In this document: positions 1-64,000 of the stretch, in pieces | Position numbering within the stretch: the first letter of the stretch is position 1 | Layout: each line of letters starts with the position of its first letter | Assembly: GCA_040751955.1 (NCBI GenBank) | Contig: JBFMFY010000007.1 | Coordinates: 23,949 to 87,948, forward strand | DNA length: 64,000 nucleotides | From: Bacteroidota bacterium | Lineage (GTDB): Bacteria > Bacteroidota > Ignavibacteria > UBA10030 > UBA8401 | Direction: 5' to 3' | The notes under the pieces: generated by a model | Told to the model about the DNA's origin: nothing | The model's input: the letters and a program-made list of their open reading frames with translations, nothing else | The model's database searches: none | Translations under genes and position numbers: made by a program

Positions 1-8
1 CATGTTCT

Positions 9-3000
9 GTGACTGAATTTCAATTCTCGATAGACCAAAATAAGCCCCGTAACACATTTTCTCTCAACGGTACGTGGAAAATTTCCGGCGGCGATGAAAA
101 AGATGTTCCAAAGGAATTTACCTCGACGATTCCTGTCCCTGCTGTCGTCGATATGGCTGTTCCGGCATACGATTGGCAGAGGTTCAATTTCCATTGGTAT
201 CGCACTTCGTTCGTAGTTGACGGTCTTTCCGACAGACAATGTATGTTCCTGAAAATTTCCCAGAGCATGTTCGGCACAGAAGTGTGGTTGAACGGTCATC
301 ACCTCGGCGGTTCGATCAGTTGCTACACATCGCACGAATATCCGTTGCACGATTTTTTGAATCGTAACGCTTCGAATGAATTGATCGTCCGCGTTGGTGC
401 AAAACATACACTTCCCCCTGAAAGCGCAGTCGGCAGAGACCAGGAAAAGGAAATGTACACGCCGGGAATTTGGGGTGATGTATCGCTCGAGTGTACCGGC
501 GCCGCGCGTGTGAAACTTGTGCAGGTGATTCCTCACATTGAATCTGCAACTGCTGAAGTACGAGGATGGATTGAAAATCTCATTTCACAACATCAGACAC
601 TTTCTGTTTCGGCAAAAATCATCGAGAAGAAATCCCGCGAGCCGGTTTCATCCGATCATACGGCGATGGTTTCTGTTGCCCCACACTCTGCTGGTCAGGT
701 TGTGTTTCTGATTCCGATTCAGAATATAAAATTATGGTCGCACGAAACGCCGTTTTTGTATGAGGTAGAAGTCGGTGTTTTTTGCCCATCCCCAACCCCT
801 TCCCAAAGGGAAGGGGCAAGCCAAACGCAAAGTCTTTCTTTAGGCGAGGGTAGATATGGTTACCAAACTGCCGATACAAAAGTATATCATTTGCTTGAAC
901 AGTTTGCAAAAGAACATCGAAAAAATCCGACGCAAGCGGAAGCAGTTTTATGGGAGCGTTTGAAATCTAAAGCACTTGAAAATTATAAGTTCAGAAGACA
1001 ACATATAATAGGAAGATATATTACAGATTTTGTTTGTCTGTCAAAAAACCTTGTTATAGAAATTGATGGGTTAATTCACCAGTTGCCGGAAAACAAAGAA
1101 AACGATGGGATTAGAACACAATGGTTGGAGGAGCATGGGTATCGAGTCATTCGATTCTCGAATGAGGAAGTACTGCAAAATCTCGATGTCGTATTGAACA
1201 AAATTTTAGAGGCTTTAAAAGTCCCCTCCTTTGGAGTGGATTTAGAGGAGGCGTGGGAGGATCTAGGTAGGGCGTGTTTCGGCATGCGCGAATTTAAAAT
1301 AGTCGGCTCCGATTTTTATTTGAACGGGAAAAAGATTCTCCTTCGCGGCGGCAACATTGCGTTCCACAGATTTCTTTCGGACAAACAACGGCAATTGCTG
1401 CCGTGGGATGAGCGGTGGATCAAAAAAGCACTGATTGATATTCCGAAAGAGCACAATTTCAATTTCTTCCGCAATCATCTCGGTCAGATGTACAACAAAT
1501 GGTACGATATCGCCGATGAATACGGCATGTTGATACAGAATGAATGGCAATTCTGGTGTGCAACGGGGTCTGATACTCAAATACGAAAAGAGTTCACGGA
1601 GTGGCTGCATGACAATTGGAATCACCCGAGCATCATCATGTGGGATCCGCTGAATGAATCGAGCGATGACACAGTGCAGAATGAAATCGTGCCGGAGATG
1701 AAGAGACTTGATCCGACCCGGCCGTGGGAATCGGTCGATTTTCTTGAGGAGCATCCGTACATCTACTCGCTCGGTATGGTCTTAAACGACCATAAGTTCG
1801 GTTTTGCACGGTCACTCAATGAGATAGAGCATCTTTCCGTTCCATCGATGGTGAATGAATTCTTGTGGTGGTGGTTCAATGACAAATGGGAGCCGACCGT
1901 GCTCACGAAAGAAATTGTTGAACGCTGGATGGGAAGAAATTACTCCAAAGAAGATATCGTCGTTCACCAATCCTTTCTTGCGCAGGAATTGATAGAACTC
2001 TTTCGCAGGTTGCGCGTTAAAGCGATCCAGCCGTTCGTGTACATCAGCAACAACGATGGTCCGACCGCACATTGGTTTCTTGGCGACATTAAAGACCTGC
2101 AACCGAAGCCGGTGTTACAAGCGATCAAGAACGCATTCGCCCCATTCGGCGTCAGCATTGAATTGTGGGACAGGCATTTTGTTGTGAATGAACATCGTGT
2201 ATTACGAATTTTTGTTTTCAACGACTCGCAGTCGGTACGAAGCGGTACATTATCCTTTGGAATACAATCGTCGGACGGCACGTGGGTTTCAAAAAAAGAA
2301 ATTCCTGTCATTGTTGATCCTGTGGGTGATAAAGTTGTACCGCAGGAGATCGTATTTCCTGAAACAGGAGGAGAGTATTCCATTTGTGCAGAGTTGCAAG
2401 AAAACTCGTCCGTTCTTGCTATCAGCACAAAGATCGTGCATGTGTTTGAGAAACCTCAACCCCCGAATATGAAGAAAAATATTGTCGTTCTCGATCCGTC
2501 AAACGAAATCAACGAGTTTCTTTCCGGAATAAATATCCGGTGTACGGATTTTGGAGATGGATTTACTGCTGCCGGAATTGTTTTGACTCACGGGGATGTT
2601 TTCTCGAATCAAGTGTATCAGCGGCAGCAGAGAGCGCTATCCGATTTTGTAAAAAATGGCGGAACAGTTGTGTTGATTGAACCTGAATTCCGGGTTGTTG
2701 GCAGCGCCGTGCACACTGTTGTTGATGGCATCGATCTGAAAATTTCACACCGCGCCGACCTTGATAAAGGGGGATATGATTCGTACGTTTTTGCCGAAGA
2801 TCATACGCATCCGTTGTGGAAGAATATCACAAAAGAACACCTGAAGTTTTTCAACGGTGCGTACGGCGGTGAGATTGTCTCGCAGTATGATGTTGATTTC
2901 TCTGTACCCTCAAAACGATTGGCGAGCTGCGGAATGCATCTCAATGTTGTCGCTGCTTCCGAAGTGAGATATGGAAAAGGGAAGATCATTCTTTTCCGTC

Positions 3001-3107
3001 TGCAATTGCGCGGAAGATTAAAGCAACAATCGCAATCCGAATCGTTGTATGCTCGCAGAACCGATCCGGTTGCACAGCAGTTGCTGTGTAACATCATCGA
3101 ATATTGA
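9..3107 (+). CDS. Glycoside hydrolase family 2 protein (beta-mannosidase/beta-galactosidase-like), 5' end probably outside the window. It carries an in-frame DUF559 endonuclease-like insertion of about 164 aa between the beta-sandwich and TIM-barrel domains.
   Basis: The N-terminal part shows GH2 sugar-binding/Ig-like beta-sandwich sequence and has no signal peptide. The ORF opens with GTG at the window edge, so it is likely truncated. After the insert comes the typical GH2 'FGxRxxxxxxxxFxLNGKxxxLRG' stretch and a TIM barrel with 'WDPLNES'. The middle segment (about nt 783-1275) is homologous to the DUF559 ORF at 7540-7977. Confidence 0.7.
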   Translation: MTEFQFSIDQNKPRNTFSLNGTWKISGGDEKDVPKEFTSTIPVPAVVDMAVPAYDWQRFNFHWYRTSFVVDGLSDRQCMFLKISQSMFGTEVWLNGHHLGGSISCYTSHEYPLHDFLNRNASNELIVRVGAKHTLPPESAVGRDQEKEMYTPGIWGDVSLECTGAARVKLVQVIPHIESATAEVRGWIENLISQHQTLSVSAKIIEKKSREPVSSDHTAMVSVAPHSAGQVVFLIPIQNIKLWSHETPFLYEVEVGVFCPSPTPSQREGASQTQSLSLGEGRYGYQTADTKVYHLLEQFAKEHRKNPTQAEAVLWERLKSKALENYKFRRQHIIGRYITDFVCLSKNLVIEIDGLIHQLPENKENDGIRTQWLEEHGYRVIRFSNEEVLQNLDVVLNKILEALKVPSFGVDLEEAWEDLGRACFGMREFKIVGSDFYLNGKKILLRGGNIAFHRFLSDKQRQLLPWDERWIKKALIDIPKEHNFNFFRNHLGQMYNKWYDIADEYGMLIQNEWQFWCATGSDTQIRKEFTEWLHDNWNHPSIIMWDPLNESSDDTVQNEIVPEMKRLDPTRPWESVDFLEEHPYIYSLGMVLNDHKFGFARSLNEIEHLSVPSMVNEFLWWWFNDKWEPTVLTKEIVERWMGRNYSKEDIVVHQSFLAQELIELFRRLRVKAIQPFVYISNNDGPTAHWFLGDIKDLQPKPVLQAIKNAFAPFGVSIELWDRHFVVNEHRVLRIFVFNDSQSVRSGTLSFGIQSSDGTWVSKKEIPVIVDPVGDKVVPQEIVFPETGGEYSICAELQENSSVLAISTKIVHVFEKPQPPNMKKNIVVLDPSNEINEFLSGINIRCTDFGDGFTAAGIVLTHGDVFSNQVYQRQQRALSDFVKNGGTVVLIEPEFRVVGSAVHTVVDGIDLKISHRADLDKGGYDSYVFAEDHTHPLWKNITKEHLKFFNGAYGGEIVSQYDVDFSVPSKRLASCGMHLNVVAASEVRYGKGKIILFRLQLRGRLKQQSQSESLYARRTDPVAQQLLCNIIEY
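783..1275 (+). mobile_element. DUF559 (Vsr-like endonuclease fold) cassette inserted in-frame into the GH2 gene. It is bracketed by GC-rich hairpins: CCCCTTCCC-aaa-GGGAAGGGG at about 796-816, and CCTCC..GGAGG at about 1224-1258.
   Basis: The segment 'YHLLEQFAKEH...WERL...RRQHIIGRYITDFVC...IEIDGLIHQ...RTQWLEEHGYRVIRFSNEEV' aligns at roughly 40% identity with the standalone DUF559 ORF at 7540-7977. The flanks translate to the 'PSPTPSQREGA' peptide class seen as 'SSPLPPQGGGK' and 'SSPVPPQGEG' at the second copy. There is no stop codon and the host reading frame is preserved. Confidence 0.55.
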
Positions 3108-3121
3108 ACATAAGGAATACC

Positions 3122-3853
3122 ATGAAGACCATTGTCGCAGTCATCCTCGTTATTTCTTTTTTTCTGCTTACCGGCTGTTCAGCATCGAAAGAGTGGACAC
3201 TTGCAACCGGTCAGCATCCGCACAGTTTTGAAAAGGAAGTCGTAAAAAAAGCGTCGTTGAATTTTCTCCTGTATCTTCCGAAAAATTACGGAGAACCGGG
3301 CAAAACGTATCCGTTGCTGATGTTTCTTCACGGTTCCGGTGAAAGAGGAAACGACCTCAACAAATTGAAAGTGCACAGCATTCCGAACATCGTTGATGGG
3401 AAAGACGATTTTCCATTCATCGTGGTTTCGCCGCAATGTCCCGAAAGTAAACGATGGGATGCGGAAGAATTAAATCTTTTACTCGACGATATCATTGCGC
3501 GATTGCCGATCGACACGACGCGTGTGTATCTTACCGGCTTAAGCATGGGTGGATACGGCACGTGGAAATTTGCTGCAGCGTATCCCGAACGATTTGCTGC
3601 AATTGCACCGGTCTGCGGCGGCGGCACGCTTGAAGACACGTGGCGCTTGCGCGACATGCCTGTATGGGCATTTCACGGAGCAAAAGATGATCTCGTTCTG
3701 CCGATTGAGAGCGAACGAATGATCGAGTCATTGAAACGGATGGGAAACACGAAAGTGAAATATACAGTATATCCCGAAGCCAATCATAATTCGTGGGATG
3801 CAACCTACGCAAATCCCGAACTGTATGAATGGTTCCTTCAACACAAAAAATAA
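3122..3853 (+). CDS. Secreted lipoprotein alpha/beta-hydrolase (carbohydrate esterase or predicted peptidase, COG4099-like).
   Basis: ATG at 3122 is preceded by an aaggaat RBS. The signal/lipobox is 'FLLTGCS'. 'FLHGSGERGND' and the nucleophile elbow 'GLSMGGYG' are present. The TTG at 3104 given by the ORF track overlaps the upstream stop and is less likely. Confidence 0.65.
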   Translation: MKTIVAVILVISFFLLTGCSASKEWTLATGQHPHSFEKEVVKKASLNFLLYLPKNYGEPGKTYPLLMFLHGSGERGNDLNKLKVHSIPNIVDGKDDFPFIVVSPQCPESKRWDAEELNLLLDDIIARLPIDTTRVYLTGLSMGGYGTWKFAAAYPERFAAIAPVCGGGTLEDTWRLRDMPVWAFHGAKDDLVLPIESERMIESLKRMGNTKVKYTVYPEANHNSWDATYANPELYEWFLQHKK

Positions 3854-3863
3854 ATTGGACGCT

Positions 3864-6107
3864 ATGAGAAATACAATACTGAAAATCTTTTGTGCTGCAC
3901 TTGTTGTCTGTGGTGCACTGTTGGCGCAGTCCCCGGTGCAACTTCTTTCGCCGCCGACGGAAGCGAAGATCGATTCTATCATCAAACTGATGACGACAGA
4001 AGAGAAGCTGGGGCAATTGAACCAGATCGGCGGAACATGGTATGACACAAAAACAGAACGGCTGAACGAAGAGCAGACCGAGCTCTTAAAAGCCGGGAGT
4101 ATTGGATCGTTTCTCGGCATCAATGGCGCGGCTGAAACGGGAAGGATACAACGAATTGCGATGGAAGAAACACGCATGAAGATTCCCGTGCTGTTCGGTG
4201 CGGACATCATTCATGGTTTCCGTACAATCACGCCGATACCTCTGGCTGAGGCAAGTTCGTGGAACCCGGAACTGGTTGAACGCTCTGCACGCATTGCTGC
4301 AATTGAAGGTGCATCTGCCGGTGTGCATTGGACGTACGCACCAATGGTGGACATTGCACGCGATCCGCGCTGGGGAAGAATTGCCGAAGGGTCCGGTGAA
4401 GATCCATATCTCGGCTCGGTAATGGCAGCGGCACGAGTGAAAGGATTTCAAGGAAAGAATCTTTTGGAATTCGGTTCTCTGCTTGCGTGTGCAAAACATT
4501 TTGCAGCATACGGCGGTGCAGAAGCAGGGCGGGATTACAATACGGTCGATATGTCCGAACGAACATTGCGCGAAGTCTATCTTCCTCCGTACAAAGCAGC
4601 AATTGATGCAGGTGCATGGACACTCATGAGTGCGTTCAATGAAATCGGCGGCGTGCCGAGTTCCGGAAGTCACTGGCTGATGACAGATCTGCTGAGAAAA
4701 GAATGGGGATTCAAAGGATTGGTTGTGAGTGACTACACAGCGATCATGGAATTGCTGAATCATCGTATTGCCAAAGATAGCACCGAAGCGGGGATTGTCG
4801 GGCTCTCCGCGGGAGTTGACATTGACATGGTGAGCAGAATTTATATCTATAAACTTGCCGAAGCTGTCCGCACTGGAAAATTATCCGAAGAAATTGTCAA
4901 CGAAGCGGTACGAAGAGTGCTGCGGGTGAAATTTGCATACGGTTTGTTTGACAATCCGTACCGCAATGCGAATCCGGAGAAAGAAAAAGAGCTGCTGTTG
5001 CATAAGGATCATCGCGCTGTTGCGCGGGAGATGGCGCGGCAATCCATCGTGCTGTTGAAGAATGAACGCACGCTTCTTCCACTTGATAAAGCCACAAAAA
5101 AAATTGCACTCATCGGTCCATTGGCTGGAAACGAACATCGCCGCGATCTTGCCGGTGCATGGGCATGGGTTCAAAATCCTGACGATGTTGTTTCGGTTAT
5201 CGAAGGTATTAAATCTAAAATTTCTCAAACGGCAAAAATATTGTATGATAAAGGATGCGAGATCGAATCCGATTCCGGTGCACGTATTTCACAGGCGGTA
5301 AAACTGGCGAAACAATCGGATGTCGTGATCGCGGTGTTGGGAGAGTCGCAGCATGTGAGTGGCGAGGCGGCGAGCAAAACGAATCTTGATCTTCCGTCCA
5401 TGCAAAAAGAATTGCTCAAAGCATTGCACAAAACGGGCAAACCGATCGTTCTTGTGGTGATGAACGGCCGTCCCCTCACGCTGCAATGGGAAGCAGACAA
5501 CATCCCTGCAATTGTTGAAGCGTGGCATCTCGGTGTTGAAACAGGCAACGCACTTGCCGACGTACTGTTTGGCGATTACAATCCGAGCGGCAAATTGCCG
5601 GTCACGTTTCCCCGAAGCGTCGGACAAATTCCGATCTACTATAACCACAAAAACACCGGACGCCCGATGACAGCGAGTGACAAATACACATCCCGATATC
5701 TCGATTCGCCGAACTCGCCGTTGTATCCATTCGGGTACGGACTTTCGTACACAACATTTGCGTACAGCAATCTGAAAGTTTCTTCTTCATCTATTAAAAA
5801 AAATCAAACCATCACTGTTTCCGTTGATGTGGAGAATACGGGAATACGGAGCGGCGATGAAGTCGTTCAATTATATATCCGTGATGATGTTGCAACAGTA
5901 ACACGCCCGGTGAAAGAATTGAAAGGGTTCAAAAAAATCCCGTTGAATCCGGGTGAAAAGAAAACCGTCGAGTTTACGTTGACGCCGGACGATCTTTCGT
6001 TTTATAATCTTGAAATGAAAAAGGTTGTAGAGGCAGGTACATTTACTCTCTTCGCAGGCGGAAATTCTGAAGACTGCATCGAAACGAAGTTCGAGGTAAC
6101 AGAATAA
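3864..6107 (+). CDS. bglX: Periplasmic beta-glucosidase, glycoside hydrolase family 3 (BglX-like).
   Basis: ATG at 3864 is followed by a signal peptide, 'MRNTILKIFCAALVVCGALLAQ'. The GH3 N-terminal domain carries the nucleophile motif 'GFKGLVVSDY', and GH3 C-terminal and FnIII-like domains follow. The longer ORF beginning at 3798 overlaps the previous gene. Confidence 0.85.
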   Translation: MRNTILKIFCAALVVCGALLAQSPVQLLSPPTEAKIDSIIKLMTTEEKLGQLNQIGGTWYDTKTERLNEEQTELLKAGSIGSFLGINGAAETGRIQRIAMEETRMKIPVLFGADIIHGFRTITPIPLAEASSWNPELVERSARIAAIEGASAGVHWTYAPMVDIARDPRWGRIAEGSGEDPYLGSVMAAARVKGFQGKNLLEFGSLLACAKHFAAYGGAEAGRDYNTVDMSERTLREVYLPPYKAAIDAGAWTLMSAFNEIGGVPSSGSHWLMTDLLRKEWGFKGLVVSDYTAIMELLNHRIAKDSTEAGIVGLSAGVDIDMVSRIYIYKLAEAVRTGKLSEEIVNEAVRRVLRVKFAYGLFDNPYRNANPEKEKELLLHKDHRAVAREMARQSIVLLKNERTLLPLDKATKKIALIGPLAGNEHRRDLAGAWAWVQNPDDVVSVIEGIKSKISQTAKILYDKGCEIESDSGARISQAVKLAKQSDVVIAVLGESQHVSGEAASKTNLDLPSMQKELLKALHKTGKPIVLVVMNGRPLTLQWEADNIPAIVEAWHLGVETGNALADVLFGDYNPSGKLPVTFPRSVGQIPIYYNHKNTGRPMTASDKYTSRYLDSPNSPLYPFGYGLSYTTFAYSNLKVSSSSIKKNQTITVSVDVENTGIRSGDEVVQLYIRDDVATVTRPVKELKGFKKIPLNPGEKKTVEFTLTPDDLSFYNLEMKKVVEAGTFTLFAGGNSEDCIETKFEVTE

Positions 6108-6146
6108 TGTTTTAACACACAGGCACGATGTATCTAATTTTTTTCG

Positions 6147-7454
6147 TTGAAAAATAAAACTCTATATATAGCGCTTGCTCTCTTGTCCATAGTTACTCTT
6201 CGCTGCAACAGATCAACAGATGCCGTCACCGTCATCAAATTCTGGGGATTAGGAAACGAAGGTGAGATGGTTGTGCCGCTCATCAAAGAATTTGAGCGCC
6301 GGAATCCGACCATCAAAGTGGAGATGCAGCAGATACCGTGGACTGCCGCGCATGAAAAATTGCTCACTGCGTACGCCGGAGAATCGACGCCGGATGTCGG
6401 TCAACTGGGAAATACCTGGCTGCCCGAATTCTCCGTCCTCAACTCGCTTGAGCCGCTTCATCCCTTTGCAAAAAATTCGGCATTTGTCGATCTCAACGAT
6501 ATTTTTCCAGGTGTGTTGAAAACGAATATTATTGATTCGGTTTTGTGCGGGATTCCATGGTATGTTGATACGCGCGTGGTGTACTATCGTAAGGATGTGT
6601 TGAAACAGGCAGGCTTTGATGAGTTTCCTAAAACGTGGGATGAGGTGTTGAAAGCATCCGAAATCATTCAACGTCAGGCAAAAGCGAAGAATAAAATCTG
6701 CTACCCATTCTTCCTTCCGACCAATGAATGGGTCCCCGCGATCGCGCTCGGGATGCAATCCGGCGGAAATTTCCTGAAGAACAAGAACTCGCAGGGAAAT
6801 TTCAGCGGAGAACAATTCAGCAAAGCGTTCACATTGTTGAATGAATTTTACCGCAGGCAGTACTCGCCGTCGGGAATGCAGTTGATCACCAACCTGTACA
6901 ATTCGATCTCCGACGGATTGATCACTATGTACATCACCGGTCCGTGGAATATCGGGGAATTTACCAGGCGCATTCCCGCGCATCTGCAGGATGAATGGAT
7001 GACCGCGCCGTTGCCGTCGATGGATTCGCAATTGCCCGGCACGTCGCTTCCGCTCGGCACCAGTCTCGTGATCTTCAAAAATAGCAAACATAAAGATGCT
7101 GCATGGAAGCTGATAGAATTTCTTTCCTCCGTTGAACAAACGGTTGAGTTCTACAAAATTACCGGCAATCTGCCGCCGCGGCAGTCGGCGTGGAATGATT
7201 CATCGTTGTCAAACAATAAATACATCAAGGCGTTCTACCGGCAGTTGCAGCGCGTCGATCCGCTGCCGCAGATTCCCGAATGGGAACAGATTGTGATTCG
7301 GTTGCAAACGTATGTTGAATACATTGCGACAGGCACGATGACAGTTGAACAAGCGCTGAAACAATTTGACGGTGAAGTAGATGTGATGTTGGAGAAACGA
7401 AGGTGGTTGGTGGAAAAATCCTCCCCCTTACCCCCTCAGGGAGGGGGAAAATAG
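6147..7454 (+). CDS. ABC transporter sugar-binding protein (solute-binding protein family 1, MalE/UgpB-like).
   Basis: The start is TTG with an N-terminal signal/lipobox ('TLRC'). SBP_bac_1-like sequence runs throughout. The last 11 aa ('SSPLPPQGGGK') are encoded by the hairpin repeat of the adjacent DUF559 cassette. Confidence 0.8.
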   Translation: MKNKTLYIALALLSIVTLRCNRSTDAVTVIKFWGLGNEGEMVVPLIKEFERRNPTIKVEMQQIPWTAAHEKLLTAYAGESTPDVGQLGNTWLPEFSVLNSLEPLHPFAKNSAFVDLNDIFPGVLKTNIIDSVLCGIPWYVDTRVVYYRKDVLKQAGFDEFPKTWDEVLKASEIIQRQAKAKNKICYPFFLPTNEWVPAIALGMQSGGNFLKNKNSQGNFSGEQFSKAFTLLNEFYRRQYSPSGMQLITNLYNSISDGLITMYITGPWNIGEFTRRIPAHLQDEWMTAPLPSMDSQLPGTSLPLGTSLVIFKNSKHKDAAWKLIEFLSSVEQTVEFYKITGNLPPRQSAWNDSSLSNNKYIKAFYRQLQRVDPLPQIPEWEQIVIRLQTYVEYIATGTMTVEQALKQFDGEVDVMLEKRRWLVEKSSPLPPQGGGK

Positions 7455-7977
7455 TGGGAGGTTTTGCGGTGTGTAATGTTTTAGAAAAATGTTAAGTCTC
7501 ATTTTTCCCCTCGTAGAGGGGGATTAAGGGGGAGGAGTTGTGAATCAGGAAAAAGCCGGGAAAGACAACCACTACGGATATAACAGCAGACTACAACCAT
7601 TTGCGCGGGCGAACAGAAATGGGATGACGAAAGCCGAAGCATGTCTGTGGAAATATGTTCTGCGTGCGGGAATGATGAAAGGGTACGGTTTTCGGCGCCA
7701 GCGTCCGGTGCTGAACTATATAGCAGATTTTATGTGCAAGGAATTGATGTTGATAATTGAAGTCGACGGCTTCACGCATCAATTTGAAGAGACGATCAAG
7801 AAAGACAAGATCAGGCAACAGCGATTGGAAGAGGCAGGGTTTATTGTGTTGAGATTTACTGATGATAACGTGCTACATAGTATTGAAAACGTTCGTCAAC
7901 AAATTTTGTTTACTGTTGAGACGATCGAAAAGCGAAGGGGAATTTCCTCCCCCGTACCCCCTCAAGGAGAGGGATAG
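7421..7977 (+). mobile_element. DUF559 endonuclease-like cassette with flanking GC-rich hairpins, inserted between the SBP and permease genes.
   Basis: Three hairpins bracket the cassette. The first is CCCCCTC-agg-GAGGGGG at 7430-7450. The second is CCCCTC-gta-GAGGGG followed by GGGGGAGGAG at 7503-7536. The third is CCTCCCCCGTACCCCCTCAAGGAGAGGG at 7946-7975, at the gene's 3' end. The cassette sits between co-oriented SBP and permease genes. Confidence 0.55.
7540..7977 (+). CDS. DUF559 domain protein (Vsr-like / restriction-endonuclease-fold family).
   Basis: The 145-aa product contains 'LW..L....GYGFRRQRPVLNYIADFMC....IIEVDGFTHQ........RQQRLEEAGFIVLRFTDDNV', typical of PF04480. It starts with GTG, or possibly at an internal M. 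Confidence 0.7.
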   Translation: MNQEKAGKDNHYGYNSRLQPFARANRNGMTKAEACLWKYVLRAGMMKGYGFRRQRPVLNYIADFMCKELMLIIEVDGFTHQFEETIKKDKIRQQRLEEAGFIVLRFTDDNVLHSIENVRQQILFTVETIEKRRGISSPVPPQGEG

Positions 7978-8004
7978 TTGTTAGATCAATTTAAGTTTGT
8001 ACCC

Positions 8005-8889
8005 ATGTTCAACAACACCCGCACCGCCGCCGCATGGATCTTTCTCTCTCCCGCCATGGGAGTGATCGGAATATTTTTTGTTTTGCCCGTGCTCGCGGCA
8101 TTCGTGCTCAGTTTTACCGACTTTGATATATACGCACTTGGCAATTGGGATTATATTCGCTTTGTCGGATTTCAGAATTATGTCAGAATCATCGAAACGC
8201 CGCTCTTCTGGAAGGCACTGAAAAATACATTCTACTTTGTTCTGGTCGGCGGACCGTTATCTGTTGCTGTTTCCCTCGGAACTGCGCTAATGTTGAATTC
8301 GAAACTCGCAAAGTTCAGGTCGCTGTACCGCACAATCTATTTTCTGCCTGTCGTTTCTAGTCTCATTGCAGTAGCGATCATCTGGCGTTACCTCTATCAT
8401 CCTGCGCATGGCATTCTCAATTACCTTCTGTCGCAATTCGGCATTGCGCCGATCGATTGGCTTGGCGATCCCGACATTGCAATGCCGGCAATCATTCTTA
8501 TGGCGGTGTGGAAGAACTTCGGATACAACATGCTCATCTTCATTGCCGGTCTTCAAAATATTCCCGACGATCTGTATGAAGCGGCGCATCTGGACGGCGC
8601 AAGTTGGTGGCAGCAGTTCAAAGAGATCACGATACCAATGTTGAAGCCGACCACCGTCTTTGTCGTGATGATCACGATCATCGGTTACTTTCAATTATTC
8701 GCCGAACCGTACGTGATGACGCAGGGGGGACCGTTGAATTCTACGACGAGCATTGTGTTGTTGATGTATGAGCAAGGATTTCGCTGGTGGAGCATGGGGT
8801 ATGCTGCTGCGATTGCATTTGTTCTGTTTGCCATAATTTTAGTCTTTACGGTTGTTCAAATGTTTCTGCAACGAAGCGTGCGACAGTAA
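8005..8889 (+). CDS. Carbohydrate ABC transporter permease (MalF/UgpA-like).
   Basis: Six TM segments are predicted and the EAA loop 'EAAHLDGASWWQQFKEITIPMLKP' is present. The start is ATG at 8005 ('MFNNTRTAAAWIFL'). Confidence 0.8.
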   Translation: MFNNTRTAAAWIFLSPAMGVIGIFFVLPVLAAFVLSFTDFDIYALGNWDYIRFVGFQNYVRIIETPLFWKALKNTFYFVLVGGPLSVAVSLGTALMLNSKLAKFRSLYRTIYFLPVVSSLIAVAIIWRYLYHPAHGILNYLLSQFGIAPIDWLGDPDIAMPAIILMAVWKNFGYNMLIFIAGLQNIPDDLYEAAHLDGASWWQQFKEITIPMLKPTTVFVVMITIIGYFQLFAEPYVMTQGGPLNSTTSIVLLMYEQGFRWWSMGYAAAIAFVLFAIILVFTVVQMFLQRSVRQ

Positions 8890-8894
8890 CAATT

Positions 8895-8976
8895 AAGTCA
8901 TCCGATGAGTGTATTAAATTCTTATGATAAGTCTGGGAAATCGTGCGCATCAAAGTAGTGATTCATCGGATGACTT
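8895..8976. repeat. Perfect 14-bp inverted repeat with a loop of about 54 nt (AAGTCATCCGATGA ... TCATCGGATGACTT), in the intergenic region between the two permease genes.
   Basis: The arms at 8895-8908 and 8963-8976 are exact reverse complements of each other. Confidence 0.7.
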
Positions 8977-8990
8977 CTTTCTAAAAACAA

Positions 8991-9812
8991 ATGAGTAAAA
9001 GAGCAACACAAATACTTCTCAACATCGGATTGCTGCTAATCGGGTTGACGACGCTTGCACCCGTTCTCTGGATGGTGTCGGCATCATTGATGGCGTCCGG
9101 AGAAGCGGGAACATTTCCGCCGCCGATGCTGCCCAAACAGCCGACGATCGAACATTATCTCGCATTGACCGAACGGCTGAATATGGGGAGATACTTCCTC
9201 AACAGTTTCATCATCGCAAGTGCAGCAACGCTCATTTCCACACTCTTGAATTCAATGGCGGGATTTGCTTTCGCTAAGTATCATTTCAAAGGAAGGGATA
9301 AATTATTCAACATGCTGCTTGGTGGTTTGGTCGTACCGGCGCAGGTAACAATGCTGCCACTCTTTCTGATGTTGAAAACGATGGGATTCGTCAACACGTA
9401 TGTGGGGGCGATTATTCCCGGCATGGCGAGCATCTTCGGAATATTTTTAATACGACAATTTGTAATTGCAATTCCTGACAGTTTAATCGAAGCGGCGCGT
9501 ATCGACGGCGGAAGCGAATTCAGAATTTACCGTACCGTTATTCTTCCGCTCTGTCGTCCTATTCTGTTTACACTCGCACTCTTTACATTCATGGGAACGT
9601 GGAATGACTTCATGTGGCCGCTGATCATCATGACCGATCAATCCAATTACACGCTGCAGGTGGGACTTGCAAGTCTTATGGGTGAACACACGCTCGATCT
9701 CGAACTGATGATGGCGGGCTCGGTCATTACCATCATTCCCGTCCTTGCCTTGTTCCTTCTCTTCCAGCGCCACTATGTTCGCGGCATTATGGTGGGCGGG
9801 GTGAAAGAGTGA
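8991..9812 (+). CDS. Carbohydrate ABC transporter permease (MalG/UgpE-like).
   Basis: The EAA motif 'IEAARIDGGSEFRIYRTVILPLCRP' is present and six TM segments are predicted. Confidence 0.8.
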   Translation: MSKRATQILLNIGLLLIGLTTLAPVLWMVSASLMASGEAGTFPPPMLPKQPTIEHYLALTERLNMGRYFLNSFIIASAATLISTLLNSMAGFAFAKYHFKGRDKLFNMLLGGLVVPAQVTMLPLFLMLKTMGFVNTYVGAIIPGMASIFGIFLIRQFVIAIPDSLIEAARIDGGSEFRIYRTVILPLCRPILFTLALFTFMGTWNDFMWPLIIMTDQSNYTLQVGLASLMGEHTLDLELMMAGSVITIIPVLALFLLFQRHYVRGIMVGGVKE

Positions 9813-10029
9813 CATTCATTGTTTGCAACTCAAGTCCTCTCTGTGTGTTGGGAATGTGTGAAAGGGAGAGGGGATTGAGGGATGTGTAAAAAATTAAAAG
9901 AACAATAAAGACTGTTAACTGTATTGTAGTATTTCAAATTTGAAGGAATAACACACCCCTTGCGCCTCTCACCAACACTACAAGCCAATGCTGGAGAGGG
10001 GAATTTGAATCTTAAAAGAGATTGTTAGT

Positions 10030-13000
10030 ATGAAAAAATTTCTTCTCTCCTTGTCCATGGTGATTTCAATTCTCCATTCCCAATCATCCCGTACCTCGCT
10101 TCTTCTCGACGACTGCAACAGCGTAAAGTCTTGGACAACATTCCGATCCACCGGCGTTGAAGTAACACATCAGAACGATCTTGGGACACTGCGCTTTGAT
10201 ATCGAATTTCCGAAGGGTTCCGGTTATGGCGGTGTATTCAGGAATTTTAATTCACATCTGCCCGAGAATTACGATATCTCGTTCATGATGAAATCAACTG
10301 TTCCGGTCAATAACTTCGAAGTAAAAATCAGCAGCGACAGCGGTGGCGGTACGATCTGGTGGGTGAACAATAAAAATTATACGTATCCGGCGGATTGGAA
10401 ACGGATCGTAATAAAAAAACGCCATCTCAGTTTTGCATGGGGACCGAATTATGCGGCGCATCCGTCGAAATTATCCCGATTGGAAATTGTTGTAACTGCA
10501 GGGACCGGAGGAAAGGGGAGTGTCTGGATCGACGATGTTACATTAACGACGCTGCCGGCATCGCCGAAAGAAATTCCGCTCCCCTCAGTTTCTGCATCAT
10601 CCTTTATGGAGAAGAACAGCGAACCATCGAATGTGCTTCCGGGACGAAAAGGATCTTGGATCAGTAAATCAAAGAAGAATGAATGGATCGAACTCGATCT
10701 GAAGTATGAAAAAGAATTCGGCGGAGTAAATCTTCTATGGGATCCTTCGCTGAAAGGATTATCGTACTCCATCCTTACGTCATTTGACCGGAAGAAATAT
10801 GATACGATCTATTCCGTAACGAAGGGAAAATCGGGGAATGTTCACCACTTCCTTCCCGAATCTGAAGCACGGTATGCCCGTTTATTATTGAAAGGCAATG
10901 CGTCGAATCAACCGTTCAAACTTGAAGAATTTTCCGTCATCGCCAGCGAATCGCTCTCCACGCCGAATCATTTTTATGAACGGATTGCCGCCGCATCTCC
11001 GTCCGGATTTTACCCGCGCTACTTCTTAAAGCAGCAGCCGTACTGGACAGTCGTCGGCGTTCCTTCAGACACGCGCGAAGCGTTGTTCAATGAGGATGGC
11101 GTATTTGAAGTGGACAGGCAAAAATTTTCCATCGAACCGTTCATCGCACTCGATCACAACAGGAATATTTTCCACTGGGCGAACGGAAAGAGTGAACAGT
11201 CTCTCGAGGAAAATTATCTCCCAATCCCAACGGTGACACGCACCTATGAAGATGTTGAACTGCGAACCACCCTGCTGGCAGCGGGTGATGCGGGAAGTTC
11301 TGCGGTGATGGCGCGTTATGTTGTGAAGAACTCATCACCGAAAAATCAAAAAGGGTCGTTCTACATTTCGCTCCGACCATTCCAGGTAAACCCTACGTCG
11401 CAGTGGCTCAATTACGATGGAGGTTTTGCAAAGACAAATACAATTTCCATTGTTGGAAATCGTGCAACGGTTGATGATAAAACGGTGATCGTCTCCGGAA
11501 TTCCGACCGCGTTCGGTGCATCGGCGATCGAACAAGGGGATATTACGGATTTCATTGCGCAGAATTCGATCCCACAATCTCCATTTGCAATGCAGTCACA
11601 AGGGATGACCTCCGGTGCGTTTCAATATTCATTCGATTTGAAACCGGGCGATTCGCTTGTGGTGATTGCAGCAGTTCCCTTTACGCCGGAAGGAAACCGA
11701 TGGACAAACGGATTGCCGACTGCTGACGAGTTCGAAAAAACATTTGCTGAAGTGAAATCATTCTGGAAGAAAACATTGAACACTGTCGAGTTCAATGTGC
11801 CGCCCGATGCACAGCGTCTTGTGAATATCATCCGCTCGAATCTTGCCTACATCCTCATCAACAAAGACAAATTCGGATTCCAGCCCGGCTCCCGTTCGTA
11901 CGAGCGATCGTGGATCCGCGACGGTTCGATGACCTCCGACGCGCTGTTGAAACTCGGCATCACCGAAGAACCGAAGAAATATCTTGAATGGTACGCACCG
12001 TACCAATACGAAAGCGGCTCTGTTCCTTGTGTCGTCGATACGCGGGGTCCGGACCCTGTGCCGGAACATGACAGTCACGGTCAGTTGATCTTCGCCTGCA
12101 TGGAATATTTCAGATTTACGAACGATACTGCATTCCTCCGTGCCCGATGGAATAATATTGCTGCAGCGGTCAGTTTTATTCAATCGCTCCGAGCGCAGCG
12201 GATGACGCCGGAATTCCGCGACGGGAACGACGAAAAGCAGGCATTCTACGGATTGGTGACGGAATCCATCAGCCACGAAGGATATTCAGACAAAGCGATG
12301 CATTCGTACTGGGATAACTTTTTCGTGTTGAAAGGATTGAAGGACGCATCTGCCGCCGCTGCCGTGCTTGGCAAACAAAAAGAAGCACGCGAGTACGACT
12401 CACTGGCAAAAGCATTCCGCATTGATCTGTACAATTCCATTGCCCTGGCGATGAAGAACAGGAAGATCGATTACATCCCCGGGTGCGTAGAAAAAGGAGA
12501 TTTCGATGCGACATCAACATCGATTGCGCTCTTTCCAAACGGAGAAATGAAGTTCATTCCACAACCGGCATTCAACACAACATTTGATAAATATTTTGAC
12601 TGGTTTGTTCAAAGAGCAGAAAACAAACTAACATGGGATGCATACACTCCATACGAAATTCGTAACGTTGGAACATTCATTTATCTCGGACAAAAAGAGC
12701 GTGCGCATTATGCGCTTGATTATTTTTTAAAAGACCAGCGTCCGCAGGGATGGAATCACTGGGCGGAAGTTGTTGCGAACGGATATCGCACGATGCGCTT
12801 CATCGGCGATATGCCGCATACATGGGTCGGTTCTGATTACATCAACGCCGTCCGTGCGATGTTTGTGTACGAAATTGATGATGACCACTCCATCGTGATG
12901 GGTGCGGGATTGAAAGAGGAGTGGGTGAAAAAAGGATTATCAATAAAAGGGTTGCCGACACATTACGGGACACTCTCGTATTCTGTTTCTTCTCCATCCG

Positions 13001-13182
13001 ACAGCAGCGTTACAATACAAATTGAAGGAACGGTTAATGCAAACAAAACTCCGCTGTTAATTCCCGTTACGCTCTGTGCGAAACAATTACAACGCGCGAG
13101 TATCAATGGTGTCGCAGTTACGCCGGAGAATGGATTTATTGTGATAAAGCAGTTGCCCGCGAGTGTGGAGATGATCTACTAG
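10030..13182 (+). CDS. Large secreted protein with N-terminal carbohydrate-binding (discoidin/F5/8-C-like) modules and a C-terminal (alpha/alpha)6-barrel glycoside-hydrolase-like domain (GH15/GH63-type 'WIRDGS' region).
   Basis: The signal peptide is 'MKKFLLSLSMVISILHS'. A 'NASNQPFKLEEF' CBM-like segment is present. 'ERSWIRDGSMTSDALLKLG...EWYAPYQYESGSVPCVVD' resembles six-hairpin glycosidases. The family assignment is uncertain. Confidence 0.4.
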   Translation: MKKFLLSLSMVISILHSQSSRTSLLLDDCNSVKSWTTFRSTGVEVTHQNDLGTLRFDIEFPKGSGYGGVFRNFNSHLPENYDISFMMKSTVPVNNFEVKISSDSGGGTIWWVNNKNYTYPADWKRIVIKKRHLSFAWGPNYAAHPSKLSRLEIVVTAGTGGKGSVWIDDVTLTTLPASPKEIPLPSVSASSFMEKNSEPSNVLPGRKGSWISKSKKNEWIELDLKYEKEFGGVNLLWDPSLKGLSYSILTSFDRKKYDTIYSVTKGKSGNVHHFLPESEARYARLLLKGNASNQPFKLEEFSVIASESLSTPNHFYERIAAASPSGFYPRYFLKQQPYWTVVGVPSDTREALFNEDGVFEVDRQKFSIEPFIALDHNRNIFHWANGKSEQSLEENYLPIPTVTRTYEDVELRTTLLAAGDAGSSAVMARYVVKNSSPKNQKGSFYISLRPFQVNPTSQWLNYDGGFAKTNTISIVGNRATVDDKTVIVSGIPTAFGASAIEQGDITDFIAQNSIPQSPFAMQSQGMTSGAFQYSFDLKPGDSLVVIAAVPFTPEGNRWTNGLPTADEFEKTFAEVKSFWKKTLNTVEFNVPPDAQRLVNIIRSNLAYILINKDKFGFQPGSRSYERSWIRDGSMTSDALLKLGITEEPKKYLEWYAPYQYESGSVPCVVDTRGPDPVPEHDSHGQLIFACMEYFRFTNDTAFLRARWNNIAAAVSFIQSLRAQRMTPEFRDGNDEKQAFYGLVTESISHEGYSDKAMHSYWDNFFVLKGLKDASAAAAVLGKQKEAREYDSLAKAFRIDLYNSIALAMKNRKIDYIPGCVEKGDFDATSTSIALFPNGEMKFIPQPAFNTTFDKYFDWFVQRAENKLTWDAYTPYEIRNVGTFIYLGQKERAHYALDYFLKDQRPQGWNHWAEVVANGYRTMRFIGDMPHTWVGSDYINAVRAMFVYEIDDDHSIVMGAGLKEEWVKKGLSIKGLPTHYGTLSYSVSSPSDSSVTIQIEGTVNANKTPLLIPVTLCAKQLQRASINGVAVTPENGFIVIKQLPASVEMIY

Positions 13183-13338
13183 ATATTGTGATTTTACAGA
13201 CATATCGCTATTGCCAAACGTATTACTGAGGTATCCACACGGCGCAGACGGATTTTCCCGCCTTGTTCTGCAATGAAACTCTCCGTACATTGTATCTGTC
13301 CATTAATTTTCAGGATTTCCATTACTAATACTTCACAC

Positions 13339-14163
13339 ATGAAAACTCTCATTGATGTGTTGACGCTGATTCTGCCGGTTATCTACGGAGGATTGGTCTG
13401 GCTGTACGCGAAAAATTTTTTTACCGATGCTCCGCTTCATAAAAATGTGCAGAGATTTTTCGTTATTCCGGCAGTCATTCTCCACGCAGGCTATCTCATT
13501 GTCCGGACGGAAGCGTTCGATCACGTTCCCATCACCACGATGTACGAGATCATGTCGCTGATCTCGTTTGCCATTTTTATTGTCTATCTCATTATCGAGT
13601 ACATGATCAAAGTAAAAGGGACAGGCTTTTTTATCATTACATTGTCGTTTATCTTCCAGATTATTTCGTCGCTCTTTATTGAAGATCTGCTGGAAGTGAA
13701 ACCTGTCCTGCGCAGCAAACTTCTCGGTACGCATGTCTCATCCGCGCTTGTCGGGTACGTCGGACTGGCGCTTGCCGCGGTGTACGGATTTCTGTATATC
13801 ATGTTATACCGTAATATCAAGGCAAAACGCTTCAATGCCTTCTATACAAAATTGCCAAATCTGGAAATTCTTGAGCAAATGACCTCAATTTCCATAGCAA
13901 TTGGCTTTGTCTTTCTTGGCATAGCGATTGCAGTTGGTATGATATGGCTTCCCCGGGCGTTTGAGCATTTTTCGTATTTTGACCCGAAATTGGTTATTAC
14001 AATATGCATATGGATCATGTACGGAATTGCGCTTCTGGCAAAACGGTATTCGGGATTGAAGGGGCGACGCTTTATGATACTTGCAATCGCCGGATTCGTC
14101 GTGTCGTTTTTTTCGCTAACGGTGGGGAATTTGTATTTCAGCAATTTTCATAATTTTTATTGA
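13339..14163 (+). CDS. Polytopic membrane protein of the cytochrome c assembly (CcsA/HemX-like) family, located upstream of hemA.
   Basis: The protein is about 275 aa with about eight hydrophobic segments. Its position directly upstream of hemA matches B. subtilis hemX and Chlorobi/Bacteroidota ccsA-like genes. No WWD heme-handling motif was seen, so HemX-like is favoured. Confidence 0.45.
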   Translation: MKTLIDVLTLILPVIYGGLVWLYAKNFFTDAPLHKNVQRFFVIPAVILHAGYLIVRTEAFDHVPITTMYEIMSLISFAIFIVYLIIEYMIKVKGTGFFIITLSFIFQIISSLFIEDLLEVKPVLRSKLLGTHVSSALVGYVGLALAAVYGFLYIMLYRNIKAKRFNAFYTKLPNLEILEQMTSISIAIGFVFLGIAIAVGMIWLPRAFEHFSYFDPKLVITICIWIMYGIALLAKRYSGLKGRRFMILAIAGFVVSFFSLTVGNLYFSNFHNFY

Positions 14164-14177
14164 TTTACGGCTGAAAC

Positions 14178-15485
14178 ATGGATCTTTTTGTTGTCGGAAT
14201 AAATCATCGGACTGCATCGCTGGATGTGCGTGAAAAGTTATGGCTTTCCACTGATGAAAAGCGCCGCCTGCTCCATGCCTGCAGAGAGAAATTTTTTAGC
14301 GAATGTTTTGTCACATCTACATGCAACCGAACCGAATTATACGGAGTGATCGATAAAACATTTCAGCAACAGACTGATACTGCCGCTTCTTATTATCGGG
14401 AAATACAAGATTATTTTGTCGGATTTAAGAATGCAGCCTCATTTCTCAAATATGAAAATCTATACTCGCTTTCCGCTGTTGCTGCTGTGAAACATCTTTT
14501 CCGAGTTGCTGCCGGCATCGATTCGATGGTTGTCGGCGATGTCCAGATTCTCGGGCAGATCAAAGATGATTTTCAACTTGCGGTAGAAGAGCAAACGGTC
14601 GGAACATTGATGCACAAATTTCTACAGGCGGCGCTGCACGTCGGGAAGAGAGTGAGAACGGAAACGTCGCTGATGGAAGGTGCCGTCTCCGTGAGTTATG
14701 CTGCCGTTGAGATGGCGTCGAAAATTTTCGACGATCTCGGCACACGCAAAGCGTTGTTGATCGGTGCCGGAGAAACGGGAGAGTTGACGGCAAAGCATTT
14801 AACGGGACGCGGTATTGGAGCATTATTCATTACGAACCGCACGCGGCAGAAAGCGGAAGAACTTGCGTCAACACTCGAAGGGAATGTCGTTGAATTCGAA
14901 TCGTTCCACACGATCATCCCGACCGTCGATATCATCATCTCATCGATCGATTCCAAAGAATATATTCTCACCGCACCGCAGATCAAGACGGCGCTCAAAC
15001 AACGGCATCACACCCCGCTCTTTATTTTCGATATCGGCGTACCCCGCAATATCGATCCGGCAGCGAATGATATTGACAATGTATTCCTGAACGATATGGA
15101 TTCACTCTCCAATGTCATTTCTCAGAACATTCATAAACGTGAATCGGAACTGCCGAAAGTGAACGGGATTATTCTGGAGGAAATGAGAAATTTCCACCAA
15201 TGGTTCAAGTCATTGCAGGTCGGTCCTACGATTCAAGATCTCAGAAATCATTTTGAGTATGTCCGGCAGGAAGAAGTTGCGAAACATATCAACCGCTTTA
15301 CCGATCGCGATCAGGAATTGATCGACCTGGTGACAAAACGGATCGTCAACAAACTGCTCCATCACCCAACCGTCACGCTTCGCAACGGACATGATGAAAC
15401 CGAGAGTCAGAAAAAATCCCGGCTCGATCTCGTGAGGAGTTTATTCGGATTGGACAGGTCGAAGCATTCAGAGGGACACGAGTGA
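14178..15485 (+). CDS. hemA: Glutamyl-tRNA reductase.
   Basis: 'MDLFVVGINHRTASLDVREKL' and 'TCNRTELY' are present. A NADPH-binding 'LIGAGETGEL' segment follows. Confidence 0.95.
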   Translation: MDLFVVGINHRTASLDVREKLWLSTDEKRRLLHACREKFFSECFVTSTCNRTELYGVIDKTFQQQTDTAASYYREIQDYFVGFKNAASFLKYENLYSLSAVAAVKHLFRVAAGIDSMVVGDVQILGQIKDDFQLAVEEQTVGTLMHKFLQAALHVGKRVRTETSLMEGAVSVSYAAVEMASKIFDDLGTRKALLIGAGETGELTAKHLTGRGIGALFITNRTRQKAEELASTLEGNVVEFESFHTIIPTVDIIISSIDSKEYILTAPQIKTALKQRHHTPLFIFDIGVPRNIDPAANDIDNVFLNDMDSLSNVISQNIHKRESELPKVNGIILEEMRNFHQWFKSLQVGPTIQDLRNHFEYVRQEEVAKHINRFTDRDQELIDLVTKRIVNKLLHHPTVTLRNGHDETESQKKSRLDLVRSLFGLDRSKHSEGHE

Positions 15486-16429
15486 TCCAACCGAACAAAA
15501 TCGTTATCGGAACACGCGGAAGCGAACTAGCGCTCTGGCAGGCAGAATGGGTGCGGCAGGAACTGCAGCAGCGATATTCTTGGATCGAAATCGATACCGT
15601 CATTATCAAAACCACCGGCGATAAAATTCTCGACTCGCCTCTGTCGAAAATCGGTGATAAGGGATTATTCACCAAAGAGATTGAAAAAGCGCTGTTAGAC
15701 AAAGAGATTGATCTTGCTGTTCATAGTTTAAAAGATGTCCCGACGCAGTTAACCCCCGGATTAACTCTCGGTGCAATTTCCAAACGCGAAGATGTGCGGG
15801 ATGTGTTCATTTCGCATCCATCAAAAAAATATGCTTCGTTCAACGATGTGCCAACAGGGGGAAAAGTAGCGACGGGAAGTTTGCGGCGAAAATGCCAATT
15901 GTTGCAGCACCGCCCCGATCTAACGATCATCGACATACGAGGCAATCTCAAAACACGAAGAGAAAAACTTGAACAATCCGACTGGGACGGAATGCTCCTT
16001 GCCAAAGCGGGCGTAACACGGCTGGGTTGGGCTGCGATGATCTCCGAAGTATTCTCACCGGCGTTCATTCTTCCCGCTGTCGGGCAGGGGGCTCTTGGAA
16101 TTGAAATACGTGATGACGACGGTGAATTAATGAAACTTATAGCTCCGCTGTCACATTCTGAAACACAAATTGCAACCACGGGCGAACGCGCTCTTCTGCG
16201 CCACCTCGAAGGAGGTTGCCAAATTCCGATCGGCACATTCGGGAGAATCGAGAATGGCGCATTCATCCTTGATGCGATGGTCGGATCGCTTGATGGAAAG
16301 CGAGTAGTACGTGGTTCCATCAACGGTTCACCGGATGAAGCGGGAGGACTGGGCATCCGGCTTGCCGATGAATTGCTCGCGCGCGGTGCAAAAGATATTT
16401 TAGACGAGATACGGAAAAATTCGCCGTGA
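15482..16429 (+). CDS. hemC: Porphobilinogen deaminase (hydroxymethylbilane synthase).
   Basis: 'IVIGTRGSELALWQAEWV' is present. There is a 4-nt overlap with hemA. Confidence 0.95.
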   Translation: MIQPNKIVIGTRGSELALWQAEWVRQELQQRYSWIEIDTVIIKTTGDKILDSPLSKIGDKGLFTKEIEKALLDKEIDLAVHSLKDVPTQLTPGLTLGAISKREDVRDVFISHPSKKYASFNDVPTGGKVATGSLRRKCQLLQHRPDLTIIDIRGNLKTRREKLEQSDWDGMLLAKAGVTRLGWAAMISEVFSPAFILPAVGQGALGIEIRDDDGELMKLIAPLSHSETQIATTGERALLRHLEGGCQIPIGTFGRIENGAFILDAMVGSLDGKRVVRGSINGSPDEAGGLGIRLADELLARGAKDILDEIRKNSP

Positions 16430-17208
16430 CAAGGCAGCTACCACTTTCCGGCAAAACAATTGTAGTCACGCGGCGGAAAGAACAGGCAAAAGAATTTTCC
16501 GAACTGTTGATGCAAAAAGGAGCAAACGTTCTTCTTTTTCCTGCACTGGAGATCGTAGCGCCTGATTCGTGGAGAGAGTGTGATGTCGCTCTGGATCGGC
16601 TGAACAGCTATTCCGGAATTATTTTTACCAGTTCAAACGCGGTAAAATACTTCCTGCAGCGCGTCAGCTATCGAAAGCAATCGGCGCAGTTGAACAATCT
16701 TGCACTCTACGCCGTGGGTGAAACAACGGAAAATGAAATCAAGAAATCTGGTTTTCACGCAGAGCAATTGCCGGATACATTTTCCGCACAGGAGCTTGCA
16801 CAAGCAATTGCACAAACCAGTGTCAGGGGTAAACGATTCTTGTTTCCGAGAGGGAATCTTTCAAAAAATGACATCCAGGCGATTTTGACGGTGAACGGTG
16901 CAGTGGTTGACGATGTTGTCGTGTACACGACACAGGAACTGCCGCTCAATAACGAACGGAGAAATATGTTGAGTGAGATTGAACAACGAGCAGATTTGAT
17001 TACGTTCTTCAGTCCGTCGAGCGTGCGCCATAGTATGAATTACGCTCGGAATATTTTTTCACTGAAAAATGCGGCAGTGATAGGCGAAACAACAGCTGCC
17101 GCCGCACGTCAAGAGAATTTGAATGTTGTTCTTGTTGCGCCGCGTTCAACCGCCGCGGCATTTGCAGATGCGATAGAAAAGTTTTATACAAAAATAACCG
17201 AACAATAG
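16426..17208 (+). CDS. hemD: Uroporphyrinogen-III synthase.
   Basis: The HEM4 family signature 'KTIVVTRRKEQAKEFSELLMQKGANVLLFPALEI' is present. There is a 4-nt overlap with hemC. Confidence 0.85.
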   Translation: MTRQLPLSGKTIVVTRRKEQAKEFSELLMQKGANVLLFPALEIVAPDSWRECDVALDRLNSYSGIIFTSSNAVKYFLQRVSYRKQSAQLNNLALYAVGETTENEIKKSGFHAEQLPDTFSAQELAQAIAQTSVRGKRFLFPRGNLSKNDIQAILTVNGAVVDDVVVYTTQELPLNNERRNMLSEIEQRADLITFFSPSSVRHSMNYARNIFSLKNAAVIGETTAAAARQENLNVVLVAPRSTAAAFADAIEKFYTKITEQ

Positions 17209-17215
17209 AAATTGG

Positions 17216-17300
17216 TCACCCTGAGCATGTGCCGGCGTTTATTAACGGTATGCGTCGAAAGGTTATCCTTCGATGTGCTCGCGTACTCAGAATGAATTCC
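17216..17300. repeat. Degenerate member of the nested-palindrome repeat family, in the hemD-hemE intergenic region.
   Basis: The sequence reads cctgagcatgtg...GCGTCGAAAGG..CCTTCGATG...actcagaatga, with the same 'tcgaagg / ccttcga' core as the other copies. Confidence 0.5.
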
Positions 17301-17325
17301 GATTGATAACGAAAGCAAAATACCA

Positions 17326-18378
17326 TTGAAAAATGATTTACTTATCCGTGCCGCTCGCAGGCAGCACGTTGAACGAACACCGGTCTGGTTCATGAGGCAA
17401 GCCGGAAGATATTTGCCGGAATACAGGGCAGTCCGTGCAAAAGCGGATTTCCTCACGCTGTGCAAAACTCCAGAACTCGCCGCCGAAGTAACGGTGCAGC
17501 CGGTAGAATTGATCGGTGTCGATGCCGCCATAATTTTTTCGGACATCTTAGTGGTTCCCGAAGCAATGGGAATGGAATTGATCGTTGAAGAGGGGAAAGG
17601 GGGTCCGCGTTTTCCGAAACCGGTACGCTCTTCTGAAGATATCAATGCACTGCGCGCCGTCGATCCGAACAGCGGACTTCGATACGTGATGGATGCGATC
17701 CGTCTGTCAAAGCAGCGGCTGTCCGATGAAGTGCCGCTCATCGGGTTTTCCGGTTCGCCGTGGACACTGGCAGCGTATATGGTGGAAGGGAAAGGATCAA
17801 AAGACTTTCGTCATGCAAAAGAAATGATTTTCTCCAAGCCGCAGCAGGCGCATCTGTTGTTGCAGCGGCTTGCGCAATCGGTGGCTGAGTATCTTTCCGC
17901 ACAAGTTGACGCCGGTGCAGACATTGTGCAGATCTTCGATACATGGGGCGGAATTCTTGCACAGGAAGAGTTCGAAGAATTTTCTCTCCTGTATATTCAA
18001 AAGATCGTTGAACAGGTGAAGAAGAAAAATGTTCCTGTTATTGTCTTTTGCAAAGACTGCGGTCATTCGCTCAAAAAAATTGCCGACATCGGAGCCGACG
18101 TCGTCGGTTTGGATTGGTCAACGGATATCGGAAAGGCACGGAATGCCGTCGGAAAAAAAGTTGCATTGCAGGGAAATCTTGACCCGACGATGTTATTCTC
18201 GACCCCCGAACGGATAGAGCACGGTGTACAATCGATCCTGCAAAAATACGGCAACGGTGCAGGACATATTTTCAATCTCGGACACGGTATTCTTCCTGAA
18301 ACTCCTGTCGAGAACGTGAAGACATTTATCAACGCTGTAAAAACATTCAGCACTCAGTATCATGTGAAAGAGAAGTGA
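17326..18378 (+). CDS. hemE: Uroporphyrinogen decarboxylase.
   Basis: 'NDLLIRAARRQHVERTPVWFMRQAGRYLPEY' is present. The start is TTG. Confidence 0.95.
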   Translation: MKNDLLIRAARRQHVERTPVWFMRQAGRYLPEYRAVRAKADFLTLCKTPELAAEVTVQPVELIGVDAAIIFSDILVVPEAMGMELIVEEGKGGPRFPKPVRSSEDINALRAVDPNSGLRYVMDAIRLSKQRLSDEVPLIGFSGSPWTLAAYMVEGKGSKDFRHAKEMIFSKPQQAHLLLQRLAQSVAEYLSAQVDAGADIVQIFDTWGGILAQEEFEEFSLLYIQKIVEQVKKKNVPVIVFCKDCGHSLKKIADIGADVVGLDWSTDIGKARNAVGKKVALQGNLDPTMLFSTPERIEHGVQSILQKYGNGAGHIFNLGHGILPETPVENVKTFINAVKTFSTQYHVKEK

Positions 18379-18382
18379 TGCG

Positions 18383-19771
18383 ATGAAACAATTTGAATCG
18401 ATTGATGTTGGCATTCTAAAAAAATACTCCGGTCAAGGACCGCGCTACACAAGTTATCCCACTGCGCCTCTCTTTTCTTCCTCTTTCGGTCCAAAGGAAT
18501 ACAGAGAAGAGATCGCAAAGACAAATACGGACGGAAGCAGCGCCGACCTTTCCCTGTATTTTCATTTCCCGTACTGCGATACACTCTGCTATTTCTGCGG
18601 CTGCACAATGCTGGTCACGCACGATCACAACAATATTGTCAACTATAATAAGTTTCTTAAAAAAGAGATCGAAATGGTTTCGCCGATGATTTCTCCGAAT
18701 CGTACGGTGTCACAGTTGCACTGGGGGGGCGGAACGCCGTCGTACCAGGAGCCGGAGGAAATTCGTAACATCGGTTCGTTCATTAAAAATCATTTTCACT
18801 TTGCAGATGGTATCGAAGCAAGTGTCGAAATCGATCCCCGCGGATTGACATATGAACATATGAAAGCGCTGCGCGAAAGCGGATTTAACCGTGTAAGCAT
18901 GGGCGTGCAGGATTTCAACGAAAAAGTGCAGGAGGCGGTCAATCGGATTCAGCCTGAATCGATCACTCGCGCAGCAGTGGATTGGAGCCGCAATCTCGGT
19001 TTCTCCAGCATCAATCTCGATCTGATCTACGGTTTGCCGTACCAAACATTGAAAACATTTGAAGAAACGGTAGAGAAAGTAATAGATATTTCACCGGACA
19101 GAATTGCGGTCTTCAATTATGCGCACGTGCCGTGGCTGAAGCCGCATCAAAAAGTGATCAAGACGGAAACACTGCCGACGGTAGAAGAGAAACTGGAAAT
19201 TTTCAAAATGACGATTGAGAAACTTGTCGATGCAGGATACTGGAACATCGGCATGGATCATTTCGCGAAGGCGACCGATGAGATAACGATCGCACAGAAG
19301 AATAAAACAATGTACCGCAACTTCCAGGGATACTCGACCAAAGCAGGATGCGACCTGTACGGATTCGGGATGTCTGCGATCGGACATTTTCAAAATACAT
19401 ACCACCAGAACGTTAAAACGGTGACCGGATATTGCAACACAATCGGCGCGGGAAACTTTGCAACGACCGTCGGCTACAGAATGACTGCGGACGATCATAT
19501 ACGCAAAGATGTCATCATGCGGATCATGTGCGATATGGAATTAGACATTCCCGCAACCGAAGCAAAACACAAGATCAATTTCAGAGATTATTTTGCTTCG
19601 TCGTTCGATAAGCTTCAACCCTTTGTTGATGATGGTTTGGTAACAATTGAACCGACAAAGATTATCGTTCACGGGCTTGGCAGACTTGTTATCCGCAACA
19701 TCGCCATGGCATTTGATGCATACATTGACCAAATGATGAAAGAAAAACCGATCTTTTCAAAGACTGTGTAA
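18383..19771 (+). CDS. hemN: Oxygen-independent coproporphyrinogen III oxidase (radical SAM).
   Basis: The motifs 'YFHFPYCDTLCYFCGC' (CxxxCxxC) and 'GGGTPS' are present. The 462-aa length is typical of HemN rather than HemW. Confidence 0.9.
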   Translation: MKQFESIDVGILKKYSGQGPRYTSYPTAPLFSSSFGPKEYREEIAKTNTDGSSADLSLYFHFPYCDTLCYFCGCTMLVTHDHNNIVNYNKFLKKEIEMVSPMISPNRTVSQLHWGGGTPSYQEPEEIRNIGSFIKNHFHFADGIEASVEIDPRGLTYEHMKALRESGFNRVSMGVQDFNEKVQEAVNRIQPESITRAAVDWSRNLGFSSINLDLIYGLPYQTLKTFEETVEKVIDISPDRIAVFNYAHVPWLKPHQKVIKTETLPTVEEKLEIFKMTIEKLVDAGYWNIGMDHFAKATDEITIAQKNKTMYRNFQGYSTKAGCDLYGFGMSAIGHFQNTYHQNVKTVTGYCNTIGAGNFATTVGYRMTADDHIRKDVIMRIMCDMELDIPATEAKHKINFRDYFASSFDKLQPFVDDGLVTIEPTKIIVHGLGRLVIRNIAMAFDAYIDQMMKEKPIFSKTV

Positions 19772-19840
19772 AGAACTTCCGCACCTTTGCGAAGAGTAGG
19801 AAGGGATTATGAAAACCTTCGCATGGACCAGTATAAAAGA

Positions 19841-20836
19841 ATGAGCCCATACAAAGAAAGAATTGCCGTTGTACTTCTCCAACTCGGCGGACCAGACAAT
19901 CTTGCGGCGGTTGAACCATTTCTCTACAACTTGTTCTGCGACCCGGACATCATTGATATTCCCGGTGCATTCTTATTTCGCAAAAGGCTTGCACGAATGA
20001 TCTCTACCCGCCGGGCGCCGAAAGTGCAGGAGTTATACAAACGCATTGGCAATCGATCGCCGATTTTGAAGCAGACGAAATTGCAGGCAGACCGCTTGTT
20101 GGAAAGGCTGAGAGGAAAAGGATACACAGTTGATGTTCACATTGCGATGCGCTACTGGCATCCGTTGACCGATGTTGCCGTTCAAAACGTTTTCGATTCG
20201 AAACCCGACCGCATTGTTTTACTTCCGCTCTATCCCCACTATTGCAAGGCGACAACAGGATCAAGTGTGAATGAATGGAATCGAACAATCAAACGATTGA
20301 ACATGCCGGAGATACCAACAACGCTGATTGAACATTATTACGATCATCCGTTGTACATTGAAGCAATGGTGAATCGTATTCGTTGCGCACTCAATCGTGT
20401 TCCGAAGAATGAACGTTCCAAAGTGCAGATCGTGTTCAGCGCGCACGGCACACCGATGAAATTGGTGCGGGATGGCGATCCGTATTCGCATCACATCAGA
20501 AAAACGTATGAACTTGTTGTTGAAAAGGGGCAGTTCGGATTGCCGCATGCGCTCTGTTTTCAAAGCAAAGTTGGTCCGCAAAAATGGTTGACCCCGTCGC
20601 TTGTTGAAACGATTGATCGATTGGGACATGCAGGGGCAACACATCTTCTTGTCGTACCCATTGCATTTGTGACCGATCATATCGAGACGCTCTCCGAGAT
20701 CAACATCGAAGCACGCGATGAGGCGCTGAAATTAGGAGTGAAGTACTACGACATGATGCCGGCATTGCTGACGGAAGAGTCGTTCATTGAATGCCTCTCT
20801 GATCTTGTTGAGAAAAGATTATCGACACCACAATGA
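19841..20836 (+). CDS. hemH: Ferrochelatase.
   Basis: 'IAVVLLQLGGPDNLAAVEPFLYNLFCDPDIIDIP' is present. The start is taken at 'MSPYKERIAVV'. The ORF track extends to 19787. Confidence 0.9.
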   Translation: MSPYKERIAVVLLQLGGPDNLAAVEPFLYNLFCDPDIIDIPGAFLFRKRLARMISTRRAPKVQELYKRIGNRSPILKQTKLQADRLLERLRGKGYTVDVHIAMRYWHPLTDVAVQNVFDSKPDRIVLLPLYPHYCKATTGSSVNEWNRTIKRLNMPEIPTTLIEHYYDHPLYIEAMVNRIRCALNRVPKNERSKVQIVFSAHGTPMKLVRDGDPYSHHIRKTYELVVEKGQFGLPHALCFQSKVGPQKWLTPSLVETIDRLGHAGATHLLVVPIAFVTDHIETLSEINIEARDEALKLGVKYYDMMPALLTEESFIECLSDLVEKRLSTPQ

Positions 20837-22230
20837 CCTCTTCTCACATTACAATTATTGGCGGAGGAATTTCGGGGCTTGCAACAGCGTGGTGGCTGAA
20901 GAAACAGGGCTATTCCGTGGCGCTCTTTGAGAGAGATGCAGAGGTCGGCGGAACAATGAAGACAGTAATGAAGGAGGGCTGGCTGATCGAAACAGGTCCC
21001 AACAGTGCGCTTGAAACGACGCCCCTCTTTAAGATATTGTTTGCCGATCTCGGGATTGAGAAAGAGCTTGTCTATGCAAATCCTGCGGGAAAGAATCGTT
21101 ACATTCTGCGCGAAGGGAAATTGCATCCGTTGCCAATGTCTCCGGGAAAATTTTTGGCGTCAACGCTCTGGTCGCCGGCGGGAAAGATGCGCCTCTTGAA
21201 AGAACCGTTTGTCGGCAAAGCGGCAAAAGAAGAATCGATTGCGGAATTTGTCGTGCGAAGATTAGGAAGAGAATTTTTGGATTACGCGATCAACCCTTTC
21301 GTTGCGGGAGTTTTCGCCGGATCACCGGAAAAATTAAGCGTCCGCGCAGCGTTTCCAAAACTGTATGCACTGGAAGAGAAGTACGGCGGATTGATACGCG
21401 GGCAGATTGCCGGTGCACGCGACCGGAAGAAACGGGGAGAAGTTGCAAAAGACCGCGCGCAGATGTTTTCATTTAAAAGCGGAATGCAGACATTGCCCAA
21501 GGCGCTTGGCAAAGCACTCGGAGATTCTATACGGACGTCGTCTAGTGTGGACGGAATTGACCTCGGCGGGAACGGGAAAGGGAAAGGATACACACTCCGA
21601 TATGTATCAAATGGTTCCGCACACACACACTCGACGAACATCGTAGTTCTTGCCGTTCCTGCACCTGCCGCCGCCCGTTTCGTGCAGCCGTTCGATAGTT
21701 CGCTAGCACATGCGATACGGGAAATTTATTATCCGCCGGTAACGGAAGTATTTGTCGGATACAGATCAGAGCAGGTACGACTGCCGATGGACGGATTCGG
21801 TTTTTTGATACCCGAAAAGGAAAACAGGAAGATTCTCGGCGCGATCTGGTCATCGTCATTGTTTGAATGCCGCGCTCCCGATGGGTGCGCTGCCGTCACC
21901 GTTTTTGTGGGCGGATCCCGTCAACCGGAGAATGCGTTGATACACGACGGAGAATTGCTTTCAATGGTACACAATGAATTGAACGAGTTGATGCACATCA
22001 ACGGTGAACCGATCTTCACCCATATCACGCGATGGGAGAAGGCGATTCCGCAGTATCACCTCGGACATTTGCAGGTTACCGAACGTATGGCGCAATTCGA
22101 GCGACTGCACCCGGGGCTGTTTCTGTCCGGAAATTATCGCGGCGGCATCAGTGTCAGCGACTGTGTACTTCAGTCCGAAAAAATAAGTCAACAAATTATC
22201 GAATACATTGCTTCACAAAAAACAGAATGA
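20833..22230 (+). CDS. hemY: Protoporphyrinogen oxidase (FAD-dependent, HemY/PPOX type).
   Basis: The FAD motif '[17 protein letters not shown]' is present and the PPOX-like length is 465 aa. An ATGA overlap links it to hemH. Confidence 0.85.
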
Positions 22231-22237
22231 GGATAGT

Positions 22238-23224
22238 ATGTCACTAAAAATAGAATCAAACCAGCGCCTTCGCCGGTTAAGAATGAAACCGGCATTTCGC
22301 GACATGGTGCGCGAAACGGAACTGTCGCCGAAAGATTTCATCTACCCTTTGTTTGTTGTTCCCGGAAAGAAATTCAAGAAAGAAGTCTCCTCCATGCCCG
22401 GCGTGTTCCAGCAATCGGTTGATGAACTTGTGAAAGATTGTGCAGAGACGTATTCAATGGGAATTCCCGCCGTCATTCTGTTCGGTATTCCCGAACACAA
22501 AGACGATGTTGGCAGCGGAGCGTACGACGAAAACGGTATTGTGCAGCAGGCAGTACGGGCGCTGAAGAAAGATGTTCCCGGACTTGTCGTCATCACCGAC
22601 GTTTGCCTGTGCGAGTACACCTCGCACGGCCATTGCGGCATCGTGCAGGGAGACGAAATTGTGAATGACGCTTCGGTAGAGTTGCTGACGAAGGAAGCGC
22701 TCACGCACGCCCGGGCAGGCGCGGATATCATCGCACCGTCAGATATGTTCGACGGACGCATCGGCGCAATCCGCACGGTGCTGGATGAACATCATTTCCA
22801 CAACATTCCTATCATGTCGTACGCGGCAAAGTATGCATCGGGATTTTACGGACCGTTCCGCGAAGCCGCGGAGAGCACGCCGAAGTTCGGCGACCGTCGT
22901 TCGCATCAGATGGATCCCGCAAACAGCGATGAAGCAATCCGCGAAGTCAAACAAGATTTGGCTGAGGGTGCCGACATCGTGATGGTGAAACCTGCGCTTC
23001 CGTATCTCGATATTATCCGCCGCGTGAAAGACACATTCAGAGTTCCAACCGCGGCGTACAATGTGAGCGGTGAGTACGCGATGATCAAAGCGGCGGGTCG
23101 CAACGGATGGATTGATGAAGAGCGGGTAATGATGGAGACACTTCTGGGGATCAAACGCGCCGGCGCCGATATGATTTTGACGTACTTTGCCAAAGATGCC
23201 GCCAAAGTGCTTGCAAGAAAGTAA
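22238..23224 (+). CDS. hemB: Porphobilinogen synthase (delta-aminolevulinate dehydratase).
   Basis: The protein starts '[41 protein letters not shown]'. The active-site lysine region is '[12 protein letters not shown]'. An RBS 'aggat' lies upstream of ATG 22238. Confidence 0.92.
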
Positions 23225-23320
23225 GTTACCACTCTCGTTGTTGTTCGACAGTTTAACAGTTGAACTGGTTACTGTCCGAGAGTTGAACTCTCGGACAACA
23301 TAAGATTGCAAACACAACAC

Positions 23321-23372
23321 TATAGTCATGCTGAGCAAGTCCGCCGTAGGCGGACGCGTCGAAGCATATCCC
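23321..23372. repeat. Nested-palindrome repeat copy between hemB and hemL.
   Basis: The sequence is tatAGTCATGCTGAGCAAg-tccgccgtaggcgga-cGCGTCGAAGCAT. Confidence 0.6.
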
Positions 23373-23379
23373 AAAAACT

Positions 23380-24675
23380 ATGAACACAAAAACATCAGAT
23401 GCATTATTTCAGCGTGCACTGCAAAAAATTCCCGGCGGAGTGAATTCTCCGGTACGCGCATTCAAATCGGTGGGACGAAATCCGGTCTTCATTAAAAAAG
23501 CGCAAGGCTCAAAACTGTGGGATGTTGACGGGAACGAATACATTGATTATGTCGGCTCATGGGGACCGATGATTCTCGGTCATGCACATCCGGCAATTCT
23601 CGATGCAGTGCAGAAAGCTGCGATTGACGGGACAAGTTTCGGTGCGGCAACGGAGCGCGAAGTGGAAATGGCGGAACTGATCTGTTCCATCATGCCGTCC
23701 ATCGAAATGGTGCGTATGGTAAATTCCGGCACAGAAGCGACAATGAGTGCGATCCGGCTGGCGCGCGCGTTCACAGGGAAAGAAAAGATCATCAAGTTTG
23801 AAGGATGCTATCACGGACATGCAGATTCTTTTTTGATCAAAGCAGGTTCCGGCGCAATGACTTTCGGCGTGCCGGACAGTCCGGGCGTTCCCGCCTCAAT
23901 CGCCGGCGCAACATTGACTGCGCGGTACAATGACCTTGCGTCGGTAGAAAAATTGTTCGGTGAATATTCCGGACAGGTTGCAGGAATAATTGTTGAACCG
24001 GTTGTCGGGAACATGGGGTGCATTCCTCCTGATAAAGGATTTCTGGAAGGATTACGGAATCTGTGTGCGCAGCACAAAGCATTGTTCATTATGGATGAAG
24101 TGATGACAGGATTCCGCGTAGCACTCGGCGGCGCGCAGCAATTGTACGGCGTTTCACCGGACATTACAACGCTGGGAAAAATCATCGGCGGAGGCTTGCC
24201 GGTGGGTGCATACGGCGGGAAAAAAGAAATTATGCAAATGGTTGCGCCCAGCGGACCGATGTATCAGGCAGGAACATTATCGGGGAATCCGCTGGCGATG
24301 GCAGCAGGGATCGCAATGCTGACGATGTTGAAAAAAGATTCTTCCATCTATACCACATTGGAAAATCTTTCATCGAAATTGGAACATGGGATCGCCGATG
24401 TTGCAAAGCGATTTCAACTTCCGTTGATGCAAAATCGAGTCGGTTCCATGTTCACGCTCTTCTTTACGCAGGGAACCGTGAAAGATTATGATACCGCAAA
24501 GACTTCGAACATAACACTATTCGGAAAATATTTTAACGAAATGCTGGACCGCGGAATTTATCTTGCGCCGTCGCAATTCGAAGCGGCATTTATGTCCGCT
24601 GCGCACACTGAAAGTGACATCGACCGTACCCTGACGGCAGCGGAAGCATCGTTGAAGAGTGTCTTTGGAAAGTGA
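23380..24675 (+). CDS. hemL: Glutamate-1-semialdehyde 2,1-aminomutase.
   Basis: '[23 protein letters not shown]' and '[15 protein letters not shown]' are present. Confidence 0.95.
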
Positions 24676-24687
24676 ATCAAATAATAC

Positions 24688-24718
24688 GTCATTCCCGCAT
24701 ACTTTGAGCGGGAATCTA
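24688..24718. repeat. Hairpin repeat 'GTCATTCCCGC-N10-GCGGGAATC' between hemL and tRNA-Glu. It may act as a terminator.
   Basis: An 8-bp stem ATTCCCGC/GCGGGAAT is present. It has the same core as 37520-37545. Confidence 0.55.
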
Positions 24719-24778
24719 ACCATAGATGTACTGACAAAAACAGGCGTGATGAATCTTGTTGAGCGAGGGATTTTTTTG

Positions 24779-24851
24779 TGTCCCCAACAAGATTCGAACT
24801 TGTGTCTGGAGCTTGAGAAACTCCCGTCCTAGGCCTCTAGACGATAGGGAC
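24779..24851 (-). tRNA. tRNA-Glu: tRNA-Glu, anticodon CUC.
   Basis: The minus-strand sequence reads GTCCCTATCGTCTAGAGGCCTAGGACGGGAGTTTCTCAAGCTCCAGACACAAGTTCGAATCTTGTTGGGGACA. It shows the typical tRNA-Glu D-arm 'CGTCTAGAGGCCTAGGAC' and T-loop 'GTTCGAATC', and folds into a cloverleaf with a 7-bp acceptor stem. CCA is not encoded. Confidence 0.85.
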
Positions 24852-24941
24852 AGGACAATATAAAAAAATTTCAGCGGCGGAAAAAGACGAATAATTCTCG
24901 CCCAATGCAGCCGTGATTGTCGTGCTCGGCTGCAGATATGA

Positions 24942-27900
24942 TCAATATTCTTTTTCTTTCACAAATTTTTCCTTCATCCACTCTTTTATCTTTTCTGTCC
25001 ACTCATCAACCAGCGAGTACGCTGTCGGTACGACGACGAGCGTGAGGAATGTGGAGAATGTTAAGCCGAAGATGATTGCAACTGCCAGCGGACGCCAGAA
25101 GCCGGCGCTTTCCGATCCGGTGACGAAATGAAATTCTGTCCAATTGAAATCAAAGCCCGTTCCCATCGGAATCAATGCCAGCACTGCGGCTGCGGCGGTT
25201 AACAGCACAGGGCGCAAACGGACTCTGCCTGCTTCGAGCAATGCGTCATCCAATGAAAGTCCCCCTTCATTATGTTTATGTTTTACAAAGTCGAGAAGAA
25301 TAATGCCGTTGCGCACCACGATTCCTGCAAGCGCAACAATGCCGACGCCCGTCATCATCACGCTGAGTGCTGTGCGTGTGACGAGCAAGCCGAAGAGTAC
25401 TCCTATCAACGACAATATCACCGAGATCATGATCACGAACGGAACTTTCATCGAATTGAATTCCATTACCATAATTAAAAAGACGAGCAGGAGCGTTATG
25501 ACAAACGCGCGGCTCAGGAAGTCGGACGCTTTCTGCTGTTCTTCTTCCGAACCTGTCAGTTTTACTGAATACCCGTTCGGCATTTCGATACCTGCGATTC
25601 GTGCTTTCACATCGTTAATCACTTCGGACTGTACGCGTCCCTCCACATCGCCGCTGACTGTGATGACGCGTTTCATATCTTTGCGGCGAATGTCCGTTAC
25701 GGATGTGGTGCGGCGGATGGTTGCAACCGATGTGAGCGGAATCGAGAGCAACTGTCCGCGCCTGTTCATAAAATTGATGCGGAGATTTTCGAGATCGGCA
25801 GGGGCAGTGCGCTGGTCTTCTTTTAACCGCACTCGGATTTTGTATTCATCTTCACCCACGCGGTACTTCGACGCCTCAACGCCTGCAATTGCCGCACGGA
25901 CCGTTGATGCGATCTGTCCTGTGCTCGTCCAAAACAATCCCGCTTTTTCGCGGTCAACGATAATTTCCACTTCGGGGCGTCCGGTATTGTAATCATCTTT
26001 CAAATCCACAAGCCCGGGAACATCTTTGATTTTTTCGCGGATCTGTTTGCTGAGTGTTGCAAGTTGAGTGTAATCCTCGCCCGAAACTTCGATGTTCACG
26101 GGAGCGCCAACCGGAGGTCCCATCTGCTGTTTGGTCAACCGCAGATCGGCACCTGCAATACCGGCTAATTTTTCACGTACTTCTTCCATCGTTACGAATG
26201 TGCTTTGTTTGCGGAAATCTTTTTCGAAGAAATTGATCGCAACACTTCCTTTATTTGATGTTCCCTGTCCGCCAAAATCGAACACGTTGTCCGATGTGCC
26301 GATGCGCGAAACGATGAATTCGACATCCTTTCGCCCCGGAATTTTTTCAAGCCGTTCTTCGAGAATTTTGGCAATCCCGTTGGTAATTTCCAGCGATGCA
26401 CCCGATGGACATTCGATGCTGATGCTGATCTGCGCCGGTTCCGTATTGGGGAAGAACTCAACTCCTTTATTGAACAATCCGAACAACACAATGATTGTCA
26501 GCAGGAGAATGAACGAACCGAGCATGGTTTTCTTCTTGTTGTGCAATGTCCACCGAATAACCTGCACATAATTCTTCTGCATCCAGGGGAAAAATTTATC
26601 ATCTACTTCGTGATACAGCCATGTGAACGGGTTGTACTTCTTGTACCAGTGTGGATGCTCGAGATTGAATTTTGCCTTCTTAATTTCTCTTTTGTAGTCA
26701 ATCCATTTCGCCGCTTGTACCGGACTGATGACATACGCAACAAAGAGCGATGCGGTCAACGTTACGATCAATGTGATCGGCAGAAATTTCATGAACTCGC
26801 CGACGATACCGGGCCAGAAGAGCAGAGGAATGAACGCAGAAAGAATCGTTACTGTTGATGTCAACACGGGGATGAAGACCTCGCCTGCGGCATTCTTTGC
26901 TGCGGCATTCGGCTCTTCACCGTACTCCTGCTGGTGGCGGTATGTATTTTCGATAACAACAATGGCATCATCAACAAGAATGCCGAGCACGAGCAAGAGA
27001 GAGAAGAGGACAACCATGTTCAGTGTAATTCCCATCGCGCTAAGGACAATATATCCGGTAAACATTGAAAGCGGAATCGCCGTCGAGATCAGCAATGAAT
27101 TCTTGAATCCGAAAAACATGAACAGCGCAAGCACGACGAGGAACATACCGGTGTAAATGCTGTTCTCCAGTTCATGCACCATGCGTTTGATAAAACGGGA
27201 TTGATCGCTGGAGATTTCGAGTTTGATCCCGTCGGGTAAATTGCTCTGCTCCACCGCAATGATTCGTTTCACTTCATCGGCGATGCGGACAAGATTTTCT
27301 CCTGCTCGCTTGCGCACTGCAAGTGTGACAACTTCGTTGCCATTCAACCGCGAGTAGGTTTGTCTGTCCTCAAACGAAGACTTGACCGTTGCGACATCCC
27401 GCAGATAAATCGGTTTGCCGTTTTGGATTTTTAAAATAATGTCTTCCAGCGGCTTCACTTGTTTGAATTCACCGGGAACGCGGACAGTGAGATTCTTTTC
27501 TTTCGTTTCGATCGTTCCGCCGGGAATTGAAAGATTTTCCACTCGGATTGCTCCCGATACGTCGTCGAAGCTGACCTGATATGCATTCATGCGGTACACA
27601 TCAACATTCACCTGAATTTCCGGTTCAAGTCCGCCGACAATATCTGCGCGCAGTACGCCGGGAACCGATTCGATCTTGTCTTGCAGCTCTTCTGCAACGT
27701 TCTTCAACCGCGCCGCGCCGACATCGCCGACAGCGTTCACATACATGATCGGGAATTCGCTGATGTTGATCTCCGAAACGATGGGATCAAGAATGTCGGC
27801 GGGAAGTTGTGAACGTGTCGAGTTCACCTTATCCCGAACGCGGCGGAGCGCTTCGTCGATATCGATGCCGGTGTTGAACTCGATGCTGATGGTTGACAGT

Positions 27901-28160
27901 CCCTCTTTTGAGACTGAACGGATCTCTTTGACATCTTTCAATCCCTTCAACGCGCGCTCGAGCGGCTGGGAAATTAATCCTTCGATGTCAATGGGTGAAA
28001 CGCCGATGTACGGAGTTGAAACGATAACGAGAGGAATGGTAATGTCCGGCGTTGCTTCCCGCGGCAAATCATTGTACGACGTGTACCCAAAGATGACGAT
28101 CAAAATCATTAACAGGTAAACGGCTGTTTTATTATCAACTGCTATGTTCCAGATTTTCAT
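24942..28160 (-). CDS. Efflux RND transporter permease subunit (AcrB/CzcA superfamily).
   Basis: The N-terminus is 'MKIWNIAVDNKTAVYLLMILIVIFG'. The protein is 1072 aa with 12 TM segments and large periplasmic loops. Confidence 0.9.
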   Translation of the reverse strand: MKIWNIAVDNKTAVYLLMILIVIFGYTSYNDLPREATPDITIPLVIVSTPYIGVSPIDIEGLISQPLERALKGLKDVKEIRSVSKEGLSTISIEFNTGIDIDEALRRVRDKVNSTRSQLPADILDPIVSEINISEFPIMYVNAVGDVGAARLKNVAEELQDKIESVPGVLRADIVGGLEPEIQVNVDVYRMNAYQVSFDDVSGAIRVENLSIPGGTIETKEKNLTVRVPGEFKQVKPLEDIILKIQNGKPIYLRDVATVKSSFEDRQTYSRLNGNEVVTLAVRKRAGENLVRIADEVKRIIAVEQSNLPDGIKLEISSDQSRFIKRMVHELENSIYTGMFLVVLALFMFFGFKNSLLISTAIPLSMFTGYIVLSAMGITLNMVVLFSLLLVLGILVDDAIVVIENTYRHQQEYGEEPNAAAKNAAGEVFIPVLTSTVTILSAFIPLLFWPGIVGEFMKFLPITLIVTLTASLFVAYVISPVQAAKWIDYKREIKKAKFNLEHPHWYKKYNPFTWLYHEVDDKFFPWMQKNYVQVIRWTLHNKKKTMLGSFILLLTIIVLFGLFNKGVEFFPNTEPAQISISIECPSGASLEITNGIAKILEERLEKIPGRKDVEFIVSRIGTSDNVFDFGGQGTSNKGSVAINFFEKDFRKQSTFVTMEEVREKLAGIAGADLRLTKQQMGPPVGAPVNIEVSGEDYTQLATLSKQIREKIKDVPGLVDLKDDYNTGRPEVEIIVDREKAGLFWTSTGQIASTVRAAIAGVEASKYRVGEDEYKIRVRLKEDQRTAPADLENLRINFMNRRGQLLSIPLTSVATIRRTTSVTDIRRKDMKRVITVSGDVEGRVQSEVINDVKARIAGIEMPNGYSVKLTGSEEEQQKASDFLSRAFVITLLLVFLIMVMEFNSMKVPFVIMISVILSLIGVLFGLLVTRTALSVMMTGVGIVALAGIVVRNGIILLDFVKHKHNEGGLSLDDALLEAGRVRLRPVLLTAAAAVLALIPMGTGFDFNWTEFHFVTGSESAGFWRPLAVAIIFGLTFSTFLTLVVVPTAYSLVDEWTEKIKEWMKEKFVKEKEY

Positions 28161-28174
28161 GCTATGTACTCCTG

Positions 28175-28296
28175 AGTATCATGCTTCGACGCAGTGCAAT
28201 AGAGTATCGTCATCCTGTGCAAGTCCCGATGCATTGTATCGGGACGCGTCGAAGGATGATCCATTTTGCGTATTGCACCTTGTTCAGCATGACTAT
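28175..28296. repeat. Full-length nested-palindrome element of about 120 nt between the RND pump and adaptor genes.
   Basis: The sequence reads catgcttcgacgcagtgcaatagag..GTCATCCTGtgcaag-[tcccgatgcattgtatcggga]-cGCGTCGAAGGATGAtc...ttgttcagcatgactat. The outer arms (atagtcatcctg / cagcatgactat) and the inner arms (tcatcct / aggatga) are both inverted repeats. Confidence 0.7.
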
Positions 28297-28315
28297 CTTT
28301 TTATTCTCTATTTTT

Positions 28316-29350
28316 TTATTCCGTCACCACAACCGGCGAGCCGTTGATCAGTTTCTGATACCCGGTGACAATCAAATGTTCTCCGATGTTCAATCCCGAT
28401 GTCACCTCAACGAGATTTCCCTGGCGGCCGCCGATTGTAATGCGCCGTTCTTCCGCAATGCCGTTGTTGTTCACATAAACAACGTACCGGTCGCGGTCTA
28501 CCAGTTGAATGATATTCTCACTGACGAGGATTGCGTCGGTTTTTTTCCTCCGGACAAGATTCACCTTTGCGACCATTTCAGGTTTGATCCTGCCGTGCGG
28601 ATTCTGCAGCACGATCTCGATGAGCATCGTGCGGTTCGCAGCCGAAACGGTTGAACTGACGAACGATACAGTGCCGTTCAGCACTTCACCGGGAACAGCG
28701 TCAAACGTCACCGATGCGGGTGTTCCTGTTTTTATCGTGCCGGCATATAATTCGGGAATCTCCGCTTGTATCTTAATCATGGATGTGTTCACTACCCGGG
28801 CAATCGGAACGCCGGGCGGAGCCATTTCGCCGGCATTCGGCATCGTATTGTCAACCACGCCGTCAATCGGACTGCGAAGTTGCGTCCGTTCCCAGCGCGC
28901 TTTCATCAAGTCGGCGTTGGCTTTTGCGGCGTCACGGCTGTAGATCATATTCTTGTACTGCAATTCGCTGATCCCTTGCTGTTCGTACACCGACTGCTGC
29001 TTTTCGACATTGAGTTGCGCGATCCGGTATTGCGCTTCGGCGGCGTCGTATCCCGCTTTGATCACTTCATCTTTGAGAATAACGATAAGATCACCTTTCT
29101 TCACATGGTCTCCCTTTTTTTTCACCCACTCTTTCACGACACCCCCTTCTTCGGGGCTTATCATCACATCTTCAAACGCTTTCACCGTACCGGCAACCTG
29201 AATGCCGTCGATCATGGGAGATGGTTTGATTTGTTGGACCGTAACGTTGACCGGTTGGACTTTTTGCGTGCTGCCTGTTTCTTCTTTTGTGCAGGAAGAA
29301 ACGCCGAGAAGGAAAACACAGATGACAACTGCGGTTGATATTTTTTTCAT
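28316..29350 (-). CDS. Efflux RND transporter periplasmic adaptor subunit (membrane fusion protein, HlyD/AcrA family), lipoprotein.
   Basis: The lipobox is 'LLGVSSC'. The protein shows biotinyl/lipoyl-like hairpin and beta-barrel MFP architecture. Confidence 0.85.
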   Translation of the reverse strand: MKKISTAVVICVFLLGVSSCTKEETGSTQKVQPVNVTVQQIKPSPMIDGIQVAGTVKAFEDVMISPEEGGVVKEWVKKKGDHVKKGDLIVILKDEVIKAGYDAAEAQYRIAQLNVEKQQSVYEQQGISELQYKNMIYSRDAAKANADLMKARWERTQLRSPIDGVVDNTMPNAGEMAPPGVPIARVVNTSMIKIQAEIPELYAGTIKTGTPASVTFDAVPGEVLNGTVSFVSSTVSAANRTMLIEIVLQNPHGRIKPEMVAKVNLVRRKKTDAILVSENIIQLVDRDRYVVYVNNNGIAEERRITIGGRQGNLVEVTSGLNIGEHLIVTGYQKLINGSPVVVTE

Positions 29351-29382
29351 TGATGGATTCCTTTGTTATTCATTTCTTTGGA

Positions 29383-29500
29383 ACATGCTTCGACGCAACG
29401 CAATAGAGCATAGTCATCCTGAGCAAATGCCGATGTTGGTATCGGCATGCGTCGAAGGATGACGCAATTCTATAAATTGCGCTTTGCTCAGCATGACTAT
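29383..29500. repeat. Second full-length copy of the same nested-palindrome element, between the adaptor and TolC-like genes. It is about 85% identical to the 28175-28296 copy.
   Basis: The sequence reads gaacatgcttcgacgcaacgcaatagagcatAGTCATCCTGAGCAAa-[tgccgatgttggtatcggca]-tGCGTCGAAGGATGAcgcaattctataaattgcgctTTGCTCAGCATGACTAT. Confidence 0.7.
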
Positions 29501-29525
29501 ATTTTTTTTGAAACGAGGACATTTC

Positions 29526-30917
29526 TTACTCCTCCTCTTCCCGCGCATACTCCGGCAGGCGGCCGAGCATCGAATCGAGTTCGGCAGCAGCGACGAGATA
29601 ATCATAGATCGACTGCATACGGTTCACTTTCGCCTGAGAGAGCGCAAGCTGCGCATCGTTCACTTCCAATTGCGTTGCAGCATTTGTAAGGAAGCGGGCG
29701 GTGACGATCTTGTAGCCACGTTCCGCCGTCTCGACAGTCTTCTGCTGAGCATCGATACGCTTACGCGCCTGGCGCAGGTTTCCGATCACAGAACGTACGC
29801 CCATCTGCAGATTCCGTTCGAGACTTCCTTTTTGTTCTTCTGTTTTCTGTTTCTCCAGCTGCGCCTGTTCAATGCGCGAACTTGTCTGCAGTCCCTGAAA
29901 AAGATTGAGCGAGAATGTCAATCCCACCTGCGATTGTTTGTAAAAGTCGTTCGTCGAAATTCTGTAATCATCTTTGATCGCCGTGTACGAGTACGAACCG
30001 TACGCCGCGATGGTGGGGAGGAAGTTTGCTTTCTCCGCATACACCAATGCATCGTTCAATTCGATCTGATGTTGTACGATGTTGAGAGCCGGGTTCGATT
30101 CCAGTACGGTTTCATTCGCTGTCATCAATATGGATTCGTCCACTTCCTGCAGCGTTAAACTTTCTGCCGGGATGAAGTTCACCGAATCCGCGACGCCGAT
30201 TGTGTTGCGGAGATTGTCAACAGCAAGATTAAAATTTGTCTCGGACTGAATAACAATCGGGCGGAGATTTTCCACGCCGACTGTTGCGCGCAGTTCGTCG
30301 TATTCGGAGACGATGCCCTGTGACCGCATCAATTGCACATTCTTCAGATTTTCTTCTGCATTTTTCAGATTGGATTGCATCATCGTCAGCGCTTCACGTG
30401 CCAGCAGCGCGCCATAATATGCTTTGCGGACTTTTGTTACCGTCTCGACCTTCTTTTGAAGGAAGATATCCCGCGCCATCTTTGAATAGATATTTGCCGC
30501 ACCAACGCCGATGAAGACCGATCCGTTGAAGAGAATCTGCCGCACGTTCAATGCGGCATTGGCAGAATTTGTGGGGGACATTGAGAAAGGGAGCTCGATC
30601 AGTTGACCGGTCGGCTTCGGTACTTTTGCCGAAGAGTCCATCAGTTTCACGAGCGGATAATAGATTGCATCGGGAAAATAACTCTTCGGCTTGGAGACAA
30701 TGTGGTTGAAATTGCCGCTGAGATCGACTGACGGCATCGTGTATCCCCATGCTTCCATCACACGCGCGTCGGAACGCTCCACCTCCAGCCGCGCGGAAAC
30801 GAGCTCGGGATTATGCTGTATCGCCATTTGGACTGCTGCATCGATCGTGAGCGAGAGTTGCGTAGTGTCTTGCGCGGTTAAACCAAGAGGGACCAAAATA
30901 AAAAATGACGATGTCAT
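29526..30917 (-). CDS. Outer-membrane efflux protein (TolC-like OMF).
   Basis: The start is taken at 'MTSSFFILVPLGLTAQ' (ATG ending at 30917), followed by 'IDAAVQMAIQHNPELVSARLEVERS' and two OEP repeats. The ORF-track N-terminal extension to 31208 runs through the repeat elements and is rejected. Confidence 0.8.
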   Translation of the reverse strand: MTSSFFILVPLGLTAQDTTQLSLTIDAAVQMAIQHNPELVSARLEVERSDARVMEAWGYTMPSVDLSGNFNHIVSKPKSYFPDAIYYPLVKLMDSSAKVPKPTGQLIELPFSMSPTNSANAALNVRQILFNGSVFIGVGAANIYSKMARDIFLQKKVETVTKVRKAYYGALLAREALTMMQSNLKNAEENLKNVQLMRSQGIVSEYDELRATVGVENLRPIVIQSETNFNLAVDNLRNTIGVADSVNFIPAESLTLQEVDESILMTANETVLESNPALNIVQHQIELNDALVYAEKANFLPTIAAYGSYSYTAIKDDYRISTNDFYKQSQVGLTFSLNLFQGLQTSSRIEQAQLEKQKTEEQKGSLERNLQMGVRSVIGNLRQARKRIDAQQKTVETAERGYKIVTARFLTNAATQLEVNDAQLALSQAKVNRMQSIYDYLVAAAELDSMLGRLPEYAREEEE

Positions 30918-31165
30918 TGCGAGGGAGCGCAGCGACCGAAGCAATCTGTTGCTTCTGCGACAAAAAAGGAGATTGCTTCGCCAAACAACGGCTCGCAATG
31001 ACAATGCTTTTCTGCTGTTATTCTGAACAAAGTCCCGACGCAGCGTATCTCCTCCGTGTCGGGACGGAGTGAACCCGCCTGCCGGACGGGCAGGGAATCC
31101 ATCTTCTGGATTCTTCGTCGTCCCGCACAACGCGGGACTCCTCAGAATGACACGGTTGAGGTATT
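30895..31165. repeat. Cluster of 5-6 consecutive GC-rich hairpins and repeat modules between tetR and the tolC-like gene. It overlaps the tolC start codon.
   Basis: GTCATTGCGAGGGAGCGCAGCGACCGAAGCAATC lies with its partner GCTCGCAATGAC. The hairpins are gtcccgac..gtcgggac, cctgccggacgggcagg, gaatcca..tggattc and gtcccgcacaacgcgggac. The module 'ctcctcagaatgacacgg' is shared with 33640-33660. Confidence 0.65.
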
Positions 31166-31204
31166 CTGTTATGCTTCTTGTCTGATGTGATTTGTTTTCT
31201 CTTT

Positions 31205-31888
31205 TCATCTGTACCTCGTATTCAATATTCTGTGTAATTCTTCTTTTCCTTTGTCGGTCAGTATGGATTCAATCAACAGTGTCGTGGAGAGTCGAAGCGT
31301 ATGTTTCAGGTCGATATTCATCGTTTCTTTCCAAAGATCGTACTGCGCGTCGATCCGCATCAGCAGCGTTGTCGCATTCGACCAGAGGACGATCGTTATT
31401 TCGACCGGGCTGAGATCGTCCCGCACCAACCCCTGCCGGACACCCTGTTTCAACGCTTCGATGACGATATTCCACAACTGCTGCGCAACAGAGTCGCATG
31501 AGTGCCTCATCTCCGCAGAGACCTGTTTGTGGAATTGCGGCGTCTCGAAGAAATGCATCATGCGGAAATAGTTTTTGTGCTCTTCGTAGAATTTTGAATA
31601 TGTCTCGCTGAGGTTCAGCAGTGTTACGAGGAACGGAGCCCGTGCGTCGATATCGGAGCGGAACATGTCGTTCAGCAGCGACATACCCCGCATCATGACG
31701 GCGAGGTAGAGATCTTCCTTGCTATGATAATAGAGATAGAGAGTTCCTTTGGCTAGCTCCGCCTGTTCTGCGATCTCGTCCATGGTAGCAAGAAGCAGAC
31801 CTTTGTCGAAGAAGACTTTCTGTGCGGCGTCTATGATCGATTCTTTGCGGCTCTCTTTTTCCCGTTCTTTGCGTTCAACGGTGCCCAT
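31205..31888 (-). CDS. TetR/AcrR family transcriptional regulator, likely repressor of the downstream efflux operon.
   Basis: The HTH region is 'SIIDAAQKVFFDKGLLLATMDEIAEQAELAKGTLYLYYHSKEDLY'. Confidence 0.85.
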   Translation of the reverse strand: MGTVERKEREKESRKESIIDAAQKVFFDKGLLLATMDEIAEQAELAKGTLYLYYHSKEDLYLAVMMRGMSLLNDMFRSDIDARAPFLVTLLNLSETYSKFYEEHKNYFRMMHFFETPQFHKQVSAEMRHSCDSVAQQLWNIVIEALKQGVRQGLVRDDLSPVEITIVLWSNATTLLMRIDAQYDLWKETMNIDLKHTLRLSTTLLIESILTDKGKEELHRILNTRYR

Positions 31889-32371
31889 TTTTTTCCACTA
31901 AGGCACGAAGTTACAATTAAGAGTCTCACGTTTCAGGATTCAGGTTTCAGGTTTTTAATCATCAAGGCAGACTTTAAGCATGAGACATGAAATGTGAAAC
32001 CTGAAGCAGTATTCGTGTTTGTGAACTTATAAACAGGGACTGACTTGCGGTCAGTTACTACATGCAAGTCTTGCAAGTTTTTTGTTGGTAAGCAAGAATG
32101 AAATCAGGAAAAATATTTTGTTATTCGGACAAATCGCTCTTGGGAAAACAAACGGAATTGCAGAAAATGAAATCCGGAGAAGAATGTGCTGTATTCAATT
32201 TTTTTCACCGAGAAAAATATCTGTTTTCATTGTCGCTTTTTTCCAACGTAACAATTGTGACATTCTACGGAGATGGGGACGAAGAAGTTGCTAAAATATT
32301 GGCGGGCGTGTGTTACGGAATTTTTGGAAAAAATGTTTGGCAAGTGTGAACAGAATAACTGCGGTTCATTC

Positions 32372-33571
32372 TTACAGTATGTTCCGGTATGATTCAGTGA
32401 TTTCGGATCTCATCATATCGAAGAGCGGTGAATGCAGAGATCGTTTCATAGAAGAAATCAATAGTGTCGCTTCCACATACGCCGCCGTGTACGTCGTGCC
32501 GCGGTACTCGGGATAAAACGGATTAACGGTGATTGCAGCGAGAAGGATAGGTTTACGATACGAGATGATGATGTTGAGTCCGGTCAGTTGTGCAATGTGT
32601 TGTGCGGTGCGCTGCGGCTCGCCGGAAAGAAGGAGGGAGATGGGATCGGTGAAGATAATTTCATGCGGGCGGTCTGCTTCTTGCAGGAGACGAATTCTTT
32701 CGGTAAGTGTTTGCAAACCAATCGATGTAATCAATCCATTGATAATAAGTGGATTCCCGCTTTCGCTGGAACGACAATCCTCTTTATAATGTAATATTAA
32801 CTTTTCGACTTCCGTTGCGTCAATAATGGTTGAGGAGGAGCTCCCGGCAGGTAAAGCGAGATTCTTCGCTTCGCTCGGAATGACATTGATTGAGAAGTTG
32901 TTTTGTTTATTATTCCACTGCGTCTTACCGAATTGAAATAAGAATTCAATCGCTTTCATTTCCTCAACAAGAGCGGCAATGTCGGTTGTCCGTGCTGCGC
33001 CGGTGGTGAAGATGATCTTGTCGACAACAGACATCGGTGCAATACGATTGAGCGAACCATCAACAAAAATATCTTTGCAACCTAAATCTGTCATCTGTCG
33101 CACAACCTTTTCGAGTTCGCTCCGTTTGTTCGGTCCCGCAAGCACAATCAAGCCGGGTGTCTCACATCGCACAATGACGATCTCGCCGAGCGCAGTGTAC
33201 AATCCGGTTTTCTGAATGATGCTCCAGCCTCTCGCCGGCACGCATTGCAACGATGTTGAAGCGATCATTCCATGATGAAGAAAGATGCGCGGCTTCGGAA
33301 GTGATGTGATGTTGTCGATCTCTTCGCCGTCATAGCCGATACTGGTAACGCCGGTTGTCATTCGGAACGAAGTCCCGAAGGGACGAGTGAGGAATCTGGA
33401 CTGAATATGCGGCGGAGAAGCAGATTTCTCGCCTCCTTCGTCGGCTCGAAATGACACCGATGAAGTATTGTCTGCATCCAGAACTCCAAACTGAGATTTG
33501 TGAAGCAGCGCGTTGAGCGTGGTGGTCTTGCCGGTGTTCTTTGCCGTCCCTGCGATGCCGATGATGGACAT
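32372..33571 (-). CDS. P-loop NTPase with a deviant Walker A motif (SIMIBI-class, KxxxGKTT). It may be a B12-enzyme accessory/chaperone. The coding sequence carries two repeat-derived segments.
   Basis: The N-terminus is 'MSIIGIAGTAKNTGKTTTLNAL'. The region 33356-33456 is a palindromic repeat element read in-frame ('VSFRADEGGEKSASPPHIQSRFLTRPFGTSFRMT'). A degenerate repeat remnant lies at 32751-32780 ('RSSESGNPL'). Confidence 0.5.
   Translation of the reverse strand: MSIIGIAGTAKNTGKTTTLNALLHKSQFGVLDADNTSSVSFRADEGGEKSASPPHIQSRFLTRPFGTSFRMTTGVTSIGYDGEEIDNITSLPKPRIFLHHGMIASTSLQCVPARGWSIIQKTGLYTALGEIVIVRCETPGLIVLAGPNKRSELEKVVRQMTDLGCKDIFVDGSLNRIAPMSVVDKIIFTTGAARTTDIAALVEEMKAIEFLFQFGKTQWNNKQNNFSINVIPSEAKNLALPAGSSSSTIIDATEVEKLILHYKEDCRSSESGNPLIINGLITSIGLQTLTERIRLLQEADRPHEIIFTDPISLLLSGEPQRTAQHIAQLTGLNIIISYRKPILLAAITVNPFYPEYRGTTYTAAYVEATLLISSMKRSLHSPLFDMMRSEITESYRNIL
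33356..33456. repeat. Nested-palindrome element embedded in-frame inside the P-loop NTPase coding sequence.
   Basis: The sequence is TGTCATTCGGAACGAAG-tcccgaagggac-...-gagaagcagatttctcgcctccttcgtcggCTCGAAATGACA. Its terminal inverted repeats match the intergenic copies. Confidence 0.6.
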
Positions 33572-33589
33572 AAAAACGAAAATGTGATT

Positions 33590-33695
33590 TGAGGAATTTC
33601 TTTACTGGATTCTTCACTTCATCCCGATCTAAATCATCGGGACTCGTTCAGAATGACACGGTATATTCAGATTTCTCGCTTTGCTCGAAATGACA
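33590..33695. repeat. Repeat element between the P-loop and aminomutase genes.
   Basis: The hairpin tcccgatctaaatcatcggga, 'ctcgttcagaatgacacgg' and 'gatttctcgctttgctcgaaatgaca' are present. The last is the reverse complement of the 35842 module. Confidence 0.6.
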
Positions 33696-33726
33696 AAGGG
33701 AAATGAATATTTCAGAAGTCACATAT

Positions 33727-35526
33727 TTATTGAATGACTGTTCCTTTGCCGAACGTTCCCGGATACGCGCCGTCCTCTTTGCTGCCGAGTGCGCCGGCGT
33801 TGATTGCTTCGGGGAGATTTGCATATGCGGCAACTGTTTCAAGAGTCGATTGGATCTTTCGAACGAAATCATCTGTGAAATTGTCCGCTGCGGCTGTCGG
33901 TTGGAATGATGCATCTCCCATGAACCGGAATGCATCGGTCACGGCGCGGATGGAATCGATGCGCGATGCAATCGTGATGGGTCCGCGTGAGAACGCTTCG
34001 TCAGTTGACGCTATTGTAATTGCATCTACTCCGGCACATGCAGCGAGCGCGGCGTGGTACGATGTGGCATTTGCCGATTGCACGCGTTCTTCCGTCTGCG
34101 TCATGAACGCGATCGGTTCGCCGGGCCAGATCGGTGCATCAACGATCGAACGGAGCGCGCGGATCTTTGCAGCGTTGTAATCGACATAATTCTGTTTCAT
34201 CTGTCCATGCAGAACAATATCCGGTCCGTAGCAGAAGAGAGGTTTCAGGATCGCTTTTGCCCCGAGTTTTTTTCCGAGCATCACGTTGATCAATAATCCC
34301 GCAAGTGATTTTGCAGCAGGCACGCCGCTCAGTTCATCGTTTCCCGGAATGTCGAACGCCATGATATGCTCGGCTGCGATCTTCATCGCAAACAGACCAT
34401 CCACAGTCAATCGCTCAGGATCTGTACCTGCGCCGAGCGATCCGTACACAAGATTGATCTTTGTCATATCGGCGCCCGCTTGTGCGGCGAGATAGATCGT
34501 CTCCGGCGTGTTCAATCCACGGTGTGCGCGGACAGTAAGTAATGTCGAAGGGTCCAGAGATTCCCTCATCAACCGTACATTTTCTTCAGAGGTGATCGTT
34601 CCGTCGTTCTCATGCGTCAGGAGTCCGTGGAGCAATCCTTCGTACCGCGCCTCCCACGACGGATTGATGATGAGGAATCCGTCAACGCCGTACCGCTCGC
34701 AGATCTTTGCGTGAACGATATCCATCGTCGGACATCCGCTGCCGAGGAATTTGAAAATGAGCGGCTGGCGTGCGTTGTGCCGGATATTCTGTTGATGCAG
34801 CGATTGTTTCTGGCGGAGGAGCAGCCGGATATTTTCGACTTCGTTGTCCGTGATGTAGCGGACCCCTTTCGGGAATATTTTTTTGGAATTCGCATCGGCG
34901 ATAACCGGATCGCACAGTGCGTCGTACCGATCCATTAATGATCTTCTGCGGGACGAGTCCGTAACTACGGAGAGTTCCTGACGTATCTTGCATCGTTCTA
35001 TTCCGGCGGACGATTTACCTTCTGCCCAGCGCAACGTTTTTTCCGCAATTGTATCGAGCAGATCGCCGATTCGTCTGTGCCGGAAGGAATAGAAATAGTG
35101 GCACGTGATATCCGGTTTTGTCCGCTCATGGTTGCCGGCGGCGCTGTGCAACGGACGATCTTCAATGTATGCAATCACTTCGTCGATCGATGAGTGTTCG
35201 CCGAATCCTTTGTCGAAGCCGAGTTCCGCGGCAAGTTCCGGTGTGATCGGTTTTCCTCCCAATACTATTTTTGTCGATTCGCGAACGCCTGCAGCATCAA
35301 GCAGGTCGTTGAATCGTGCAAGCAGCTCTGCCACACCGTACCCCAGCGTGCGGCTGACAAGGATGTAATCATACTGTGTTGCCGATGCTTTTTTCACGAT
35401 CTCTTCCATCGAAAGGTCGGGGGGGAGGAGTTCGGTGCAATGTCCGCGCTCTGCAAGAGAATTTTTTATTAGTTTGATGCCGACATCGTGGACCGGATCG
35501 AACGGGACGCAGAGGATCTTTTTCAT
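33727..35526 (-). CDS. Fused cobalamin-binding domain and aminomutase catalytic TIM-barrel protein (lysine 5,6-aminomutase alpha / D-ornithine 4,5-aminomutase E-like).
   Basis: The start is taken at 'MKKILCVPFDPVHDVGIKL'. This N-terminal B12-binding domain carries the DxHxxG motif 'DPVHDVG' and aligns with glutamate mutase S ('VLGVIGSDCHAVGNKIL'). The C-terminal region 'ENVRLMRESLDP...' matches KamD 'ENFRLMREALD'. The Arg/Cys-rich 58-aa N-terminal extension in the ORF track is rejected. Confidence 0.6.
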   Translation of the reverse strand: MKKILCVPFDPVHDVGIKLIKNSLAERGHCTELLPPDLSMEEIVKKASATQYDYILVSRTLGYGVAELLARFNDLLDAAGVRESTKIVLGGKPITPELAAELGFDKGFGEHSSIDEVIAYIEDRPLHSAAGNHERTKPDITCHYFYSFRHRRIGDLLDTIAEKTLRWAEGKSSAGIERCKIRQELSVVTDSSRRRSLMDRYDALCDPVIADANSKKIFPKGVRYITDNEVENIRLLLRQKQSLHQQNIRHNARQPLIFKFLGSGCPTMDIVHAKICERYGVDGFLIINPSWEARYEGLLHGLLTHENDGTITSEENVRLMRESLDPSTLLTVRAHRGLNTPETIYLAAQAGADMTKINLVYGSLGAGTDPERLTVDGLFAMKIAAEHIMAFDIPGNDELSGVPAAKSLAGLLINVMLGKKLGAKAILKPLFCYGPDIVLHGQMKQNYVDYNAAKIRALRSIVDAPIWPGEPIAFMTQTEERVQSANATSYHAALAACAGVDAITIASTDEAFSRGPITIASRIDSIRAVTDAFRFMGDASFQPTAAADNFTDDFVRKIQSTLETVAAYANLPEAINAGALGSKEDGAYPGTFGKGTVIQ

Positions 35527-35807
35527 TGCGGGTCGCTCTCCAGCCAGTGGTACTTTTGTGCAGGACGATGGATGTATTTGCGGATACGGACACGGACGCC
35601 GTACCCGTCGAATTCTTCGAACATGACATCGACATCTCCGAGATTCATTTCTTTTCCGAGCTGCAGCGCAAGCGCATGTCCTTGATGTGCATTGGTACAC
35701 ATCAGGTATGCTTCAACATCGACCGCGTCGATAACTTTATTGAGGGCTGACATGTTTAACCTATTATAATTCCATGCAATCGGTTTTAAGAAAATTTCAA
35801 ATTTCAA
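35523..35807 (-). CDS. Small hypothetical protein, translationally coupled (ATGA overlap) to the aminomutase gene. It could be a small subunit or partner (OraS-like role).
   Basis: The 94-aa ORF has its stop overlapping the aminomutase ATG. The real start may be 'MSALNKVIDAV' at about 35753. No recognisable motif was found. Confidence 0.3.
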   Translation of the reverse strand: MKFEIFLKPIAWNYNRLNMSALNKVIDAVDVEAYLMCTNAHQGHALALQLGKEMNLGDVDVMFEEFDGYGVRVRIRKYIHRPAQKYHWLESDPQ

Positions 35808-35841
35808 ATAAATCGAGACATCTGAAAAATTATCTTGGTAC

Positions 35842-35928
35842 TGTCATTTCGAGCGAAGCGAGAAATCTCGCCGTTGAATTTGAAAAGAAAAACGAGATTC
35901 CTCGTTAAACAGCAACTCGGAATGACAT
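35842..35928. repeat. Repeat element upstream of the small-ORF/aminomutase pair.
   Basis: The sequence is TGTCATTTCGAGCGAAGCGAGAAATCTCG ... CGAGATTCCTCGTTAAACAGCAACTCGGAATGACA. Confidence 0.6.
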
Positions 35929-36004
35929 TGATTTGAGATTTTTCAGATGGTCCCAATCTCAAATTCCATAACACGGAACCTTACATGTATAGCGCAAAGT
36001 TTTA

Positions 36005-37471
36005 CTATTCAAATGTTCCCGCATGGCTGCAGACGATCTCGATCAACATCACCAGCGCGCGGACGATCATCTGTGCACGCTCGTGGATCAACTGTCCCTT
36101 TGAATCGCACGTGCCGAGTCCGGGAGAGATGAAGAAGTTGGCGTCGTACGCGATCGTCGGAATGATTCCCATCGCCGTCATTCCGTCCTGGAACAGATGC
36201 GAACCAGCGTACATATCTTCGATGGAGAAAATGGGAATACCGAGTTTTCCGTTCTTCCAACTCTCTTCGTAGTTGATCTCTACCGCGCCGCTATTTCTGC
36301 TTCTGTATATCTTGAAGAAGGGACGGATTCGGGAATCGATCTTTGCAAATTCTTTCTCACAGATCTCGTACAGTTCATCCACCGGCTTCGTCACAACTTC
36401 AGGATGATCGCGGAGAACTTTCAACGCCGCAACTTGTCCCGACAATCCTTCTTTTCCAGGATCGTGCGTAACGAAAGCGGCTTTGCCGTACGATGCGGTG
36501 GTACCGTACCGGTTTCCATGCATGCCGAGCGCGCGGCGGATCGGAACGAGCACATCTTCTTTTCCGATGATCAATCCACTCGTCGGTGAACCGGTTGCTT
36601 TATCCATACTATAGATCATCACATCGGCGCCGATCTTTTTGATGCTGTTGCCAATAATCGGGAGTCCCCACGCGTTGTCGATGATGTAGGGGACATTGTA
36701 TTCTTTTGCAAGCGAAGCCAAACCTTTTTGCAGCAGCGGAGTTCCGTCGGAATCTTTTTCTCCGTACCCGTATCCCGGTGTGTCGTACCCGAGCGACGCA
36801 AAACCAGAAAGCATCGTCTCGTGCCGCTTTGCCTGCTTCCCGATCTCTGTCAACGATTCTTTTGCATTGATATTCTTCATTAATGGAACAGGATAATATT
36901 TTATTCCATGCACGGGATATTCGGCGCCAGCCATCGGAACAAAGATGGTGTCGAAGTTCGCCTGACGTTTTCCGTAGAAACCCAATTCGCCTGCGGTACT
37001 GCCGCGATCTGCAAGGATATCTTTATACTTCGGAGGGAAGGGGCGTCCGTATGATGCTTGATGATGTGCATGACGTTCCAACGGAGCAATGTATCTCGAG
37101 CGATAGTTGTCGCCGCGTCCCTGAAATGGCGGTGTCATCAAGCATTCGAACGTCGTCCATAATCCGGCTTCGCATGTGTTCACGGGACATGCATCATATT
37201 CATCCCCGTACGTATCTTTAATGATCTCGCGGATCTGATCGACATAAACGGCGAGCGGAACCACTTTTTTCCCTTCAGTCGCCATCGCGTGTTCGATATC
37301 GTCACGAAGCGGCGAGGGGCAGCCGGAGATTGCGCCGGTGAGTCCGATCGCCCCTTTTAATTCTGCCGGAATGTTGAGAGATTCAGCCGCTTTTTTCGCT
37401 TCGGCATAAATTTGTTGTGTGCGTTGTTGCAGCTGTTTGTACATCTGAAATTTGAATTTAGGTGCAGGCAT
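36005..37471 (-). CDS. PLP-dependent enzyme of the SelA-like family (L-seryl-tRNA selenium transferase-like fold). It is a candidate beta-subunit of a 2-amino-4-ketopentanoate-thiolase-like enzyme.
   Basis: 'IYSMDKATGSPTSGLIIGKEDVL' matches the SelA-type PLP-lysine region 'FSGDKLLGGPQAG..G'. The protein is 488 aa. Confidence 0.5.
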   Translation of the reverse strand: MPAPKFKFQMYKQLQQRTQQIYAEAKKAAESLNIPAELKGAIGLTGAISGCPSPLRDDIEHAMATEGKKVVPLAVYVDQIREIIKDTYGDEYDACPVNTCEAGLWTTFECLMTPPFQGRGDNYRSRYIAPLERHAHHQASYGRPFPPKYKDILADRGSTAGELGFYGKRQANFDTIFVPMAGAEYPVHGIKYYPVPLMKNINAKESLTEIGKQAKRHETMLSGFASLGYDTPGYGYGEKDSDGTPLLQKGLASLAKEYNVPYIIDNAWGLPIIGNSIKKIGADVMIYSMDKATGSPTSGLIIGKEDVLVPIRRALGMHGNRYGTTASYGKAAFVTHDPGKEGLSGQVAALKVLRDHPEVVTKPVDELYEICEKEFAKIDSRIRPFFKIYRSRNSGAVEINYEESWKNGKLGIPIFSIEDMYAGSHLFQDGMTAMGIIPTIAYDANFFISPGLGTCDSKGQLIHERAQMIVRALVMLIEIVCSHAGTFE

Positions 37472-37519
37472 GGTTGGTTTCCTTTTTTAAATGTGTTGAG
37501 CAATTTTTCTTGCCGTTGT

Positions 37520-37580
37520 TGTCATTCCCGCGAAAGCGGGAATCCAGGATCTGGATGCCGGCGTACGCTGGCATGACGAG
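37520..37580. repeat. Repeat element GTCATTCCCGCGAAAGCGGGAATCC plus a second module, between the PLP enzyme gene and the small ORF.
   Basis: A perfect hairpin ATTCCCGC-gaaa-GCGGGAAT is present. The overlapping ORFs translate to the spurious peptides '...FPRKRESRIWMPAYAGMT' and 'WIPAFAGMT'. Confidence 0.7.
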
Positions 37581-37584
37581 GTAT

Positions 37585-47300: not shown

Positions 47301-48821
47301 GAAGAAGCGCTTCGCCGGAGCGAGGAAAAATACCGTTCGCTCTTTGAAGAATCGAAAGACGGCATTTACATCAGCACTTACTACGGAAAATTCATCGATG
47401 TCAATCCGGCAATGGTGGAACTGCTTGGATATGAGACAAAAGAAGAATTGCTTGCACTCGACATTAAAAAAGATGTGTACTACAATCCGTCGGACAGGGA
47501 AAAACTCAAAAAGGCATTTGCCAATAAATCATACGTAAAAGACCTCGAACTTTCGTTGCGCCGCAAGGACGGTTCTGAACTGAATGTGCTGTTGACATCG
47601 ACCGTTGAGCGGGGAACCGATGGCAATGCATTGTTCTATAGTGGAACGGTGCGGGACGTTACTGAACGGAAGCGCCTCGAAGAGCAATTGATGCAGGCGC
47701 AAAAGATGGAAAGCATCGGCACGCTGGCGGGAGGCATCGCGCACGACTTCAATAATCTGCTTGCCATGATCCTGGGAACAGCGGAGTTGATTCAACAGAA
47801 AGTTTCCGATAATCCGGCGATCAACACCTACATCAAAAGGATCATCGAAGCGTCGGAACGGGGTGCATCGATCTCGAGACAATTGCTGCTCTTCTCCCGC
47901 CCCGAACACTCGGAACTGCAGCCCCTGTCTGCTTCCGTCGTGATGGAACGCCTCCATGATTTTCTGTCGCACTTCCTGCCGAAGAACATCACCGTTAAAT
48001 GCGCTATCGAAGACAAATCTGCTGTTATCATGGGGGATGATGGCCACCTGCATCAGGCATTCGTCAACCTTGCTTTGAACGCCAAAGACGCAATGCCGAA
48101 CGGCGGGACCTTGACGCTCGCTCAATCCGTTGTCGAGAGCAGCATCGTCAGAAAAAAATTTCCCGGCGCAGACAACCATCAATATGTTGCGCTCAGTATT
48201 CACGATACAGGCATCGGTATTGAACAACATCTGATGCAGAGGATTTTTGAACCGTTCTTCTCGACGAAGGAACGGGGAAAGGGAACGGGGCTCGGTCTTG
48301 CGATCGTGCACGGTATCGTGCAACTCCATCACGGATATATTGATGTCGAAAGTGAAAAGGGAATCGGGACACAATTTACGATGTACTTTCCTTCTTTGGC
48401 GATTGAGATTCACGACAATTCACGGGAAAAAGAAATGACTACACAACACGGCACCGGTACTATACTGATTGTTGACGATGAAGAGATCCTTCGCGAGATT
48501 CTTGCAGAAACCTTACGCGATGAGGGGTACACCGTACTGCTCGCATCGGACGGGTACGATGCGTTGAAAGTCTTCCAGGAACACCAACAACAAATCTCCC
48601 TGGTGATAACCGATCTCGGCATGCCGAATATGGGAGGCGAGCAACTTTATGATAAACTCAAAGAATTGGATCCGCATATTAAAGTCCTCGTTTCCTCGGG
48701 ATATTTGGACACCTCCAGTAAATCCGATCTGCTGCGAAAAGGGATCAAGGATGTTCTGACAAAACCGTACAAGTTTGAAATCATTTTTGAGACTGTGCAA
48801 AGGGTGCTTTCGTACGATTGA
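44394..48821 (+). CDS. Hybrid sensor histidine kinase: REC, PAS, GAF, more PAS domains, HisKA, HATPase_c and a C-terminal REC (1475 aa).
   Basis: The N-terminal REC is 'VLIVEDEKIVALDL...IILMDIALKG'. Multiple 'DITERK' PAS/PAC ends are present. The H-box is 'HDFNNLLAMILG', the G-box is 'GTGLGLAIV', and the C-terminal REC is 'ILIVDDEEILREIL...ITDLGMPNMGG'. An ATGA overlap links it to the upstream kinase. Confidence 0.85.
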   Translation: MKKKKVLIVEDEKIVALDLRSIFLRAGYAVLPDISTAQRAIDVALKEHPDIILMDIALKGKTDGIEAAEKILQTADIPIIFITANSDPKTLDRAKTIDPYGYILKPFDERDVRTIVEMALYKHQTERELKEQQRWLNTTLRSIGDAVIATDKKGNVKFMNNIAETLTGWSEAEAIGKKLQDVFIVENEETGKRLPNPVAKVLRERKPLSVTNHTILISKEGIRTYIEDSAAPILAFDGSIIGVVLTFRDVNEKRLAQDALNVSEKRFRALIEKSTEGITVLDANGIIQYTTGASTPIVGHRIGELKGKNVFEFVHPDERENDLHLFAELLQLPGKAIHHEIRFKHKDGSWRWLEITATNLLHDPAVVGVVVNFRDITYRKEAEENLNHINQRLNLISRVTGEVIGWLPIQKQVREMAEQVQHAFQVDAVVVRIVDDGELHLLASIGVPDHQLSEKIPLYYGIADQIIKSRRAVAYKDVRENFATAMLQQKAAQEISKYDFISYAGAPLLIGHTVIGIIGLFTHTRTMEFTPMDLEHLQIVANHIAVAVANNRLFREVREQNIELTQHIEEQKKAEQLLRVSEERYRAFVEQSSEGIYRTAFMQPISVDLPIDEQVRLMFERSYIAECNAVMAKMYGFNSIQEAIGKRIRDMLVESDPHNIEYMRTFIRKGYKFFDEESHERDKDGAIKYFMNNGIGIIEDGMWLGVWGTQRDITERKLAENALRESEERYRALVEFSPNAIAVHVKGIVQFVNQAAIRLMGASHADELVGRNVIEFVHPDHRAKVVERIKKVYANEAAPPQEQLWLRKNGTTVEVEVVSIPFMFEGEPAAQVIARDITERKQAEGALRESELRLRSLFENAKDAVFIADTKTGIIIDANAEAEKLLKRPRTEIIGMHQTDIHPPDRIDEALSIFREHILTLGEHPIEFEVVNAEGERIPVEIKASIIRLDDNRIVAQGIFRDITERKATEEALRRSEEKYRSLFEESKDGIYISTYYGKFIDVNPAMVELLGYETKEELLALDIKKDVYYNPSDREKLKKAFANKSYVKDLELSLRRKDGSELNVLLTSTVERGTDGNALFYSGTVRDVTERKRLEEQLMQAQKMESIGTLAGGIAHDFNNLLAMILGTAELIQQKVSDNPAINTYIKRIIEASERGASISRQLLLFSRPEHSELQPLSASVVMERLHDFLSHFLPKNITVKCAIEDKSAVIMGDDGHLHQAFVNLALNAKDAMPNGGTLTLAQSVVESSIVRKKFPGADNHQYVALSIHDTGIGIEQHLMQRIFEPFFSTKERGKGTGLGLAIVHGIVQLHHGYIDVESEKGIGTQFTMYFPSLAIEIHDNSREKEMTTQHGTGTILIVDDEEILREILAETLRDEGYTVLLASDGYDALKVFQEHQQQISLVITDLGMPNMGGEQLYDKLKELDPHIKVLVSSGYLDTSSKSDLLRKGIKDVLTKPYKFEIIFETVQRVLSYD

Positions 48822-48824
48822 ACT

Positions 48825-49736
48825 ATGAAAGTTGTCATTTCCGGCGGGACAGGATTCATTGGCACATATCTTCTCCGGTCGTTGGTAAAAGAACCGCACG
48901 AGATTGTCTTGCTCACCCGCTTGCTGTCACGTTCTGAAAAAACCGATGCTGCGGTTGTTCGGTACGTGCAGTGGAAACCGTACCTCGCTGGCAAATGGAT
49001 GGATGAGATCAACGGTGCCGATGTCGTTATCAATCTTGTCGGCAAGAATGTTGTTGAACAGAGATGGAATGAAAAAGCAAAGCAGGAAATATACGACAGC
49101 CGCATCATCCCCACAAAGTTAATCGTCGATGCAATCGGCAGCGCCCGATCAAAGCCATCGCTTCTTATTTCCGCTTCCGCCGTGGGATACTATGGCAACA
49201 GGGAAAATGAAATAATCACCGAAGAAAGTTCCGGCGGCAATGATTTTCTGGCGTACGTTGTGCGCGAATGGGAAGGTGCAGCATATCGTGCTGAACAATA
49301 CGGAGTCCGCGTCGCAACTCCCAGAACAGGATTGGTACTTGCAAAAAATGGCGGGATGATTGCAAAAATGCTGCTTCCGTTCCGACTCTTCATTGGCGGA
49401 CCGATCGGGAACGGAAAACAGTATCTTCCATGGATTCATATTGATGACGTTGTGCGCGGAATGCTGTTTCCGATTGAGAACAAAAATTTCCGCGGCGTGT
49501 ATAATCTCGCTGCTCCCAATCCTGTTACAATGAAGGAATTTGCGAAGGCGTTTGGAAGTGTGCTTCATCGTCCGTCGTGGATACCGGTGCCGTCATTTGT
49601 ATTGAGAACGATGTTTGGAGACGGAGGGAAAGTGATTCTTTCGGGACAGAGAGCGCTGCCGAACAAGTTGCTTTCCGAAGGATTTATTTTTTCTCATACA
49701 GAAGTACATGATGCGTTGAAACAGATTTTGATGTAG
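48825..49736 (+). CDS. TIGR01777/YfcH-family NAD-dependent epimerase (DUF1731 C-terminus).
   Basis: 'MKVVISGGTGFIGTYLLRSL' is present and the length matches at 303 aa. Confidence 0.7.
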   Translation: MKVVISGGTGFIGTYLLRSLVKEPHEIVLLTRLLSRSEKTDAAVVRYVQWKPYLAGKWMDEINGADVVINLVGKNVVEQRWNEKAKQEIYDSRIIPTKLIVDAIGSARSKPSLLISASAVGYYGNRENEIITEESSGGNDFLAYVVREWEGAAYRAEQYGVRVATPRTGLVLAKNGGMIAKMLLPFRLFIGGPIGNGKQYLPWIHIDDVVRGMLFPIENKNFRGVYNLAAPNPVTMKEFAKAFGSVLHRPSWIPVPSFVLRTMFGDGGKVILSGQRALPNKLLSEGFIFSHTEVHDALKQILM

Positions 49737-49784
49737 AACCGATCGCCGGCTTTTGGTATTTTTGAAACAGATGATAGGATTAGT

Positions 49785-50177
49785 TTGAGGGAAAGGAGAG
49801 TGTGCGTTGTGTTTAAAATCTCAAATATTCTGCTAATTTTCTTTCTGTTCCTTTTCATTCCTGGCTGCTCTGCTTCTCGAAAAACGGAATCAAATCTCAA
49901 TCTCGTCGAAATGCGCTGGGTGAAACATGAGGGGAGTGCGAGTGCGCAATCAATTATCCTCACATTGGAAAATGCCGACACCGTCCGAGTGACGATCAAG
50001 AACAGCAGCGGCGATCCTGTTGCACAAGAGTATGTTACGGTGCTCAACTTCGGCGCGTATCGTCTTGAAAGCACGTTTGCTCCGCTCGTACCCGGCGCAT
50101 ACTTTGTTGATGTACGAACAAGCAATGATAATTTTGTTCGGTATATATCAGTAACGGATCTCAGGCAAAATCCCTAA
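49785..50177 (+). CDS. Hypothetical small lipoprotein.
   Basis: A lipobox ('FIPGCSAS') follows a hydrophobic leader. No domain was recognised. The start is uncertain. Confidence 0.35.
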   Translation: MRERRVCVVFKISNILLIFFLFLFIPGCSASRKTESNLNLVEMRWVKHEGSASAQSIILTLENADTVRVTIKNSSGDPVAQEYVTVLNFGAYRLESTFAPLVPGAYFVDVRTSNDNFVRYISVTDLRQNP

Positions 50178-50378
50178 AAACTAAAATTAAAAACTCCCCA
50201 AGTATCTGAAAGCAGACCTCGATGTTTCAATAGTGAATGCACATGGAAAAGGGTACAAATTGCTGATTGACCGCTAACACACTCATTTTCATACTTCTTT
50301 AACATTCTCCCATTAATTCTGTCTAATCTGCGTCAAAATACTTTTGAGTTGCAAGATTTTTCACGAAATTGAGTCAGA

Positions 50379-51353
50379 ATGAGAACACGTTTTCTTTTTT
50401 TCATATCTATCGTATTGATTGCAGGTTGTGTTGACGATGCACCGCGGGATAACCCGCTTGACCCGGATTCTCCGGCTTATGTCAGGTCGGGAAGCGTTAC
50501 AGGAGTGATCAAAATCGCAAATCAATCGACCGCCATTGCCGGTGCAACGATTACCGATCTTGCCGAAAATATTTTCGTTAAGTCCGATACGCTCGGATAT
50601 TTTGTGTTCAATCACCTTCCGTCCGGCACGCATACGTTTGTCTGCACAAAAGAGAATTTCACGAACGATACGTTTCAAGTCGAGATCCGGGACCGCGCAT
50701 CGACGCATGTTGTCCGCTCACTCAACGGCGCGCCGGTTGTCCTCTCACAAAATATTCTCACCCGGAAGATCGATTACGTCTCATTCAGTCCGAAATATTT
50801 TGTTGACATAGTTGCGGAAGTCAACGACCCGAACAGTTTTCTTGACCTTGATTCAGTTTGGTTCAGTGTTGTCGATACAATCTTTTTTCCTCTTAAACCC
50901 GTTGCGGGAACAAATACGTTCATTACAACGATCTACAAGAATGAACTTCCCACGAATACAATCCAGTGGCTTGTCAAGAAGCAGCTTCACATAGTATCAA
51001 GAGATCGACAATTTGCCGTCAGCATCAGCGATCCGTTTTTTGTCTCGCGGATTATTGAGAATACGTCAACTCCAATCTTTCCTTCACAAAATACACTGAA
51101 TACAGATTCAATTTATTTTCGATGGAGTCCCCCGGATATTACATTTAATTACACAAGTACCGTGACCGTGTATGAGGCTGGGACTGAAAATGTCGTGGTG
51201 TCGTACTCGGGCGTAAATTCATTTTATGAAAGGTATCCCACGGATGGATCTTTTCTTCATCTGGAGCCGAGTAACTATTTTTGGACAATATCTCTTGTCG
51301 ATGATTTCGGAAATTATTCCAGGTCGAAAGAATCATACTTCACGGTGAAATGA
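50379..51353 (+). CDS. Hypothetical lipoprotein with carboxypeptidase-regulatory / Ig-like beta-sandwich repeats.
   Basis: The leader 'MRTRFLFFISIVLIAGCVDD' contains a lipobox. Confidence 0.45.
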   Translation: MRTRFLFFISIVLIAGCVDDAPRDNPLDPDSPAYVRSGSVTGVIKIANQSTAIAGATITDLAENIFVKSDTLGYFVFNHLPSGTHTFVCTKENFTNDTFQVEIRDRASTHVVRSLNGAPVVLSQNILTRKIDYVSFSPKYFVDIVAEVNDPNSFLDLDSVWFSVVDTIFFPLKPVAGTNTFITTIYKNELPTNTIQWLVKKQLHIVSRDRQFAVSISDPFFVSRIIENTSTPIFPSQNTLNTDSIYFRWSPPDITFNYTSTVTVYEAGTENVVVSYSGVNSFYERYPTDGSFLHLEPSNYFWTISLVDDFGNYSRSKESYFTVK

Positions 51354-52825
51354 TGGAACAGAAAGACAACTTCAACGCACTGTACGATATTACAAAAACG
51401 ATCAATTCCATCCTCGATCCGAATGATCTGTTGGAAAAAGTATTGGAGATCGCAATGACACATCTTTCCGCCGAGCGGGGATTCGTGATGCTCTCCGACC
51501 AGAATGCGGAACTCGGATACACTGTCGTTGCATTTAAGAATTTCACCTCTAAAAAAGCAGGGAATGAGTTCGCCGGTTCATCGTCTGTCGTAAAAACCGT
51601 GCTCGATTCGGGCGAGCCGGTGCTGACCTTCGACGCAATGAGCGACGAACGGTTCGAGTCGTCGGTCAGCATCATGGCGCAAAAGATCCTTTCTATTATT
51701 TGCATTCCGTTGCGCGCCGGAGAACGGATCACAGGTGCCGTCTATCTCGACAGCAGTAAATCGCGCAAAGCATTCACGGACGACGCACTGAAATTCCTGA
51801 CGATCTTCGGGAATCTTGCCGCCATCGCTATCGAGAATGCACAGCAATACTCGCTGCTGCAGGCTGAAAATGTGCGCCTGAAAAACGAAGTCGATGTCAA
51901 CCATTTGTTCGGGAACATGATCGGCACCAGCGAAAAATGGATGAAGGCATTGGAGATCGCTCACCGCGTGCTTGATGTTGATGCTGCCGTGTTAATCACG
52001 GGCGAAAGCGGGACGGGAAAAGAACTCGTTGCGCGGGCGATCCATGACAACGGCACTCGAAAAGGAAAACCATTCGTTGCTGTGAATGCATCGGCATTGC
52101 CGGAAAATCTTATGGAAAGCGAACTCTTCGGATATATGAAGGGCTCGTTCACAGGCGCAAATAGCGATAAAAAAGGGTTGATAGAGGTTGCCAATGGCGG
52201 CACGTTGTTTCTTGATGAGATCGGGGATCTGCCGCTGAATCTGCAGGCAAAAATTCTGCGCTTGCTGCAGGAAAAGGAGTATAGGAGAGTCGGTGACACG
52301 AAAAATAAAGTTGCAGATATTCGCATCATTGCAGCGACTAATAAAAATCTCGAAGCCGAAGTGAAAGCGGGAAAGTTCAGGGATGATCTTTATTTCCGGC
52401 TGAACGTAATTGATATCCATTTACCGCCGCTGCGTGAACGGAGGGATGATATCCCATTACTTGCAAAACATTTTCTGAAGAAGGCAGCGGAAAGCCACAA
52501 ACGCTCTGTTGATAGCATCCATCCCGATGCAATGCAGATACTGCTTGCCAACCAGTGGAAAGGAAATGTGCGTGAGTTTCAGAATGTCATCGAGCGTGCG
52601 GTCGTGCTCTGCCGCGGCAATCAATTGACCAAAGAGGATTTTGTATTCAATGCCGGAGATTCCTCTGCGCTGCAAAAGAATTCCATGACTCTTGCCGATT
52701 TTGAACGGCAGATCATTGAAGCGACATTGAAGGAGATGGATGGAAACCGCACGCGTACAGCGGAAAGGCTTGGTGTGTCGCTGCGGTGGCTGCAATACCG
52801 GTTAAAGGAATGGGGAAGCGAGTAA
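51350..52825 (+). CDS. Sigma-54-dependent transcriptional activator (GAF, AAA+ sigma54-interaction domain, Fis-type HTH).
   Basis: The N-terminal domain is GAF. The AAA+ domain carries Walker A 'GESGTGKE', the 'GAFTGA'-equivalent 'GSFTGA', 'LFLDEIGD' and 'RLNV'. The C-terminal HTH is 'RTAERLGVSLRWLQYRLK'. Confidence 0.9.
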   Translation: MMEQKDNFNALYDITKTINSILDPNDLLEKVLEIAMTHLSAERGFVMLSDQNAELGYTVVAFKNFTSKKAGNEFAGSSSVVKTVLDSGEPVLTFDAMSDERFESSVSIMAQKILSIICIPLRAGERITGAVYLDSSKSRKAFTDDALKFLTIFGNLAAIAIENAQQYSLLQAENVRLKNEVDVNHLFGNMIGTSEKWMKALEIAHRVLDVDAAVLITGESGTGKELVARAIHDNGTRKGKPFVAVNASALPENLMESELFGYMKGSFTGANSDKKGLIEVANGGTLFLDEIGDLPLNLQAKILRLLQEKEYRRVGDTKNKVADIRIIAATNKNLEAEVKAGKFRDDLYFRLNVIDIHLPPLRERRDDIPLLAKHFLKKAAESHKRSVDSIHPDAMQILLANQWKGNVREFQNVIERAVVLCRGNQLTKEDFVFNAGDSSALQKNSMTLADFERQIIEATLKEMDGNRTRTAERLGVSLRWLQYRLKEWGSE

Positions 52826-52832
52826 AACGTAT

Positions 52833-53268
52833 CACACAAAGGCACAAAGGACTATGTCTGAAAATGAGATTGCAAAGATCGCCGTTGATGTTGCCTATCA
52901 CTTGCATTCCGATTTGGGTCCCGGATTACTAGAATCTGTCTATCAAGAGTTACACGTTGATAAATTGAGAGGTCGTGGTTTAACTGTGGAAACAGAAGTT
53001 GACCTTCCTATCGTCTATGATGGTAAAAGATACAAATCCACTTTTCGTATTGATATTTTAATTGAGAAAAAAATTGTTATTGAATTAAAGTCGGTGGAGA
53101 ATCTTTTACCTGTTCACAAAAAACAATTGCTCACCTATTTAAAATTAAGTAATCTTCGGTTGGGTTTGCTCATTAATTTTGGCTCGCCGTATTTTAAAAG
53201 CGGAATTGAGCGCATTATAAACGCTACGTTGGAGTGACATTTTATTTTTTCCTTTGTGTCTTTGTGTG
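52833..53268 (+). mobile_element. Cassette carrying a GxxExxY (PD-(D/E)xK-fold) gene, bracketed by 18-bp inverted repeats.
   Basis: The left arm, CACACAAAGGCACAAAGG at 52833-52850, sits directly after the activator stop. The right arm, CCTTTGTGTCTTTGTGTG at 53251-53268, is its reverse complement with 17 of 18 matches. It sits directly before the kinase gene. Confidence 0.55.
52854..53237 (+). CDS. GxxExxY family protein (PDDEXK_3 nuclease-fold).
   Basis: The family-defining motif 'GPGLLESVYQ' is present. The 127-aa length is typical. Confidence 0.75.
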   Translation: MSENEIAKIAVDVAYHLHSDLGPGLLESVYQELHVDKLRGRGLTVETEVDLPIVYDGKRYKSTFRIDILIEKKIVIELKSVENLLPVHKKQLLTYLKLSNLRLGLLINFGSPYFKSGIERIINATLE

Positions 53269-53273
53269 AGATA

Positions 53274-54794
53274 ATGAACAGCGAACAATTGAGAATAGAG
53301 CAGAAGATCAGCGAGAGTGGTACGACGACAGTGTATCGTGCCTTCGACGTCGCACTTCATCGTCCCGTGCTGCTGAAAGTGCTGCACAAACATCTGGCAC
53401 ACGATGAAGATGTCCGTGCCCGATTTATTCGTGAAGCACGTGCGTGTGCAGCACTTCGGAGCGAGCACATCGTGCAGGTGTACGATTTGACCGACGTGGA
53501 GCAATCTCCCGCCATCGTGATGGAGTTTGTCGAGGGAAGTTCGCTGAAGGATCTCATTGCAAGCGGCGAAGGGAAAGGATTTGACGCTGCACGGAAAACC
53601 GCCCTCCATGTTCTGCGCGCACTCGCAACGGCGCATGAGAAAAAAATTATCCATCGGGATATTAAGCCGGGCAATATTCTGGTGAGTGTGGATGGGACAA
53701 TGAAAGTAACAGACTTCGGGCTTGCATCGTTCGCGCTTTCACCGACGGTGACGATGGAAGGAATGGTGCTCGGTACACCGGCGTATATGGCTCCCGAGCA
53801 AGTGCGCGGCGACGATGTTGACGAACGGACCGATCTTTTTGCGCTCGGCGCAACATTGGTGGAAGTATTGAGCGGCGAAAGGATCTTTGAAGGTTCAACC
53901 TACACTGAATGCATGAAAAAAGTCCTTGCATTCAAGGAACCGGAGTTGGAAAAATACATTCCGCATTCTTCTCAGGAATTTGTTCAGTTCCTCAAGGGAC
54001 TGATGCATCCCGACAAGAACAAGCGGCTTGAGTCAGCGAAAGAGGCGTTGTCGGCGTTCGGCGAAAAGAAATCGAGCGTCTTTCTCCGTCCGGATGCAGT
54101 GCAATTATCGAAACGGAGAGCATTCATACCGGTTCTCGGCGGTGCCGGTGTCATTCTGCTCTTTATCCTTTTTGGATGGATGAAACTCTCACAACAACCG
54201 TCAGGAAAAGAACAACGGTCGAACTCTAATATATCCGGTTCGATCCAGTCTGAAGACACAGTGCAGAAGTTGGAGCAATCGCACAACGCAGTGCTCCAAT
54301 CGCCGGTGCTTCAAACATTCAATTCGCGCGATACCGGATCAAAGGAAGTACCGTTGCGCAATGTTGCAAAAGATTCGGGAAAAGTATTTCTTGCAAGTAC
54401 GCCGTGGGCAAAAGTGTACATTGATAATCGTCTGATCGGCGAAACACCGATTGCTACGCCGTTCATTCTTGCTGCCGGTCAGCATACCGTGATGTTCATG
54501 AATCCATCGTTCGAACCGATCATGAAGACGATCACCGTCGAACCGGGGAAAGAGATGACCGTGACCGGAAATTTTTTTGAACACGTCGGTTATGTTATGT
54601 GCACCGTCATTCCGTGGGCTGATGTGTATATTGATGAACAAAAGAAAGACACAACCCCGCTGGAAAAACCGATCATGATAGCAGCAGGAAAACATTCCGT
54701 TCGGTTCAAAAATCCGGCATTCATCGACATAGTTAGAGAGATCACCGTTGCACCGAAAGAGACACTGCAGATTACAATTTCATTTATCGAATGA
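53274..54794 (+). CDS. Serine/threonine protein kinase with C-terminal TM segment and PEGA-like extracytoplasmic domains.
   Basis: The catalytic loop is 'HRDIKPGNILV'. 'DFG' and 'APE' are present. 'TPWAKVYIDNRLIGETP' and 'IPWADVYIDEQKKDTTPL' are PEGA-like repeats. Confidence 0.85.
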   Translation: MNSEQLRIEQKISESGTTTVYRAFDVALHRPVLLKVLHKHLAHDEDVRARFIREARACAALRSEHIVQVYDLTDVEQSPAIVMEFVEGSSLKDLIASGEGKGFDAARKTALHVLRALATAHEKKIIHRDIKPGNILVSVDGTMKVTDFGLASFALSPTVTMEGMVLGTPAYMAPEQVRGDDVDERTDLFALGATLVEVLSGERIFEGSTYTECMKKVLAFKEPELEKYIPHSSQEFVQFLKGLMHPDKNKRLESAKEALSAFGEKKSSVFLRPDAVQLSKRRAFIPVLGGAGVILLFILFGWMKLSQQPSGKEQRSNSNISGSIQSEDTVQKLEQSHNAVLQSPVLQTFNSRDTGSKEVPLRNVAKDSGKVFLASTPWAKVYIDNRLIGETPIATPFILAAGQHTVMFMNPSFEPIMKTITVEPGKEMTVTGNFFEHVGYVMCTVIPWADVYIDEQKKDTTPLEKPIMIAAGKHSVRFKNPAFIDIVREITVAPKETLQITISFIE

Positions 54795-55573
54795 CCATCT
54801 TCGTGAAAATATTATTTCTCGTCCCTCTCTTTTTCCTCTCACTTTTCTCTCAGGAGCTGTTATCAATTGATTCTACGCTCCATCAGATAGAATCTCTCTA
54901 TAACAATGCGCGGTACATTGATGCAGAACTTGAAGCCAGGAGATTATCTGAAGAAGTAATCATTTCGGATTCGGTGAAGGTGCAGGTTGAAAAATGGATC
55001 GCCTTTTCGCTTATTGCGCAGGGAAGAACTATTCCTGCGCGTGAGCGGTTCGTTTCTCTTCTCTCGATCAATCCGGATTTTGAGCTCGATCCGGTTCTTA
55101 CGTCGCCGAAGATCTTATCTGTATTCAACGACGCTAAAGTGAAATATCGTTCGAATAAGAAATTCCAATCCGACTCTTTAAAAGACGAAAGGGAGCGTAT
55201 TGTGCAAACAATTACATACCGCACAGCGCTTTTTCCGGGATGGGAACAACTTCATCAAGGGAGGATGACCAGCGGTTCACTTTTTTTTGGCGCCGGTATC
55301 GCAACACTTGGAGCGGGAATCACATTTGAGATACTTCGCGCGAATGCAAGGGAGGAATATTTAAAAGCAACCATTCCTTCTGATATCGCTGCAAAATACA
55401 ATTCGTACAATTCGTACCGCAAATCGGAAATTTATTCATTCATCGGTTTTGCCATTGTCTATTTCTCTTCGGAGATAGATGTGTTTACAAACAATGATTC
55501 ACAATCACTGTCTATAATGCCGTCAAACGATCCTTTGTTGGGGCAGTCAATCACACTTTCCGTCAAATTCTGA
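54791..55573 (+). CDS. Hypothetical membrane-anchored protein.
   Basis: An N-terminal hydrophobic leader is present. The ORF overlaps the kinase stop by 4 nt. No domain was recognised. Confidence 0.4.
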   Translation: MTIFVKILFLVPLFFLSLFSQELLSIDSTLHQIESLYNNARYIDAELEARRLSEEVIISDSVKVQVEKWIAFSLIAQGRTIPARERFVSLLSINPDFELDPVLTSPKILSVFNDAKVKYRSNKKFQSDSLKDERERIVQTITYRTALFPGWEQLHQGRMTSGSLFFGAGIATLGAGITFEILRANAREEYLKATIPSDIAAKYNSYNSYRKSEIYSFIGFAIVYFSSEIDVFTNNDSQSLSIMPSNDPLLGQSITLSVKF

Positions 55574-55661
55574 CATGCATAGGCTGCATTCAGCCCCGCA
55601 GGTTTTGCGTAGTACTTGTAGTAAAATCCTTAAAACCACGAAGATTTTTCTGGTTTTTCAA

Positions 55662-55677
55662 TGGCACACGGATTGCG
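55662..55677 (+). promoter_or_regulatory. Candidate sigma-54 (RpoN) promoter TGGCAC-N5-TTGC, about 155 nt upstream of the T9SS cargo gene.
   Basis: The sequence is atGGCACacggaTTGCgg. The GG and GC dinucleotides have exact -24/-12 spacing. Confidence 0.5.
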
Positions 55678-55833
55678 GTTCAATGCAGCGTCGTTCTATC
55701 ATTCTTCAACGTTTCACTCAAACCGGGCTGTATGCTTCCCCCTTTTGCATGCAGTCCGGAGTATATCAACCGCCGCAATGGCGATGTGAGATTTTCAAAA
55801 GTACATCATAACATTCTCTTGGGAGGATTCACT

Positions 55834-58446
55834 ATGAAACGTTTTCTTACTGCTTTTATGTTGATGCTGCTTAGTACGGCAGCGAGCTTTGCGCAGACGG
55901 AAGATCCTTCGTTTAAATTGTTTGCGACGAGGGTTGATCTTACGGGCGAAGTAAAGCTGATCTGGACCACTCCCGCAGGCGCACCTGCAAATACTTCTTA
56001 CGAATTGTATCGCGCCAAAGTCTCAGACTCCACAACATTCACTTTGGTAACAACGATTTCCGATACTGTTTACATCGACAAAATCCCGACACCGATTACT
56101 ACGATATCGAATAGTTATGCGTACTATGTGTATGCAAAATTCAACGCAACGATTTTGAAAACGAATGTAATTATTCTCCCTGTTCCGGGAATACCGCCGA
56201 TCGGTTCATTCCGGTTGGAGGGTAAGATCGACAGCGGAAAAGTAAAACTTGTCTGGCAAAAACCACCGGTCGATGTCGCCGTTTCATATTATCTTGTCTT
56301 TCGCAGTATGGTATCGGGTGAAAACCCGGCGATTGTCCAAATTGACTCAACGGCAAATCAATGGTCAATTACAGACTTACCGCCGCTTCCGGCTATATTC
56401 GCCGATTGGAAATTTTACTTTATTGTGAAAGCCAAACTTGCTACAGGTGAAATTTTAACCAGCACTACTCTTCAGTTGACCTATTCTACAAGGCCGCCTC
56501 ATGACGATGTGAAATTTATTTCCATTCCTCCGAAGTACGGACAGGCAGGAAAGAAGTATGAATATACCGCCAAAGCTGTTTCATCAGACTCGTCTGCAGT
56601 TATTCGCTACTCCGGCTGGGCTAGCCAGGGATTGTTGAATGTCGTTGTTCCCGAATTCAAAATCGATTCCGTCACTGGTGTCGTTAATTGGACGCCGGCA
56701 TCGAAGGGATGGTATCACATCATCATCAATGCGAAATCGAATAAAGGGGGGCATGCAAAACAGGAATTTGCCGTTGCAATTACCGGCGGTAATGGCACTG
56801 TTCAGGGTAAAGTAACCGATACGATGAGCGCAGGTATTCCAAGAGTACTCATTGAAGCCTTTAAAGTGGAAAACAGCACTGTATTCTCATTTGCTTATTC
56901 CACATTGACCGATGAGAACGGAAACTATCGCATTGAACGGGTCGATCCCGGCTCATATAAACTGCGTGCGTCCGCACCGGGGCGGTATGAAAGCCAGTGG
57001 TATGACGGTGTGAAGGAAGCAGGGCAGGCAACTGTGATCTCTGTAGCAGATTCGCCCGCTGTGACTATCGCAAACTTTAAATTACGCGGTGGTGCCAATG
57101 TACGTCCAAAGGTGACTGTGTCGGGTTCAGTGAAAGATACGGCAGGATTTGCCATCGTTGACAGAAATTGCCGGGTGGTTTTTGTTCGTGCAGAGTTTGC
57201 GTTGAATTTTGGCGGCGGGTTGAACCTTTCCGGCGACAACATGCGGAAGTTTTTTGAGTTGAACATGCACGGCGATTTCCGACTTGAGGGAAATTCTGAA
57301 TATGTGTTCAAGACGAAGACCGATTCACTCGGGAATTACAAGATACAACTTCCGCACGGCGCGTATATTGCATTCGCTCGTGCAAAGGGATACGAGACTG
57401 AATTTTACAATGAACAGTCGAGCATTCTGACGGCGGATATCGTCAGAGTACCTGATCCGCGCATGCCTCCAATGGATCCACCGATTAATTTCACACTTGC
57501 ACCGTTGCCGCCGGTCGTTCTTGGCGAAATCAGCGGCGCAGTGATTGATTCTGTAAAAGATATTTTTGTTCCGGCGCGTGTGCTGGCAATCCGGGATGGC
57601 TGGAGATTCAACGACCACCATCGTGTTTCGCGTGTGTATGTTACGGATACGGATTCTACAGGGTATTACAAGTTCGAAGATCTGCTCCCCGGCACGTATG
57701 TGGTGATGGCTGTGCCGCTCGGAAACTATGCACCGGCATTTTATTCCCACGATACATCCAATATGAGATGGAAACGTGCAACAAAGATCGTCATCAACGG
57801 CAACAGCGTGGATGGAATAGATATTTACGTTCATCCGTTTGGTCCGTCTGCACAAGGGTACACCGGCATTGTTGGTACTGTTAACTATTCCAGCAGCATG
57901 GGTGGTGGAAATATGCAGGGTGGCGTAAAATCTGGTGCAGTCGTCTATGCGTATCGCGGCGGCGAGATTGCCGGATATGCCTTTACGAACGCAGAAGGTA
58001 ATTACGCGATCACAGGACTCTCTGCAGGATCGTACTCAGTGTTTGTTGACAAACCCGGCTACAATGAATCGGTTGTTGTCAATGCCGAGGCAGGATACAC
58101 TATCTCAGGAACACCAGTGAGCGGTACGGCAGACTTTATGCTGAGTCCAACAAGTGTCACTGTTGATCGTACGGTTCAACCGACTCAGTTTGTGCTCGAC
58201 CAGAATTATCCGAATCCGTTCAACCCGAATACCACAATCAGCTATTCGCTGCCGAATGCTGAGAATGTAACACTGAAAGTGTACGATCTTCTTGGTAAAG
58301 AGGTAACGACACTTGTCAGCGGCTACCAGCAATCGGGGAAATATACGGTGACGTTCAACGCGGCGCAGTTATCGAGCGGCGTCTATTTCTATCGGCTGGA
58401 ATTCGGAAAGAATACATTTGTTAAAAAAATGATCCTGATGAAATAA
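55834..58446 (+). CDS. Large secreted protein with FnIII/Ig-like and carboxypeptidase-regulatory-like repeats and a C-terminal T9SS (Por) sorting domain.
   Basis: An RBS gggagga lies upstream of ATG 55834. The signal peptide is 'MKRFLTAFMLMLLSTAASFAQ'. The C-terminus 'NYPNPFNPNTTISYSLP...VYFYRLEFGKNTFVKKMILMK' is a TIGR04183-type T9SS tail. Confidence 0.8.
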   Translation: MKRFLTAFMLMLLSTAASFAQTEDPSFKLFATRVDLTGEVKLIWTTPAGAPANTSYELYRAKVSDSTTFTLVTTISDTVYIDKIPTPITTISNSYAYYVYAKFNATILKTNVIILPVPGIPPIGSFRLEGKIDSGKVKLVWQKPPVDVAVSYYLVFRSMVSGENPAIVQIDSTANQWSITDLPPLPAIFADWKFYFIVKAKLATGEILTSTTLQLTYSTRPPHDDVKFISIPPKYGQAGKKYEYTAKAVSSDSSAVIRYSGWASQGLLNVVVPEFKIDSVTGVVNWTPASKGWYHIIINAKSNKGGHAKQEFAVAITGGNGTVQGKVTDTMSAGIPRVLIEAFKVENSTVFSFAYSTLTDENGNYRIERVDPGSYKLRASAPGRYESQWYDGVKEAGQATVISVADSPAVTIANFKLRGGANVRPKVTVSGSVKDTAGFAIVDRNCRVVFVRAEFALNFGGGLNLSGDNMRKFFELNMHGDFRLEGNSEYVFKTKTDSLGNYKIQLPHGAYIAFARAKGYETEFYNEQSSILTADIVRVPDPRMPPMDPPINFTLAPLPPVVLGEISGAVIDSVKDIFVPARVLAIRDGWRFNDHHRVSRVYVTDTDSTGYYKFEDLLPGTYVVMAVPLGNYAPAFYSHDTSNMRWKRATKIVINGNSVDGIDIYVHPFGPSAQGYTGIVGTVNYSSSMGGGNMQGGVKSGAVVYAYRGGEIAGYAFTNAEGNYAITGLSAGSYSVFVDKPGYNESVVVNAEAGYTISGTPVSGTADFMLSPTSVTVDRTVQPTQFVLDQNYPNPFNPNTTISYSLPNAENVTLKVYDLLGKEVTTLVSGYQQSGKYTVTFNAAQLSSGVYFYRLEFGKNTFVKKMILMK

Positions 58447-58473
58447 CAAGGAAGGGAAAATGCAGGAGAATAC

Positions 58474-58506
58474 AAAGGCGGACATTTGTCCGCCTTTGTT
58501 ATTTCA
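58474..58506 (+). terminator. Rho-independent terminator downstream of the T9SS cargo gene.
   Basis: The sequence is AAAGGCGGAC-attt-GTCCGCCTTT followed by GTTATTTC. Confidence 0.7.
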
Positions 58507-58657
58507 GTCAGTCGTTTGTAGGATTTTAACTGATATTCCATAGAAAATTATACCTGCAATTGAAGATGATGTTTGTTTCTATACCATGCATCGCATCGTT
58601 CTTCCGATAGTCCTCATTTTTTTGTATTTTACCGAAGCATAAAAATGAACGGACTCA

Positions 58658-60346
58658 ATGGAACCAAAAGAAAAATCAGATTTCATCCGCGATATCATCA
58701 ACGAAGATCTCAAGACAAATAAATTTCACGGCAGAGTACACACCCGCTTTCCCCCCGAACCGAACGGCTATTTGCATATCGGCCACGCAAAATCTATCTG
58801 CCTGAACAACGGATTGGCAAAGGATTACAACGGCAAGTTCAATCTCCGGTTCGACGATACCAATCCGGAAAAAGAAGAACAGGAATATGTCGATTCTATT
58901 ATAGATGACGTGCGATGGCTCGGCGGAAATTTTGAAGATCGTATCCTTTTCGCTTCCGATTATTTCAGCAAGATGTACGAATGGGCTGTCGCGCTCGTGA
59001 AGAAAGGGAAAGCGTATGTTTGCGATCTTACAGCGGATCAAGTGCGCGAAATGCGAGGTACGTTGACAGAACCGGGAAAAGAGAGTCCGTACAGGAATCG
59101 GAGCGTTGAAGAGAATCTCGACCTGCTCGATAGAATGCGGAAAGGGGAATTTCCTGACGGATCAAAAACACTCCGCGCAAAGATCGATATGGCGTCGCCG
59201 AACCTGAACCTGCGAGATCCGATCATGTACCGCATCGTGCATGCGGAACATCATCGTCAGGGAAACCGGTGGTGCATCTATCCCACGTACGACTGGGCAC
59301 ACGGGCTGGAAGATTCGATCGAAGGGATCACCCATTCCATTTGCACGCTGGAGTTTGAGAATCACCGCCCGCTGTATGACTGGTTCCTTGACGAATTGGG
59401 AATTTACCATCCGCAGCAGATAGAGTTTGCGCGGTTAAATTTAAGTTACACCGTGCTGAGCAAACGCAAGCTCCTCCGCCTCGTGCAGGAAAAGCATGTC
59501 TCCGGATGGGATGATCCGCGCATGCCGACGATTGCAGGTTACCGCCGCCGCGGTTACACGTCTGAAGCGATCCAGAATTTTTGCGACATCATCGGCGTTG
59601 CTCGTCGTGATAGCGTCATCGATGTTGCGCTGCTGGAATATTCCATCCGTGAAGATCTTAACAAACGTGCACAGCGTGCCATGGCTGTCCTTCATCCGTT
59701 GAAAGTTGTCATCACAAATTACCCTGAAGGGAAAACAGAAGAACTGGATGCTGTGAACAACCCCGAGGATGAATCGGCGGGAATTCGTAAAATTCCGTTT
59801 GGAAGAGAGATGTATATCGAGCAGGACGATTTCCGCGAAGTACCGCCGCCGAAGTATTACCGTCTCTCACCCGGAACAGAAGTACGGCTTCGTTATGCGT
59901 ACATCATCAAGTGTGAAAAAGTGGTGAAGGATGAAAAAGGAAATATCGTTGAACTTCATTGCACGTACGATCCCGAAACACGAAGCGGTATGCCGAATGC
60001 GAACAGAAAAGTAAAGTCAACGATCCACTGGGTTTCAGCGCAGCATGCAGTTGATGCGGAAGTGAGGTTGTACGATCGGTTATTCATCAAAGAGAACCCT
60101 GATGATGTTGATGAGGGGAAGGATTTTCTCTCCAACCTTAATCCCAACTCGCTGCAGATCCTTTCACGATGTAAAGTGGAACCGATGCTGGGGAACGCAA
60201 AACCGGGAGATCGGTTTCAGTTCGAGCGGATGGGATATTTTGCTGTTGATACAAAAGAGAGCAGTCCGTCATATCTTGTCTTTAACCGCATCGTAACACT
60301 CAAAGATGCGTGGGCGAAAATTGAACAAAAAGGTGAGAAGAAATAG
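58658..60346 (+). CDS. glnS: Glutaminyl-tRNA synthetase.
   Basis: The HIGH motif is '[21 protein letters not shown]' and the KMSKS-type motif is 'VLSKRK'. The 562-aa length is typical. Confidence 0.92.
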
Positions 60347-60384
60347 TGCAATCATTTTTTCTTTAGTACTTGATTTCACGATAC

Positions 60385-60410
60385 ACCCCGCATCTGCGGG
60401 GTTTTTATTT
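60385..60410 (+). terminator. Rho-independent terminator after glnS.
   Basis: The sequence is CCCCGC-atct-GCGGGG followed by TTTTTATTT. Confidence 0.7.
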
Positions 60411-60450
60411 GATTCTCGATAGCACAGTCGTTATTTTCTTCAACGCCATG

Positions 60451-63400
60451 ATGAAATTTTACTATAGAACAATCTCCGCGGTGTTACTCGTTTTGCATCC
60501 CATGCTTGCACAAATCACCGGCAAGCTGACGATTGATGACGGTCTTTCTCAAAACTACATTTACGATATCCTTCTGGACCGGCGTGGATTTCTCTGGTTC
60601 GGCACGAAAGAAGGATTGAACCGATACGACGGTTATTCGTTTGTGGTGTACAGGAACGATCCTCTGGACCCACACTCGTTATCGAATAATACAGTTACCT
60701 CATTACACGAAGACAACGCCGGTGGATTGTGGGTAGGGACAATCTCCGGCGGATTGAACAGATTTGACCGGTCAACGGAGACATTCAGTAGAATCAAACT
60801 CCAGCAGTCGCACCGTTTTACCGAATCAATCGATAACATTACAGCAATCTTTTCTGATTCAGACAGTATGGTGTGGATCGGCACACACGGCAGCGGTTTA
60901 TTCCGGTACGATCCGCAAAGGAGGGAAGTAAAGAGATTTTTTCCCGATTCGGTGCAACGCGGCGGGGTGTTATTCAACAGCGGCATTGCCGATATTTCGG
61001 AATGGGACGGGATGATGTGGATCGCAACAAACAGCGCTGTTTCATCCTTCGATCTGCAAACGGAAAAAAAAACGACGTACGTTCATCCAAAGATCACTCC
61101 TCGAAACGGCATAACGACGTTGTTTAAAACATCCCGCAATGAACTGCTGGTGGCTCATAGAAACGGCGTCGATCGGTTTGACGGCAAAAATTTTAATCCG
61201 GTGTTTACCGCTAACGACTCCAATCAGATGTACTGGACGAGCCGTATTCGGGAAGACCGGGAAGGAAATCTCTGGTTTGCTACCATGCGGCGTATTGTCA
61301 AATACGAACCACATAAAAAACAATTTACTGAGATCGCTTCGATCAGCGACGAACGGTTTACTCGTGGATTTTGTATCGATTCATCGAACGTTGTTTGGTG
61401 CGGGACAACGGGTTGGGGTGTGTATATCAGCAATCAAAATGTCAGACGGTTCGGTGCCATGCAGGGGAATTTTTTGTCTGAAGTGTTCGGGAAGGAAATT
61501 TCTCTCGTGCACCGATTCATTCAAAAGAAGAACATTACTGCTGATATTTCGTTTTCACTTCGCGGCGGTATGTTTCCTTCCTGCATTCATGACCGTGCCG
61601 GGAATGCGTGGCTGCTCACCAATGTAGGTCTGTTTTTCCACAAGAAAGATTCCGCTGATGTACGTCTTATTTCTACCACACCCCGTCAATACAACTCTAT
61701 GCCCGCGTGGTCAACAAGCCGTGTGTATGAAGACCGGGAGGGAGAAATCTGGATCGGCACGGTTGGCGGCATCAGCAAATTAAACAAACCCACGTACACA
61801 TTTGAGTATTACAGAATATATCCCGGTCAGGAAATTTCGAGCGATGACCTGAACCTGTCATCGTACAAAGATATTACCGCCATATTTCAGGATAAACGCG
61901 GCATGGTATGGATAGGAACTCCGGCGAACGGTTTGTTTCGGTTGGATCCCGCAACGAATGAGATACACAATTTTGTGAATCGCGATGGCGACCTGCGTTC
62001 ACTCAGCAGCAACCATGTGCTTTCCATTTGTGAAGACCCGTTTGCACCGGATTCAATATTGTGGATCGGAACAGACGGCGGCGGGTTGAACCGCTTCAAC
62101 GTTCACACAGGAACATTTTCATCATTCACGCAGAGAAACAATTTTCCGAATAATGTCGCCTACGGTATTCTGACGGATAAAAATAATTTTTTTTGGATCA
62201 GCACGAACTTTGGATTAATTAAAATGAATCCGAAGACGTACGAATGGAAACAGTACGATGTTCATGACGGTTTGCAAAGCAATGAATTCAACCGGAACGA
62301 ATTTTATAAAGCCCCGGAAGGGAAAATGTACTTCGGCGGAATTTACGGTTACAACGGTTTTTTTCCTGAAACAATATACGATAATCCGGTAGTACCGCAT
62401 GTTGTACTGACTGAATTCAGCATTTTCAACAAGACGATCACCCATTCCTCGAAACAGTCGCCACTGAGGATGTCTATTTCGGAAACGCGAAGTATTACCC
62501 TGGAGTATTCGCAGAATATGTTTACTCTTGAATTTGCAGCGCTTGAGTTTTCTGCGCCGTTAAAAAATAAGTACGCGTACAAACTGGAGGGATTCAATGA
62601 TGATTGGATTTATTCCGGAACGCAGCGGCAGGCAACGTACACCAATCTCGACCCCGGTGAATATACGTTCCGTGTTAAAGCATCGAACGGTGACGGTGTG
62701 TGGAACGACAAGGGAACATCCCTCGCCATCACAATCCTCCCGCCATTTTATATGACGTGGTGGTTCCGCGGAATTGTCATCCTGTTTTTCGCTGCGGCAG
62801 GTCCGTCTGTATATTTCCTCCGCGTCAATCAATTGAAACGGGAACAGAAACGCCAGCATGAAGTTTCGCAGATGTTGATCGAAAGTCAGGAACAAGAGCG
62901 CAAACGGATTGCGCAGGAAATGCACGACTCTCTCGGACAGGAACTATTGGTGATAAAAAATCGAGCGGTGATGGGGTTGAAAACGGCATCGGCAGAATCC
63001 AGAGAGAAAAAACAATTGGAGCAAATTTCGGACGGCGCAACGAATGTTCTCAAACTCGTCCGAACAATTTCACACAATCTTCGTCCGCCTGAACTGGACC
63101 GTTTAGGTTTAACCGAAACAATTCGCTCTATTCTATTGACTATTCGCGATGCAACGAGTAAGACGCTGCATGCTGAAATCGATACAATCGATGGTCTCAT
63201 AGAAAAAGAAAACGAGATCAATCTGATTCGGATCCTTCAGGAAGCAGTGAGCAATATTGAGAAGCACTCCGGCGCAACGGAAATTACTGTTCACTTGAAA
63301 ATCGAACAACCGAATATTAATCTCTTACTTAAAGACAACGGCAGAGGATTTGCCGTTGATGCGGTAAAACATGGCATCGGCTTGGCGGGAATTTCAGAAC

Positions 63401-63498
63401 GGGTTCGTATATTGCACGGAACGCTTGCAATTACTTCAGCGCCTGCTGAAGGAACCACGTTGTCCATTACAATACCAATCTACCATAGCAATGGCTGA
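60451..63498 (+). CDS. Sensor histidine kinase with periplasmic two-component-regulator beta-propeller repeats and a Y_Y_Y domain, one TM segment, HisKA_3 and HATPase_c (NarX/DesK-type, partner of a LuxR-family response regulator).
   Basis: The signal is 'MKFYYRTISAVLLVLHPMLAQ'. The sequence has repeated 'W(I/F)GT..GL.R(F/Y)D' propeller blades and a TM segment 'WWFRGIVILFFAAAG'. The H-box is 'HDSLGQELLVIKN', and 'GIGLAGISERVRILHGTL' is present. Confidence 0.85.
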   Translation: MKFYYRTISAVLLVLHPMLAQITGKLTIDDGLSQNYIYDILLDRRGFLWFGTKEGLNRYDGYSFVVYRNDPLDPHSLSNNTVTSLHEDNAGGLWVGTISGGLNRFDRSTETFSRIKLQQSHRFTESIDNITAIFSDSDSMVWIGTHGSGLFRYDPQRREVKRFFPDSVQRGGVLFNSGIADISEWDGMMWIATNSAVSSFDLQTEKKTTYVHPKITPRNGITTLFKTSRNELLVAHRNGVDRFDGKNFNPVFTANDSNQMYWTSRIREDREGNLWFATMRRIVKYEPHKKQFTEIASISDERFTRGFCIDSSNVVWCGTTGWGVYISNQNVRRFGAMQGNFLSEVFGKEISLVHRFIQKKNITADISFSLRGGMFPSCIHDRAGNAWLLTNVGLFFHKKDSADVRLISTTPRQYNSMPAWSTSRVYEDREGEIWIGTVGGISKLNKPTYTFEYYRIYPGQEISSDDLNLSSYKDITAIFQDKRGMVWIGTPANGLFRLDPATNEIHNFVNRDGDLRSLSSNHVLSICEDPFAPDSILWIGTDGGGLNRFNVHTGTFSSFTQRNNFPNNVAYGILTDKNNFFWISTNFGLIKMNPKTYEWKQYDVHDGLQSNEFNRNEFYKAPEGKMYFGGIYGYNGFFPETIYDNPVVPHVVLTEFSIFNKTITHSSKQSPLRMSISETRSITLEYSQNMFTLEFAALEFSAPLKNKYAYKLEGFNDDWIYSGTQRQATYTNLDPGEYTFRVKASNGDGVWNDKGTSLAITILPPFYMTWWFRGIVILFFAAAGPSVYFLRVNQLKREQKRQHEVSQMLIESQEQERKRIAQEMHDSLGQELLVIKNRAVMGLKTASAESREKKQLEQISDGATNVLKLVRTISHNLRPPELDRLGLTETIRSILLTIRDATSKTLHAEIDTIDGLIEKENEINLIRILQEAVSNIEKHSGATEITVHLKIEQPNINLLLKDNGRGFAVDAVKHGIGLAGISERVRILHGTLAITSAPAEGTTLSITIPIYHSNG

Positions 63499-64000
63499 AC
63501 AAGAAAAAAAAATATCCGTTGTGCTTGCCGATGATCACCCGCTGATGCGCAGGGGATTGAAAGAGATGATTGAAGAGGAATCCGGTTTTACTATCGTCGC
63601 GCAAACAAATAATGGCGAAAGCGCGCTTTCACTTATCGAACAGTTGCAGCCAACGATCGCCGTTCTTGATATTGATATGCCGAAAATGAGCGGATTGGAA
63701 GTTGCACAAGCGGTTCAAAAAAAGAAGATTCCAACAAAAATAATTTTTTTGACGATGTACGATAAAGAGAATATCTTTACGAAAGCGATAGAAATCGGAG
63801 TGATGGGGTATGTGCTGAAAGAAAGCGCAGCGACAGAGATTGTTGAAGCACTGCAATGCGTCAGCGAAGGAAAACATTTTATTACCCCTGCACTTTCAGG
63901 GCTGCTGGTAAAGCGGTCCGCGCTATCAGATCACCATGCGGAAGAAGTTCTATCCCTTTCACAATTGACACCCACAGAACGGAAAATTCTTTCATTGGTC
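63491..64000 (+). CDS. LuxR/NarL family response regulator (REC plus HTH), 3' end outside the window.
   Basis: The N-terminal REC starts 'ISVVLADDHPLMRRGLKEMI'. 'LTPTERKIL' is the start of the LuxR HTH. The ATG overlaps the kinase stop. Confidence 0.8.
   Translation, partial: MAEQEKKISVVLADDHPLMRRGLKEMIEEESGFTIVAQTNNGESALSLIEQLQPTIAVLDIDMPKMSGLEVAQAVQKKKIPTKIIFLTMYDKENIFTKAIEIGVMGYVLKESAATEIVEALQCVSEGKHFITPALSGLLVKRSALSDHHAEEVLSLSQLTPTERKILSLV

What the first reader, a model, noticed from the sequence alone, without database searches (positions are those of the whole stretch)
783..1275. Endonuclease-fold (DUF559) cassette inserted in-frame into a GH2 glycosidase gene
A DUF559 module of about 164 codons sits exactly at the junction between the GH2 beta-sandwich and the TIM-barrel catalytic domain. 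The GH2 sequence on both sides is contiguous with what the family expects ('..YEVEVGVF | insert | CFGMREFKIVGSDFYLNGKKILLRGGN..').

The insert keeps the reading frame and has no stop codon. It is bounded by GC-rich hairpins: CCCCTTCCC-aaa-GGGAAGGGG on the left, and CCTCC..GGAGG on the right. It is about 40% identical to the standalone DUF559 gene at 7540-7977, which carries the same class of flanking hairpins.

This looks like a selfish endonuclease cassette that has invaded a coding sequence without destroying the ORF, somewhat like an intein or homing-endonuclease insertion. It has no intein splicing motifs (no Cys/Ser + ...HN at the junctions). Two outcomes are possible: the host enzyme tolerates a 164-aa linker insertion, or this GH2 copy is inactivated.
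Basis: partly seen in the sequence, partly recalled or inferred. Interest (0 to 1): 0.8.

Follow-up and report, generated by a model that had tools for sequence, protein, structure and literature searches.

The report
In-frame nuclease cassette inside a glycosidase
A small nuclease gene with hairpin ends sits in-frame inside a sugar-cleaving enzyme, and it belongs to a large, apparently undescribed family of such cassettes that live inside essential genes of Bacteroidota without being spliced out.

Summary
ORF 9-3107 encodes a 1032-aa GH2-like glycosidase that carries a 164-codon, stop-free DUF559 module (PF04480, E=9e-37). The module is 40% identical to the standalone DUF559 gene at 7540-7977, and both copies are flanked by C-run/G-run hairpins.

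The selfish-cassette reading is supported and can be extended:
- About 75 uninterrupted orthologues have exactly 23 residues where the insert sits, which is the turn of the last beta-hairpin of the Ig-like domain.
- Five orthologues carry the insert at the same site, one keeps only decayed ends, and a close relative has an empty site.
- The hairpins belong to imperfect terminal inverted repeats that are translated as Pro/Ser/Gly linkers.
- The insert is old and inherited vertically. Synonymous sites are saturated and its tree matches the host tree. It is under strong purifying selection and has no start codon of its own.
- The host gene is also under purifying selection and keeps its catalytic motifs, so the insertion is tolerated.
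- Of the 81 closest DUF559 copies in Bacteroidota genomes, 72 lie in-frame inside MetH, MetG, IleRS, ValRS, UvrA and other enzymes.
- The exact 32-nt left repeat also forms ~75-bp nuclease-free elements in-frame in other genes.

No intein, intron or known transposase is present. How the cassette moves is inferred, not shown. I found no published description.

The parts
9..3107 (+). Host gene: a divergent GH2-like glycosidase, 1032 aa including the insert. It has no signal peptide. The reading frame is also open from base 3, so the true start may lie upstream of the window.
   Evidence: Orthologues are about 880 aa. The AF2 model matches the GH2 fold.
784..816 (+). Left terminal inverted repeat, GCCCATCCCC-AA-CCCCTTCCC-AAA-GGGAAGGGG (a C-box followed by a perfect 9-bp hairpin), translated here as PSPTPSQREG. 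It has no stop codon in any of the six frames.
   Evidence: It is identical at nucleotide level in L001, L002 and L085, with one loop change in L003, even though synonymous sites elsewhere are saturated. The same 32-mer occurs in 10 metagenome loci that are not GH2 genes.
817..854 (+). Extra 38 nt found only in the window copy, encoding SQTQSLSLGEGR. It may be a decayed second, right-type hairpin module: SLSLGEG resembles ALSFGEG of the miniature element in L092. This is a weak inference.
855..1220 (+). DUF559 (Vsr-like PD-(D/E)xK nuclease) core, YGYQTAD...KILEALK. There is no in-frame ATG or GTG at or just upstream of its N-terminus (the only in-frame start-type codon near there, a TTG, lies inside the core) and no stop codon. 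All family-invariant residues are present.
   Evidence: pN is 0.10-0.155 against pS 0.74-0.88 in comparisons with orthologous inserts.
1222..1253 (+). Right terminal inverted repeat, decayed in this copy: TCCCCTCC-TTT-GGAGTGGA-TTTA-GAGGAGGCG (a hairpin followed by a G-box), translated as PSFGVDLEEA.
   Evidence: The better-preserved form in L001/L002/L003/L085 is TCCTCCCC-wTT-GGGGAGGA-TTTA-GGwGGGGC.
1254..1277 (+). Segment encoding WEDLGRAC. It occupies the position of the native last beta-strand (xEDxxxTT in the uninterrupted relatives P0005 and P0004), but its DNA matches the outer half of the right repeat at 15 of 18 nt. AF2 predicts it pairs as a beta-strand with 251-258.
7419..7451 (+). 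Left-type repeat of the second cassette (TCCTCCCCC-TTA-CCCCCTC-AGG-GAGGGGG-AAAA). It supplies the new C-terminus SSPLPPQGGGK of the ABC solute-binding protein ORF 6147-7454.
7503..7537 (+). Right-type repeat (CCCCTC-GTA-GAGGGG-GATTAA-GGGGGAGGAG), the reverse complement of 7419-7451 in architecture. Together with 7419-7451 it forms a unit of about 119 bp that has no nuclease gene. It sits immediately upstream of the GTG start of the standalone DUF559.
   Evidence: read directly from the sequence.
7540..7977 (+). Standalone DUF559 ORF (145 aa, GTG start). Its C-terminus (SSPVPPQGEG, nt 7945-7973) is a third repeat copy, a direct repeat of 7419-7447 matching at 26 of 29 nt. The whole 7417-7977 block is inserted at the solute-binding-protein/permease junction.
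   Evidence: The site is empty in L001 and L003, where the two genes abut or overlap.

Best explanation
Window 784-1277 is a cassette derived from a mobile element. It consists of a DUF559 (Vsr-like PD-(D/E)xK) nuclease ORF with no start and no stop codon, bounded by imperfect terminal inverted repeats of about 33 nt. Each repeat is built from a C-run box plus a C-run/G-run hairpin. The repeats carry no stop codon in any frame and are translated as Pro/Ser/Gly-rich linkers.

The cassette sits in the turn of the last beta-hairpin of the Ig-like domain of a cytoplasmic GH2-like glycosidase. It is translated with that enzyme as a single 1032-aa protein. The host enzyme is most likely still functional, with the nuclease looped out on flexible linkers.

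The cassette is one member of a large Bacteroidota family with three forms:
- autonomous copies embedded in-frame in conserved cytoplasmic enzymes;
- free-standing intergenic copies with their own start and stop, such as 7540-7977;
- miniature repeat-only derivatives of about 75-120 bp, which also occur in-frame.

Inferred mechanism. The nuclease is made only as a passenger of the host protein. It probably recognises the hairpin repeats and/or an empty target site and nicks or cuts DNA. Host recombination or repair then copies or moves the cassette, mobilises the miniature derivatives in trans, and keeps the repeats uniform. Inside genes, only insertions that preserve the frame and land in tolerant loops or linkers survive.

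In the GH2 gene the cassette was acquired long ago and has since been inherited mostly vertically. It persists as a presence/absence polymorphism that homologous recombination in the conserved flanks (PFLYE, FGMREF) can reshuffle.

Shown: anatomy, in-frame residence, age, selection, family-wide pattern, miniature derivatives. Inferred: nuclease activity, its substrate, and the mode of movement.
For: **Identity.** The PF04480 hit is E=9e-37. The family profile matches PDB 3hrl at E=1e-31 and the homing endonuclease I-Bth0305I (3r3p) at E=2e-7.

**Foreign origin.**
- About 75 orthologues have exactly 23 residues at the site.
- Six alleles carry the insert, and one (L004) keeps only decayed left and right repeats.
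- The insert-bearing alleles are patchy on the host tree.
- Filled L085 and empty L086 are 86-93% identical in DNA and come from the same study.

**Inverted repeats.**
- The anatomy is visible in the GH2 alleles.
- 62 left and 75 right hairpins were found in the flanks of the 81 DUF559 copies in the 80 related loci.
- Left and right ends of the same locus match as reverse complements better than ends from different loci (median score 28 against 19).
- The hairpin loops are exact reverse complements in 26 of 58 loci, against 9.5% in cross-locus controls.

**Translation and selection.**
- Synonymous sites are saturated in the insert (pS 0.74-0.88) while pN is 0.10-0.155.
- Host dN/dS is 0.05-0.10.
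- There is no in-frame ATG or GTG at or just upstream of the core.
- The host catalytic pairs N549-E550 and N616-E617 are invariant.
- In the AF2 model the host domains have pLDDT above 90, the linkers are disordered, and strand 416-424 closes the hairpin.

**Vertical history.** The GH2 inserts are monophyletic and their topology matches the host tree.

**Family pattern.**
- 72 of 81 related copies lie in ORFs open for at least 100 codons on both sides.
- The hosts are MetH (three sites), MetG (two sites), IleRS, ValRS, adenine deaminase, acetyl-CoA synthetase, UvrA and IcmF.
- Cultured isolates are among the genomes.
- Protein hits add CinA, IspG, RNase H and a cupin as hosts.

**Mobility signals.**
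- At the MetH site, nuclease and host identities are incongruent. Marivirga against Aquimarina: host 57%, core 72%. Two Flavobacterium species: host 85%, core 55%.
- Cores from different sites cluster by taxon, which indicates occasional colonisation of new sites.
- The exact 32-nt left repeat occurs in 10 other loci. These include repeat-only elements in-frame in an RlmB-like methylase, a solute-binding protein and a CitE-like lyase, read in two different frames.
- The second cassette in the window has empty sites in L001 and L003.
Against: - No nuclease activity, target or transposition event has been observed.
- PD-(D/E)xK nucleases cannot carry out strand transfer on their own.
- No target-site duplication was seen.
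- In the GH2 lineage there is no sign of recent transfer: synonymous sites are saturated and the trees are congruent. The GH2 copy could therefore be immobile, with its nuclease kept for another reason.
- The left repeat is far better conserved than the right one, and in the GH2 element the two are only about 70% complementary. A simple model with symmetric ends does not explain this.
- Invariance of D58, E69, D71 and H75 across the 80 loci is partly built in by the scan patterns. T26, E29, W33, D84, R87 and R100 were not part of those patterns.
- The 80 loci are the hits closest to this insert, so 72/81 describes this subfamily and not DUF559 as a whole.
- Whether genomes with interrupted aminoacyl-tRNA synthetases also hold a second, intact copy was not checked.
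Confidence: 0.7

Rival explanations
1. Classical site-specific homing endonuclease cassette. The DUF559 domain cuts the uninterrupted allele at the insertion site, and double-strand-break repair copies the cassette in, as for intein- or intron-borne homing endonucleases. The flanking repeats would serve only as linkers or relics and would not be the nuclease's substrate.
For: - The nuclease family includes a proven homing endonuclease (3r3p; PMC3239194).
- The same site is occupied across distant taxa, for example the MetH cap/B12 linker in 31 of 80 loci.
- There is presence/absence polymorphism at one site. The codons next to the junction co-vary with insert presence (EISIxx or KIGINS against ELTVQE), which looks like co-conversion.
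- Host and core are incongruent at the MetH site.
- Cores cluster largely by site.
Against: - Homing needs no inverted repeats. Yet the repeats are conserved at nucleotide level where synonymous sites are saturated.
- Left and right ends co-vary, loops included.
- Repeat-only miniature elements sharing the exact left repeat sit in unrelated genes and in intergenic DNA.
- Free-standing intergenic copies carry the same repeats.
- At least 15 different host sites are occupied, and site switches occur within taxa.
- The roughly 120-aa domain has no extra DNA-binding module, unlike I-Bth0305I.
Confidence: 0.3
2. Domesticated or native domain. The DUF559 segment is now a functional part of this GH2 lineage, or serves the cell as a repair nuclease that uses the host gene only for expression. 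On this view it is no longer a selfish element.
For: - The core is under strong purifying selection over a long, vertical history, and all invariant residues are kept.
- There is no sign of the decay expected for a fixed homing endonuclease.
- A DUF559 protein has a cellular DNA-repair-like role in Caulobacter (PMC12907096).
Against: - About 1000 orthologues lack the insert, and close relatives have empty or decayed sites.
- The same cassette sits in enzymes with unrelated chemistry, so a host-specific role is implausible.
- The inverted repeats and the miniature derivatives point to mobile DNA.
Confidence: 0.12
3. The insert is removed after transcription or translation. It would be an unrecognised intron-like element, with the repeats pairing to loop out the ORF for cleavage and ligation or for ribosome bypass, or a self-excising protein element without a Hint domain. 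The mature enzyme would then lack the insert.
For: - The element ends can pair. The RNA fold of the L002 element closes the cassette with a C-box/G-box stem flanked by both hairpins (z = -2.3).
- Insertion into essential enzymes, sometimes within domains (MetG anticodon domain, MetH activation domain), would be easiest to tolerate if the insert were removed.
Against: - All 72 embedded copies are in-frame with the host on both sides and have no stop codon. Selection for that is expected only if ribosomes read through both junctions.
- No Rfam family matches in 600-1500.
- There is no Hint/intein hit, and the junction residues are not conserved (C, S or R on the N side; V, I, H or C on the C side).
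- The flanks are only about 10-30 aa long.
- In some alleles repeat-coded residues replace a native beta-strand, which implies they remain in the protein.
Confidence: 0.05
4. This GH2 copy is inactivated and is effectively a pseudogene that happens to keep an open frame.
For: - An insertion of 164 aa near the TIM barrel could disturb folding.
- One insert-bearing allele (L085) ends at 770 aa and is followed by a separate 253-aa ORF.
Against: - Host dN/dS is 0.05-0.10 between insert-bearing lineages over saturated synonymous divergence.
- The catalytic NE motifs are invariant.
- The gene keeps its place in a conserved glycan-utilisation operon.
- AF2 folds the host domains with confidence.
- Essential single-copy-type genes carry the same kind of insert.
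Confidence: 0.05

Closest known systems
Inteins carrying a homing endonuclease domain
   Same: Both are in-frame insertions at conserved sites of conserved, mostly essential cytoplasmic proteins (tRNA synthetases, MetH, UvrA). Both carry a nested nuclease, depend on the host gene for expression, are patchily present or absent among orthologues, and persist for long periods.
   Different: There is no Hint splicing domain and no conserved junction nucleophiles or His-Asn, so the insert apparently stays in the mature protein. The cassette is bounded by DNA inverted repeats and has repeat-only derivatives, which inteins lack.
Rickettsia palindromic elements (RPEs) and other intragenic MITEs (Ogata 2000/2002, as reviewed in PMC10969869)
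   Same: Both are palindromic or inverted-repeat DNA inserted in-frame into unrelated protein-coding genes and translated as part of the protein at structurally tolerant sites. The ~75-bp repeat-only elements in the RlmB-like methylase, solute-binding protein and CitE-like lyase and the footprint in L004 behave in exactly this way.
   Different: RPEs encode no enzyme. Here the full-length form carries a conserved nuclease between the repeats. The host phylum also differs, and the repeats are C-run/G-run hairpins.
I-Bth0305I / 'EDxHD' Vsr-like homing endonucleases and 'fractured genes' (PMC3239194, PMC2677866)
   Same: They share the nuclease superfamily clade (VSR/DUF559/DUF2726 in PMC3424549). 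The DUF559 profile hits 3r3p at E=2e-7. They are also selfish elements associated with conserved genes.
   Different: Those enzymes are multidomain, are encoded in group I introns or between split-intein halves, and are translated separately from the host protein. They are found in phages and marine metagenomes and have no inverted repeats.
REPtrons: RAYT (IS200/IS605-like TnpA) genes flanked by REP hairpins, with REPIN doublets as non-autonomous partners
   Same: In both, a single small nuclease gene is flanked by inverted GC-rich hairpin repeats, many enzyme-free hairpin-pair derivatives sit elsewhere, and inheritance is long-term and vertical with purifying selection on the enzyme.
   Different: RAYTs are HUH/Y1 enzymes that act on single-stranded DNA, and REPs are extragenic. 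Here the enzyme is a PD-(D/E)xK Vsr-like nuclease and the elements live inside coding sequences, in frame.

Membership tests
DUF559 / Vsr-like PD-(D/E)xK nucleases (PF04480) | Profile match above the curated cut-off | tested here: met
   125.7 bits and E=9e-37 for the insert alone, against a cut-off of 20.6.
DUF559 / Vsr-like PD-(D/E)xK nucleases (PF04480) | Conserved acidic/His core (D...ExD...H) and other family-invariant residues | tested here: met
   T26, E29, W33, R48, Q49, D58, C61, E69, D71, G72, H75, D84, R87 and R100 are all present in the insert.
DUF559 / Vsr-like PD-(D/E)xK nucleases (PF04480) | Relationship to solved Vsr-like nuclease structures | tested here: met
   The profile hits 3hrl at E=1.4e-31 and 3r3p at E=2.3e-7. 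The insert in the AF2 model shows alpha/beta secondary structure but low pLDDT.
DUF559 / Vsr-like PD-(D/E)xK nucleases (PF04480) | Endonuclease activity | not testable with these tools
   Requires biochemistry.
Intein | Hint domain with blocks A, B, F and G: N-terminal Cys/Ser, TxxH, C-terminal His-Asn, and a +1 Cys/Ser/Thr | tested here: not met
   No Hint or intein Pfam hit. Junction residues vary among the six alleles (C/S/R...PSPT on the N side...GGA followed by V/I/H/C on the C side), and there is no HN. The flanks are only about 10-30 aa.
Intein | In-frame insertion at a conserved site of a host protein | tested here: met
Intein | Protein splicing that removes the insert | not testable with these tools
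   Requires proteomics. Indirect evidence is against it: repeat-coded residues substitute for a native strand.
Homing endonuclease gene | Nuclease from a family with proven homing members | tested here: met
   3r3p / I-Bth0305I (PMC3239194).
Homing endonuclease gene | Filled and empty alleles of the same site among close relatives | tested here: met
   L085 (filled) against L086 (empty), 86-93% DNA identity. The distribution on the host tree is patchy.
Homing endonuclease gene | Element phylogeny incongruent with the host (horizontal spread) | tested here: inconclusive
   In GH2 the trees are congruent and synonymous sites are saturated. At the MetH cap site the correlation is r=0.52 with clearly incongruent pairs.
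Homing endonuclease gene | Cleavage of the empty target site | not testable with these tools
   Requires biochemistry.
MITE / inverted-repeat transposon | Terminal inverted repeats | tested here: met
   Repeats of 23-54 bp, with loops co-varying between the two ends.
MITE / inverted-repeat transposon | Multiple copies at unrelated loci, including short non-autonomous derivatives | tested here: met
   The exact 32-nt left repeat is in 10 non-GH2 loci. Repeat-only elements occur in three gene families and in intergenic DNA. The window also holds a unit of about 119 bp at 7419-7537.
MITE / inverted-repeat transposon | Target-site duplication | tested here: inconclusive
   None was evident at 34 well-defined element ends or at the filled/empty comparison. 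However, the exact boundaries are uncertain.
MITE / inverted-repeat transposon | Autonomous partner encoding a known transposase class (DDE, HUH, Ser, Tyr) | tested here: not met
   The only ORF is the DUF559 PD-(D/E)xK nuclease.
REPtron (RAYT + REP) | HUH/Y1 transposase-like enzyme and extragenic location | tested here: not met
   The enzyme is DUF559, and 72 of 81 copies are intragenic.
Glycoside hydrolase family 2 (host) | Sugar-binding, Ig-like and TIM-barrel domains with the acid/base and nucleophile Glu in NE motifs | tested here: met
   Pfam domains. N549-E550 and N616-E617 are invariant in 76 orthologues. The fold matches solved GH2 structures at E=1e-36 and 12-16% identity.

The most novel reading that the evidence does not exclude
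These cassettes are a previously undescribed class of bacterial mobile element. Each is an autonomous unit consisting only of a Vsr-like PD-(D/E)xK nuclease between hairpin-bearing inverted repeats that also encode stop-free Pro/Gly linkers. The class is specialised for permanent in-frame residence in conserved enzymes, occupying the ecological niche of inteins without any splicing. It comes with its own MITE-like, in-frame derivatives and is widespread across Bacteroidota. An even bolder variant, not excluded, is that pairing of the repeats lets the cell remove or bypass the insert at the RNA level.
Probability: 0.5. Interest if true: 0.9.

Novelty: new variant of a known kind. Interest (0 to 1): 0.82.

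Why it matters
If confirmed, this finding would matter in several ways.

- **A third strategy for selfish DNA.** Selfish DNA is known to live inside essential genes by splicing out of the RNA (introns) or out of the protein (inteins). This would be a third way: never leaving, but bringing built-in flexible linkers and settling only in tolerant loops.
- **A role for DUF559.** It would give a biological role to a large 'domain of unknown function' family.
- **A new nuclease/hairpin-repeat pair.** Such a pair could have a definable DNA specificity.
- **A natural catalogue of permissive sites.** The insertion sites in MetH, several tRNA synthetases, UvrA, GH2 and other enzymes would be useful for protein engineering.
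- **An annotation problem.** NCBI names this 1032-aa glycosidase a 'DUF559 domain-containing protein'. Interrupted MetH, MetG and IleRS genes are likely to be mislabelled or split in the same way.

Tried and rejected
1. **Intein.** No Hint hit and no conserved junction residues. Rejected.
2. **Known intron or RNA family.** Rfam finds nothing in 600-1500 apart from a noise-level SmY hit at E=0.24. Rejected as far as curated families go.
3. **Recent horizontal acquisition in the GH2 lineage.** Rejected: synonymous sites in the insert are saturated and its tree matches the host tree.
4. **Native GH2 domain.** Rejected: the 23-residue spacing holds in about 75 orthologues, and the insert distribution is patchy.
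5. **Target-site duplications.** None found.
6. **Hairpins as general genome repeats.** In this window they occur only next to the two DUF559 ORFs.
7. **Deep alignment for AF2.** An alignment mixing short DUF559 proteins with the 1032-aa fusion (A3) was grossly misaligned by MAFFT and was discarded. The model was built from host orthologues only, so the insert has low pLDDT.
8. **Phage carriage.** Only 3 of 50,697 phage records hold a relative, at 35-43% identity.
9. **Literature.** Seven searches (DUF559; Vsr with homing and split inteins; in-frame with Bacteroidetes and methionine synthase; palindromic elements; MITE with endonuclease) found no description of in-frame DUF559 cassettes. One further search failed on term syntax.
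10. **Wobble or covariation test for RNA-level pairing of the two ends.** Considered but not pursued, because the mismatches seen were mixed and uninformative.


Full report
**1. The observation**

ORF 9-3107 on the + strand is uninterrupted and encodes 1032 aa. Pfam finds these domains:
- Glyco_hydro_2_N at 60-160
- Glyco_hydro_2 at 167-257
- DUF559 at 297-403 (E=4e-36)
- Glyco_hydro_2_C at 430-576

The 164 codons at 783-1275 on their own hit PF04480 at E=9e-37. They are 40% identical (E=7e-29) to the standalone ORF 7540-7977.

The left hairpin CCCCTTCCC-aaa-GGGAAGGGG (796-816) is exact, with 0 matches expected by chance. The right hairpin (1222-1240) has one mismatch. The scan found four such C-run hairpins in the 64 kb, all next to the two DUF559 ORFs; a fifth, imperfect one at 7945-7973 was found by eye. 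The insert is 41% GC, against 46-47% for the host flanks.

**2. The segment is foreign to the GH2 family**

A search with the spliced host protein returned 1031 relatives. Most are about 880 aa with no DUF559.

In about 75 of the best 120, the distance from PFLYE to FGMR is exactly 23 residues (consensus YEVELTVQEGKNxLDxxRTTFGMR). This stretch is the last beta-hairpin of the Ig-like domain.

Six proteins carry DUF559 at that same site:
- the window protein, which NCBI names 'MAG: DUF559 domain-containing protein [Bacteroidota bacterium]'
- P0003, P0007, P0037 and P0072
- the more distant P0033 (host 58-62% identical)

Their loci are syntenic: two GH144-type glycoamylases, the GH2 gene, sometimes an esterase, a GH3 gene, a solute-binding protein and permeases. 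They are therefore true orthologues.

On a host tree with the insert masked, carriers are interspersed with non-carriers, and P0033 lies far from the others. P0002 (L004) keeps only decayed left and right ends with no nuclease gene between them.

P0037 (L085, filled) and P0006 (L086, empty) come from the same study. They are 92.8% and 86.1% identical in DNA on the two sides of the site. In the filled allele, 51 nt of native sequence are replaced by 19 diverged nt, the element and 3 nt. Homology resumes in the conserved PFLYE and FGMREF codons.

**3. Anatomy**

Comparing the alleles at DNA level shows the element ends.
- Left end: GCCCATCCCC-AA-CCCCTTCCC-AAA-GGGAAGGGG
- Right end: TCCTCCCC-wTT-GGGGAGGA-TTTA-GGwGGGGC

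These are imperfect terminal inverted repeats. Each consists of a terminal C-run (or G-run) box plus its own hairpin.

The window copy differs from the others in three ways:
- It has 38 extra nt after the left repeat, possibly a decayed extra hairpin module.
- Its right repeat is decayed.
- A 21-nt segment (1254-1274) fills the position of the native last strand but matches the outer half of the right repeat at 15 of 18 nt.

Read directly, the left repeat has no stop codon in any of the six frames. In the GH2 frame it encodes PSPTPSQREG.

There is no in-frame ATG or GTG at or just upstream of the nuclease core in any GH2 allele; the only in-frame start-type codon near there, a TTG, lies inside the core. 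The nuclease can therefore be made only as part of the GH2 polypeptide.

**4. Age and selection**

Nei-Gojobori counts between the window, L001, L002 and L003 give these values:

| Region | pS | pN | aa identity |
|---|---|---|---|
| Host | 0.69-0.80 | – | 54-77% |
| DUF559 core | 0.74-0.88 | 0.10-0.155 | 72-82% |

Synonymous sites are saturated in both. Where dS could be estimated, host dN/dS is 0.05-0.10.

The insert is therefore as old as the divergence of these lineages. It is under strong purifying selection as a protein, and so is the host. The GH2 inserts are monophyletic with the topology (L003,(window,(L001,(L002,L085)))), which matches the host tree.

The host's catalytic pairs N549-E550 and N616-E617 are invariant across 76 orthologues, the carriers included.

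An AF2 model (mean pLDDT 83, pTM 0.79) folds all host domains with confidence. It leaves 259-289 and 405-415 disordered, gives the insert alpha/beta nuclease-like secondary structure, and pairs 416-424 (WEDLGRACF) with 251-258 to close the beta-hairpin. The fold matches solved GH2 enzymes.

Against this saturated background, the 32-nt left repeat is identical in the window, L001, L002 and L085, and has a single loop change in L003. That is a constraint at nucleotide level, not at protein level.

**5. The wider family**

A scan of species-representative genomes with a DUF559 profile gave 588 relatives, of which the 80 closest loci were kept. They hold 81 DUF559 copies.
- 72 lie in ORFs open for at least 100 codons on both sides.
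- 7 are free-standing, mostly in Prevotella and other Bacteroidales.

The host proteins are:
- MetH at three sites: the cap/B12 linker (31 loci) and two sites in the activation domain
- MetG at two sites
- IleRS
- ValRS and a LeuRS-like enzyme
- adenine deaminase
- acetyl-CoA synthetase
- UvrA
- an IcmF-type mutase

Protein hits add CinA, IspG, RNase H, a cupin and an alpha/beta hydrolase. Cultured isolates are among the carriers: Winogradskyella sediminis DSM 28134, two Marivirga species, Flavobacterium frigidimaris DSM 15937, F. cucumis DSM 18830 and Croceitalea vernalis. This is therefore not an artefact of metagenome-assembled genomes.

All hosts identified here (by Pfam domains or sequence motifs) belong to enzyme families that work in the cytoplasm, which is where a DNA nuclease must be; localisation of these particular proteins was not tested, and seven host ORFs were left unidentified.

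Every copy is flanked by (A/S)P.PP(K/Q/E)G-type and (P/S)P(L/S)G.GGA-type peptides, which are the translated C-run/G-run hairpins. The DNA consensus is 5'-AGCCCCCC-N2-4-CCCCCC-loop-GGGGGG ... CCCCCC-loop-GGGGGG-N2-4-GGGGGGCT-3'.

Left and right ends of the same locus are reverse complements, loops included:
- The median alignment score is 28 for ends of the same locus and 19 for ends of different loci.
- Loops are exactly complementary in 26 of 58 loci, against 9.5% in cross-locus controls.
- For rare loops (aac/gtt, gac/gtc, gtg/cac, acaag/cttgt and others) the figure is 12 of 36.

Residues T26, E29, W33, D84, R87 and R100, which were not part of the scan patterns, are invariant in 87 of 87 cores.

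**6. Signs of mobility**

- **Incongruence at the MetH site.** At the MetH cap site, host and core identities correlate only at r=0.52. Marivirga against Aquimarina gives host 57% and core 72%. Two Flavobacterium species give host 85% and core 55%.
- **New-site colonisation.** In the core tree, copies from different sites group by taxon. The MetH activation-domain copies nest inside the Flavobacterium cap-site clade, and the Chitinophagaceae AdeC, MetG-1 and MetG-2 copies group together. This implies occasional colonisation of new sites.
- **Repeat-only derivatives.** The exact 32-nt GH2 left repeat occurs in 10 JGI metagenome loci, none of them a GH2 gene. Four are orthologous RlmB-like SpoU methylase genes that hold a ~75-bp repeat-only element in-frame, read in a different frame (HPQPLPKGKG...ALSFGEGLGEA). 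Others are in-frame in a solute-binding protein and a CitE/HpcH lyase (PSPTPSQREG frame), or are solo left-repeat copies with no long ORF through them. These behave like the palindromic elements of Rickettsia (PMC10969869).
- **The second cassette in the window.** The block 7417-7977 lies between the solute-binding-protein and permease genes, which abut or overlap in L001 and L003. It gives the binding protein a repeat-coded C-terminus. It contains a ~119-bp repeat-only unit, the ORF and a third repeat copy.

**7. What it is not**

- Not an intein: there is no Hint domain and no conserved junction residues.
- Not a curated RNA family: Rfam finds none.
- Not a known transposase-bearing element: DUF559 is the only ORF.
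- Rarely carried by phages: 3 of 50,697 records hold a relative.

The universal in-frame, stop-free state on both sides argues that ribosomes read through and that the insert remains in the protein. Removal at RNA or protein level is not strictly excluded. The two ends can pair in a predicted fold.

**8. Mechanism**

Shown:
- a start-less, stop-less nuclease ORF between linker-encoding inverted repeats
- residence in a tolerant hairpin turn
- translation as a fusion with the host
- long vertical persistence under purifying selection
- presence/absence polymorphism
- a family with repeat-only derivatives

Inferred: the Vsr-like nuclease acts on the hairpin repeats and/or on empty sites. It is related to 3hrl and to the homing endonuclease I-Bth0305I (PMC3239194). 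A DUF559 protein also causes DNA damage in Caulobacter (PMC12907096). Recombinational repair would then copy or move the cassette, mobilise the miniature elements and homogenise the repeats.

I favour a repeat-directed (RAYT/REPIN-like) mode over pure site-specific homing, for three reasons:
- the repeats are conserved at nucleotide level;
- the two ends co-vary;
- enzyme-free derivatives share the repeats.

Homing-like gene conversion between filled and empty alleles probably also contributes.

Unexplained:
- why the left repeat is much better conserved than the right one;
- the absence of target-site duplications;
- how a PD-(D/E)xK nuclease alone would achieve integration.

**9. Novelty**

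Seven literature searches found nothing describing in-frame DUF559 cassettes. The closest known systems are endonuclease-bearing inteins, Rickettsia palindromic elements, EDxHD/Vsr-like homing endonucleases and REPtrons. This element combines features of all four and is a member of none.

I rate it a new variant of a known kind (selfish DNA residing in-frame in genes). There is roughly an even chance that it deserves to be called a new class of mobile element.

Noticed in passing
window 7417-7977: A second, free-standing DUF559 cassette is inserted at the junction of the ABC solute-binding-protein gene and the permease gene. It replaces the binding protein's C-terminus (DNEQ* in L001) with the repeat-coded SSPLPPQGGGK*. 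It also separates two genes that overlap in L001 and abut in L003.
   Followed up: yes
window 1-10000; L001-L004: The host gene lies in a conserved operon: GH94, two GH144-type 'glycoamylases', the GH2-like gene, sometimes an esterase, GH3, and an ABC sugar transporter. This looks like a beta-glucan (possibly beta-1,2-glucan) utilisation locus. The GH2-like enzyme is only 12-16% identical to any solved GH2.
   Followed up: partly
P0001 (= window 9-3107): NCBI names the whole 1032-aa glycosidase 'DUF559 domain-containing protein', so the insert masks the host function. P0007 and P0072 carry the same name. JGI labels some DUF559 fragments 'methionine synthase', 'guanylate kinase' or 'RecG', probably because their host genes are interrupted in the same way.
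   Followed up: partly
L045 2549-2905 and 3794-4153: One Flavobacterium MetH gene carries two DUF559 cassettes in-frame, one in the cap/B12 linker and one in the activation domain. The two cores are not each other's closest relatives.
   Followed up: partly
L065: A contig binned as 'Candidatus Nitrotoga' (Betaproteobacteria) carries a MetH that is 90% identical in the compared host segments to a Flavobacterium MetH (L048), with the same cassette. It is probably a mis-binned Flavobacterium contig.
   Followed up: no
L002 4777-4815; L003 4774-4812: In two alleles the perfect 9-bp left hairpin is followed by a T-run (GGGGTTTTTGG in L002, GGGGTTTTCGG in L003). This looks like an intrinsic terminator inside the coding sequence. 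The window copy lacks the T-run.
   Followed up: no
L085 455-3544: The insert-bearing GH2 allele P0037 ends at 770 aa and is followed by a separate 253-aa ORF that aligns with the C-terminal part of intact orthologues. It is either a frameshift or assembly error, or a carrier allele that is decaying.
   Followed up: no
P0216, L062, L060: Hairpin-coded peptide modules (for example SPPLEGLGEVLELDSKSI three times, and NSLPLGGRAGDGA twice) are multiplied in tandem next to some cassettes. The repeat modules themselves may duplicate or attract further insertions.
   Followed up: no
L087, L091, L092, L096; L089/L094; L093: Nuclease-free elements of about 75-80 bp, made only of the two repeats, sit in-frame in an RlmB-like SpoU methylase (between the substrate-binding and methylase domains), a solute-binding protein and a CitE/HpcH lyase. 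The same DNA is read in two different frames.
   Followed up: yes

Follow-up and report, generated by a model that had tools for sequence, protein, structure and literature searches.

Nested-palindrome repeats in an Ignavibacteria contig probably belong to the CGTC-tagged REP superfamily

The closest described relatives of the repeats reported here are the CGTC-tagged REPs, which were divided into the families CGTC-1 to CGTC-4 by Di Nocera, De Gregorio and Rocco (2013, BMC Genomics 14:522, PMC3733652). In the parts of that survey drawn on here, members are defined by a CGTC (or TGTC/CCTC) tag, a stem of 8-9 bp whose first pairs are A-T and T-A, a loop of 4-5 nt and, mostly, a CCA tail. The survey identified no tyrosine transposase gene with CGTC repeats on its flanks, suggests that many REPs work as RNA, and assigns the Rickettsia repeats RPE-6 and RPE-4 to CGTC-1 and CGTC-4, respectively, and the Neisseria dRS3 repeats/NIMEs to CGTC-1 (PMC3733652). 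Additional file 3 of the survey lists SFPRKRES, VIPAKAGI and PAFAGMT as CGTC-1-encoded peptides, in agreement with the initial annotation of the present DNA, which had linked the core words of the repeats to spurious 'IPAFAGMT / SFPRKRES' ORFs in FCB-group annotations.

The window, meaning the whole 64-kb stretch of DNA analysed, contains at least 21 units, distributed over 12 sites (Table 1) that all lie within 17.2-37.6 kb; 9 of the 10 gaps inside 17-38 kb carry units, compared with none of the 9 outside (p=1.2e-4). Units were found at all ten sites that the initial annotation had named, and its view that the nested-palindrome, REP-like elements form a real family is supported both by pattern counts and by an independent model. 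Pattern P1 (GTCAT-NNN-GA...GA-N'N'N'-AT, at most one mismatch) has 12 matches in the window, against a mean of 1.4 and a maximum of 6 in 200 dinucleotide shuffles, while pattern P2 (GTC and then a mismatch-free stem, at least 7 bp long, with AT at its start) has 2 matches against 0.16 in shuffles. The covariance model R1, trained solely on units from other genomes and phyla, matched units with E values as low as 1.7e-10 (Table 1). Folding, a check that the initial annotation had proposed, gave z-scores of -4 to -6 for the units on both strands. An initial naive scan and a loose heuristic were too noisy and are left out of these results. At gathering thresholds the only Rfam match in the window was a tRNA, with none at the units, and raising E to 10 over 28100-31250 returned matches at chance level only.

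These data indicate that the elements are probably members of the CGTC-tagged REP superfamily, selfish or neutral, non-coding and non-autonomous. The family is already known, while the extended units and the 113-nt nested composites fall outside its published description. Literature searches with the encoded peptides and DNA words as strings retrieved nothing relevant.

Table 1. Positions of the units in the window (HH, tags-outside dimer; R1, match to the covariance model; z, folding z-score).
Feature	Coordinates	Strand	Remarks
Degenerate extended unit GTCACCCTGAGCAT...GCGTCGAAAGG	17213..17266	+	hemD-hemE gap; weak R1 match 17213-17266, E=0.14; weaker inverted remnant 17262-17298 (-), E=2
Single extended ('type-A') unit GTCATGCTGAGCAA-(GTCCGCC GTAG GCGGAC)-GCGTCGAAGCAT	23325..23367	+	hemB/class-III aminotransferase gap; R1 23323-23370, E=1.7e-10
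Short CGTC-type unit cGTC ATTCCCGC-atactttga-GCGGGAAT cta	24688..24715	+	P2, 8-bp stem; 12 nt past aminotransferase stop codon
Nested composite, outer unit GTCATGCTGAACAA...GCGTCGAAGCAT	28181..28293	-	MFP/AcrB gap; RNA fold -46.8 kcal/mol, z -5.3
Inner unit of 28181-28293 composite, GTCATCCTGTGCAA-(GTCCCGAT...ATCGGGAC)-GCGTCGAAGGAT	28209..28257	+	R1 28207-28260, E=1.5e-7
Nested composite, architecture as 28181-28293	29385..29497	-	OEP/MFP gap; z -4.9
Inner unit of 29385-29497 composite	29413..29460	+	R1 29411-29463, E=2.9e-8
HH dimer 30913-30945 (+) / 30972-31002 (-), stems ATTGC/GCAAT	30913..31002	.	z -4.3; first unit overlaps 5' end of OEP (TolC-like) CDS
HH dimer, degenerate two-hairpin unit 31017-31098 (+) with 31110-31151 (-)	31017..31151	.	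R1 31107-31153, E=3e-4; z -5.2
Second unit of 31017-31151 dimer	31110..31151	-	Reads GTCATTCTGAGGA-(GTCCCGCG..)-GACGAAGAAT CCA
Two same-orientation short units, 32861-32884 ('VIPSEAKN') and 32750-32777 ('RSSESGNPL')	32750..32884	-	Within P-loop CDS, either side of native helix; R1 32858-32886
HH dimer, in frame in P-loop CDS	33357..33455	.	99 nt; second unit from 33424
Two tandem sense units, extended 33609-33657 and short 33671-33694	33609..33694	-	B12/P-loop gap; R1 33606-33659
HH dimer 35843-35866 (+) / 35897-35926 (-)	35843..35926	.	
HH heterodimer, canonical CGTC-1 unit 37521-37543 (+) / 37553-37577 (-)	37521..37577	.	
First unit of 37521-37577 dimer	37521..37543	+	tGTC ATTCCCGC GAAA GCGGGAAT CCA
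Second unit of 37521-37577 dimer	37553..37577	-	GTCATGCCAGCGTACGCCGGCAT CCA

Read along the tag strand, a unit opens with a YGTC tag that is unpaired, followed by an outer stem, in most cases an internal loop made of a tandem G·A/A·G mismatch, an interior whose sequence is free but which must fold, and a C-rich tail. The outer stem begins with AT, its first two pairs being A-T and T-A, and the interior is anything from a 3-5 nt loop to an 8-40 nt hairpin; the extended unit is GTCAT-N-CTGAGCAA-hairpin-GCGTCGAAG-N'-AT. Units are arranged singly, as tags-outside dimers or as nested composites; the six HH dimers of the window are 30913/30972, 31017/31110, 33357/33424, 35843/35897, 37521/37553 and, probably, 17215/17262. 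Units in the window start T-, C- or A-GTC. The base preceding GTC is T in 83 of 124 distinct extended units (C, A or G in the remainder) and in 162 of 220 when all P1 units are counted. All window units other than the degenerate 17215, 31017 and 32750 contain GTC-AT...AT, and AT closes 96 of the 124 extended units. N and N' are complementary in 118 of these 124 and comprise four pair types; in 69% of the units 3 bp or more close the interior, compared with 6% in shuffles. The tail begins with C in ∼85% of a wide sample. In the window a CCA tail is present after 37543 and, on the minus strand, after units 31110-31151, 33609-33657, 37553-37577 and 32750-32777, the tails of the remaining units being CTC, CTG or CTA.

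Much of this matches the CGTC-tagged REPs as set out in the cited parts of the 2013 survey: the C/TGTC tag, the AT-start stem, the CCA-like tail, the predominance of HH dimers, the existence of heterodimers and of intragenic in-frame copies, the lack of a linked transposase and the occurrence in Chlorobi and Bacteroidetes. The short units also keep the 8-9 bp stem and 4-5 nt loop, with 8 bp and GAAA at 37521, and 9 positions, including two G·A, and GAA at 35843 and 33671. By contrast, these dimensions are not kept in the extended units, where a GA-rich internal loop and a hairpin of 8-40 nt replace the loop, or in the nested composites, where ∼85 nt replace it, and the 113-nt composite lies outside the classification given in those parts. 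The hosts (Ignavibacteria-like bacteria, Acidobacteriota, Clostridia, Fibrobacter, Verrucomicrobiota, Omnitrophota and others) are likewise absent from its species list. The extended and nested forms broaden the known host range and architecture of the family, and the explicit grammar of tag, AT stem, G·A loop, free hairpin and tail, with its long and nested forms, makes the repeats maskable by annotators.

[quoted passage not shown] The ATTCCC-N8-GGGAAT core (here 37524-37543) and the intergenic mosaic clustering are those of Neisseria dRS3/NIMEs. dRS3 also flanks RS blocks and acts as a prophage integration site, whereas neither feature is seen in the window. GTAG REPs, REPINs and BIMEs associated with RAYT resemble the units in having a tag plus hairpin and inverted dimers able to form a single long hairpin; in the descriptions drawn on here, GTAG-3 and GTAG-14 have complex loops with inner paired regions, and effects on mRNA stability have been proposed. 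The tag of the present units, however, is YGTC instead of GTAG, and no RAYT was found in the 64-kb window. Bacterial MITEs (Correia, Nezha) are similarly small, non-autonomous, palindromic and intergenic or intragenic. Two RNA motifs of similar appearance were rejected: the hammerhead, whose CUGAnGA-stem-GAA is similar, for want of stem I, A14 and a model match, and the kink-turn, as inspection revealed no 3-nt bulge adjoining the G·A pairs.

The two nested composites, 28181-28293 and 29385-29497, are each 113 nt and consist of a minus-strand outer unit enclosing an inverted plus-strand inner unit; in 28181-28293 the hairpin of the outer unit is a 9-bp middle stem together with the inverted inner unit. 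The two copies, which had been estimated to be about 85% identical, are 80% identical (91/114) over a length of ∼113 nt. Composites of this type recur in Ignavibacteria and Bacteroidota, and in nine of nine copies the middle stem is 6-9 bp long with a sequence that differs between copies, and is thus covarying.

Units also lie within coding sequence, at 32750-32884 and 33357-33455, a placement that the initial annotation did not mention. The in-frame dimer at 33357-33455 contributes ∼33 of the ∼44 extra residues of the P-loop protein. An alignment of 11 homologs, together with a DNA alignment, showed that the dimer is missing in ten of them and present in the ortholog from the syntenic locus L001, and is thus common to two diverged orthologs. 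In the protein model residues 30-69 have pLDDT <50, consistent with disorder. In FCB-group genomes, as in many others, CGTC-type repeats account for thousands of spurious 'hypothetical proteins' and gene extensions at the N terminus.

As the initial annotation had stated, every gap of the efflux operon contains units (tetR/OEP, OEP/MFP and MFP/AcrB; 3/3). Its further statement that the ATG of the tolC-like gene lies inside a module holds in part: the plus-strand ATG that it quoted is not the start codon, because the gene is on the minus strand, but both plausible starts, an ATG (complement of CAT, 30915-30917) and a TTG at 30942-30944, are inside unit 30913-30945. Four syntenic loci with a common gene order carry 0 (L002), 6 (L003), 7 (L001) and >15 units. 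No gap of the orthologous efflux operon in L002 contains a unit, showing that the operon does not require them. Units occupying the same gap in relatives have flank and exterior in common but differ in interior or subtype, and a near-identical subtype of the 24688 unit occurs in L001 at a different position (17063-17090). No strain-level relatives, and hence no filled/empty site pairs, were found, the best non-self P-loop homolog being 61% identical, and the protein of the adaptor gene has no exact match on record. The syntenic series and the in-frame dimer provide a concrete system for unit gain and loss, interior swapping and the tolerance of proteins to insertions.

As selfish or neutral elements, the units would multiply within genomes, and orthologous sites would acquire units, lose them or see their interiors remodelled. 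Tolerated positions would include the space between cistrons, immediately 5' of the ribosome-binding site, as well as in-frame sites in surface loops of proteins. Those of the efflux operon would be passengers, through which every intercistronic stretch of the mRNA acquires a stable hairpin. The tag strand is probably the active one, because the mismatches, which are strand-asymmetric, are purine-purine on that strand. By analogy with RAYT and GTAG REPs, a putative trans-acting enzyme may recognise the tag and the hairpin foot in single-stranded DNA, and interiors may be swapped through recombination between units.

An alternative proposal, which we regard as possible but unlikely, is that the units are REPIN-like and owe their mobility to a dedicated transposase of the HUH/Y1 (RAYT) type, whose gene lies elsewhere in the genome. 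The architecture, a hairpin with a 4-nt tag at its foot together with inverted dimers, is like that of GTAG REPs; the asymmetric purine-purine mismatches point the same way, and the lack of target-site duplication is like IS200/IS605-type chemistry. GNA triloops closed by C-G, which are very stable DNA minihairpins, are frequent (13 of 19 triloops), but CUUG-type and GNRA loops also occur, so that loop types do not discriminate between DNA and RNA. Against the proposal, the window ORFs include no transposase and gave no Y1_Tnp match, no protein family recurs beside or between units in 119 loci, where the neighbours are housekeeping genes only, and the 2013 survey, in the parts cited, likewise found no CGTC-flanked tyrosine transposase gene (PMC3733652). 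The first two of these results also argue against the suggestion of the initial annotation that the units are by-products of neighbouring cassettes.

It is quite unlikely that the units are host-beneficial RNA elements, acting as intercistronic stabilisers, processing sites or modulators of translational coupling and kept in sense by selection; a role in mRNA processing or stability had been suggested in the initial annotation. The window, L001 and L003 together have 11 single units, every one of which is in sense to transcription (p=0.001), and their orientation tracks the gene strand and not the constant GC skew, which hints at a constraint at the RNA level. Consistent with such a role are also the position of units between the stop codon and an undisturbed ribosome-binding site, their very stable folds, the conservation of the internal loop across phyla and the suggestion noted above that many REPs work as RNA. 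In the wide sample, however, the bias is weak (31 sense vs 20, p=0.16, with crude gene calls), as it is for the outer unit of nested composites (9 sense vs 4, p=0.27), and dimers and composites put a unit on both strands. Furthermore, the L002 operon lacks units, subtypes in the same gap differ between relatives, units also lie inside coding sequences, and no Rfam family matches. Intrinsic terminators were rejected, as a scan identified no terminator-like site at any unit and T runs follow the composites on the antisense strand only.

The units are most improbable as MITEs, deletion derivatives of a DDE-transposase IS with TGTCAT...ATGACA as terminal inverted repeats: tags-outside dimers of 60-135 bp do resemble elements bounded by such repeats, and the P-loop-gene dimer is flanked by ATCGG...ACCGG, but the remaining dimers have no flanking duplication, the sole terminal inverted repeats are the palindromic tags, single units are common, as are tags-inside dimers in other phyla, dimer halves often belong to different subtypes, and no parent IS was found.

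A distinctly improbable reading of the GA-rich loop is that a universal host factor recognises it, or that it is a catalytic or ligand-binding nucleic-acid motif, with the composite presenting the loop on both strands. Were this the case, CGTC elements would constitute a functional module of pan-bacterial extent instead of junk DNA.

Extended units are found unchanged in >10 phyla. The internal loop, 5'-CTGAGCRR...GMGTCGAAG-3', is identical letter for letter across phyla while both flanking helices covary, and the groups that bear it are Acidobacteriota, Bacteroidota, Ignavibacteria, Clostridia, Fibrobacter, Verrucomicrobiota, Omnitrophota, Planctomycetota, Eremiobacterota and Proteobacteria. 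Conservation of the loop over >10 phyla exceeds the obvious needs of a purely selfish hairpin. Plasmids gave no match to the units and viral contigs only 3. One Oscillospiraceae MAG contains tags-inside dimers and many near-identical copies, indicating recent proliferation.

The palindromic repeats of the window belong to a known superfamily, the CGTC-tagged REPs defined by Di Nocera et al. 2013 (PMC3733652). Its members carry a CGTC or TGTC tag, a stem of 8-9 bp opening with A-T and T-A pairs, a loop of 4-5 nt and a CCA-like tail; dimers with tags outside (HH dimers) predominate, intragenic copies exist, transposase association is absent, and the hosts are Chlorobi, Bacteroidetes and other phyla (PMC3733652). 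The short units of the window match this definition. The spurious-ORF peptides named in the initial annotation (IPAFAGMT and SFPRKRES) correspond to peptides listed as encoded by CGTC-1 (SFPRKRES, VIPAKAGI, DSRFRGND and WMPAFAGMT; Additional file 3, PMC3733652), the family that equals Rickettsia RPE-6 and Neisseria dRS3 (PMC3733652), and the reading frames of the 37521 unit yield the listed peptides. The closest relatives of a protein encoded in the window (P0001, AB1728_03820) are from Ignavibacteriales.

Read on the tag strand, a unit comprises a YGTC tag, an AT-NNN outer stem, a tandem G·A/A·G mismatch, a short linker, an interior, a mirror linker, GA-N'N'N'-AT and a tail starting with C. 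Units come in three grades: short, extended and nested composite. As a composite combines an outer unit with an inverted inner unit, either strand presents one unit per polarity. Paired units are mostly tags-outside dimers, in which two subtypes are often joined.

The initial annotation had described a REP/MITE-like family of at least ten copies, and an element is present at every site it named. Pattern P1 (GTCAT-NNN-GA...GA-N'N'N'-AT, at most one mismatch) matched the window 12 times, where 200 dinucleotide-preserving shuffles averaged 1.4 matches (maximum 6). P2 (GTC, then a stem that opens with AT and is perfect over at least 7 bp) returned 2 against 0.16. Together with the matches to R1, a covariance model trained exclusively on units from other genomes, these data confirm the family. 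With calls made by eye included, the window has no fewer than 21 units, which occupy 12 sites within 17.2-37.6 kb; among gaps of at least 85 nt, units occur in 9 of 10 inside this region and 0 of 9 outside (p=1.2e-4). The identity of the two long copies is 80% and not the ∼85% proposed. Their folding z-scores lie between -4 and -6 for both strands, whether taken as RNA or as DNA.

Features of the window
Feature	Window position	Detail
Heme-biosynthesis cluster, class-III aminotransferase gene	up to 24.7 kb	plus strand
gntR, DAPDH-like, DUF6917, 488-aa, B12-binding mutase-like, P-loop, tetR, OEP (TolC-like), MFP (HlyD-type adaptor), AcrB	24.9 to 39.6 kb	minus strand
Short unit	37521	tGTC ATTCCCGC GAAA GCGGGAAT CCA
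Short unit	35843	GTC ATTTC GA GC GAA GC GA GAAAT C
Extended unit	23325	GTCATGCTGAGCAA-[hairpin]-GCGTCGAAGCAT
Nested composites	28181-28293, 29385-29497	outer unit on minus strand; its 'hairpin' is a 6-9 bp middle stem bearing an inverted inner unit
R1 match	23323	E=1.7e-10
R1 match	29411	E=2.9e-8
R1 match	28207	E=1.5e-7
R1 match	31107	E=3e-4
R1 match	33606	E=0.0025
R1 match	32858	E=0.0057
R1 match	17213	E=0.14
HH dimer in P-loop gene	33357-33455	99 nt
Two further units in P-loop gene	32750-32884	encode residues 230-237 and 266-274
Unit at OEP gene start	30913-30945	
DUF559 (Vsr-like endonuclease) domain	3-3107	aa 299-405, mid-ORF of GH2 glycosidase
Stand-alone DUF559 ORF	7540-7977	between ABC-transporter genes
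PDDEXK_3 ORF	52854-53237	
G/C-run palindromes	∼7505-7535, ∼9860-9885, ∼9960-10010	e.g. CCCCTCGTAGAGGGGGATTAAGGGGGAGG
12-bp inverted repeat	8897-8974	GTCATCCGATGA...51 nt...TCATCGGATGAC, between two permease genes
GTTTCAG/CTGAAAC-heptad palindromic element	31925-32010	upstream of tetR
Palindrome in tetR upstream region	32039-32055	ACTGACCGCAAGTCAGT
Direct-repeat families D1, D2, D7 (repeat finder)	42973-47692	repeats within coding sequence, where PAS domains of two large sensor kinases adjoin their neighbours

An exact scan for the extended unit (GTCATNCTGAGCAA-N8-38-GCGTCGAAG), with one genome per species, recovered at least 115 stretches. Hosts among the matches listed include Acidobacteriota, Bacteroidota, Ignavibacteria, Clostridia (Oscillospiraceae, Faecousia), Fibrobacter, Verrucomicrobiota, Omnitrophota, Eremiobacterota, Planctomycetota, Acidiphilium and Anaerococcus; viral contigs gave just three matches and the plasmids scanned gave none. 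N pairs with N' in 118 of 124 distinct units (C-G 84, T-A 28, G-C 5, A-T 1), in 102 of 124 the first base of the interior is G and the last is C, and interior closure of at least 3 bp is seen in 69% of the 124 compared with 6% of shuffled sequences. The pair counts of alignment A3 are consistent with these figures, the independent evidence being pair 8-49 only, because three of the inner pairs were imposed by sequence selection. Related linker variants (GCGA..GAGTC and GCGG..GAGTC) occur alongside. The nested composite has nine further occurrences (in an Ignavibacteriales MAG, Chitinophagaceae and other Bacteroidota), in every one of which the middle stem is 6-9 bp (shuffled mean 1.2) and its sequence varies by copy. 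Literature searches by sequence returned no description of either form; the extended unit, with its pan-bacterial conserved G·A internal loop, and the nested composite appear to be undescribed architectural variants. The Oscillospiraceae MAG RGIG3079 carries many near-identical tags-inside dimers (L009, L048, L064, L067, L072, L074, L088, L096) in which a ∼33-nt spacer is conserved; 8 kb can hold as many as four of them, a pattern that indicates recent proliferation in a Firmicute.

Units also lie within genes. In the P-loop protein (399 aa) the Walker-A helix is followed by ∼44 additional residues, about 33 of them contributed by the HH dimer, that are absent in ten homologs and present in an Ignavibacteriales ortholog (61% identical, BLASTP). 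Between the two genomes the first unit of the dimer is 32/36 identical, and the interior of the second has been replaced. The two further units in this gene share one orientation and flank a native helix. P-loop proteins of the type seen at the syntenic locus L003 lack ∼28 residues between these units and keep one hybrid unit (L003 9871-9918, P0005), which suggests deletion by recombination between units. In the AlphaFold model, residues 30-69 and 222-246 have pLDDT <50 and no secondary structure. The start of the OEP gene falls within a unit; comparison with unit-free OEP orthologs suggests that, if TTG 30942-30944 is the start codon, the signal peptide may owe its charged n-region to the unit-encoded 'LRSLRSLA'.

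Three syntenic loci (L001, L002 and L003) share the gene order of the window. L001 carries 7 units and L003 6, whereas L002 has none in any gap, by pattern or by R1, and the efflux operon therefore does not need them. L002 is also the relative that carries a restriction-modification pair (N6_N4_Mtase and HinfI-like) as an insertion separating the P-loop gene from tetR (11205-13676). L001 and L003 have the flank 'aaaataaaattaccgY' in common in the OEP|MFP gap, and likewise the exterior of the unit, but their interiors are unrelated; a nested composite occupies this place in the window. Interiors thus turn over as exteriors persist, presumably through recombination between units. In the window, 21-35 nt separate the end of a unit from the start codon that follows, and the ribosome-binding site remains intact.

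In the most likely reading, the units are palindromic DNA that is selfish or neutral and is spread by some mobiliser. The initial annotation proposed a search for a cognate TnpA(REP)/RAYT-like transposase; in the 64-kb window no ORF matched transposase families, and across 119 loci no protein adjoining units recurs. Where ORFs are bracketed by units, they prove to be ordinary genes. These results are in line with the 2013 survey, in which CGTC repeats likewise lacked a dedicated transposase (PMC3733652).

A host RNA function is possible but improbable, and the efflux operon does not require one. On the tag strand the mismatches pair purine with purine; on the other strand they would be pyrimidine-pyrimidine, and therefore one strand is the structured strand. 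Sense orientation is common to all single units of the window, L001 and L003 (11/11, p=0.001), and tracks gene strand although GC skew is positive throughout the window, evidence against a replication-strand rule and in favour of a transcription link. The bias was weaker in a wider sample with crude gene calls, in which co-directional units numbered 31 versus 20 for single units (p=0.16), 19 versus 6 within ORFs (p=0.015) and 9 versus 4 for outer units of composites (p=0.27). Loop types are mixed: GNA triloops closed by C-G, which favour DNA, are frequent, and CUUG and GNRA loops are also present.

The three small nuclease 'cassettes' (DUF559 and PDDEXK_3) have no flanking CGTC units. D1, D2 and D7 are coding repeats and not mobile elements. 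The 12-bp inverted repeat starts with GTCAT yet lacks the unit grammar. The G/C-run palindromes form a second, unrelated family, also seen at L001 4137-4243. The heptad element recurs in the DUF6917|489-aa gap of L001 (2553-2666) and L003 (5224-5317). The palindrome ACTGACCGCAAGTCAGT is conserved in 4/4 syntenic loci and is likely a TetR operator.

Follow-up and report, generated by a model that had tools for sequence, protein, structure and literature searches.

The window, by which we mean the whole 64,000-nt stretch of DNA analysed here, contains a P-loop NTPase gene with a palindromic repeat lying inside its coding sequence, which raises the question of how such an element entered the gene, how long ago, and whether the gene still encodes a functional protein. 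A preliminary description of the locus had reported an element of about 100 nt within the ORF that keeps the frame and contains no stop codon, and this is confirmed: the element at 33356–33456 measures 101 nt, is in frame and stop-free, and has the predicted translation VSFRADEGGEKSASPPHIQSRFLTRPFGTSFRMT (residues 39–72). Two of its six reading frames are open, one of which is read by the host gene. The element is probably a non-autonomous, RPE-like and REPIN/MITE-like palindrome that inserted in frame and was tolerated, the host gene remaining functional under purifying selection.

The composite element and its host protein

The element consists of two GTCAT-hairpin units (designated A and B) in mutually inverted orientation and is bounded by TGTCATT...AATGACA inverted repeats (Table 1). 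Folding of the mRNA segment, a check put forward in the preliminary description, yields a long imperfect hairpin (–36.9 kcal/mol, z –1.9); fold z-scores of the element copies are modest, ranging from –1.0 to –1.9. The flanks contain no consistent target-site duplication, and divergence (dS > 1) makes it hard to place the ends of the insertion exactly. Rfam searches return no RNA family at gathering thresholds over the window, nor at E≤1 over 28000–38000, a tRNA being the sole match, and no terminator-like site is found in 32300–33800. A search with the 42-aa insert peptide returned zero candidates. An intein or intron was rejected as an explanation, given the segment length of 34–40 aa, the lack of an RNA-family match and the membership of the segment in a dispersed intergenic repeat family.

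Table 1 Features of the host gene, its inserts and the related repeats in the window
Feature	Position	Strand	Remarks
Host gene, KamB-like P-loop NTPase, 399 aa, start MSIIGIAGTAKNTGKTT	32372..33571	-	From the ORF list; NCBI: intact CDS AB1728_03820
Walker A / P-loop, GTAKNTGKTT, residues 8–17	33521..33550	-	Columns G8–T17 (nearly) invariant in alignments A1 and A2
Whole variable linker, residues 28–73	33353..33490	-	6 residues here in homologues; net gain of 40 codons
Composite palindromic element, 101 nt, TGTCAT...ATGACA, TGTCATTCGGAACGAAG...CTCGAAATGACA	33356..33456		Inside host ORF 32372..33571 (-)
Unit A, GTCATTCGGAACGAA-GTCCCgaaGGGAC-GAGTGAGGAATC, long type with inner hairpin	33357..33396	+	Nearest family variant L001:11325 = GTCATTTCGAACGAAGTCCCAAAGGGACGAGTGAGAAATC
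Unit B, GTCATTTCGAGCCGACGAAGGAGGCGAGAAATC, opposite orientation to unit A	33423..33455	-	36/39 identical to P0002 copy (first 6 nt of spacer counted)
Site 2, third in-gene copy, GTCATTCCGAGCGAAGCGAAGAATCT, predicted translation ..NVIPSEAKNL..	32859..32884	-	1 mismatch in 26 (0 expected) to unit at 35843
Site 3, eroded in-gene unit, GTCGTTCCAGCGAAAGCGGGAATCC, predicted translation ..DCRSSESGNP..	32751..32775	-	2 mismatches in 25 (0 expected) to unit 37521–37545
Two tandem intergenic units, upstream of host gene start	33609..33694	-	33669–33694 short type; 33609–33657 long type
Intergenic composite, GTCATTGCGAG subfamily	30913..31002		Arms 35/35 and 33/33 identical to P0002 extra in-gene insert
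Intergenic composite, inverted pair; reference for short unit GTCATTTCGAGCGAAGCGAGAAATC	35843..35926		Repeat comparison
Intergenic composite; reference for GTCATTCCCGCGAAAGCGGGAATCC unit matched by site 3	37521..37577		Repeat comparison

Judged by its sequence, the host gene is KamB-like, being related to the lysine 5,6-aminomutase reactivase subunit KamB, and is not a certified equivalog. The protein as encoded gives a full-length match to the KamB profile NCBIfam NF052386 at 180.1 bits, and deletion of the insert in silico produces one unbroken match at 198.8 bits, in line with the 188.7–199.2 bits of insert-free relatives; the host gene with or without its insert, and the insert-free relatives too, stay under the equivalog cut-off of 210 bits. 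Like KamB, the gene encodes a P-loop NTPase and adjoins a gene for a B12-binding aminomutase, a synteny kept in five genomes; the partner differs in being a fused enzyme of ~600 aa that combines B12-binding and TIM-barrel parts and whose substrate is uncertain. The host protein has 1280 homologues; the 120 of them that were aligned have a median length of 349 aa. A PDB sequence search with the host family returned no match, and Foldseek searches with the host model return weak matches only, to SIMIBI NTPases such as ParF, MeaB, MinD and MobB.

The AlphaFold2 model of the host protein is confident overall (mean pLDDT 85.8, pTM 0.86), with core values above 90. The element had been placed immediately after the Walker A motif; it instead follows the next helix, at about residue 28–30. 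Residues 29–71 are modelled as coil (pLDDT 37–59) between helix 15–28 (α1) and strand 72–77 (β2), and the insert is accordingly predicted to form a disordered surface loop of ~40 residues that is compatible with the fold. Relative to homologues the net insertion spans residues 28–67 of the alignment, corresponding to the 101-nt element plus ~19 nt.

Two further repeat copies lie within the gene. The eroded in-frame copy proposed in the preliminary description holds up at site 3, which scores 93% over 28 nt in the repeat-pair comparison (pair I5), whereas site 2 (90% over 30 nt, pair I4) had been overlooked. Both fall in loops of the AlphaFold2 model, site 2 in a low-confidence loop at residues 221–250 and site 3 at residues 267–274, around which the residues have an occupancy of 0.02–0.03 in alignment A2. 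The description had also named a DUF559 insertion in the GH2 gene of the window as a companion case. That insertion is indeed in frame, with DUF559 between GH2 domains in one ORF, but it involves a different type of element; a literature search on DUF559 plus hairpin brought up nothing relevant.

Distribution of the repeat unit and the search for a mobiliser

The proposal that the element termini match an intergenic repeat family of the window is well borne out. The pattern GTCATTYSGARCRAAG has six matches in the window against 1.04 expected, a count reached in none of 100 shuffles, and an exactly complementary stem of 5 nt is present in 13 units, compared with a mean of 3.2 and a maximum of 7 in shuffled windows. 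These units carry seven distinct stem sequences, including ATTCC, ATTTC, ATTGC, ATTCT and ATGCC. Fifteen of the ~19 units in the window are intergenic, and six inverted pairs are formed. The long unit at 33609–33657 is ~90% identical at the orthologous position in two other genomes (L003 and L004), where the flanking sequences are unalignable. Separately, we observed that a repeat gives the OEP gene at 29526..31208 a spurious N-terminal extension.

Outside the window, exact 25-nt copies of the short unit are spread over genomes of at least 15 phyla, ranging from Patescibacteria to Pseudomonadota. In 111 of the 131 copies examined across phyla, GTCAT is preceded by T, making TGTCAT the 5′ motif, and in 62 of the 131 an inverted partner lies no more than 130 nt away, the resulting composites measuring 53–153 nt. 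These composites show no excess of lengths divisible by three (26, 17 and 19 with residues 0, 1 and 2, respectively). In other phyla, the 25-nt unit is also found in frame within genes for MurB, Lhr and a DnaE-like protein, where it forms extra segments relative to solved homologues.

All-against-all clustering of ORFs within 4 kb on either side of 120 unit copies yields generic families only, with no transposase or nuclease enriched. Searching the window and 125 loci by tblastn with approximate RAYT and IS200 TnpA queries detects one RAYT-like gene (L069), flanked by its own, different REPs, and no cognate RAYT. An intergenic composite has no blastn match at E≤0.01 among plasmids and phages, and among 2.9 million viral contigs no more than 17 stretches contain the exact 25-mer, so that no vector is evident. 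Full-text literature searches with the repeat sequence and its typical translations retrieved only unrelated primer matches. It is conceivable, and we advance it tentatively, that the GTCAT-hairpin units are undescribed, essentially pan-bacterial mobile hairpin repeats, maintained in sequence even at orthologous intergenic sites and recurrently seeding in-frame loops in conserved enzymes (the KamB-like NTPase, MurB, Lhr and a DnaE-like polymerase). If so, protein loops outside Rickettsia would evolve by a general route resembling that of RPE, with some mobilising or homogenising mechanism behind it. What mobilises or maintains the unit is a testable question, posed by its 25-nt identity across phyla and its conservation at orthologous intergenic positions.

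Origin and fate of the insertion

The preliminary description had proposed checking whether homologues lack the 34-aa segment, an equivalent conserved segment at this position being its condition for refutation. Of 119 homologues, 118 have no such segment, an outcome that does not refute the proposed insertion; the net insertion amounts to 40 aa. The sole other carrier is the nearest orthologue (hereinafter P0002), encoded in a syntenic Ignavibacteriales MAG, in which the insert occupies the same codon in the same orientation. The close orthologues in L003 and L004 are devoid of the insert, even though their genomes carry the repeat family. Since dN between the window gene and P0002 (0.17) groups the two apart from P0003-5 (0.26–0.30), a single gain on the branch leading to both carriers is the most parsimonious reading. 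The two inserts share the order of unit subtypes and an 11-codon extra leader. Unit B is 92% identical between them, above the synonymous-site identity of the gene, though the numbers are small; the N-terminal part of the insert, SFRA.EGGEKSAS, is identical at 12 of 14 positions. The inner hairpin of unit A differs (12 nt), the window version being a canonical family variant, and the inserts are further separated by in-frame indels, including one of four codons, and by a strongly diverged second half. Stem positions that pair perfectly in P0002 are mismatched in the window copy, and no change compensates for this.

The remaining copies add further layers to this history. Site 2 is eroded but common to all five close orthologues, P0002 retaining 21 nt more of the inner hairpin, and at site 3 the window gene and P0002 carry different palindromes of equal length. 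P0002 alone contains an additional in-gene element of 141 nt, and the identity of its arms to those of the intergenic copy at 30913–31002 of the window (Table 1) indicates that the family was recently active.

On the evidence above, a palindromic element combining two GTCAT + hairpin + ATC units in inverted orientation would have entered the linker between α1, which follows the P-loop, and β2, in the common ancestor of the source genome and the Ignavibacteriales MAG encoding P0002, its mobility presumably provided by some enzyme. Because the insert length was divisible by three and the element was read in a stop-free frame, the host gene stayed open. The insert would then have been translated as a floppy loop of ~40 residues, tolerated and probably largely neutral, and the element would be decaying slowly, as suggested by its stem mismatches and by the in-frame indels that separate it from the orthologous copy. 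This gene lineage appears to have received at least three further insertions, each in a loop: the older site 2, site 3 and the younger 141-nt insert of P0002.

The reading most directly opposed to this one, also raised in the preliminary description, is that the host gene is a decaying pseudogene, open by chance. It could draw on the three repeat-derived segments in the gene and on an NCBIfam score of 180 against the KamB cut-off of 210, but insert-free relatives are sub-cut-off as well and the KamB match is restored once the insert is removed. The core of the gene, moreover, evolves at a dN/dS of 0.15 with dS ~1.1 over the 329 codons shared by the two carriers, which argues that the gene is not a pseudogene; both ORFs are intact with every invariant family residue kept, the AlphaFold2 fold is confident outside the loops, and NCBI annotates an intact CDS. 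We therefore consider decay very improbable. A repeat-induced mis-join within the gene is harder still to credit: the window does come from a metagenome-assembled genome, in which repeats can mis-assemble, but the insert recurs at the same codon, in diverged sequence, in GCA_016182545.1, an assembly made independently in another study, and neither the frame nor the gene sequence on either side is interrupted. As for the suggested selection for frame-preserving insertions, ordinary purifying selection removing frame-breaking or stop-containing insertions is upheld, and nothing beyond it.

Other readings accept a functional gene and concern the insert itself. The two copies may have arisen independently at a hot-spot, or have been overwritten from the family, in which case their shared position would leave the insertion undated; the differing inner hairpins of unit A, with a canonical variant in the window copy, and the differing palindromes at site 3 would fit, and family arms are near-identical across genomes and phyla, which makes sequence identity a poor guide to age. 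Against this, codon, orientation, subtype order and leader all coincide, and the divergence of the spacer and unit A is about what old shared ancestry would produce, leaving independent gain or conversion a minor possibility. The element could instead be kept for a role of its hairpin in mRNA or DNA, acting on translation, transcript stability or processing in the aminomutase operon; REPs affect transcripts in this way in some operons. Consistent with such a role are the long hairpin fold, a third-position identity higher in the element (0.69) than in the core (0.53), the identity of unit B, which could hint at nucleotide-level constraint, the conservation of the related upstream unit in three genomes amid unalignable flanks, and the exact 25-mers found across phyla. 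The modest z-scores, the uncompensated stem mismatches of the window copy, the lack of a terminator-like signal or Rfam family and the retention of the same operon by insert-free orthologues speak against it, and we regard it as rather unlikely. Exaptation of the peptide, as a functional loop beside the nucleotide-binding site serving, for example, in partner docking or NTPase regulation, is likewise unlikely. Two lineages have kept the insert over dS ~1, and its N-terminal part is well matched between them; by following the P-loop helix it presumably lies near the switch I position of SIMIBI NTPases, the fold matches being weak. However, it evolves faster than the core (dN/dS ~0.5), its identities at the three codon positions are flat (0.71/0.83/0.69, compared with 0.83/0.875/0.53 in the core), it has taken up a four-codon indel and a diverged second half, it is predicted to be disordered, and it is missing from all other family members, close ones included. 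In-frame insertion of a tolerated, RPE-like element therefore remains the probable explanation.

With this explanation, the history of one gene lineage includes no fewer than four events separated in time, every one of them in a loop, and offers a natural experiment on the positions at which a SIMIBI-type NTPase tolerates insertions of 10–47 residues. It also calls for caution in annotation, as such repeats lengthen real proteins, lower family-model scores (180 versus 199 bits) and add spurious N-terminal extensions.

Relation to known palindromic repeats

REP, BIME and REPIN elements are short palindromes with a 5′ motif of GTAG or GGAG, mobilised by RAYT (Y1, HUH) transposases, and classical REPs are extragenic by definition. 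The GTCAT units resemble them in their short, imperfectly palindromic sequence, in a conserved 5′ motif followed by a variable yet complementary stem, in forming long hairpins as inverted doublets, and in being mostly extragenic, with many copies per genome and no obvious target-site duplication. They differ in their 5′ motif, (T)GTCAT, in occurring also inside genes, and in that no cognate RAYT flanked by GTCAT repeats was detected in the window or the 125 loci. The structure of the units and the covariation of their stems between copies make them more REP-like than IS-end-like.

In-frame fusions are described for several bacterial MITEs, among them QMITE1 of Coxiella, intragenic ERIC, Anabaena MITEs and Correia elements (PMC10969869, PMC5896051). 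The element shares with MITEs its small size, its terminal inverted repeats, the absence of coding capacity of its own and the occasional in-frame intragenic insertion, whereas neither a parent insertion sequence nor a target-site duplication was identified for the GTCAT element.

A close parallel is provided by RPE, the palindromic repeats that lie in frame within protein-coding genes of Rickettsia and are translated (Ogata et al. 2000, 2002, as related in PMC10969869). Both are non-autonomous palindromes of ~100–150 nt, found in frame in unrelated genes and at genic as well as intergenic positions, and in both the extra peptide is compatible with the host fold and the host genes are functional, the loop placement here being an AlphaFold2 prediction. 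By contrast, the present element is modular, built from GTCAT-hairpin units of 25–50 nt that also occur singly; it is mostly intergenic in the window, its short unit is exact in at least 15 phyla, and it resides in free-living Bacteroidota/Ignavibacteria-type MAGs, whereas RPE reside in obligate intracellular Rickettsia. Given the host taxon and the GTCAT unit, membership in the sequence families RPE-1 to RPE-10 is very unlikely, and the element would be an analogue of RPE rather than a member. In-frame palindromic insertion, already known from Rickettsia, is found here in a free-living bacterium of the Bacteroidota/Ignavibacteria type, and the colonisation of genes in frame by palindromic repeats, long deemed a peculiarity of Rickettsia, extends to free-living environmental bacteria.

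A palindromic element within a KamB-like gene

The host gene of the element is a 399-aa ORF on the minus strand (32372..33571; start MSIIGIAGTAKNTGKTT; protein hereinafter designated WIN). WIN matches the NCBIfam model for KamB, the lysine 5,6-aminomutase reactivase subunit, in two stretches with 180.1 bits, below the 210-bit cut-off. The gene directly upstream in the same orientation (33727..35700) encodes a B12-binding domain and an aminomutase-type TIM barrel. The protein database contains 1280 homologues, and WIN is longer than the median of the best 120 of them (349 aa). NCBI lists an identical protein from a Bacteroidota MAG, annotated as an intact CDS.

The element in this gene (TGTCATTCGGAACGAAG...CTCGAAATGACA, site 1) consists of two inverted GTCAT-hairpin units, A and B, separated by a 26-nt spacer. 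Its stop-free in-frame translation, VSFRADEGGEKSASPPHIQSRFLTRPFGTSFRMT (residues 39-72), is identical to that in the preliminary description; two of its six frames are fully open, and the host gene reads through one of them. The same description placed the element immediately after the Walker A motif, which occupies residues 8-17; the insert in fact comes after the helix behind that motif. Folding yields a long imperfect hairpin on either strand, with pairing between the outer GTCAT arms and, further in, between ...GAGAAATCTG and CAGATTYCTC.... RNA folding energies are -36.9 kcal/mol (z -1.9) in WIN and -41.5 kcal/mol (z -1.7) in its close orthologue P0002. The inner stem is perfect in P0002 and carries two mismatches in WIN, neither of them compensated, indicating that the hairpin is decaying in WIN rather than being maintained. 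An Rfam search returned no matching family, and no terminator-like site is present.

Coordinates of GTCAT-type repeat features
Feature	Position	Strand	Sequence
Site 1, composite element in the KamB-like gene	33356-33456		
Unit A of the composite	33357-33396	+	GTCATTCGGAACGAA-GTCCCgaaGGGAC-GAGTGAGGAATC
Unit B of the composite, inverted relative to A	33423-33455	-	GTCATTTCGAGCCGACGAAGGAGGCGAGAAATC
Site 2 in the KamB-like gene	32859-32884		
Site 3 in the KamB-like gene	32751-32775		
Tandem units	33609-33694		
Inverted pair	28209-28293		
Inverted pair	29413-29497		
Inverted pair	30913-31002		
Inverted pair	35843-35926		
Inverted pair	37521-37577		
Orthologous long unit, window	33609-33657		GTCATTCTGAACGAGTCCCGATG..ATCGGGAYGAAGTGAAGAATC
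Orthologous long unit, L003 (P0004 locus)	237-286		
Orthologous long unit, L004 (P0005 locus)	3782-3832		

The observation of a repeat within the gene is confirmed and extends to three sites. Site 3, previously noted as an eroded second copy, agrees with the unit at 37521 except at 2 of 25 positions, with 0 such matches expected; site 2, missed by the first reading, differs from the unit at 35843 at 1 of 26. In an AlphaFold2 model of WIN built from a 120-sequence alignment (mean pLDDT 85.8, pTM 0.86), residues 29-71, which link helix 15-28 to strand 72-77, form a coil with block-mean pLDDT of 37-59, site 2 falls in the other low-confidence stretch (residues 221-250), and site 3 lies in a loop (residues 267-274). 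Foldseek gave weak matches only, to SIMIBI-class P-loop NTPases (such as ParF, MeaB, MinD and MobB), and a sequence search against solved structures gave no match for WIN.

Insertion history and constraint on the host gene

In an alignment of the best 120 of the 1280 homologues, P0002 (458 aa, Ignavibacteriales MAG GCA_016182545.1) is the one other sequence with residues aligned to WIN 28-67, and the remaining homologues carry a variable 6-residue linker from the α1 helix to the GVT(S/G)IGYDGE strand, supporting the earlier reading of the segment as an insertion. The five closest homologues are syntenic (GntR - DAPDH - DUF6917 - 489 aa - 76 aa - B12 aminomutase - KamB-like - TetR - OEP - MFP - RND) and are therefore orthologues. 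Their codon alignment places the element in WIN and P0002 at the identical codon, in the same orientation and unit order, and shows site 1 to be empty in P0003, P0004 and P0005. Because the P0004 and P0005 genomes carry the repeat family, their insert-free state is not due to its absence. With dN of 0.17 for WIN-P0002, 0.167 for P0004-P0005 and 0.26-0.30 for every other pair, the simplest history would be a single gain on the branch leading to WIN and P0002.

The preliminary description raised the possibility that the gene is becoming a pseudogene, which we reject. Over the 329 codons common to the five orthologues, WIN and P0002 differ with dS 1.11, dN 0.17 and dN/dS 0.15, and as both carry the insert, purifying selection has acted while it was present. 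WIN retains every invariant residue of the family in the alignments, and once residues 30-69 are deleted in silico, the two KamB stretches merge into a single unbroken match of 198.8 bits, within the range of insert-free relatives (188.7-199.2 bits). Within the element, dN/dS is about 0.5, identities are flat across codon positions (0.71/0.83/0.69 versus 0.83/0.875/0.53 in the core), and length differs by 4 codons between WIN and P0002, as would be expected of a passenger that is tolerated and under weak constraint.

The other sites record further events in the same gene lineage. Site 2 (..NVIPSEAKNL..) is detectable in all five orthologues, progressively eroded, with 21 further nt of inner hairpin in P0002. 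At site 3, WIN (GTCGTTCCAGCGAAAGCGGGAATCC) and P0002 (GTTATGTCCGCCGCGGCGGATATCC) have different 25-nt units, perfect or near-perfect palindromes, at the same place, identical at 14 of 25 positions, and the P0002 unit includes a perfect 14-nt palindrome. Template switching within quasi-palindromes, a known mutational mechanism, could be the source of this difference. P0002 alone contains an additional in-frame insert of 141 nt (47 aa; ..GHCEGAQRPKQSP...RLLRQTTARNDN..), whose arms are identical (35/35 and 33/33) to those of the window intergenic element 30913-31002, implying that this insertion is young and that the family was active after the two genomes split. About 8 nt of 3' flank (AATGNTTT) are also common to the P0002 insert and the GTCATTGCGAG element (L001 6685-6800 versus window 30900-31015), so the mobile segment may extend past the GTCAT...ATGAC core. 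Every insertion event in the lineage has a length that is a multiple of three and a loop position, as would follow if purifying selection acting on the gene eliminated all other outcomes.

P0004 and P0005 lack about 28 residues that form a helix found in WIN and distant homologues, and have instead one intact 50-nt unit (GTCATTCTGAAC...GCGAAGAATCC; L003 888-937, same place in L004) spanning WIN sites 2 and 3. The repeat may have mediated this helix loss, by deletion or by replacement.

The repeat family in the window and across phyla

The window contains about 19 GTCAT-type units, single, in tandem or as inverted pairs, each with (T)GTCAT followed by a copy-specific but self-complementary stem and ATC(C/T). 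Their abundance is well above chance: the terminal pattern matches 6 times versus 1.04 expected, and 13 units have an exactly complementary 5-nt stem (shuffled mean 3.2, maximum 7), using 7 different stems. The short-unit core CGAGCGAAGCGAG, found throughout the window (e.g. 35843-35868), would pair as C-G, G.A, A.G, G-C and C-G around a GAA loop and contains GCGAAGC, known as an unusually stable DNA mini-hairpin. The repeats also produce spurious N-terminal extensions of OEP genes. Open frames in three units (30913-31002 and 31151) let the mechanical ORF 29526-31208 (-) continue upstream past its true start, which is probably near 30890, and the called OEP gene in L001 (8500-10059) likewise overlaps units at 8546-8640.

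Unit sequences are much better conserved than neutral DNA. A long unit upstream of the kamB-like start occupies the orthologous intergenic position in three genomes with about 90% identity, amid saturated synonymous sites (gene dS 1.4-1.6) and unalignable spacer flanks, and unit arms are identical between genomes and across phyla. Such conservation could result from selection on the units, from repeated replacement or conversion by active copies, or from very strict sequence requirements for mobility.

A cross-genome search with GTCATTYCGAGCRAAGCGAGRAATC, a 25-mer that is two-fold degenerate at three positions, found exact matches in at least 120 genome contigs. Those listed come from Planctomycetota, Bacteroidota, Acidobacteriota, Gemmatimonadota, Nitrospirota, Omnitrophota, Chloroflexota, Bacillota, Armatimonadota, Thermodesulfobacteriota, Patescibacteria, Pseudomonadota, Verrucomicrobiota, Myxococcota and others, and include cultured Hymenobacter and Luteimonas isolates. 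About half of the copies listed have an inverted partner within 130 nt, forming composites of 53-153 nt, and T precedes GTCAT in 111 of 131. Screening these 131 copies gave 18 combinations of copy and reading frame in which the frame is free of stops for at least 80 codons to each side. In three in-frame cases compared with solved homologues, the repeat is an extra in-frame segment: in MurB of a gut Bacteroidales MAG, in the Lhr helicase of Luteimonas just behind the Walker A helix, and in the PHP domain of an Acidobacteriota DnaE-like polymerase (about 46 aa), at a site also hit in a second Acidobacteriota genome. In-frame colonization by the family therefore extends beyond the window. The insertion in the Lhr-like helicase of Luteimonas saliphila (L070), about 118 aa directly behind the Walker A helix, comprises low-complexity A/Q/T-rich repeats and a complete composite GTCAT element (..TVIPSEARNLEVSAEQISRFARNDRR..), and its position parallels that of the window insert.

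The in-frame DUF559 noted earlier inside the GH2 gene also holds: within a single 1032-aa ORF (9-3107, +), this Vsr-like endonuclease forms a complete domain (residues 297-403; PF04480, 123.6 bits) that is preceded by the GH2 Ig-like domain (167-257) and followed by the GH2 TIM barrel (430-576). It is a selfish element other than the hairpin repeat, likewise in frame. DUF559 also occurs as a free-standing gene (7540..7977), located between the genes for an ABC substrate-binding protein and its permease (region 7412-7981) and flanked at 7412-7455 and 7938-7981 by another hairpin repeat, CCTCCCCC...GGGAGGGGG.

Mobilization and relation to known palindromic elements

In the 4 kb to either side of 120 listed copies, no protein family is over-represented. 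An Acidobacteriaceae MAG has a gene for a RAYT-like HUH transposase (L069 217-705) at a distance of 0.9 kb from a GTCAT unit; both flanks of this gene carry its own, different REP (GCGGCGCTTAAGCGCCGC...CTCTTCCACG), and it shows no association with the unit. Viral contigs rarely contain the family (17 stretches), and searches of plasmids and phages, at the sensitivity applied, did not find it. A literature search of partial coverage found no paper with the repeat's sequence or typical translations; the family may be undescribed and, if so, its cross-phylum spread and in-frame habit would be of greater interest.

In architecture, the closest known systems are REP/REPIN elements, which share a conserved 5' motif, a stem covarying between copies and inverted doublets; the GTCAT unit differs from REP in the 5' motif itself, and no cognate RAYT was found at the loci screened. 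Rickettsia palindromic elements (RPE) insert in frame into genes unrelated to one another, where their translation adds segments that the protein fold accommodates, and occasional in-frame MITE fusions occur in Coxiella, enterobacteria and Anabaena (PMC10969869). Functionally, the GTCAT element is the same phenomenon as the Rickettsia elements, and site 1 is an RPE-like in-frame palindromic repeat with REPIN/MITE-like architecture.

Follow-up and report, generated by a model that had tools for sequence, protein, structure and literature searches.

Genes of the GxxExxY family and the short inverted repeats on either side of them form one evolutionary unit on comparison of sequences across phyla, and the bracket is a property of the family as a whole. 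The locus described here lies between a sigma-54 activator gene and a Ser/Thr kinase gene in the 64-kb stretch of DNA that was analysed (the window). We put at about even the chance that positions 52832-53269 are a compact unit in which a RecB/Cas4-like nuclease gene carries its own cognate foldback arms, with the nuclease acting on those arms in a manner resembling REP/RAYT systems. The bracket pattern points to a selfish or domesticated nuclease-plus-repeat unit of a kind not previously described.

The GxxExxY cassette and its product

The features of the locus are as follows.

51350..52825, + strand: sigma-54 activator (GAF, AAA+, HTH_8); upstream flank, outside the element, and the anchor for comparing relatives
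52832..52851, + strand: left arm, TCACACAAAGGCACAAAGGA; a TCAC head, then two tandem 8-nt units
52854..53237, + strand: GxxExxY / PDDEXK_3 gene; ORF of 127 aa with the motif GPGLLESVYQ
53250..53269, + strand: right arm, TCCTTTGTGTCTTTGTGTGA; reverse complement of the left arm, 19/20
53274..54794, + strand: Ser/Thr kinase with PEGA domains (Pkinase+PEGA); downstream flank, outside the element

A reading of the sequence alone (hereafter the sequence-only reading) had described near-perfect 18-bp inverted repeats around a 127-aa GxxExxY gene, and these are confirmed. CACACAAAGGCACAAAGG at 52833-52850 recurs as its reverse complement with 1 mismatch at 53251-53268 (17/18), and a repeat finder lengthens both arms to 20 nt, 19/20 positions matching (52832-52851 and 53250-53269). 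Both arms consist of two tandem CACAAAG(G) units, those of the left arm being CACAAAGG at 52835-52842 and 52843-52850. The sole mismatch between the arms falls on the spacer between units, and sense RNA would have a G-U pair there. The identity of the neighbours given in that reading holds as well, with GAF-AAA+-HTH_8 domains in the upstream activator and Pkinase+PEGA domains in the downstream kinase, as does the placement of the repeats. The left arm begins ~7-8 nt past the activator stop codon and ends 2 nt before the GxxExxY ATG, while the right arm lies 12 nt beyond the GxxExxY stop codon and ends 4-5 nt before the kinase ATG (53274). This kinase start is backed by alignment with orthologues in three relatives (L219, L341 and L005); the mechanically listed start, a GTG at 53256, falls within the right arm. 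The inner end of the left arm, AAGGA, 2 nt before the ATG, is probably the ribosome-binding site of the GxxExxY gene. The cassette measures 438 bp, has a GC content of 36% compared with 46% in its flanks, and sits in an apparent operon; neither a promoter nor a terminator signal belonging to it was detected.

With up to 3 mismatches allowed (<=3), these two arms are the only matches in the 64-kb window; shuffled sequence gives an expectation of 0.03 for the arm, and 2 or more matches were reached in 0 of 100 shuffles. In a scan of all window genes none has a stronger flanking inverted repeat than the GxxExxY cassette. We set aside as a chance match a 12-nt inverted repeat at 44448/44896, which is internal to a large sensor-kinase gene. 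Further copies of the terminal repeat or paralogues of the gene, which the sequence-only reading had proposed to look for, are not found in the 64-kb window (tblastn for a second GxxExxY paralogue). Target-site duplications are likewise not seen at the cassette, where the flanks read ...AACGTA/TCAC and GTGA/GATAATG with no direct repeat, nor in relatives L001, L005 and L008. An Rfam search of window positions 52600-53500 at E <= 10 returned nothing relevant.

The window's small ORFs include one other nuclease-fold gene, a DUF559 gene at 7540-7977, which is flanked by a different and weaker palindromic motif of G/C runs. The cassette had been counted as the third small nuclease-fold gene within a repeat-bounded unit; with no second GxxExxY gene and just this DUF559 gene, we could not reproduce that count.

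The assignment of the 127-aa protein to GxxExxY by its GPGLLESVYQ motif is borne out by full-length matches to both profiles of the family. PF13366 (PDDEXK_3) matches with E 1.6e-37 and 128.8 bits (cut-off 22) over profile positions 2-117 of 117 and is the sole Pfam match, and TIGR04256 (GxxExxY) matches over its full length with E 2.3e-38 and 131.1 bits (cut-off 35). G24, E27, Y30, D67, E77 and K79 do not vary across 59 homologues; the consensus keeps Q91, and Y95 hardly varies. The motifs thus include E77-x-K79 and Q91xxxY95. The AlphaFold model is confident (pLDDT 94.3), and a fold search with it finds Cas4, RecB-type nucleases and restriction enzymes as its nearest neighbours. In this predicted model the PD-(D/E)XK core, alpha-beta-beta-beta-alpha-beta, superposes on solved members of the RecB/Cas4 branch. 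A sequence search of the PDB gave no matches, PADLOC defence-system models gave no family at E <= 0.01, and the only PHROG match, a weak one, is to a family described as 'CRISPR/Cas system associated'. Since the catalytic motifs are conserved and the model is confident, the protein is most likely an active, minimal nuclease of the RecB/Cas4 type of PD-(D/E)XK enzymes. The GxxExxY/PDDEXK_3 family is large, comprising 16,503 clusters (50% identity, E <= 1e-3), with members in human-gut Bacteroides, Nostoc, Sphingomonas, planctomycetes and other groups.

Brackets across the family and hairpins without the gene

We surveyed the 80 best GxxExxY loci, taking one genome per species, from Desulfobacterota, Planctomycetota, Verrucomicrobiota, Cyanobacteria, Bacteroidota, Acidobacteriota, Chloroflexota, KSB1, Gemmatimonadota and Alpha-, Beta-, Gamma- and Zetaproteobacteria. 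Nearly all 80 have inverted arrays of an ~8-nt unit on both sides of the gene, the unit varying by lineage (GCAAAG, ACAAAG, GCAGAG, ACAGAG, GCGAAG, GCAACG, GCCAAG, ACAATG and others). When the 100 nt upstream of each gene were scored for inverted repeats against the 120 nt downstream, 46 of 73 GxxExxY genes (63%; median 14.5), from about ten phyla, reached the threshold of 12, compared with 16 of 870 other ORFs at the same loci (1.8%; median 7), a 35-fold enrichment. Tandem repeats of period 7-10 accompany 71% of GxxExxY genes on one flank or more and 33% on both flanks; the corresponding figures for the controls are 18.5% and 1.5%.

The arms also change together. In 17 loci whose arms share a register, substitutions affect both sides at 17 of 22 arm positions, with 92% of cells paired, a result reached by 0 of 500 shuffles; the arms had been picked for complementarity, which inflates the paired percentage and leaves the coordinated changes unaffected. 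The spacer position between arm units is often unpaired, and the number of units is variable. From these alignments, the arms are seen to be selected to stay mutually complementary, or alike.

Clusters of GxxExxY proteins mix phyla yet share an arm type, one cluster with GCAAAG arms having members from Nostoc, Verrucomicrobiota, Desulfobacterota, Planctomycetota and Acidobacteriota. This sharing of an arm type across phyla fits gene and arms travelling together. The genomic contexts are diverse: the gene lies between YmdB and FolD in an Ignavibacteriales genome, has GatB as its upstream neighbour in L012 and L013, sits between radA and a gene for an FAD protein in Bacteroides finegoldii, and is found in the fab operon of Sphingomonas parapaucimobilis between fabD and fabG. 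The gene-arm unit is intergenic, often within operons; its distribution is horizontal, yet at a given locus it lasts long.

In ~78% of loci the gene occupies the loop position, inside the arms (TCAC-units ... gene ... units-GTGA), and the other ~22% have the gene flanked by outward-facing arms or by two complete hairpin elements, such doublets being found around the gene in L205 and L176. Nested or multiple arms occur in L150, and L137 holds an internally deleted copy of the cassette that has retained both arms. At many loci the arms begin 0-10 nt from the start codon and 0-12 nt from the stop codon. No target motif is conserved across the loci beyond the extended palindrome (C)TCAC...GTGA(G), and no target-site duplication was seen. 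The gene tables of the loci contain no recurrent transposase near the cassettes, and those of the loci examined contain no CRISPR or cas genes; universal rRNA motifs are absent from all 342 fetched loci.

The arms are not confined to GxxExxY genes. We searched viral and metagenome collections with the arm pattern TCACRCAAAGNCRCAAAG, obtaining at least 120 loci from each, and among the matches listed GxxExxY is present in 0 of 120 viral and 2 of 120 metagenome loci, both metagenome copies adjoining an arm. About half of the arms in the matches listed have a convergent partner, and such pairs are mostly hairpins of 56-150 nt. The 111 distinct bracketed elements among the matches listed include two full cassettes, and only these resemble GxxExxY; the other ORFs bracketed by arms are unrelated, ordinary genes beside hairpins. 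Octamer-array arms are far commoner as short gene-less hairpins than with GxxExxY. We also considered whether the gene-less hairpins are deletion derivatives of cassettes and rejected the idea: tblastn detects GxxExxY remnants in 0 of 109 elements among the matches listed, although one internally deleted copy does occur, in L137. In genomes, arms are present only at the cassette in the 64-kb window and in most loci of 20-40 kb, with extra short hairpin copies in about one third of the 20-40-kb loci. Rfam gave no match at the gathering threshold for eight hairpin-rich loci.

The activator-kinase junction in relatives

The order activator, GxxExxY gene, kinase is found in four further lineages (L001-L004, L005-L007, L008-L009 and L216-L217), which carry the closest GxxExxY homologues. 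Their activators are 74-82% and their kinases 56-61% identical to those of the window, with other neighbours at ~50%; judged by these alignments, the four cassette-bearing lineages are distant, not close, relatives of the window. The cassette gene in these lineages has a saturated pS of 0.75-0.89 and a dN of 0.14-0.35. Because dN is far below the saturated pS, the GxxExxY gene at the junction is under strong purifying selection. The arms are kept in L001, L005, L008 and L216 despite the saturated synonymous sites, the adjoining spacers not being conserved, and in L008 ACAAAG is replaced by GCAAAG in all four units, both arms together. The cassette genes at the junction diverged as long ago as the flanking genes, with no sign of recent re-invasion. 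Their base composition sets them apart: GC3 is 34-42% in the cassette genes compared with 53-72% in the flanking genes, and 69% compared with 87-92% in the GC-rich L216, a gap of ~20-35 points in every lineage examined.

The cassette is absent from the closest relative found, L219, whose activator is 92% and kinase 81% identical to those of the window. Its junction is a 78-nt spacer that contains two small, unrelated hairpins and lacks both the GxxExxY gene and the arms. GxxExxY hits at 91-97% identity (P0002-P0004) show that genomes lying between the window and L219 exist. It is also absent from L341 (activator 87% identical, with the window's upstream synteny), which has an unrelated 123-nt spacer, and from L218 (activator 73% identical), in which the activator stop overlaps the kinase start as TAATG. 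In a tree of activator plus kinase, the window groups with L219, followed in turn by L341, L008, L005/L001, L216 and L218. In tree order the cassette is present, absent, absent, present, present, present, present and absent (+ - - + + + + -), a pattern that calls for no fewer than 2 gains or losses within the window's own clade.

The junction therefore shows both a long-kept, fixed locus and the variable presence that a dispensable or mobile unit would be expected to have. The sequence-only reading had held that terminal repeats unique in the genome, together with conservation of the arrangement, repeats included, as a fixed locus in distant relatives, would count against it. The arrangement and its repeats are indeed fixed in relatives whose neighbouring proteins are ~50-80% identical, but they are missing from L219, L341 and L218, and this objection holds only by half.

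Possible roles of the arms and comparison with known systems

An important question is how the gene and its arms are connected. In the explanation to which we give an even chance, the GxxExxY nuclease would recognise or cut the structure or sequence of the arms, presented as a DNA hairpin, a cruciform or single-stranded DNA, and its action would propagate or maintain both the cassette and the gene-less hairpins. The nuclease would stand to the octamer-array hairpins as RAYT stands to REP/REPIN sequences (PMC3116915). The gene copy would be a mostly vertically inherited, semi-domesticated resident, and in the operon transcript the arms would pair so that the insert is looped out, with the left arm giving the ribosome-binding site. 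The link between nuclease and arms is one that we infer from sequence. An additional role at the RNA level, through loop-out of the insert, RNase III processing or the AAGGA ribosome-binding site, is possible. Several points count against the explanation. Dispersal of the REP kind was not seen in the 64-kb window or in most of the 20-40-kb loci examined, and the outward-facing arms in ~22% of loci reverse the topology. A 127-aa nuclease alone is incapable of strand transfer, so any mobility of the cassette would need host recombination. Finally, a function that benefits the host and has nothing to do with mobility would also explain long fixation under purifying selection.

The arms might instead have nothing to do with the nuclease and serve in RNA, their ~20-bp stem looping the ORF out of the polycistronic mRNA and being cut by RNase III in the manner of rRNA intervening sequences, which would limit nuclease expression and insulate the flanking genes. 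Several features of the locus agree with this: the cassette lies within an apparent operon without signals of its own, the arms hug the start and stop codons at many loci, and they form the closing 20-bp stem of the minimum-free-energy fold, with the sole mismatch a G-U pair in the sense strand and pairing preserved by covariation. Moreover, the flanking genes of L218 are translationally coupled through TAATG, and an insert at the junction consequently needs some means of being tolerated. However, the sense strand has no excess of G-U pairs (26 G.T/T.G compared with 41 A.C/C.A mismatches), the antisense strand folds equally well, and ~30% of cassettes are opposite in orientation to the upstream neighbour. 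Co-orientation with the upstream gene, considered as a sign of dependence on host transcription, is 69% against a background of 63%, a figure that does not discriminate. Arrays of repeated units, in variable number and often with an unpaired spacer, look more like iterated protein-binding sites than like a stem, a 35-fold enrichment around one gene family is not expected of a generic RNA module, and rRNA genes contain 0 cassettes in 342 loci. We consider a purely RNA-level device unlikely. We find it rather improbable that the octamer palindromes are an independent repeat family and GxxExxY a free-standing, homing-type parasite whose nuclease cleaves gene-less hairpins, repair then copying the gene into their loops; the arms would in that case be part of the target rather than of the gene. 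Such a cycle would account for the vast excess of gene-less over gene-bearing hairpins among the matches listed, without GxxExxY remnants, for the loop position of the gene in ~78% of loci and for the nested or multiple arms of L150, and cycles of gain and loss would look like the patchy occurrence of the gene at one site among close relatives. It sits poorly with the empty sites in L219, L341 and L218, which lack any octamer-array hairpin, and with cassette genes whose divergence is as old as that of their flanks, with saturated synonymous sites and no recent re-invasion; homing genes usually decay once fixed, but the GxxExxY gene is under strong purifying selection.

The proposal that the gene is cargo of a MITE-like element, rather than an ordinary housekeeping gene, came from the sequence-only reading and survives in part. 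Because the unit recurs at unrelated loci, is present or absent in close relatives and has a low GC3, the GxxExxY gene is not ordinary housekeeping. A non-autonomous element moved in trans by a putative transposase, with GxxExxY as its passive cargo, would also explain the terminal inverted repeats, the 438-bp size and low GC, the occupation of many unrelated sites, and the internally deleted L137 copy that retains both arms. The MITE class nevertheless fails, because the ORF is intact and under purifying selection, the flanks lack a target-site duplication and the 64 kb contain a single copy. In addition, the supposed cargo is always of the GxxExxY family, the ORFs bracketed elsewhere are ordinary genes beside hairpins and not alternative cargos, and no transposase recurs beside cassettes in the gene tables, so that we regard this possibility as highly unlikely. 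'Cargo' is probably the wrong role, and we infer that the gene is the element's own enzyme, since a family-wide and specific link between nuclease and arms suggests it. Enhancer-binding proteins of the sigma-54 activator type bind inverted repeats, and with a locus fixed in distant relatives and a repeat unique in the window, GxxExxY could be an ordinary resident gene beside a local operator or an upstream activating sequence of the sigma-54 activator. The cross-phylum survey contradicts this idea. The bracket recurs beside unrelated neighbours (fabD/fabG, radA, gatB, folD and many others), and the closest relatives keep activator and kinase without the gene and the repeat; we reject the operator because the bracket follows the GxxExxY gene and not the activator, and give it hardly any credence. 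Homing invader, MITE with passive cargo and local operator are all rated lower than a nuclease acting on its own arms.

A broader form of the preferred explanation, in which GxxExxY proteins would be enzymes dedicated to a very large family of palindromes found across phyla (the TCAC-headed arrays of 8-nt units) and would make up an independently invented second system of the REP/RAYT type, with a minimal Cas4/RecB-like nuclease in place of the tyrosine transposase, is one we put forward tentatively and think less likely to be right than wrong. If it is true, it would explain both an orphan gene family and the unannotated intergenic hairpins of bacteria and their viruses. If the analogy with REP/RAYT is true, symbioses of an enzyme with dispersed hairpins would have arisen more than once, on unrelated catalytic folds. 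The searchable literature on GxxExxY, PDDEXK_3, PF13366 and TIGR04256 contains passing mentions only and assigns no function, and searches with the arm sequences gave irrelevant matches only; we found no paper that mentions flanking repeats. For a gene family known by name only, what appears to be novel here is an enzyme gene of the PD-(D/E)XK fold bracketed by putatively cognate palindromic repeats. The repeat bracket and the gene-less repeats give this orphan family a testable hypothesis, that of a nuclease specific for the structure or the sequence of its own foldback arms, and the data suggest that a class of intergenic palindromes has gone unannotated. Cassettes in essential operons (fabD-fabG) and beside radA also matter for operon annotation, as the kinase start called within the right arm illustrates.

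Among known systems, the architecture is closest to that of REP sequences and the REP-associated tyrosine transposase, RAYT, with their REP/REPIN repeats (Bertels & Rainey 2011, PMC3116915), but it lacks the defining Y1 transposase. In both, a single conserved and mostly vertically inherited gene lies between inverted copies of a short repeat, the repeat is also commoner as gene-less hairpin doublets, and repeat variants follow gene clades. The differences are that the enzyme here has a PD-(D/E)XK fold of the RecB/Cas4 kind in place of the IS200-type Y1 (HUH) transposase of RAYT, that the arms are TCAC-headed arrays of 8-nt units in place of 20-nt GTAG-headed REP palindromes, that REPs number tens to hundreds of copies per genome while the 64-kb window has no further copy, and that the GxxExxY bracket spans many phyla. 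Compared with the Cas4 chains matched in the fold search (202-215 residues), the 127-aa protein is without their extra domains.

Eukaryotic foldback elements, such as Drosophila FB, have terminal inverted repeats built of short tandem repeats. They share with the cassette tandem-unit arms, a variable number of units and a central segment that is short or coding. Their arms are far longer, their transposase is different or unknown and there is no homology, so that the architecture alone is alike. Intervening sequences of 23S rRNA that contain an ORF have a small ORF in a long-range stem, where it is tolerated because the stem can be excised or looped out, and the ORF belongs to a different family, a four-helix bundle. 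The likeness lies in a small ORF between inverted repeats in a host transcript and in sporadic, multi-copy gene families; in contrast, the flanks of the cassette are protein-coding and rRNA genes have no cassette in 342 loci.

The cassette resembles a MITE in being short, intergenic and AT-rich relative to its host, with terminal inverted repeats (19/20), and differs in its intact conserved gene, its lack of a target-site duplication, its single copy in the window and its long fixation at one locus. With homing endonuclease genes it shares a small nuclease gene between host genes, patchy at one site among relatives; unlike them, it remains under strong purifying selection after long residence, its insertion sites are unrelated across the family, and the constant feature is its own arms and not a target sequence. 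An integron cassette has a single attC 3' of the ORF, with R''/L''-L'/R' core sites (GTTRRRY), in an array next to intI. The GxxExxY cassette instead has repeats of CACAAAG units on both sides of the ORF, and the gene tables show no integrase among its neighbours. We class it neither as an integron cassette, nor as an rRNA intervening sequence, nor as a listed defence system, and among the systems compared it is the pairing of REP with RAYT that its architecture most closely matches.

The kinase start and the activator-kinase junction

In the mechanical ORF list, the Ser/Thr kinase downstream of the window cassette starts at a GTG at 53256, which lies within the right arm (region 53256-53276). 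Kinase orthologues from L219, the closest relative found, and L341, both of which lack the cassette at this junction, align from the window ATG at 53274, and the right arm in the window is therefore probably not coding.

The spacer between activator and kinase in L219 (5474-5551) contains two small unrelated hairpins in place of the cassette, and the activator-kinase junction looks like an insertion hot spot for small palindromic sequences. Another comparison locus, L216, carries a duplication of the right arm together with ~35 nt from the 5' end of the kinase gene (6150-6330), which may be a recombination footprint at the arm. Its cassette gene is GC-rich and encodes 131 aa, and the surrounding spacers are long (~210-225 nt).

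Features at the junction in L219 and L216
L219, within 5474-5551: spacer hairpin 1, GTCAGACA-ttct-TGTCTGAC
L219, within 5474-5551: spacer hairpin 2, GACAGGCA-ggaa-TGCCTGTC
L216, ~6160: copy of the duplicated stretch, CTTTGCGTGAGCATCTTTGAACTC...
L216, ~6290: copy of the duplicated stretch, CTTTGCGTGAGCATCCTTGAATTC...

Cassettes and arms at other loci

In a Bryobacterales locus (L164 10379-11800), a tandem array is made up of ~4 repeats of ~234 nt, each of which includes a GxxExxY 3' gene end together with an arm (CTCGCAAAGACGCAAAGAGCGCAAAG) and a spacer, with a further, degraded copy after the array at 15345-16256. This arrangement suggests that rearrangements have occurred repeatedly at the arm. 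L137 contains an internally deleted GxxExxY cassette of ~240 nt that retains both arms (8924-9160), with an intact cassette 1 kb downstream; the deleted copy seems to be part of a segmental duplication, which takes in the start of the downstream gene.

In Sphingomonas parapaucimobilis (NZ_CP155749.1, L343 19950-20470), a GxxExxY cassette in the core fatty-acid synthesis operon separates fabD from fabG. The annotated ORF runs on through the right arm, and therefore its 3' end is probably over-extended. In the Ignavibacteriaceae locus L192 (10440-11990), an arm of the same type is also found 5' of the zinc-type alcohol dehydrogenase gene that comes next, where it carries ~35 nt of repeated upstream flank, and a partner arm is found at ~11976. 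The same locus holds a second GxxExxY paralogue at ~17.4 kb, whose arm variant (GCCAAG) is different. Five solo arms occur on the same strand within 5 kb of a termite-gut metagenome contig (L253 3900-8700). The intergenic regions in which they lie contain other simple repeats as well, and each of the five lacks a partner arm.

The DUF559 gene and two-domain family members

A second small nuclease gene in the window, DUF559, has its own flanking repeat, unlike the GxxExxY arms. The flanking repeat consists of G/C-run palindromic motifs, and the gene's neighbours on both sides are + strand genes.

Features at the window DUF559 gene
Within 7416-7977: DUF559 gene, 145 aa, PF04480, Vsr-like nuclease fold
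7418-7447: G/C-run motif TCCTCCCCCTTACCCCCTCAGGGAGGGGG
7503-7538: inverse of the TCCTCCCCCTTACCCCCTCAGGGAGGGGG motif
7945-7973: motif TCCTCCCCCGTACCCCCTCAAGGAGAGGG, within the ORF 3' end

Among the GxxExxY family members, P0241-P0243, P0251, P0252, and P0254 are proteins of 270-295 aa in which two stretches match the query. They are tandem two-domain GxxExxY proteins, and a pseudo-dimer within one chain would be consistent with a dimeric nuclease.
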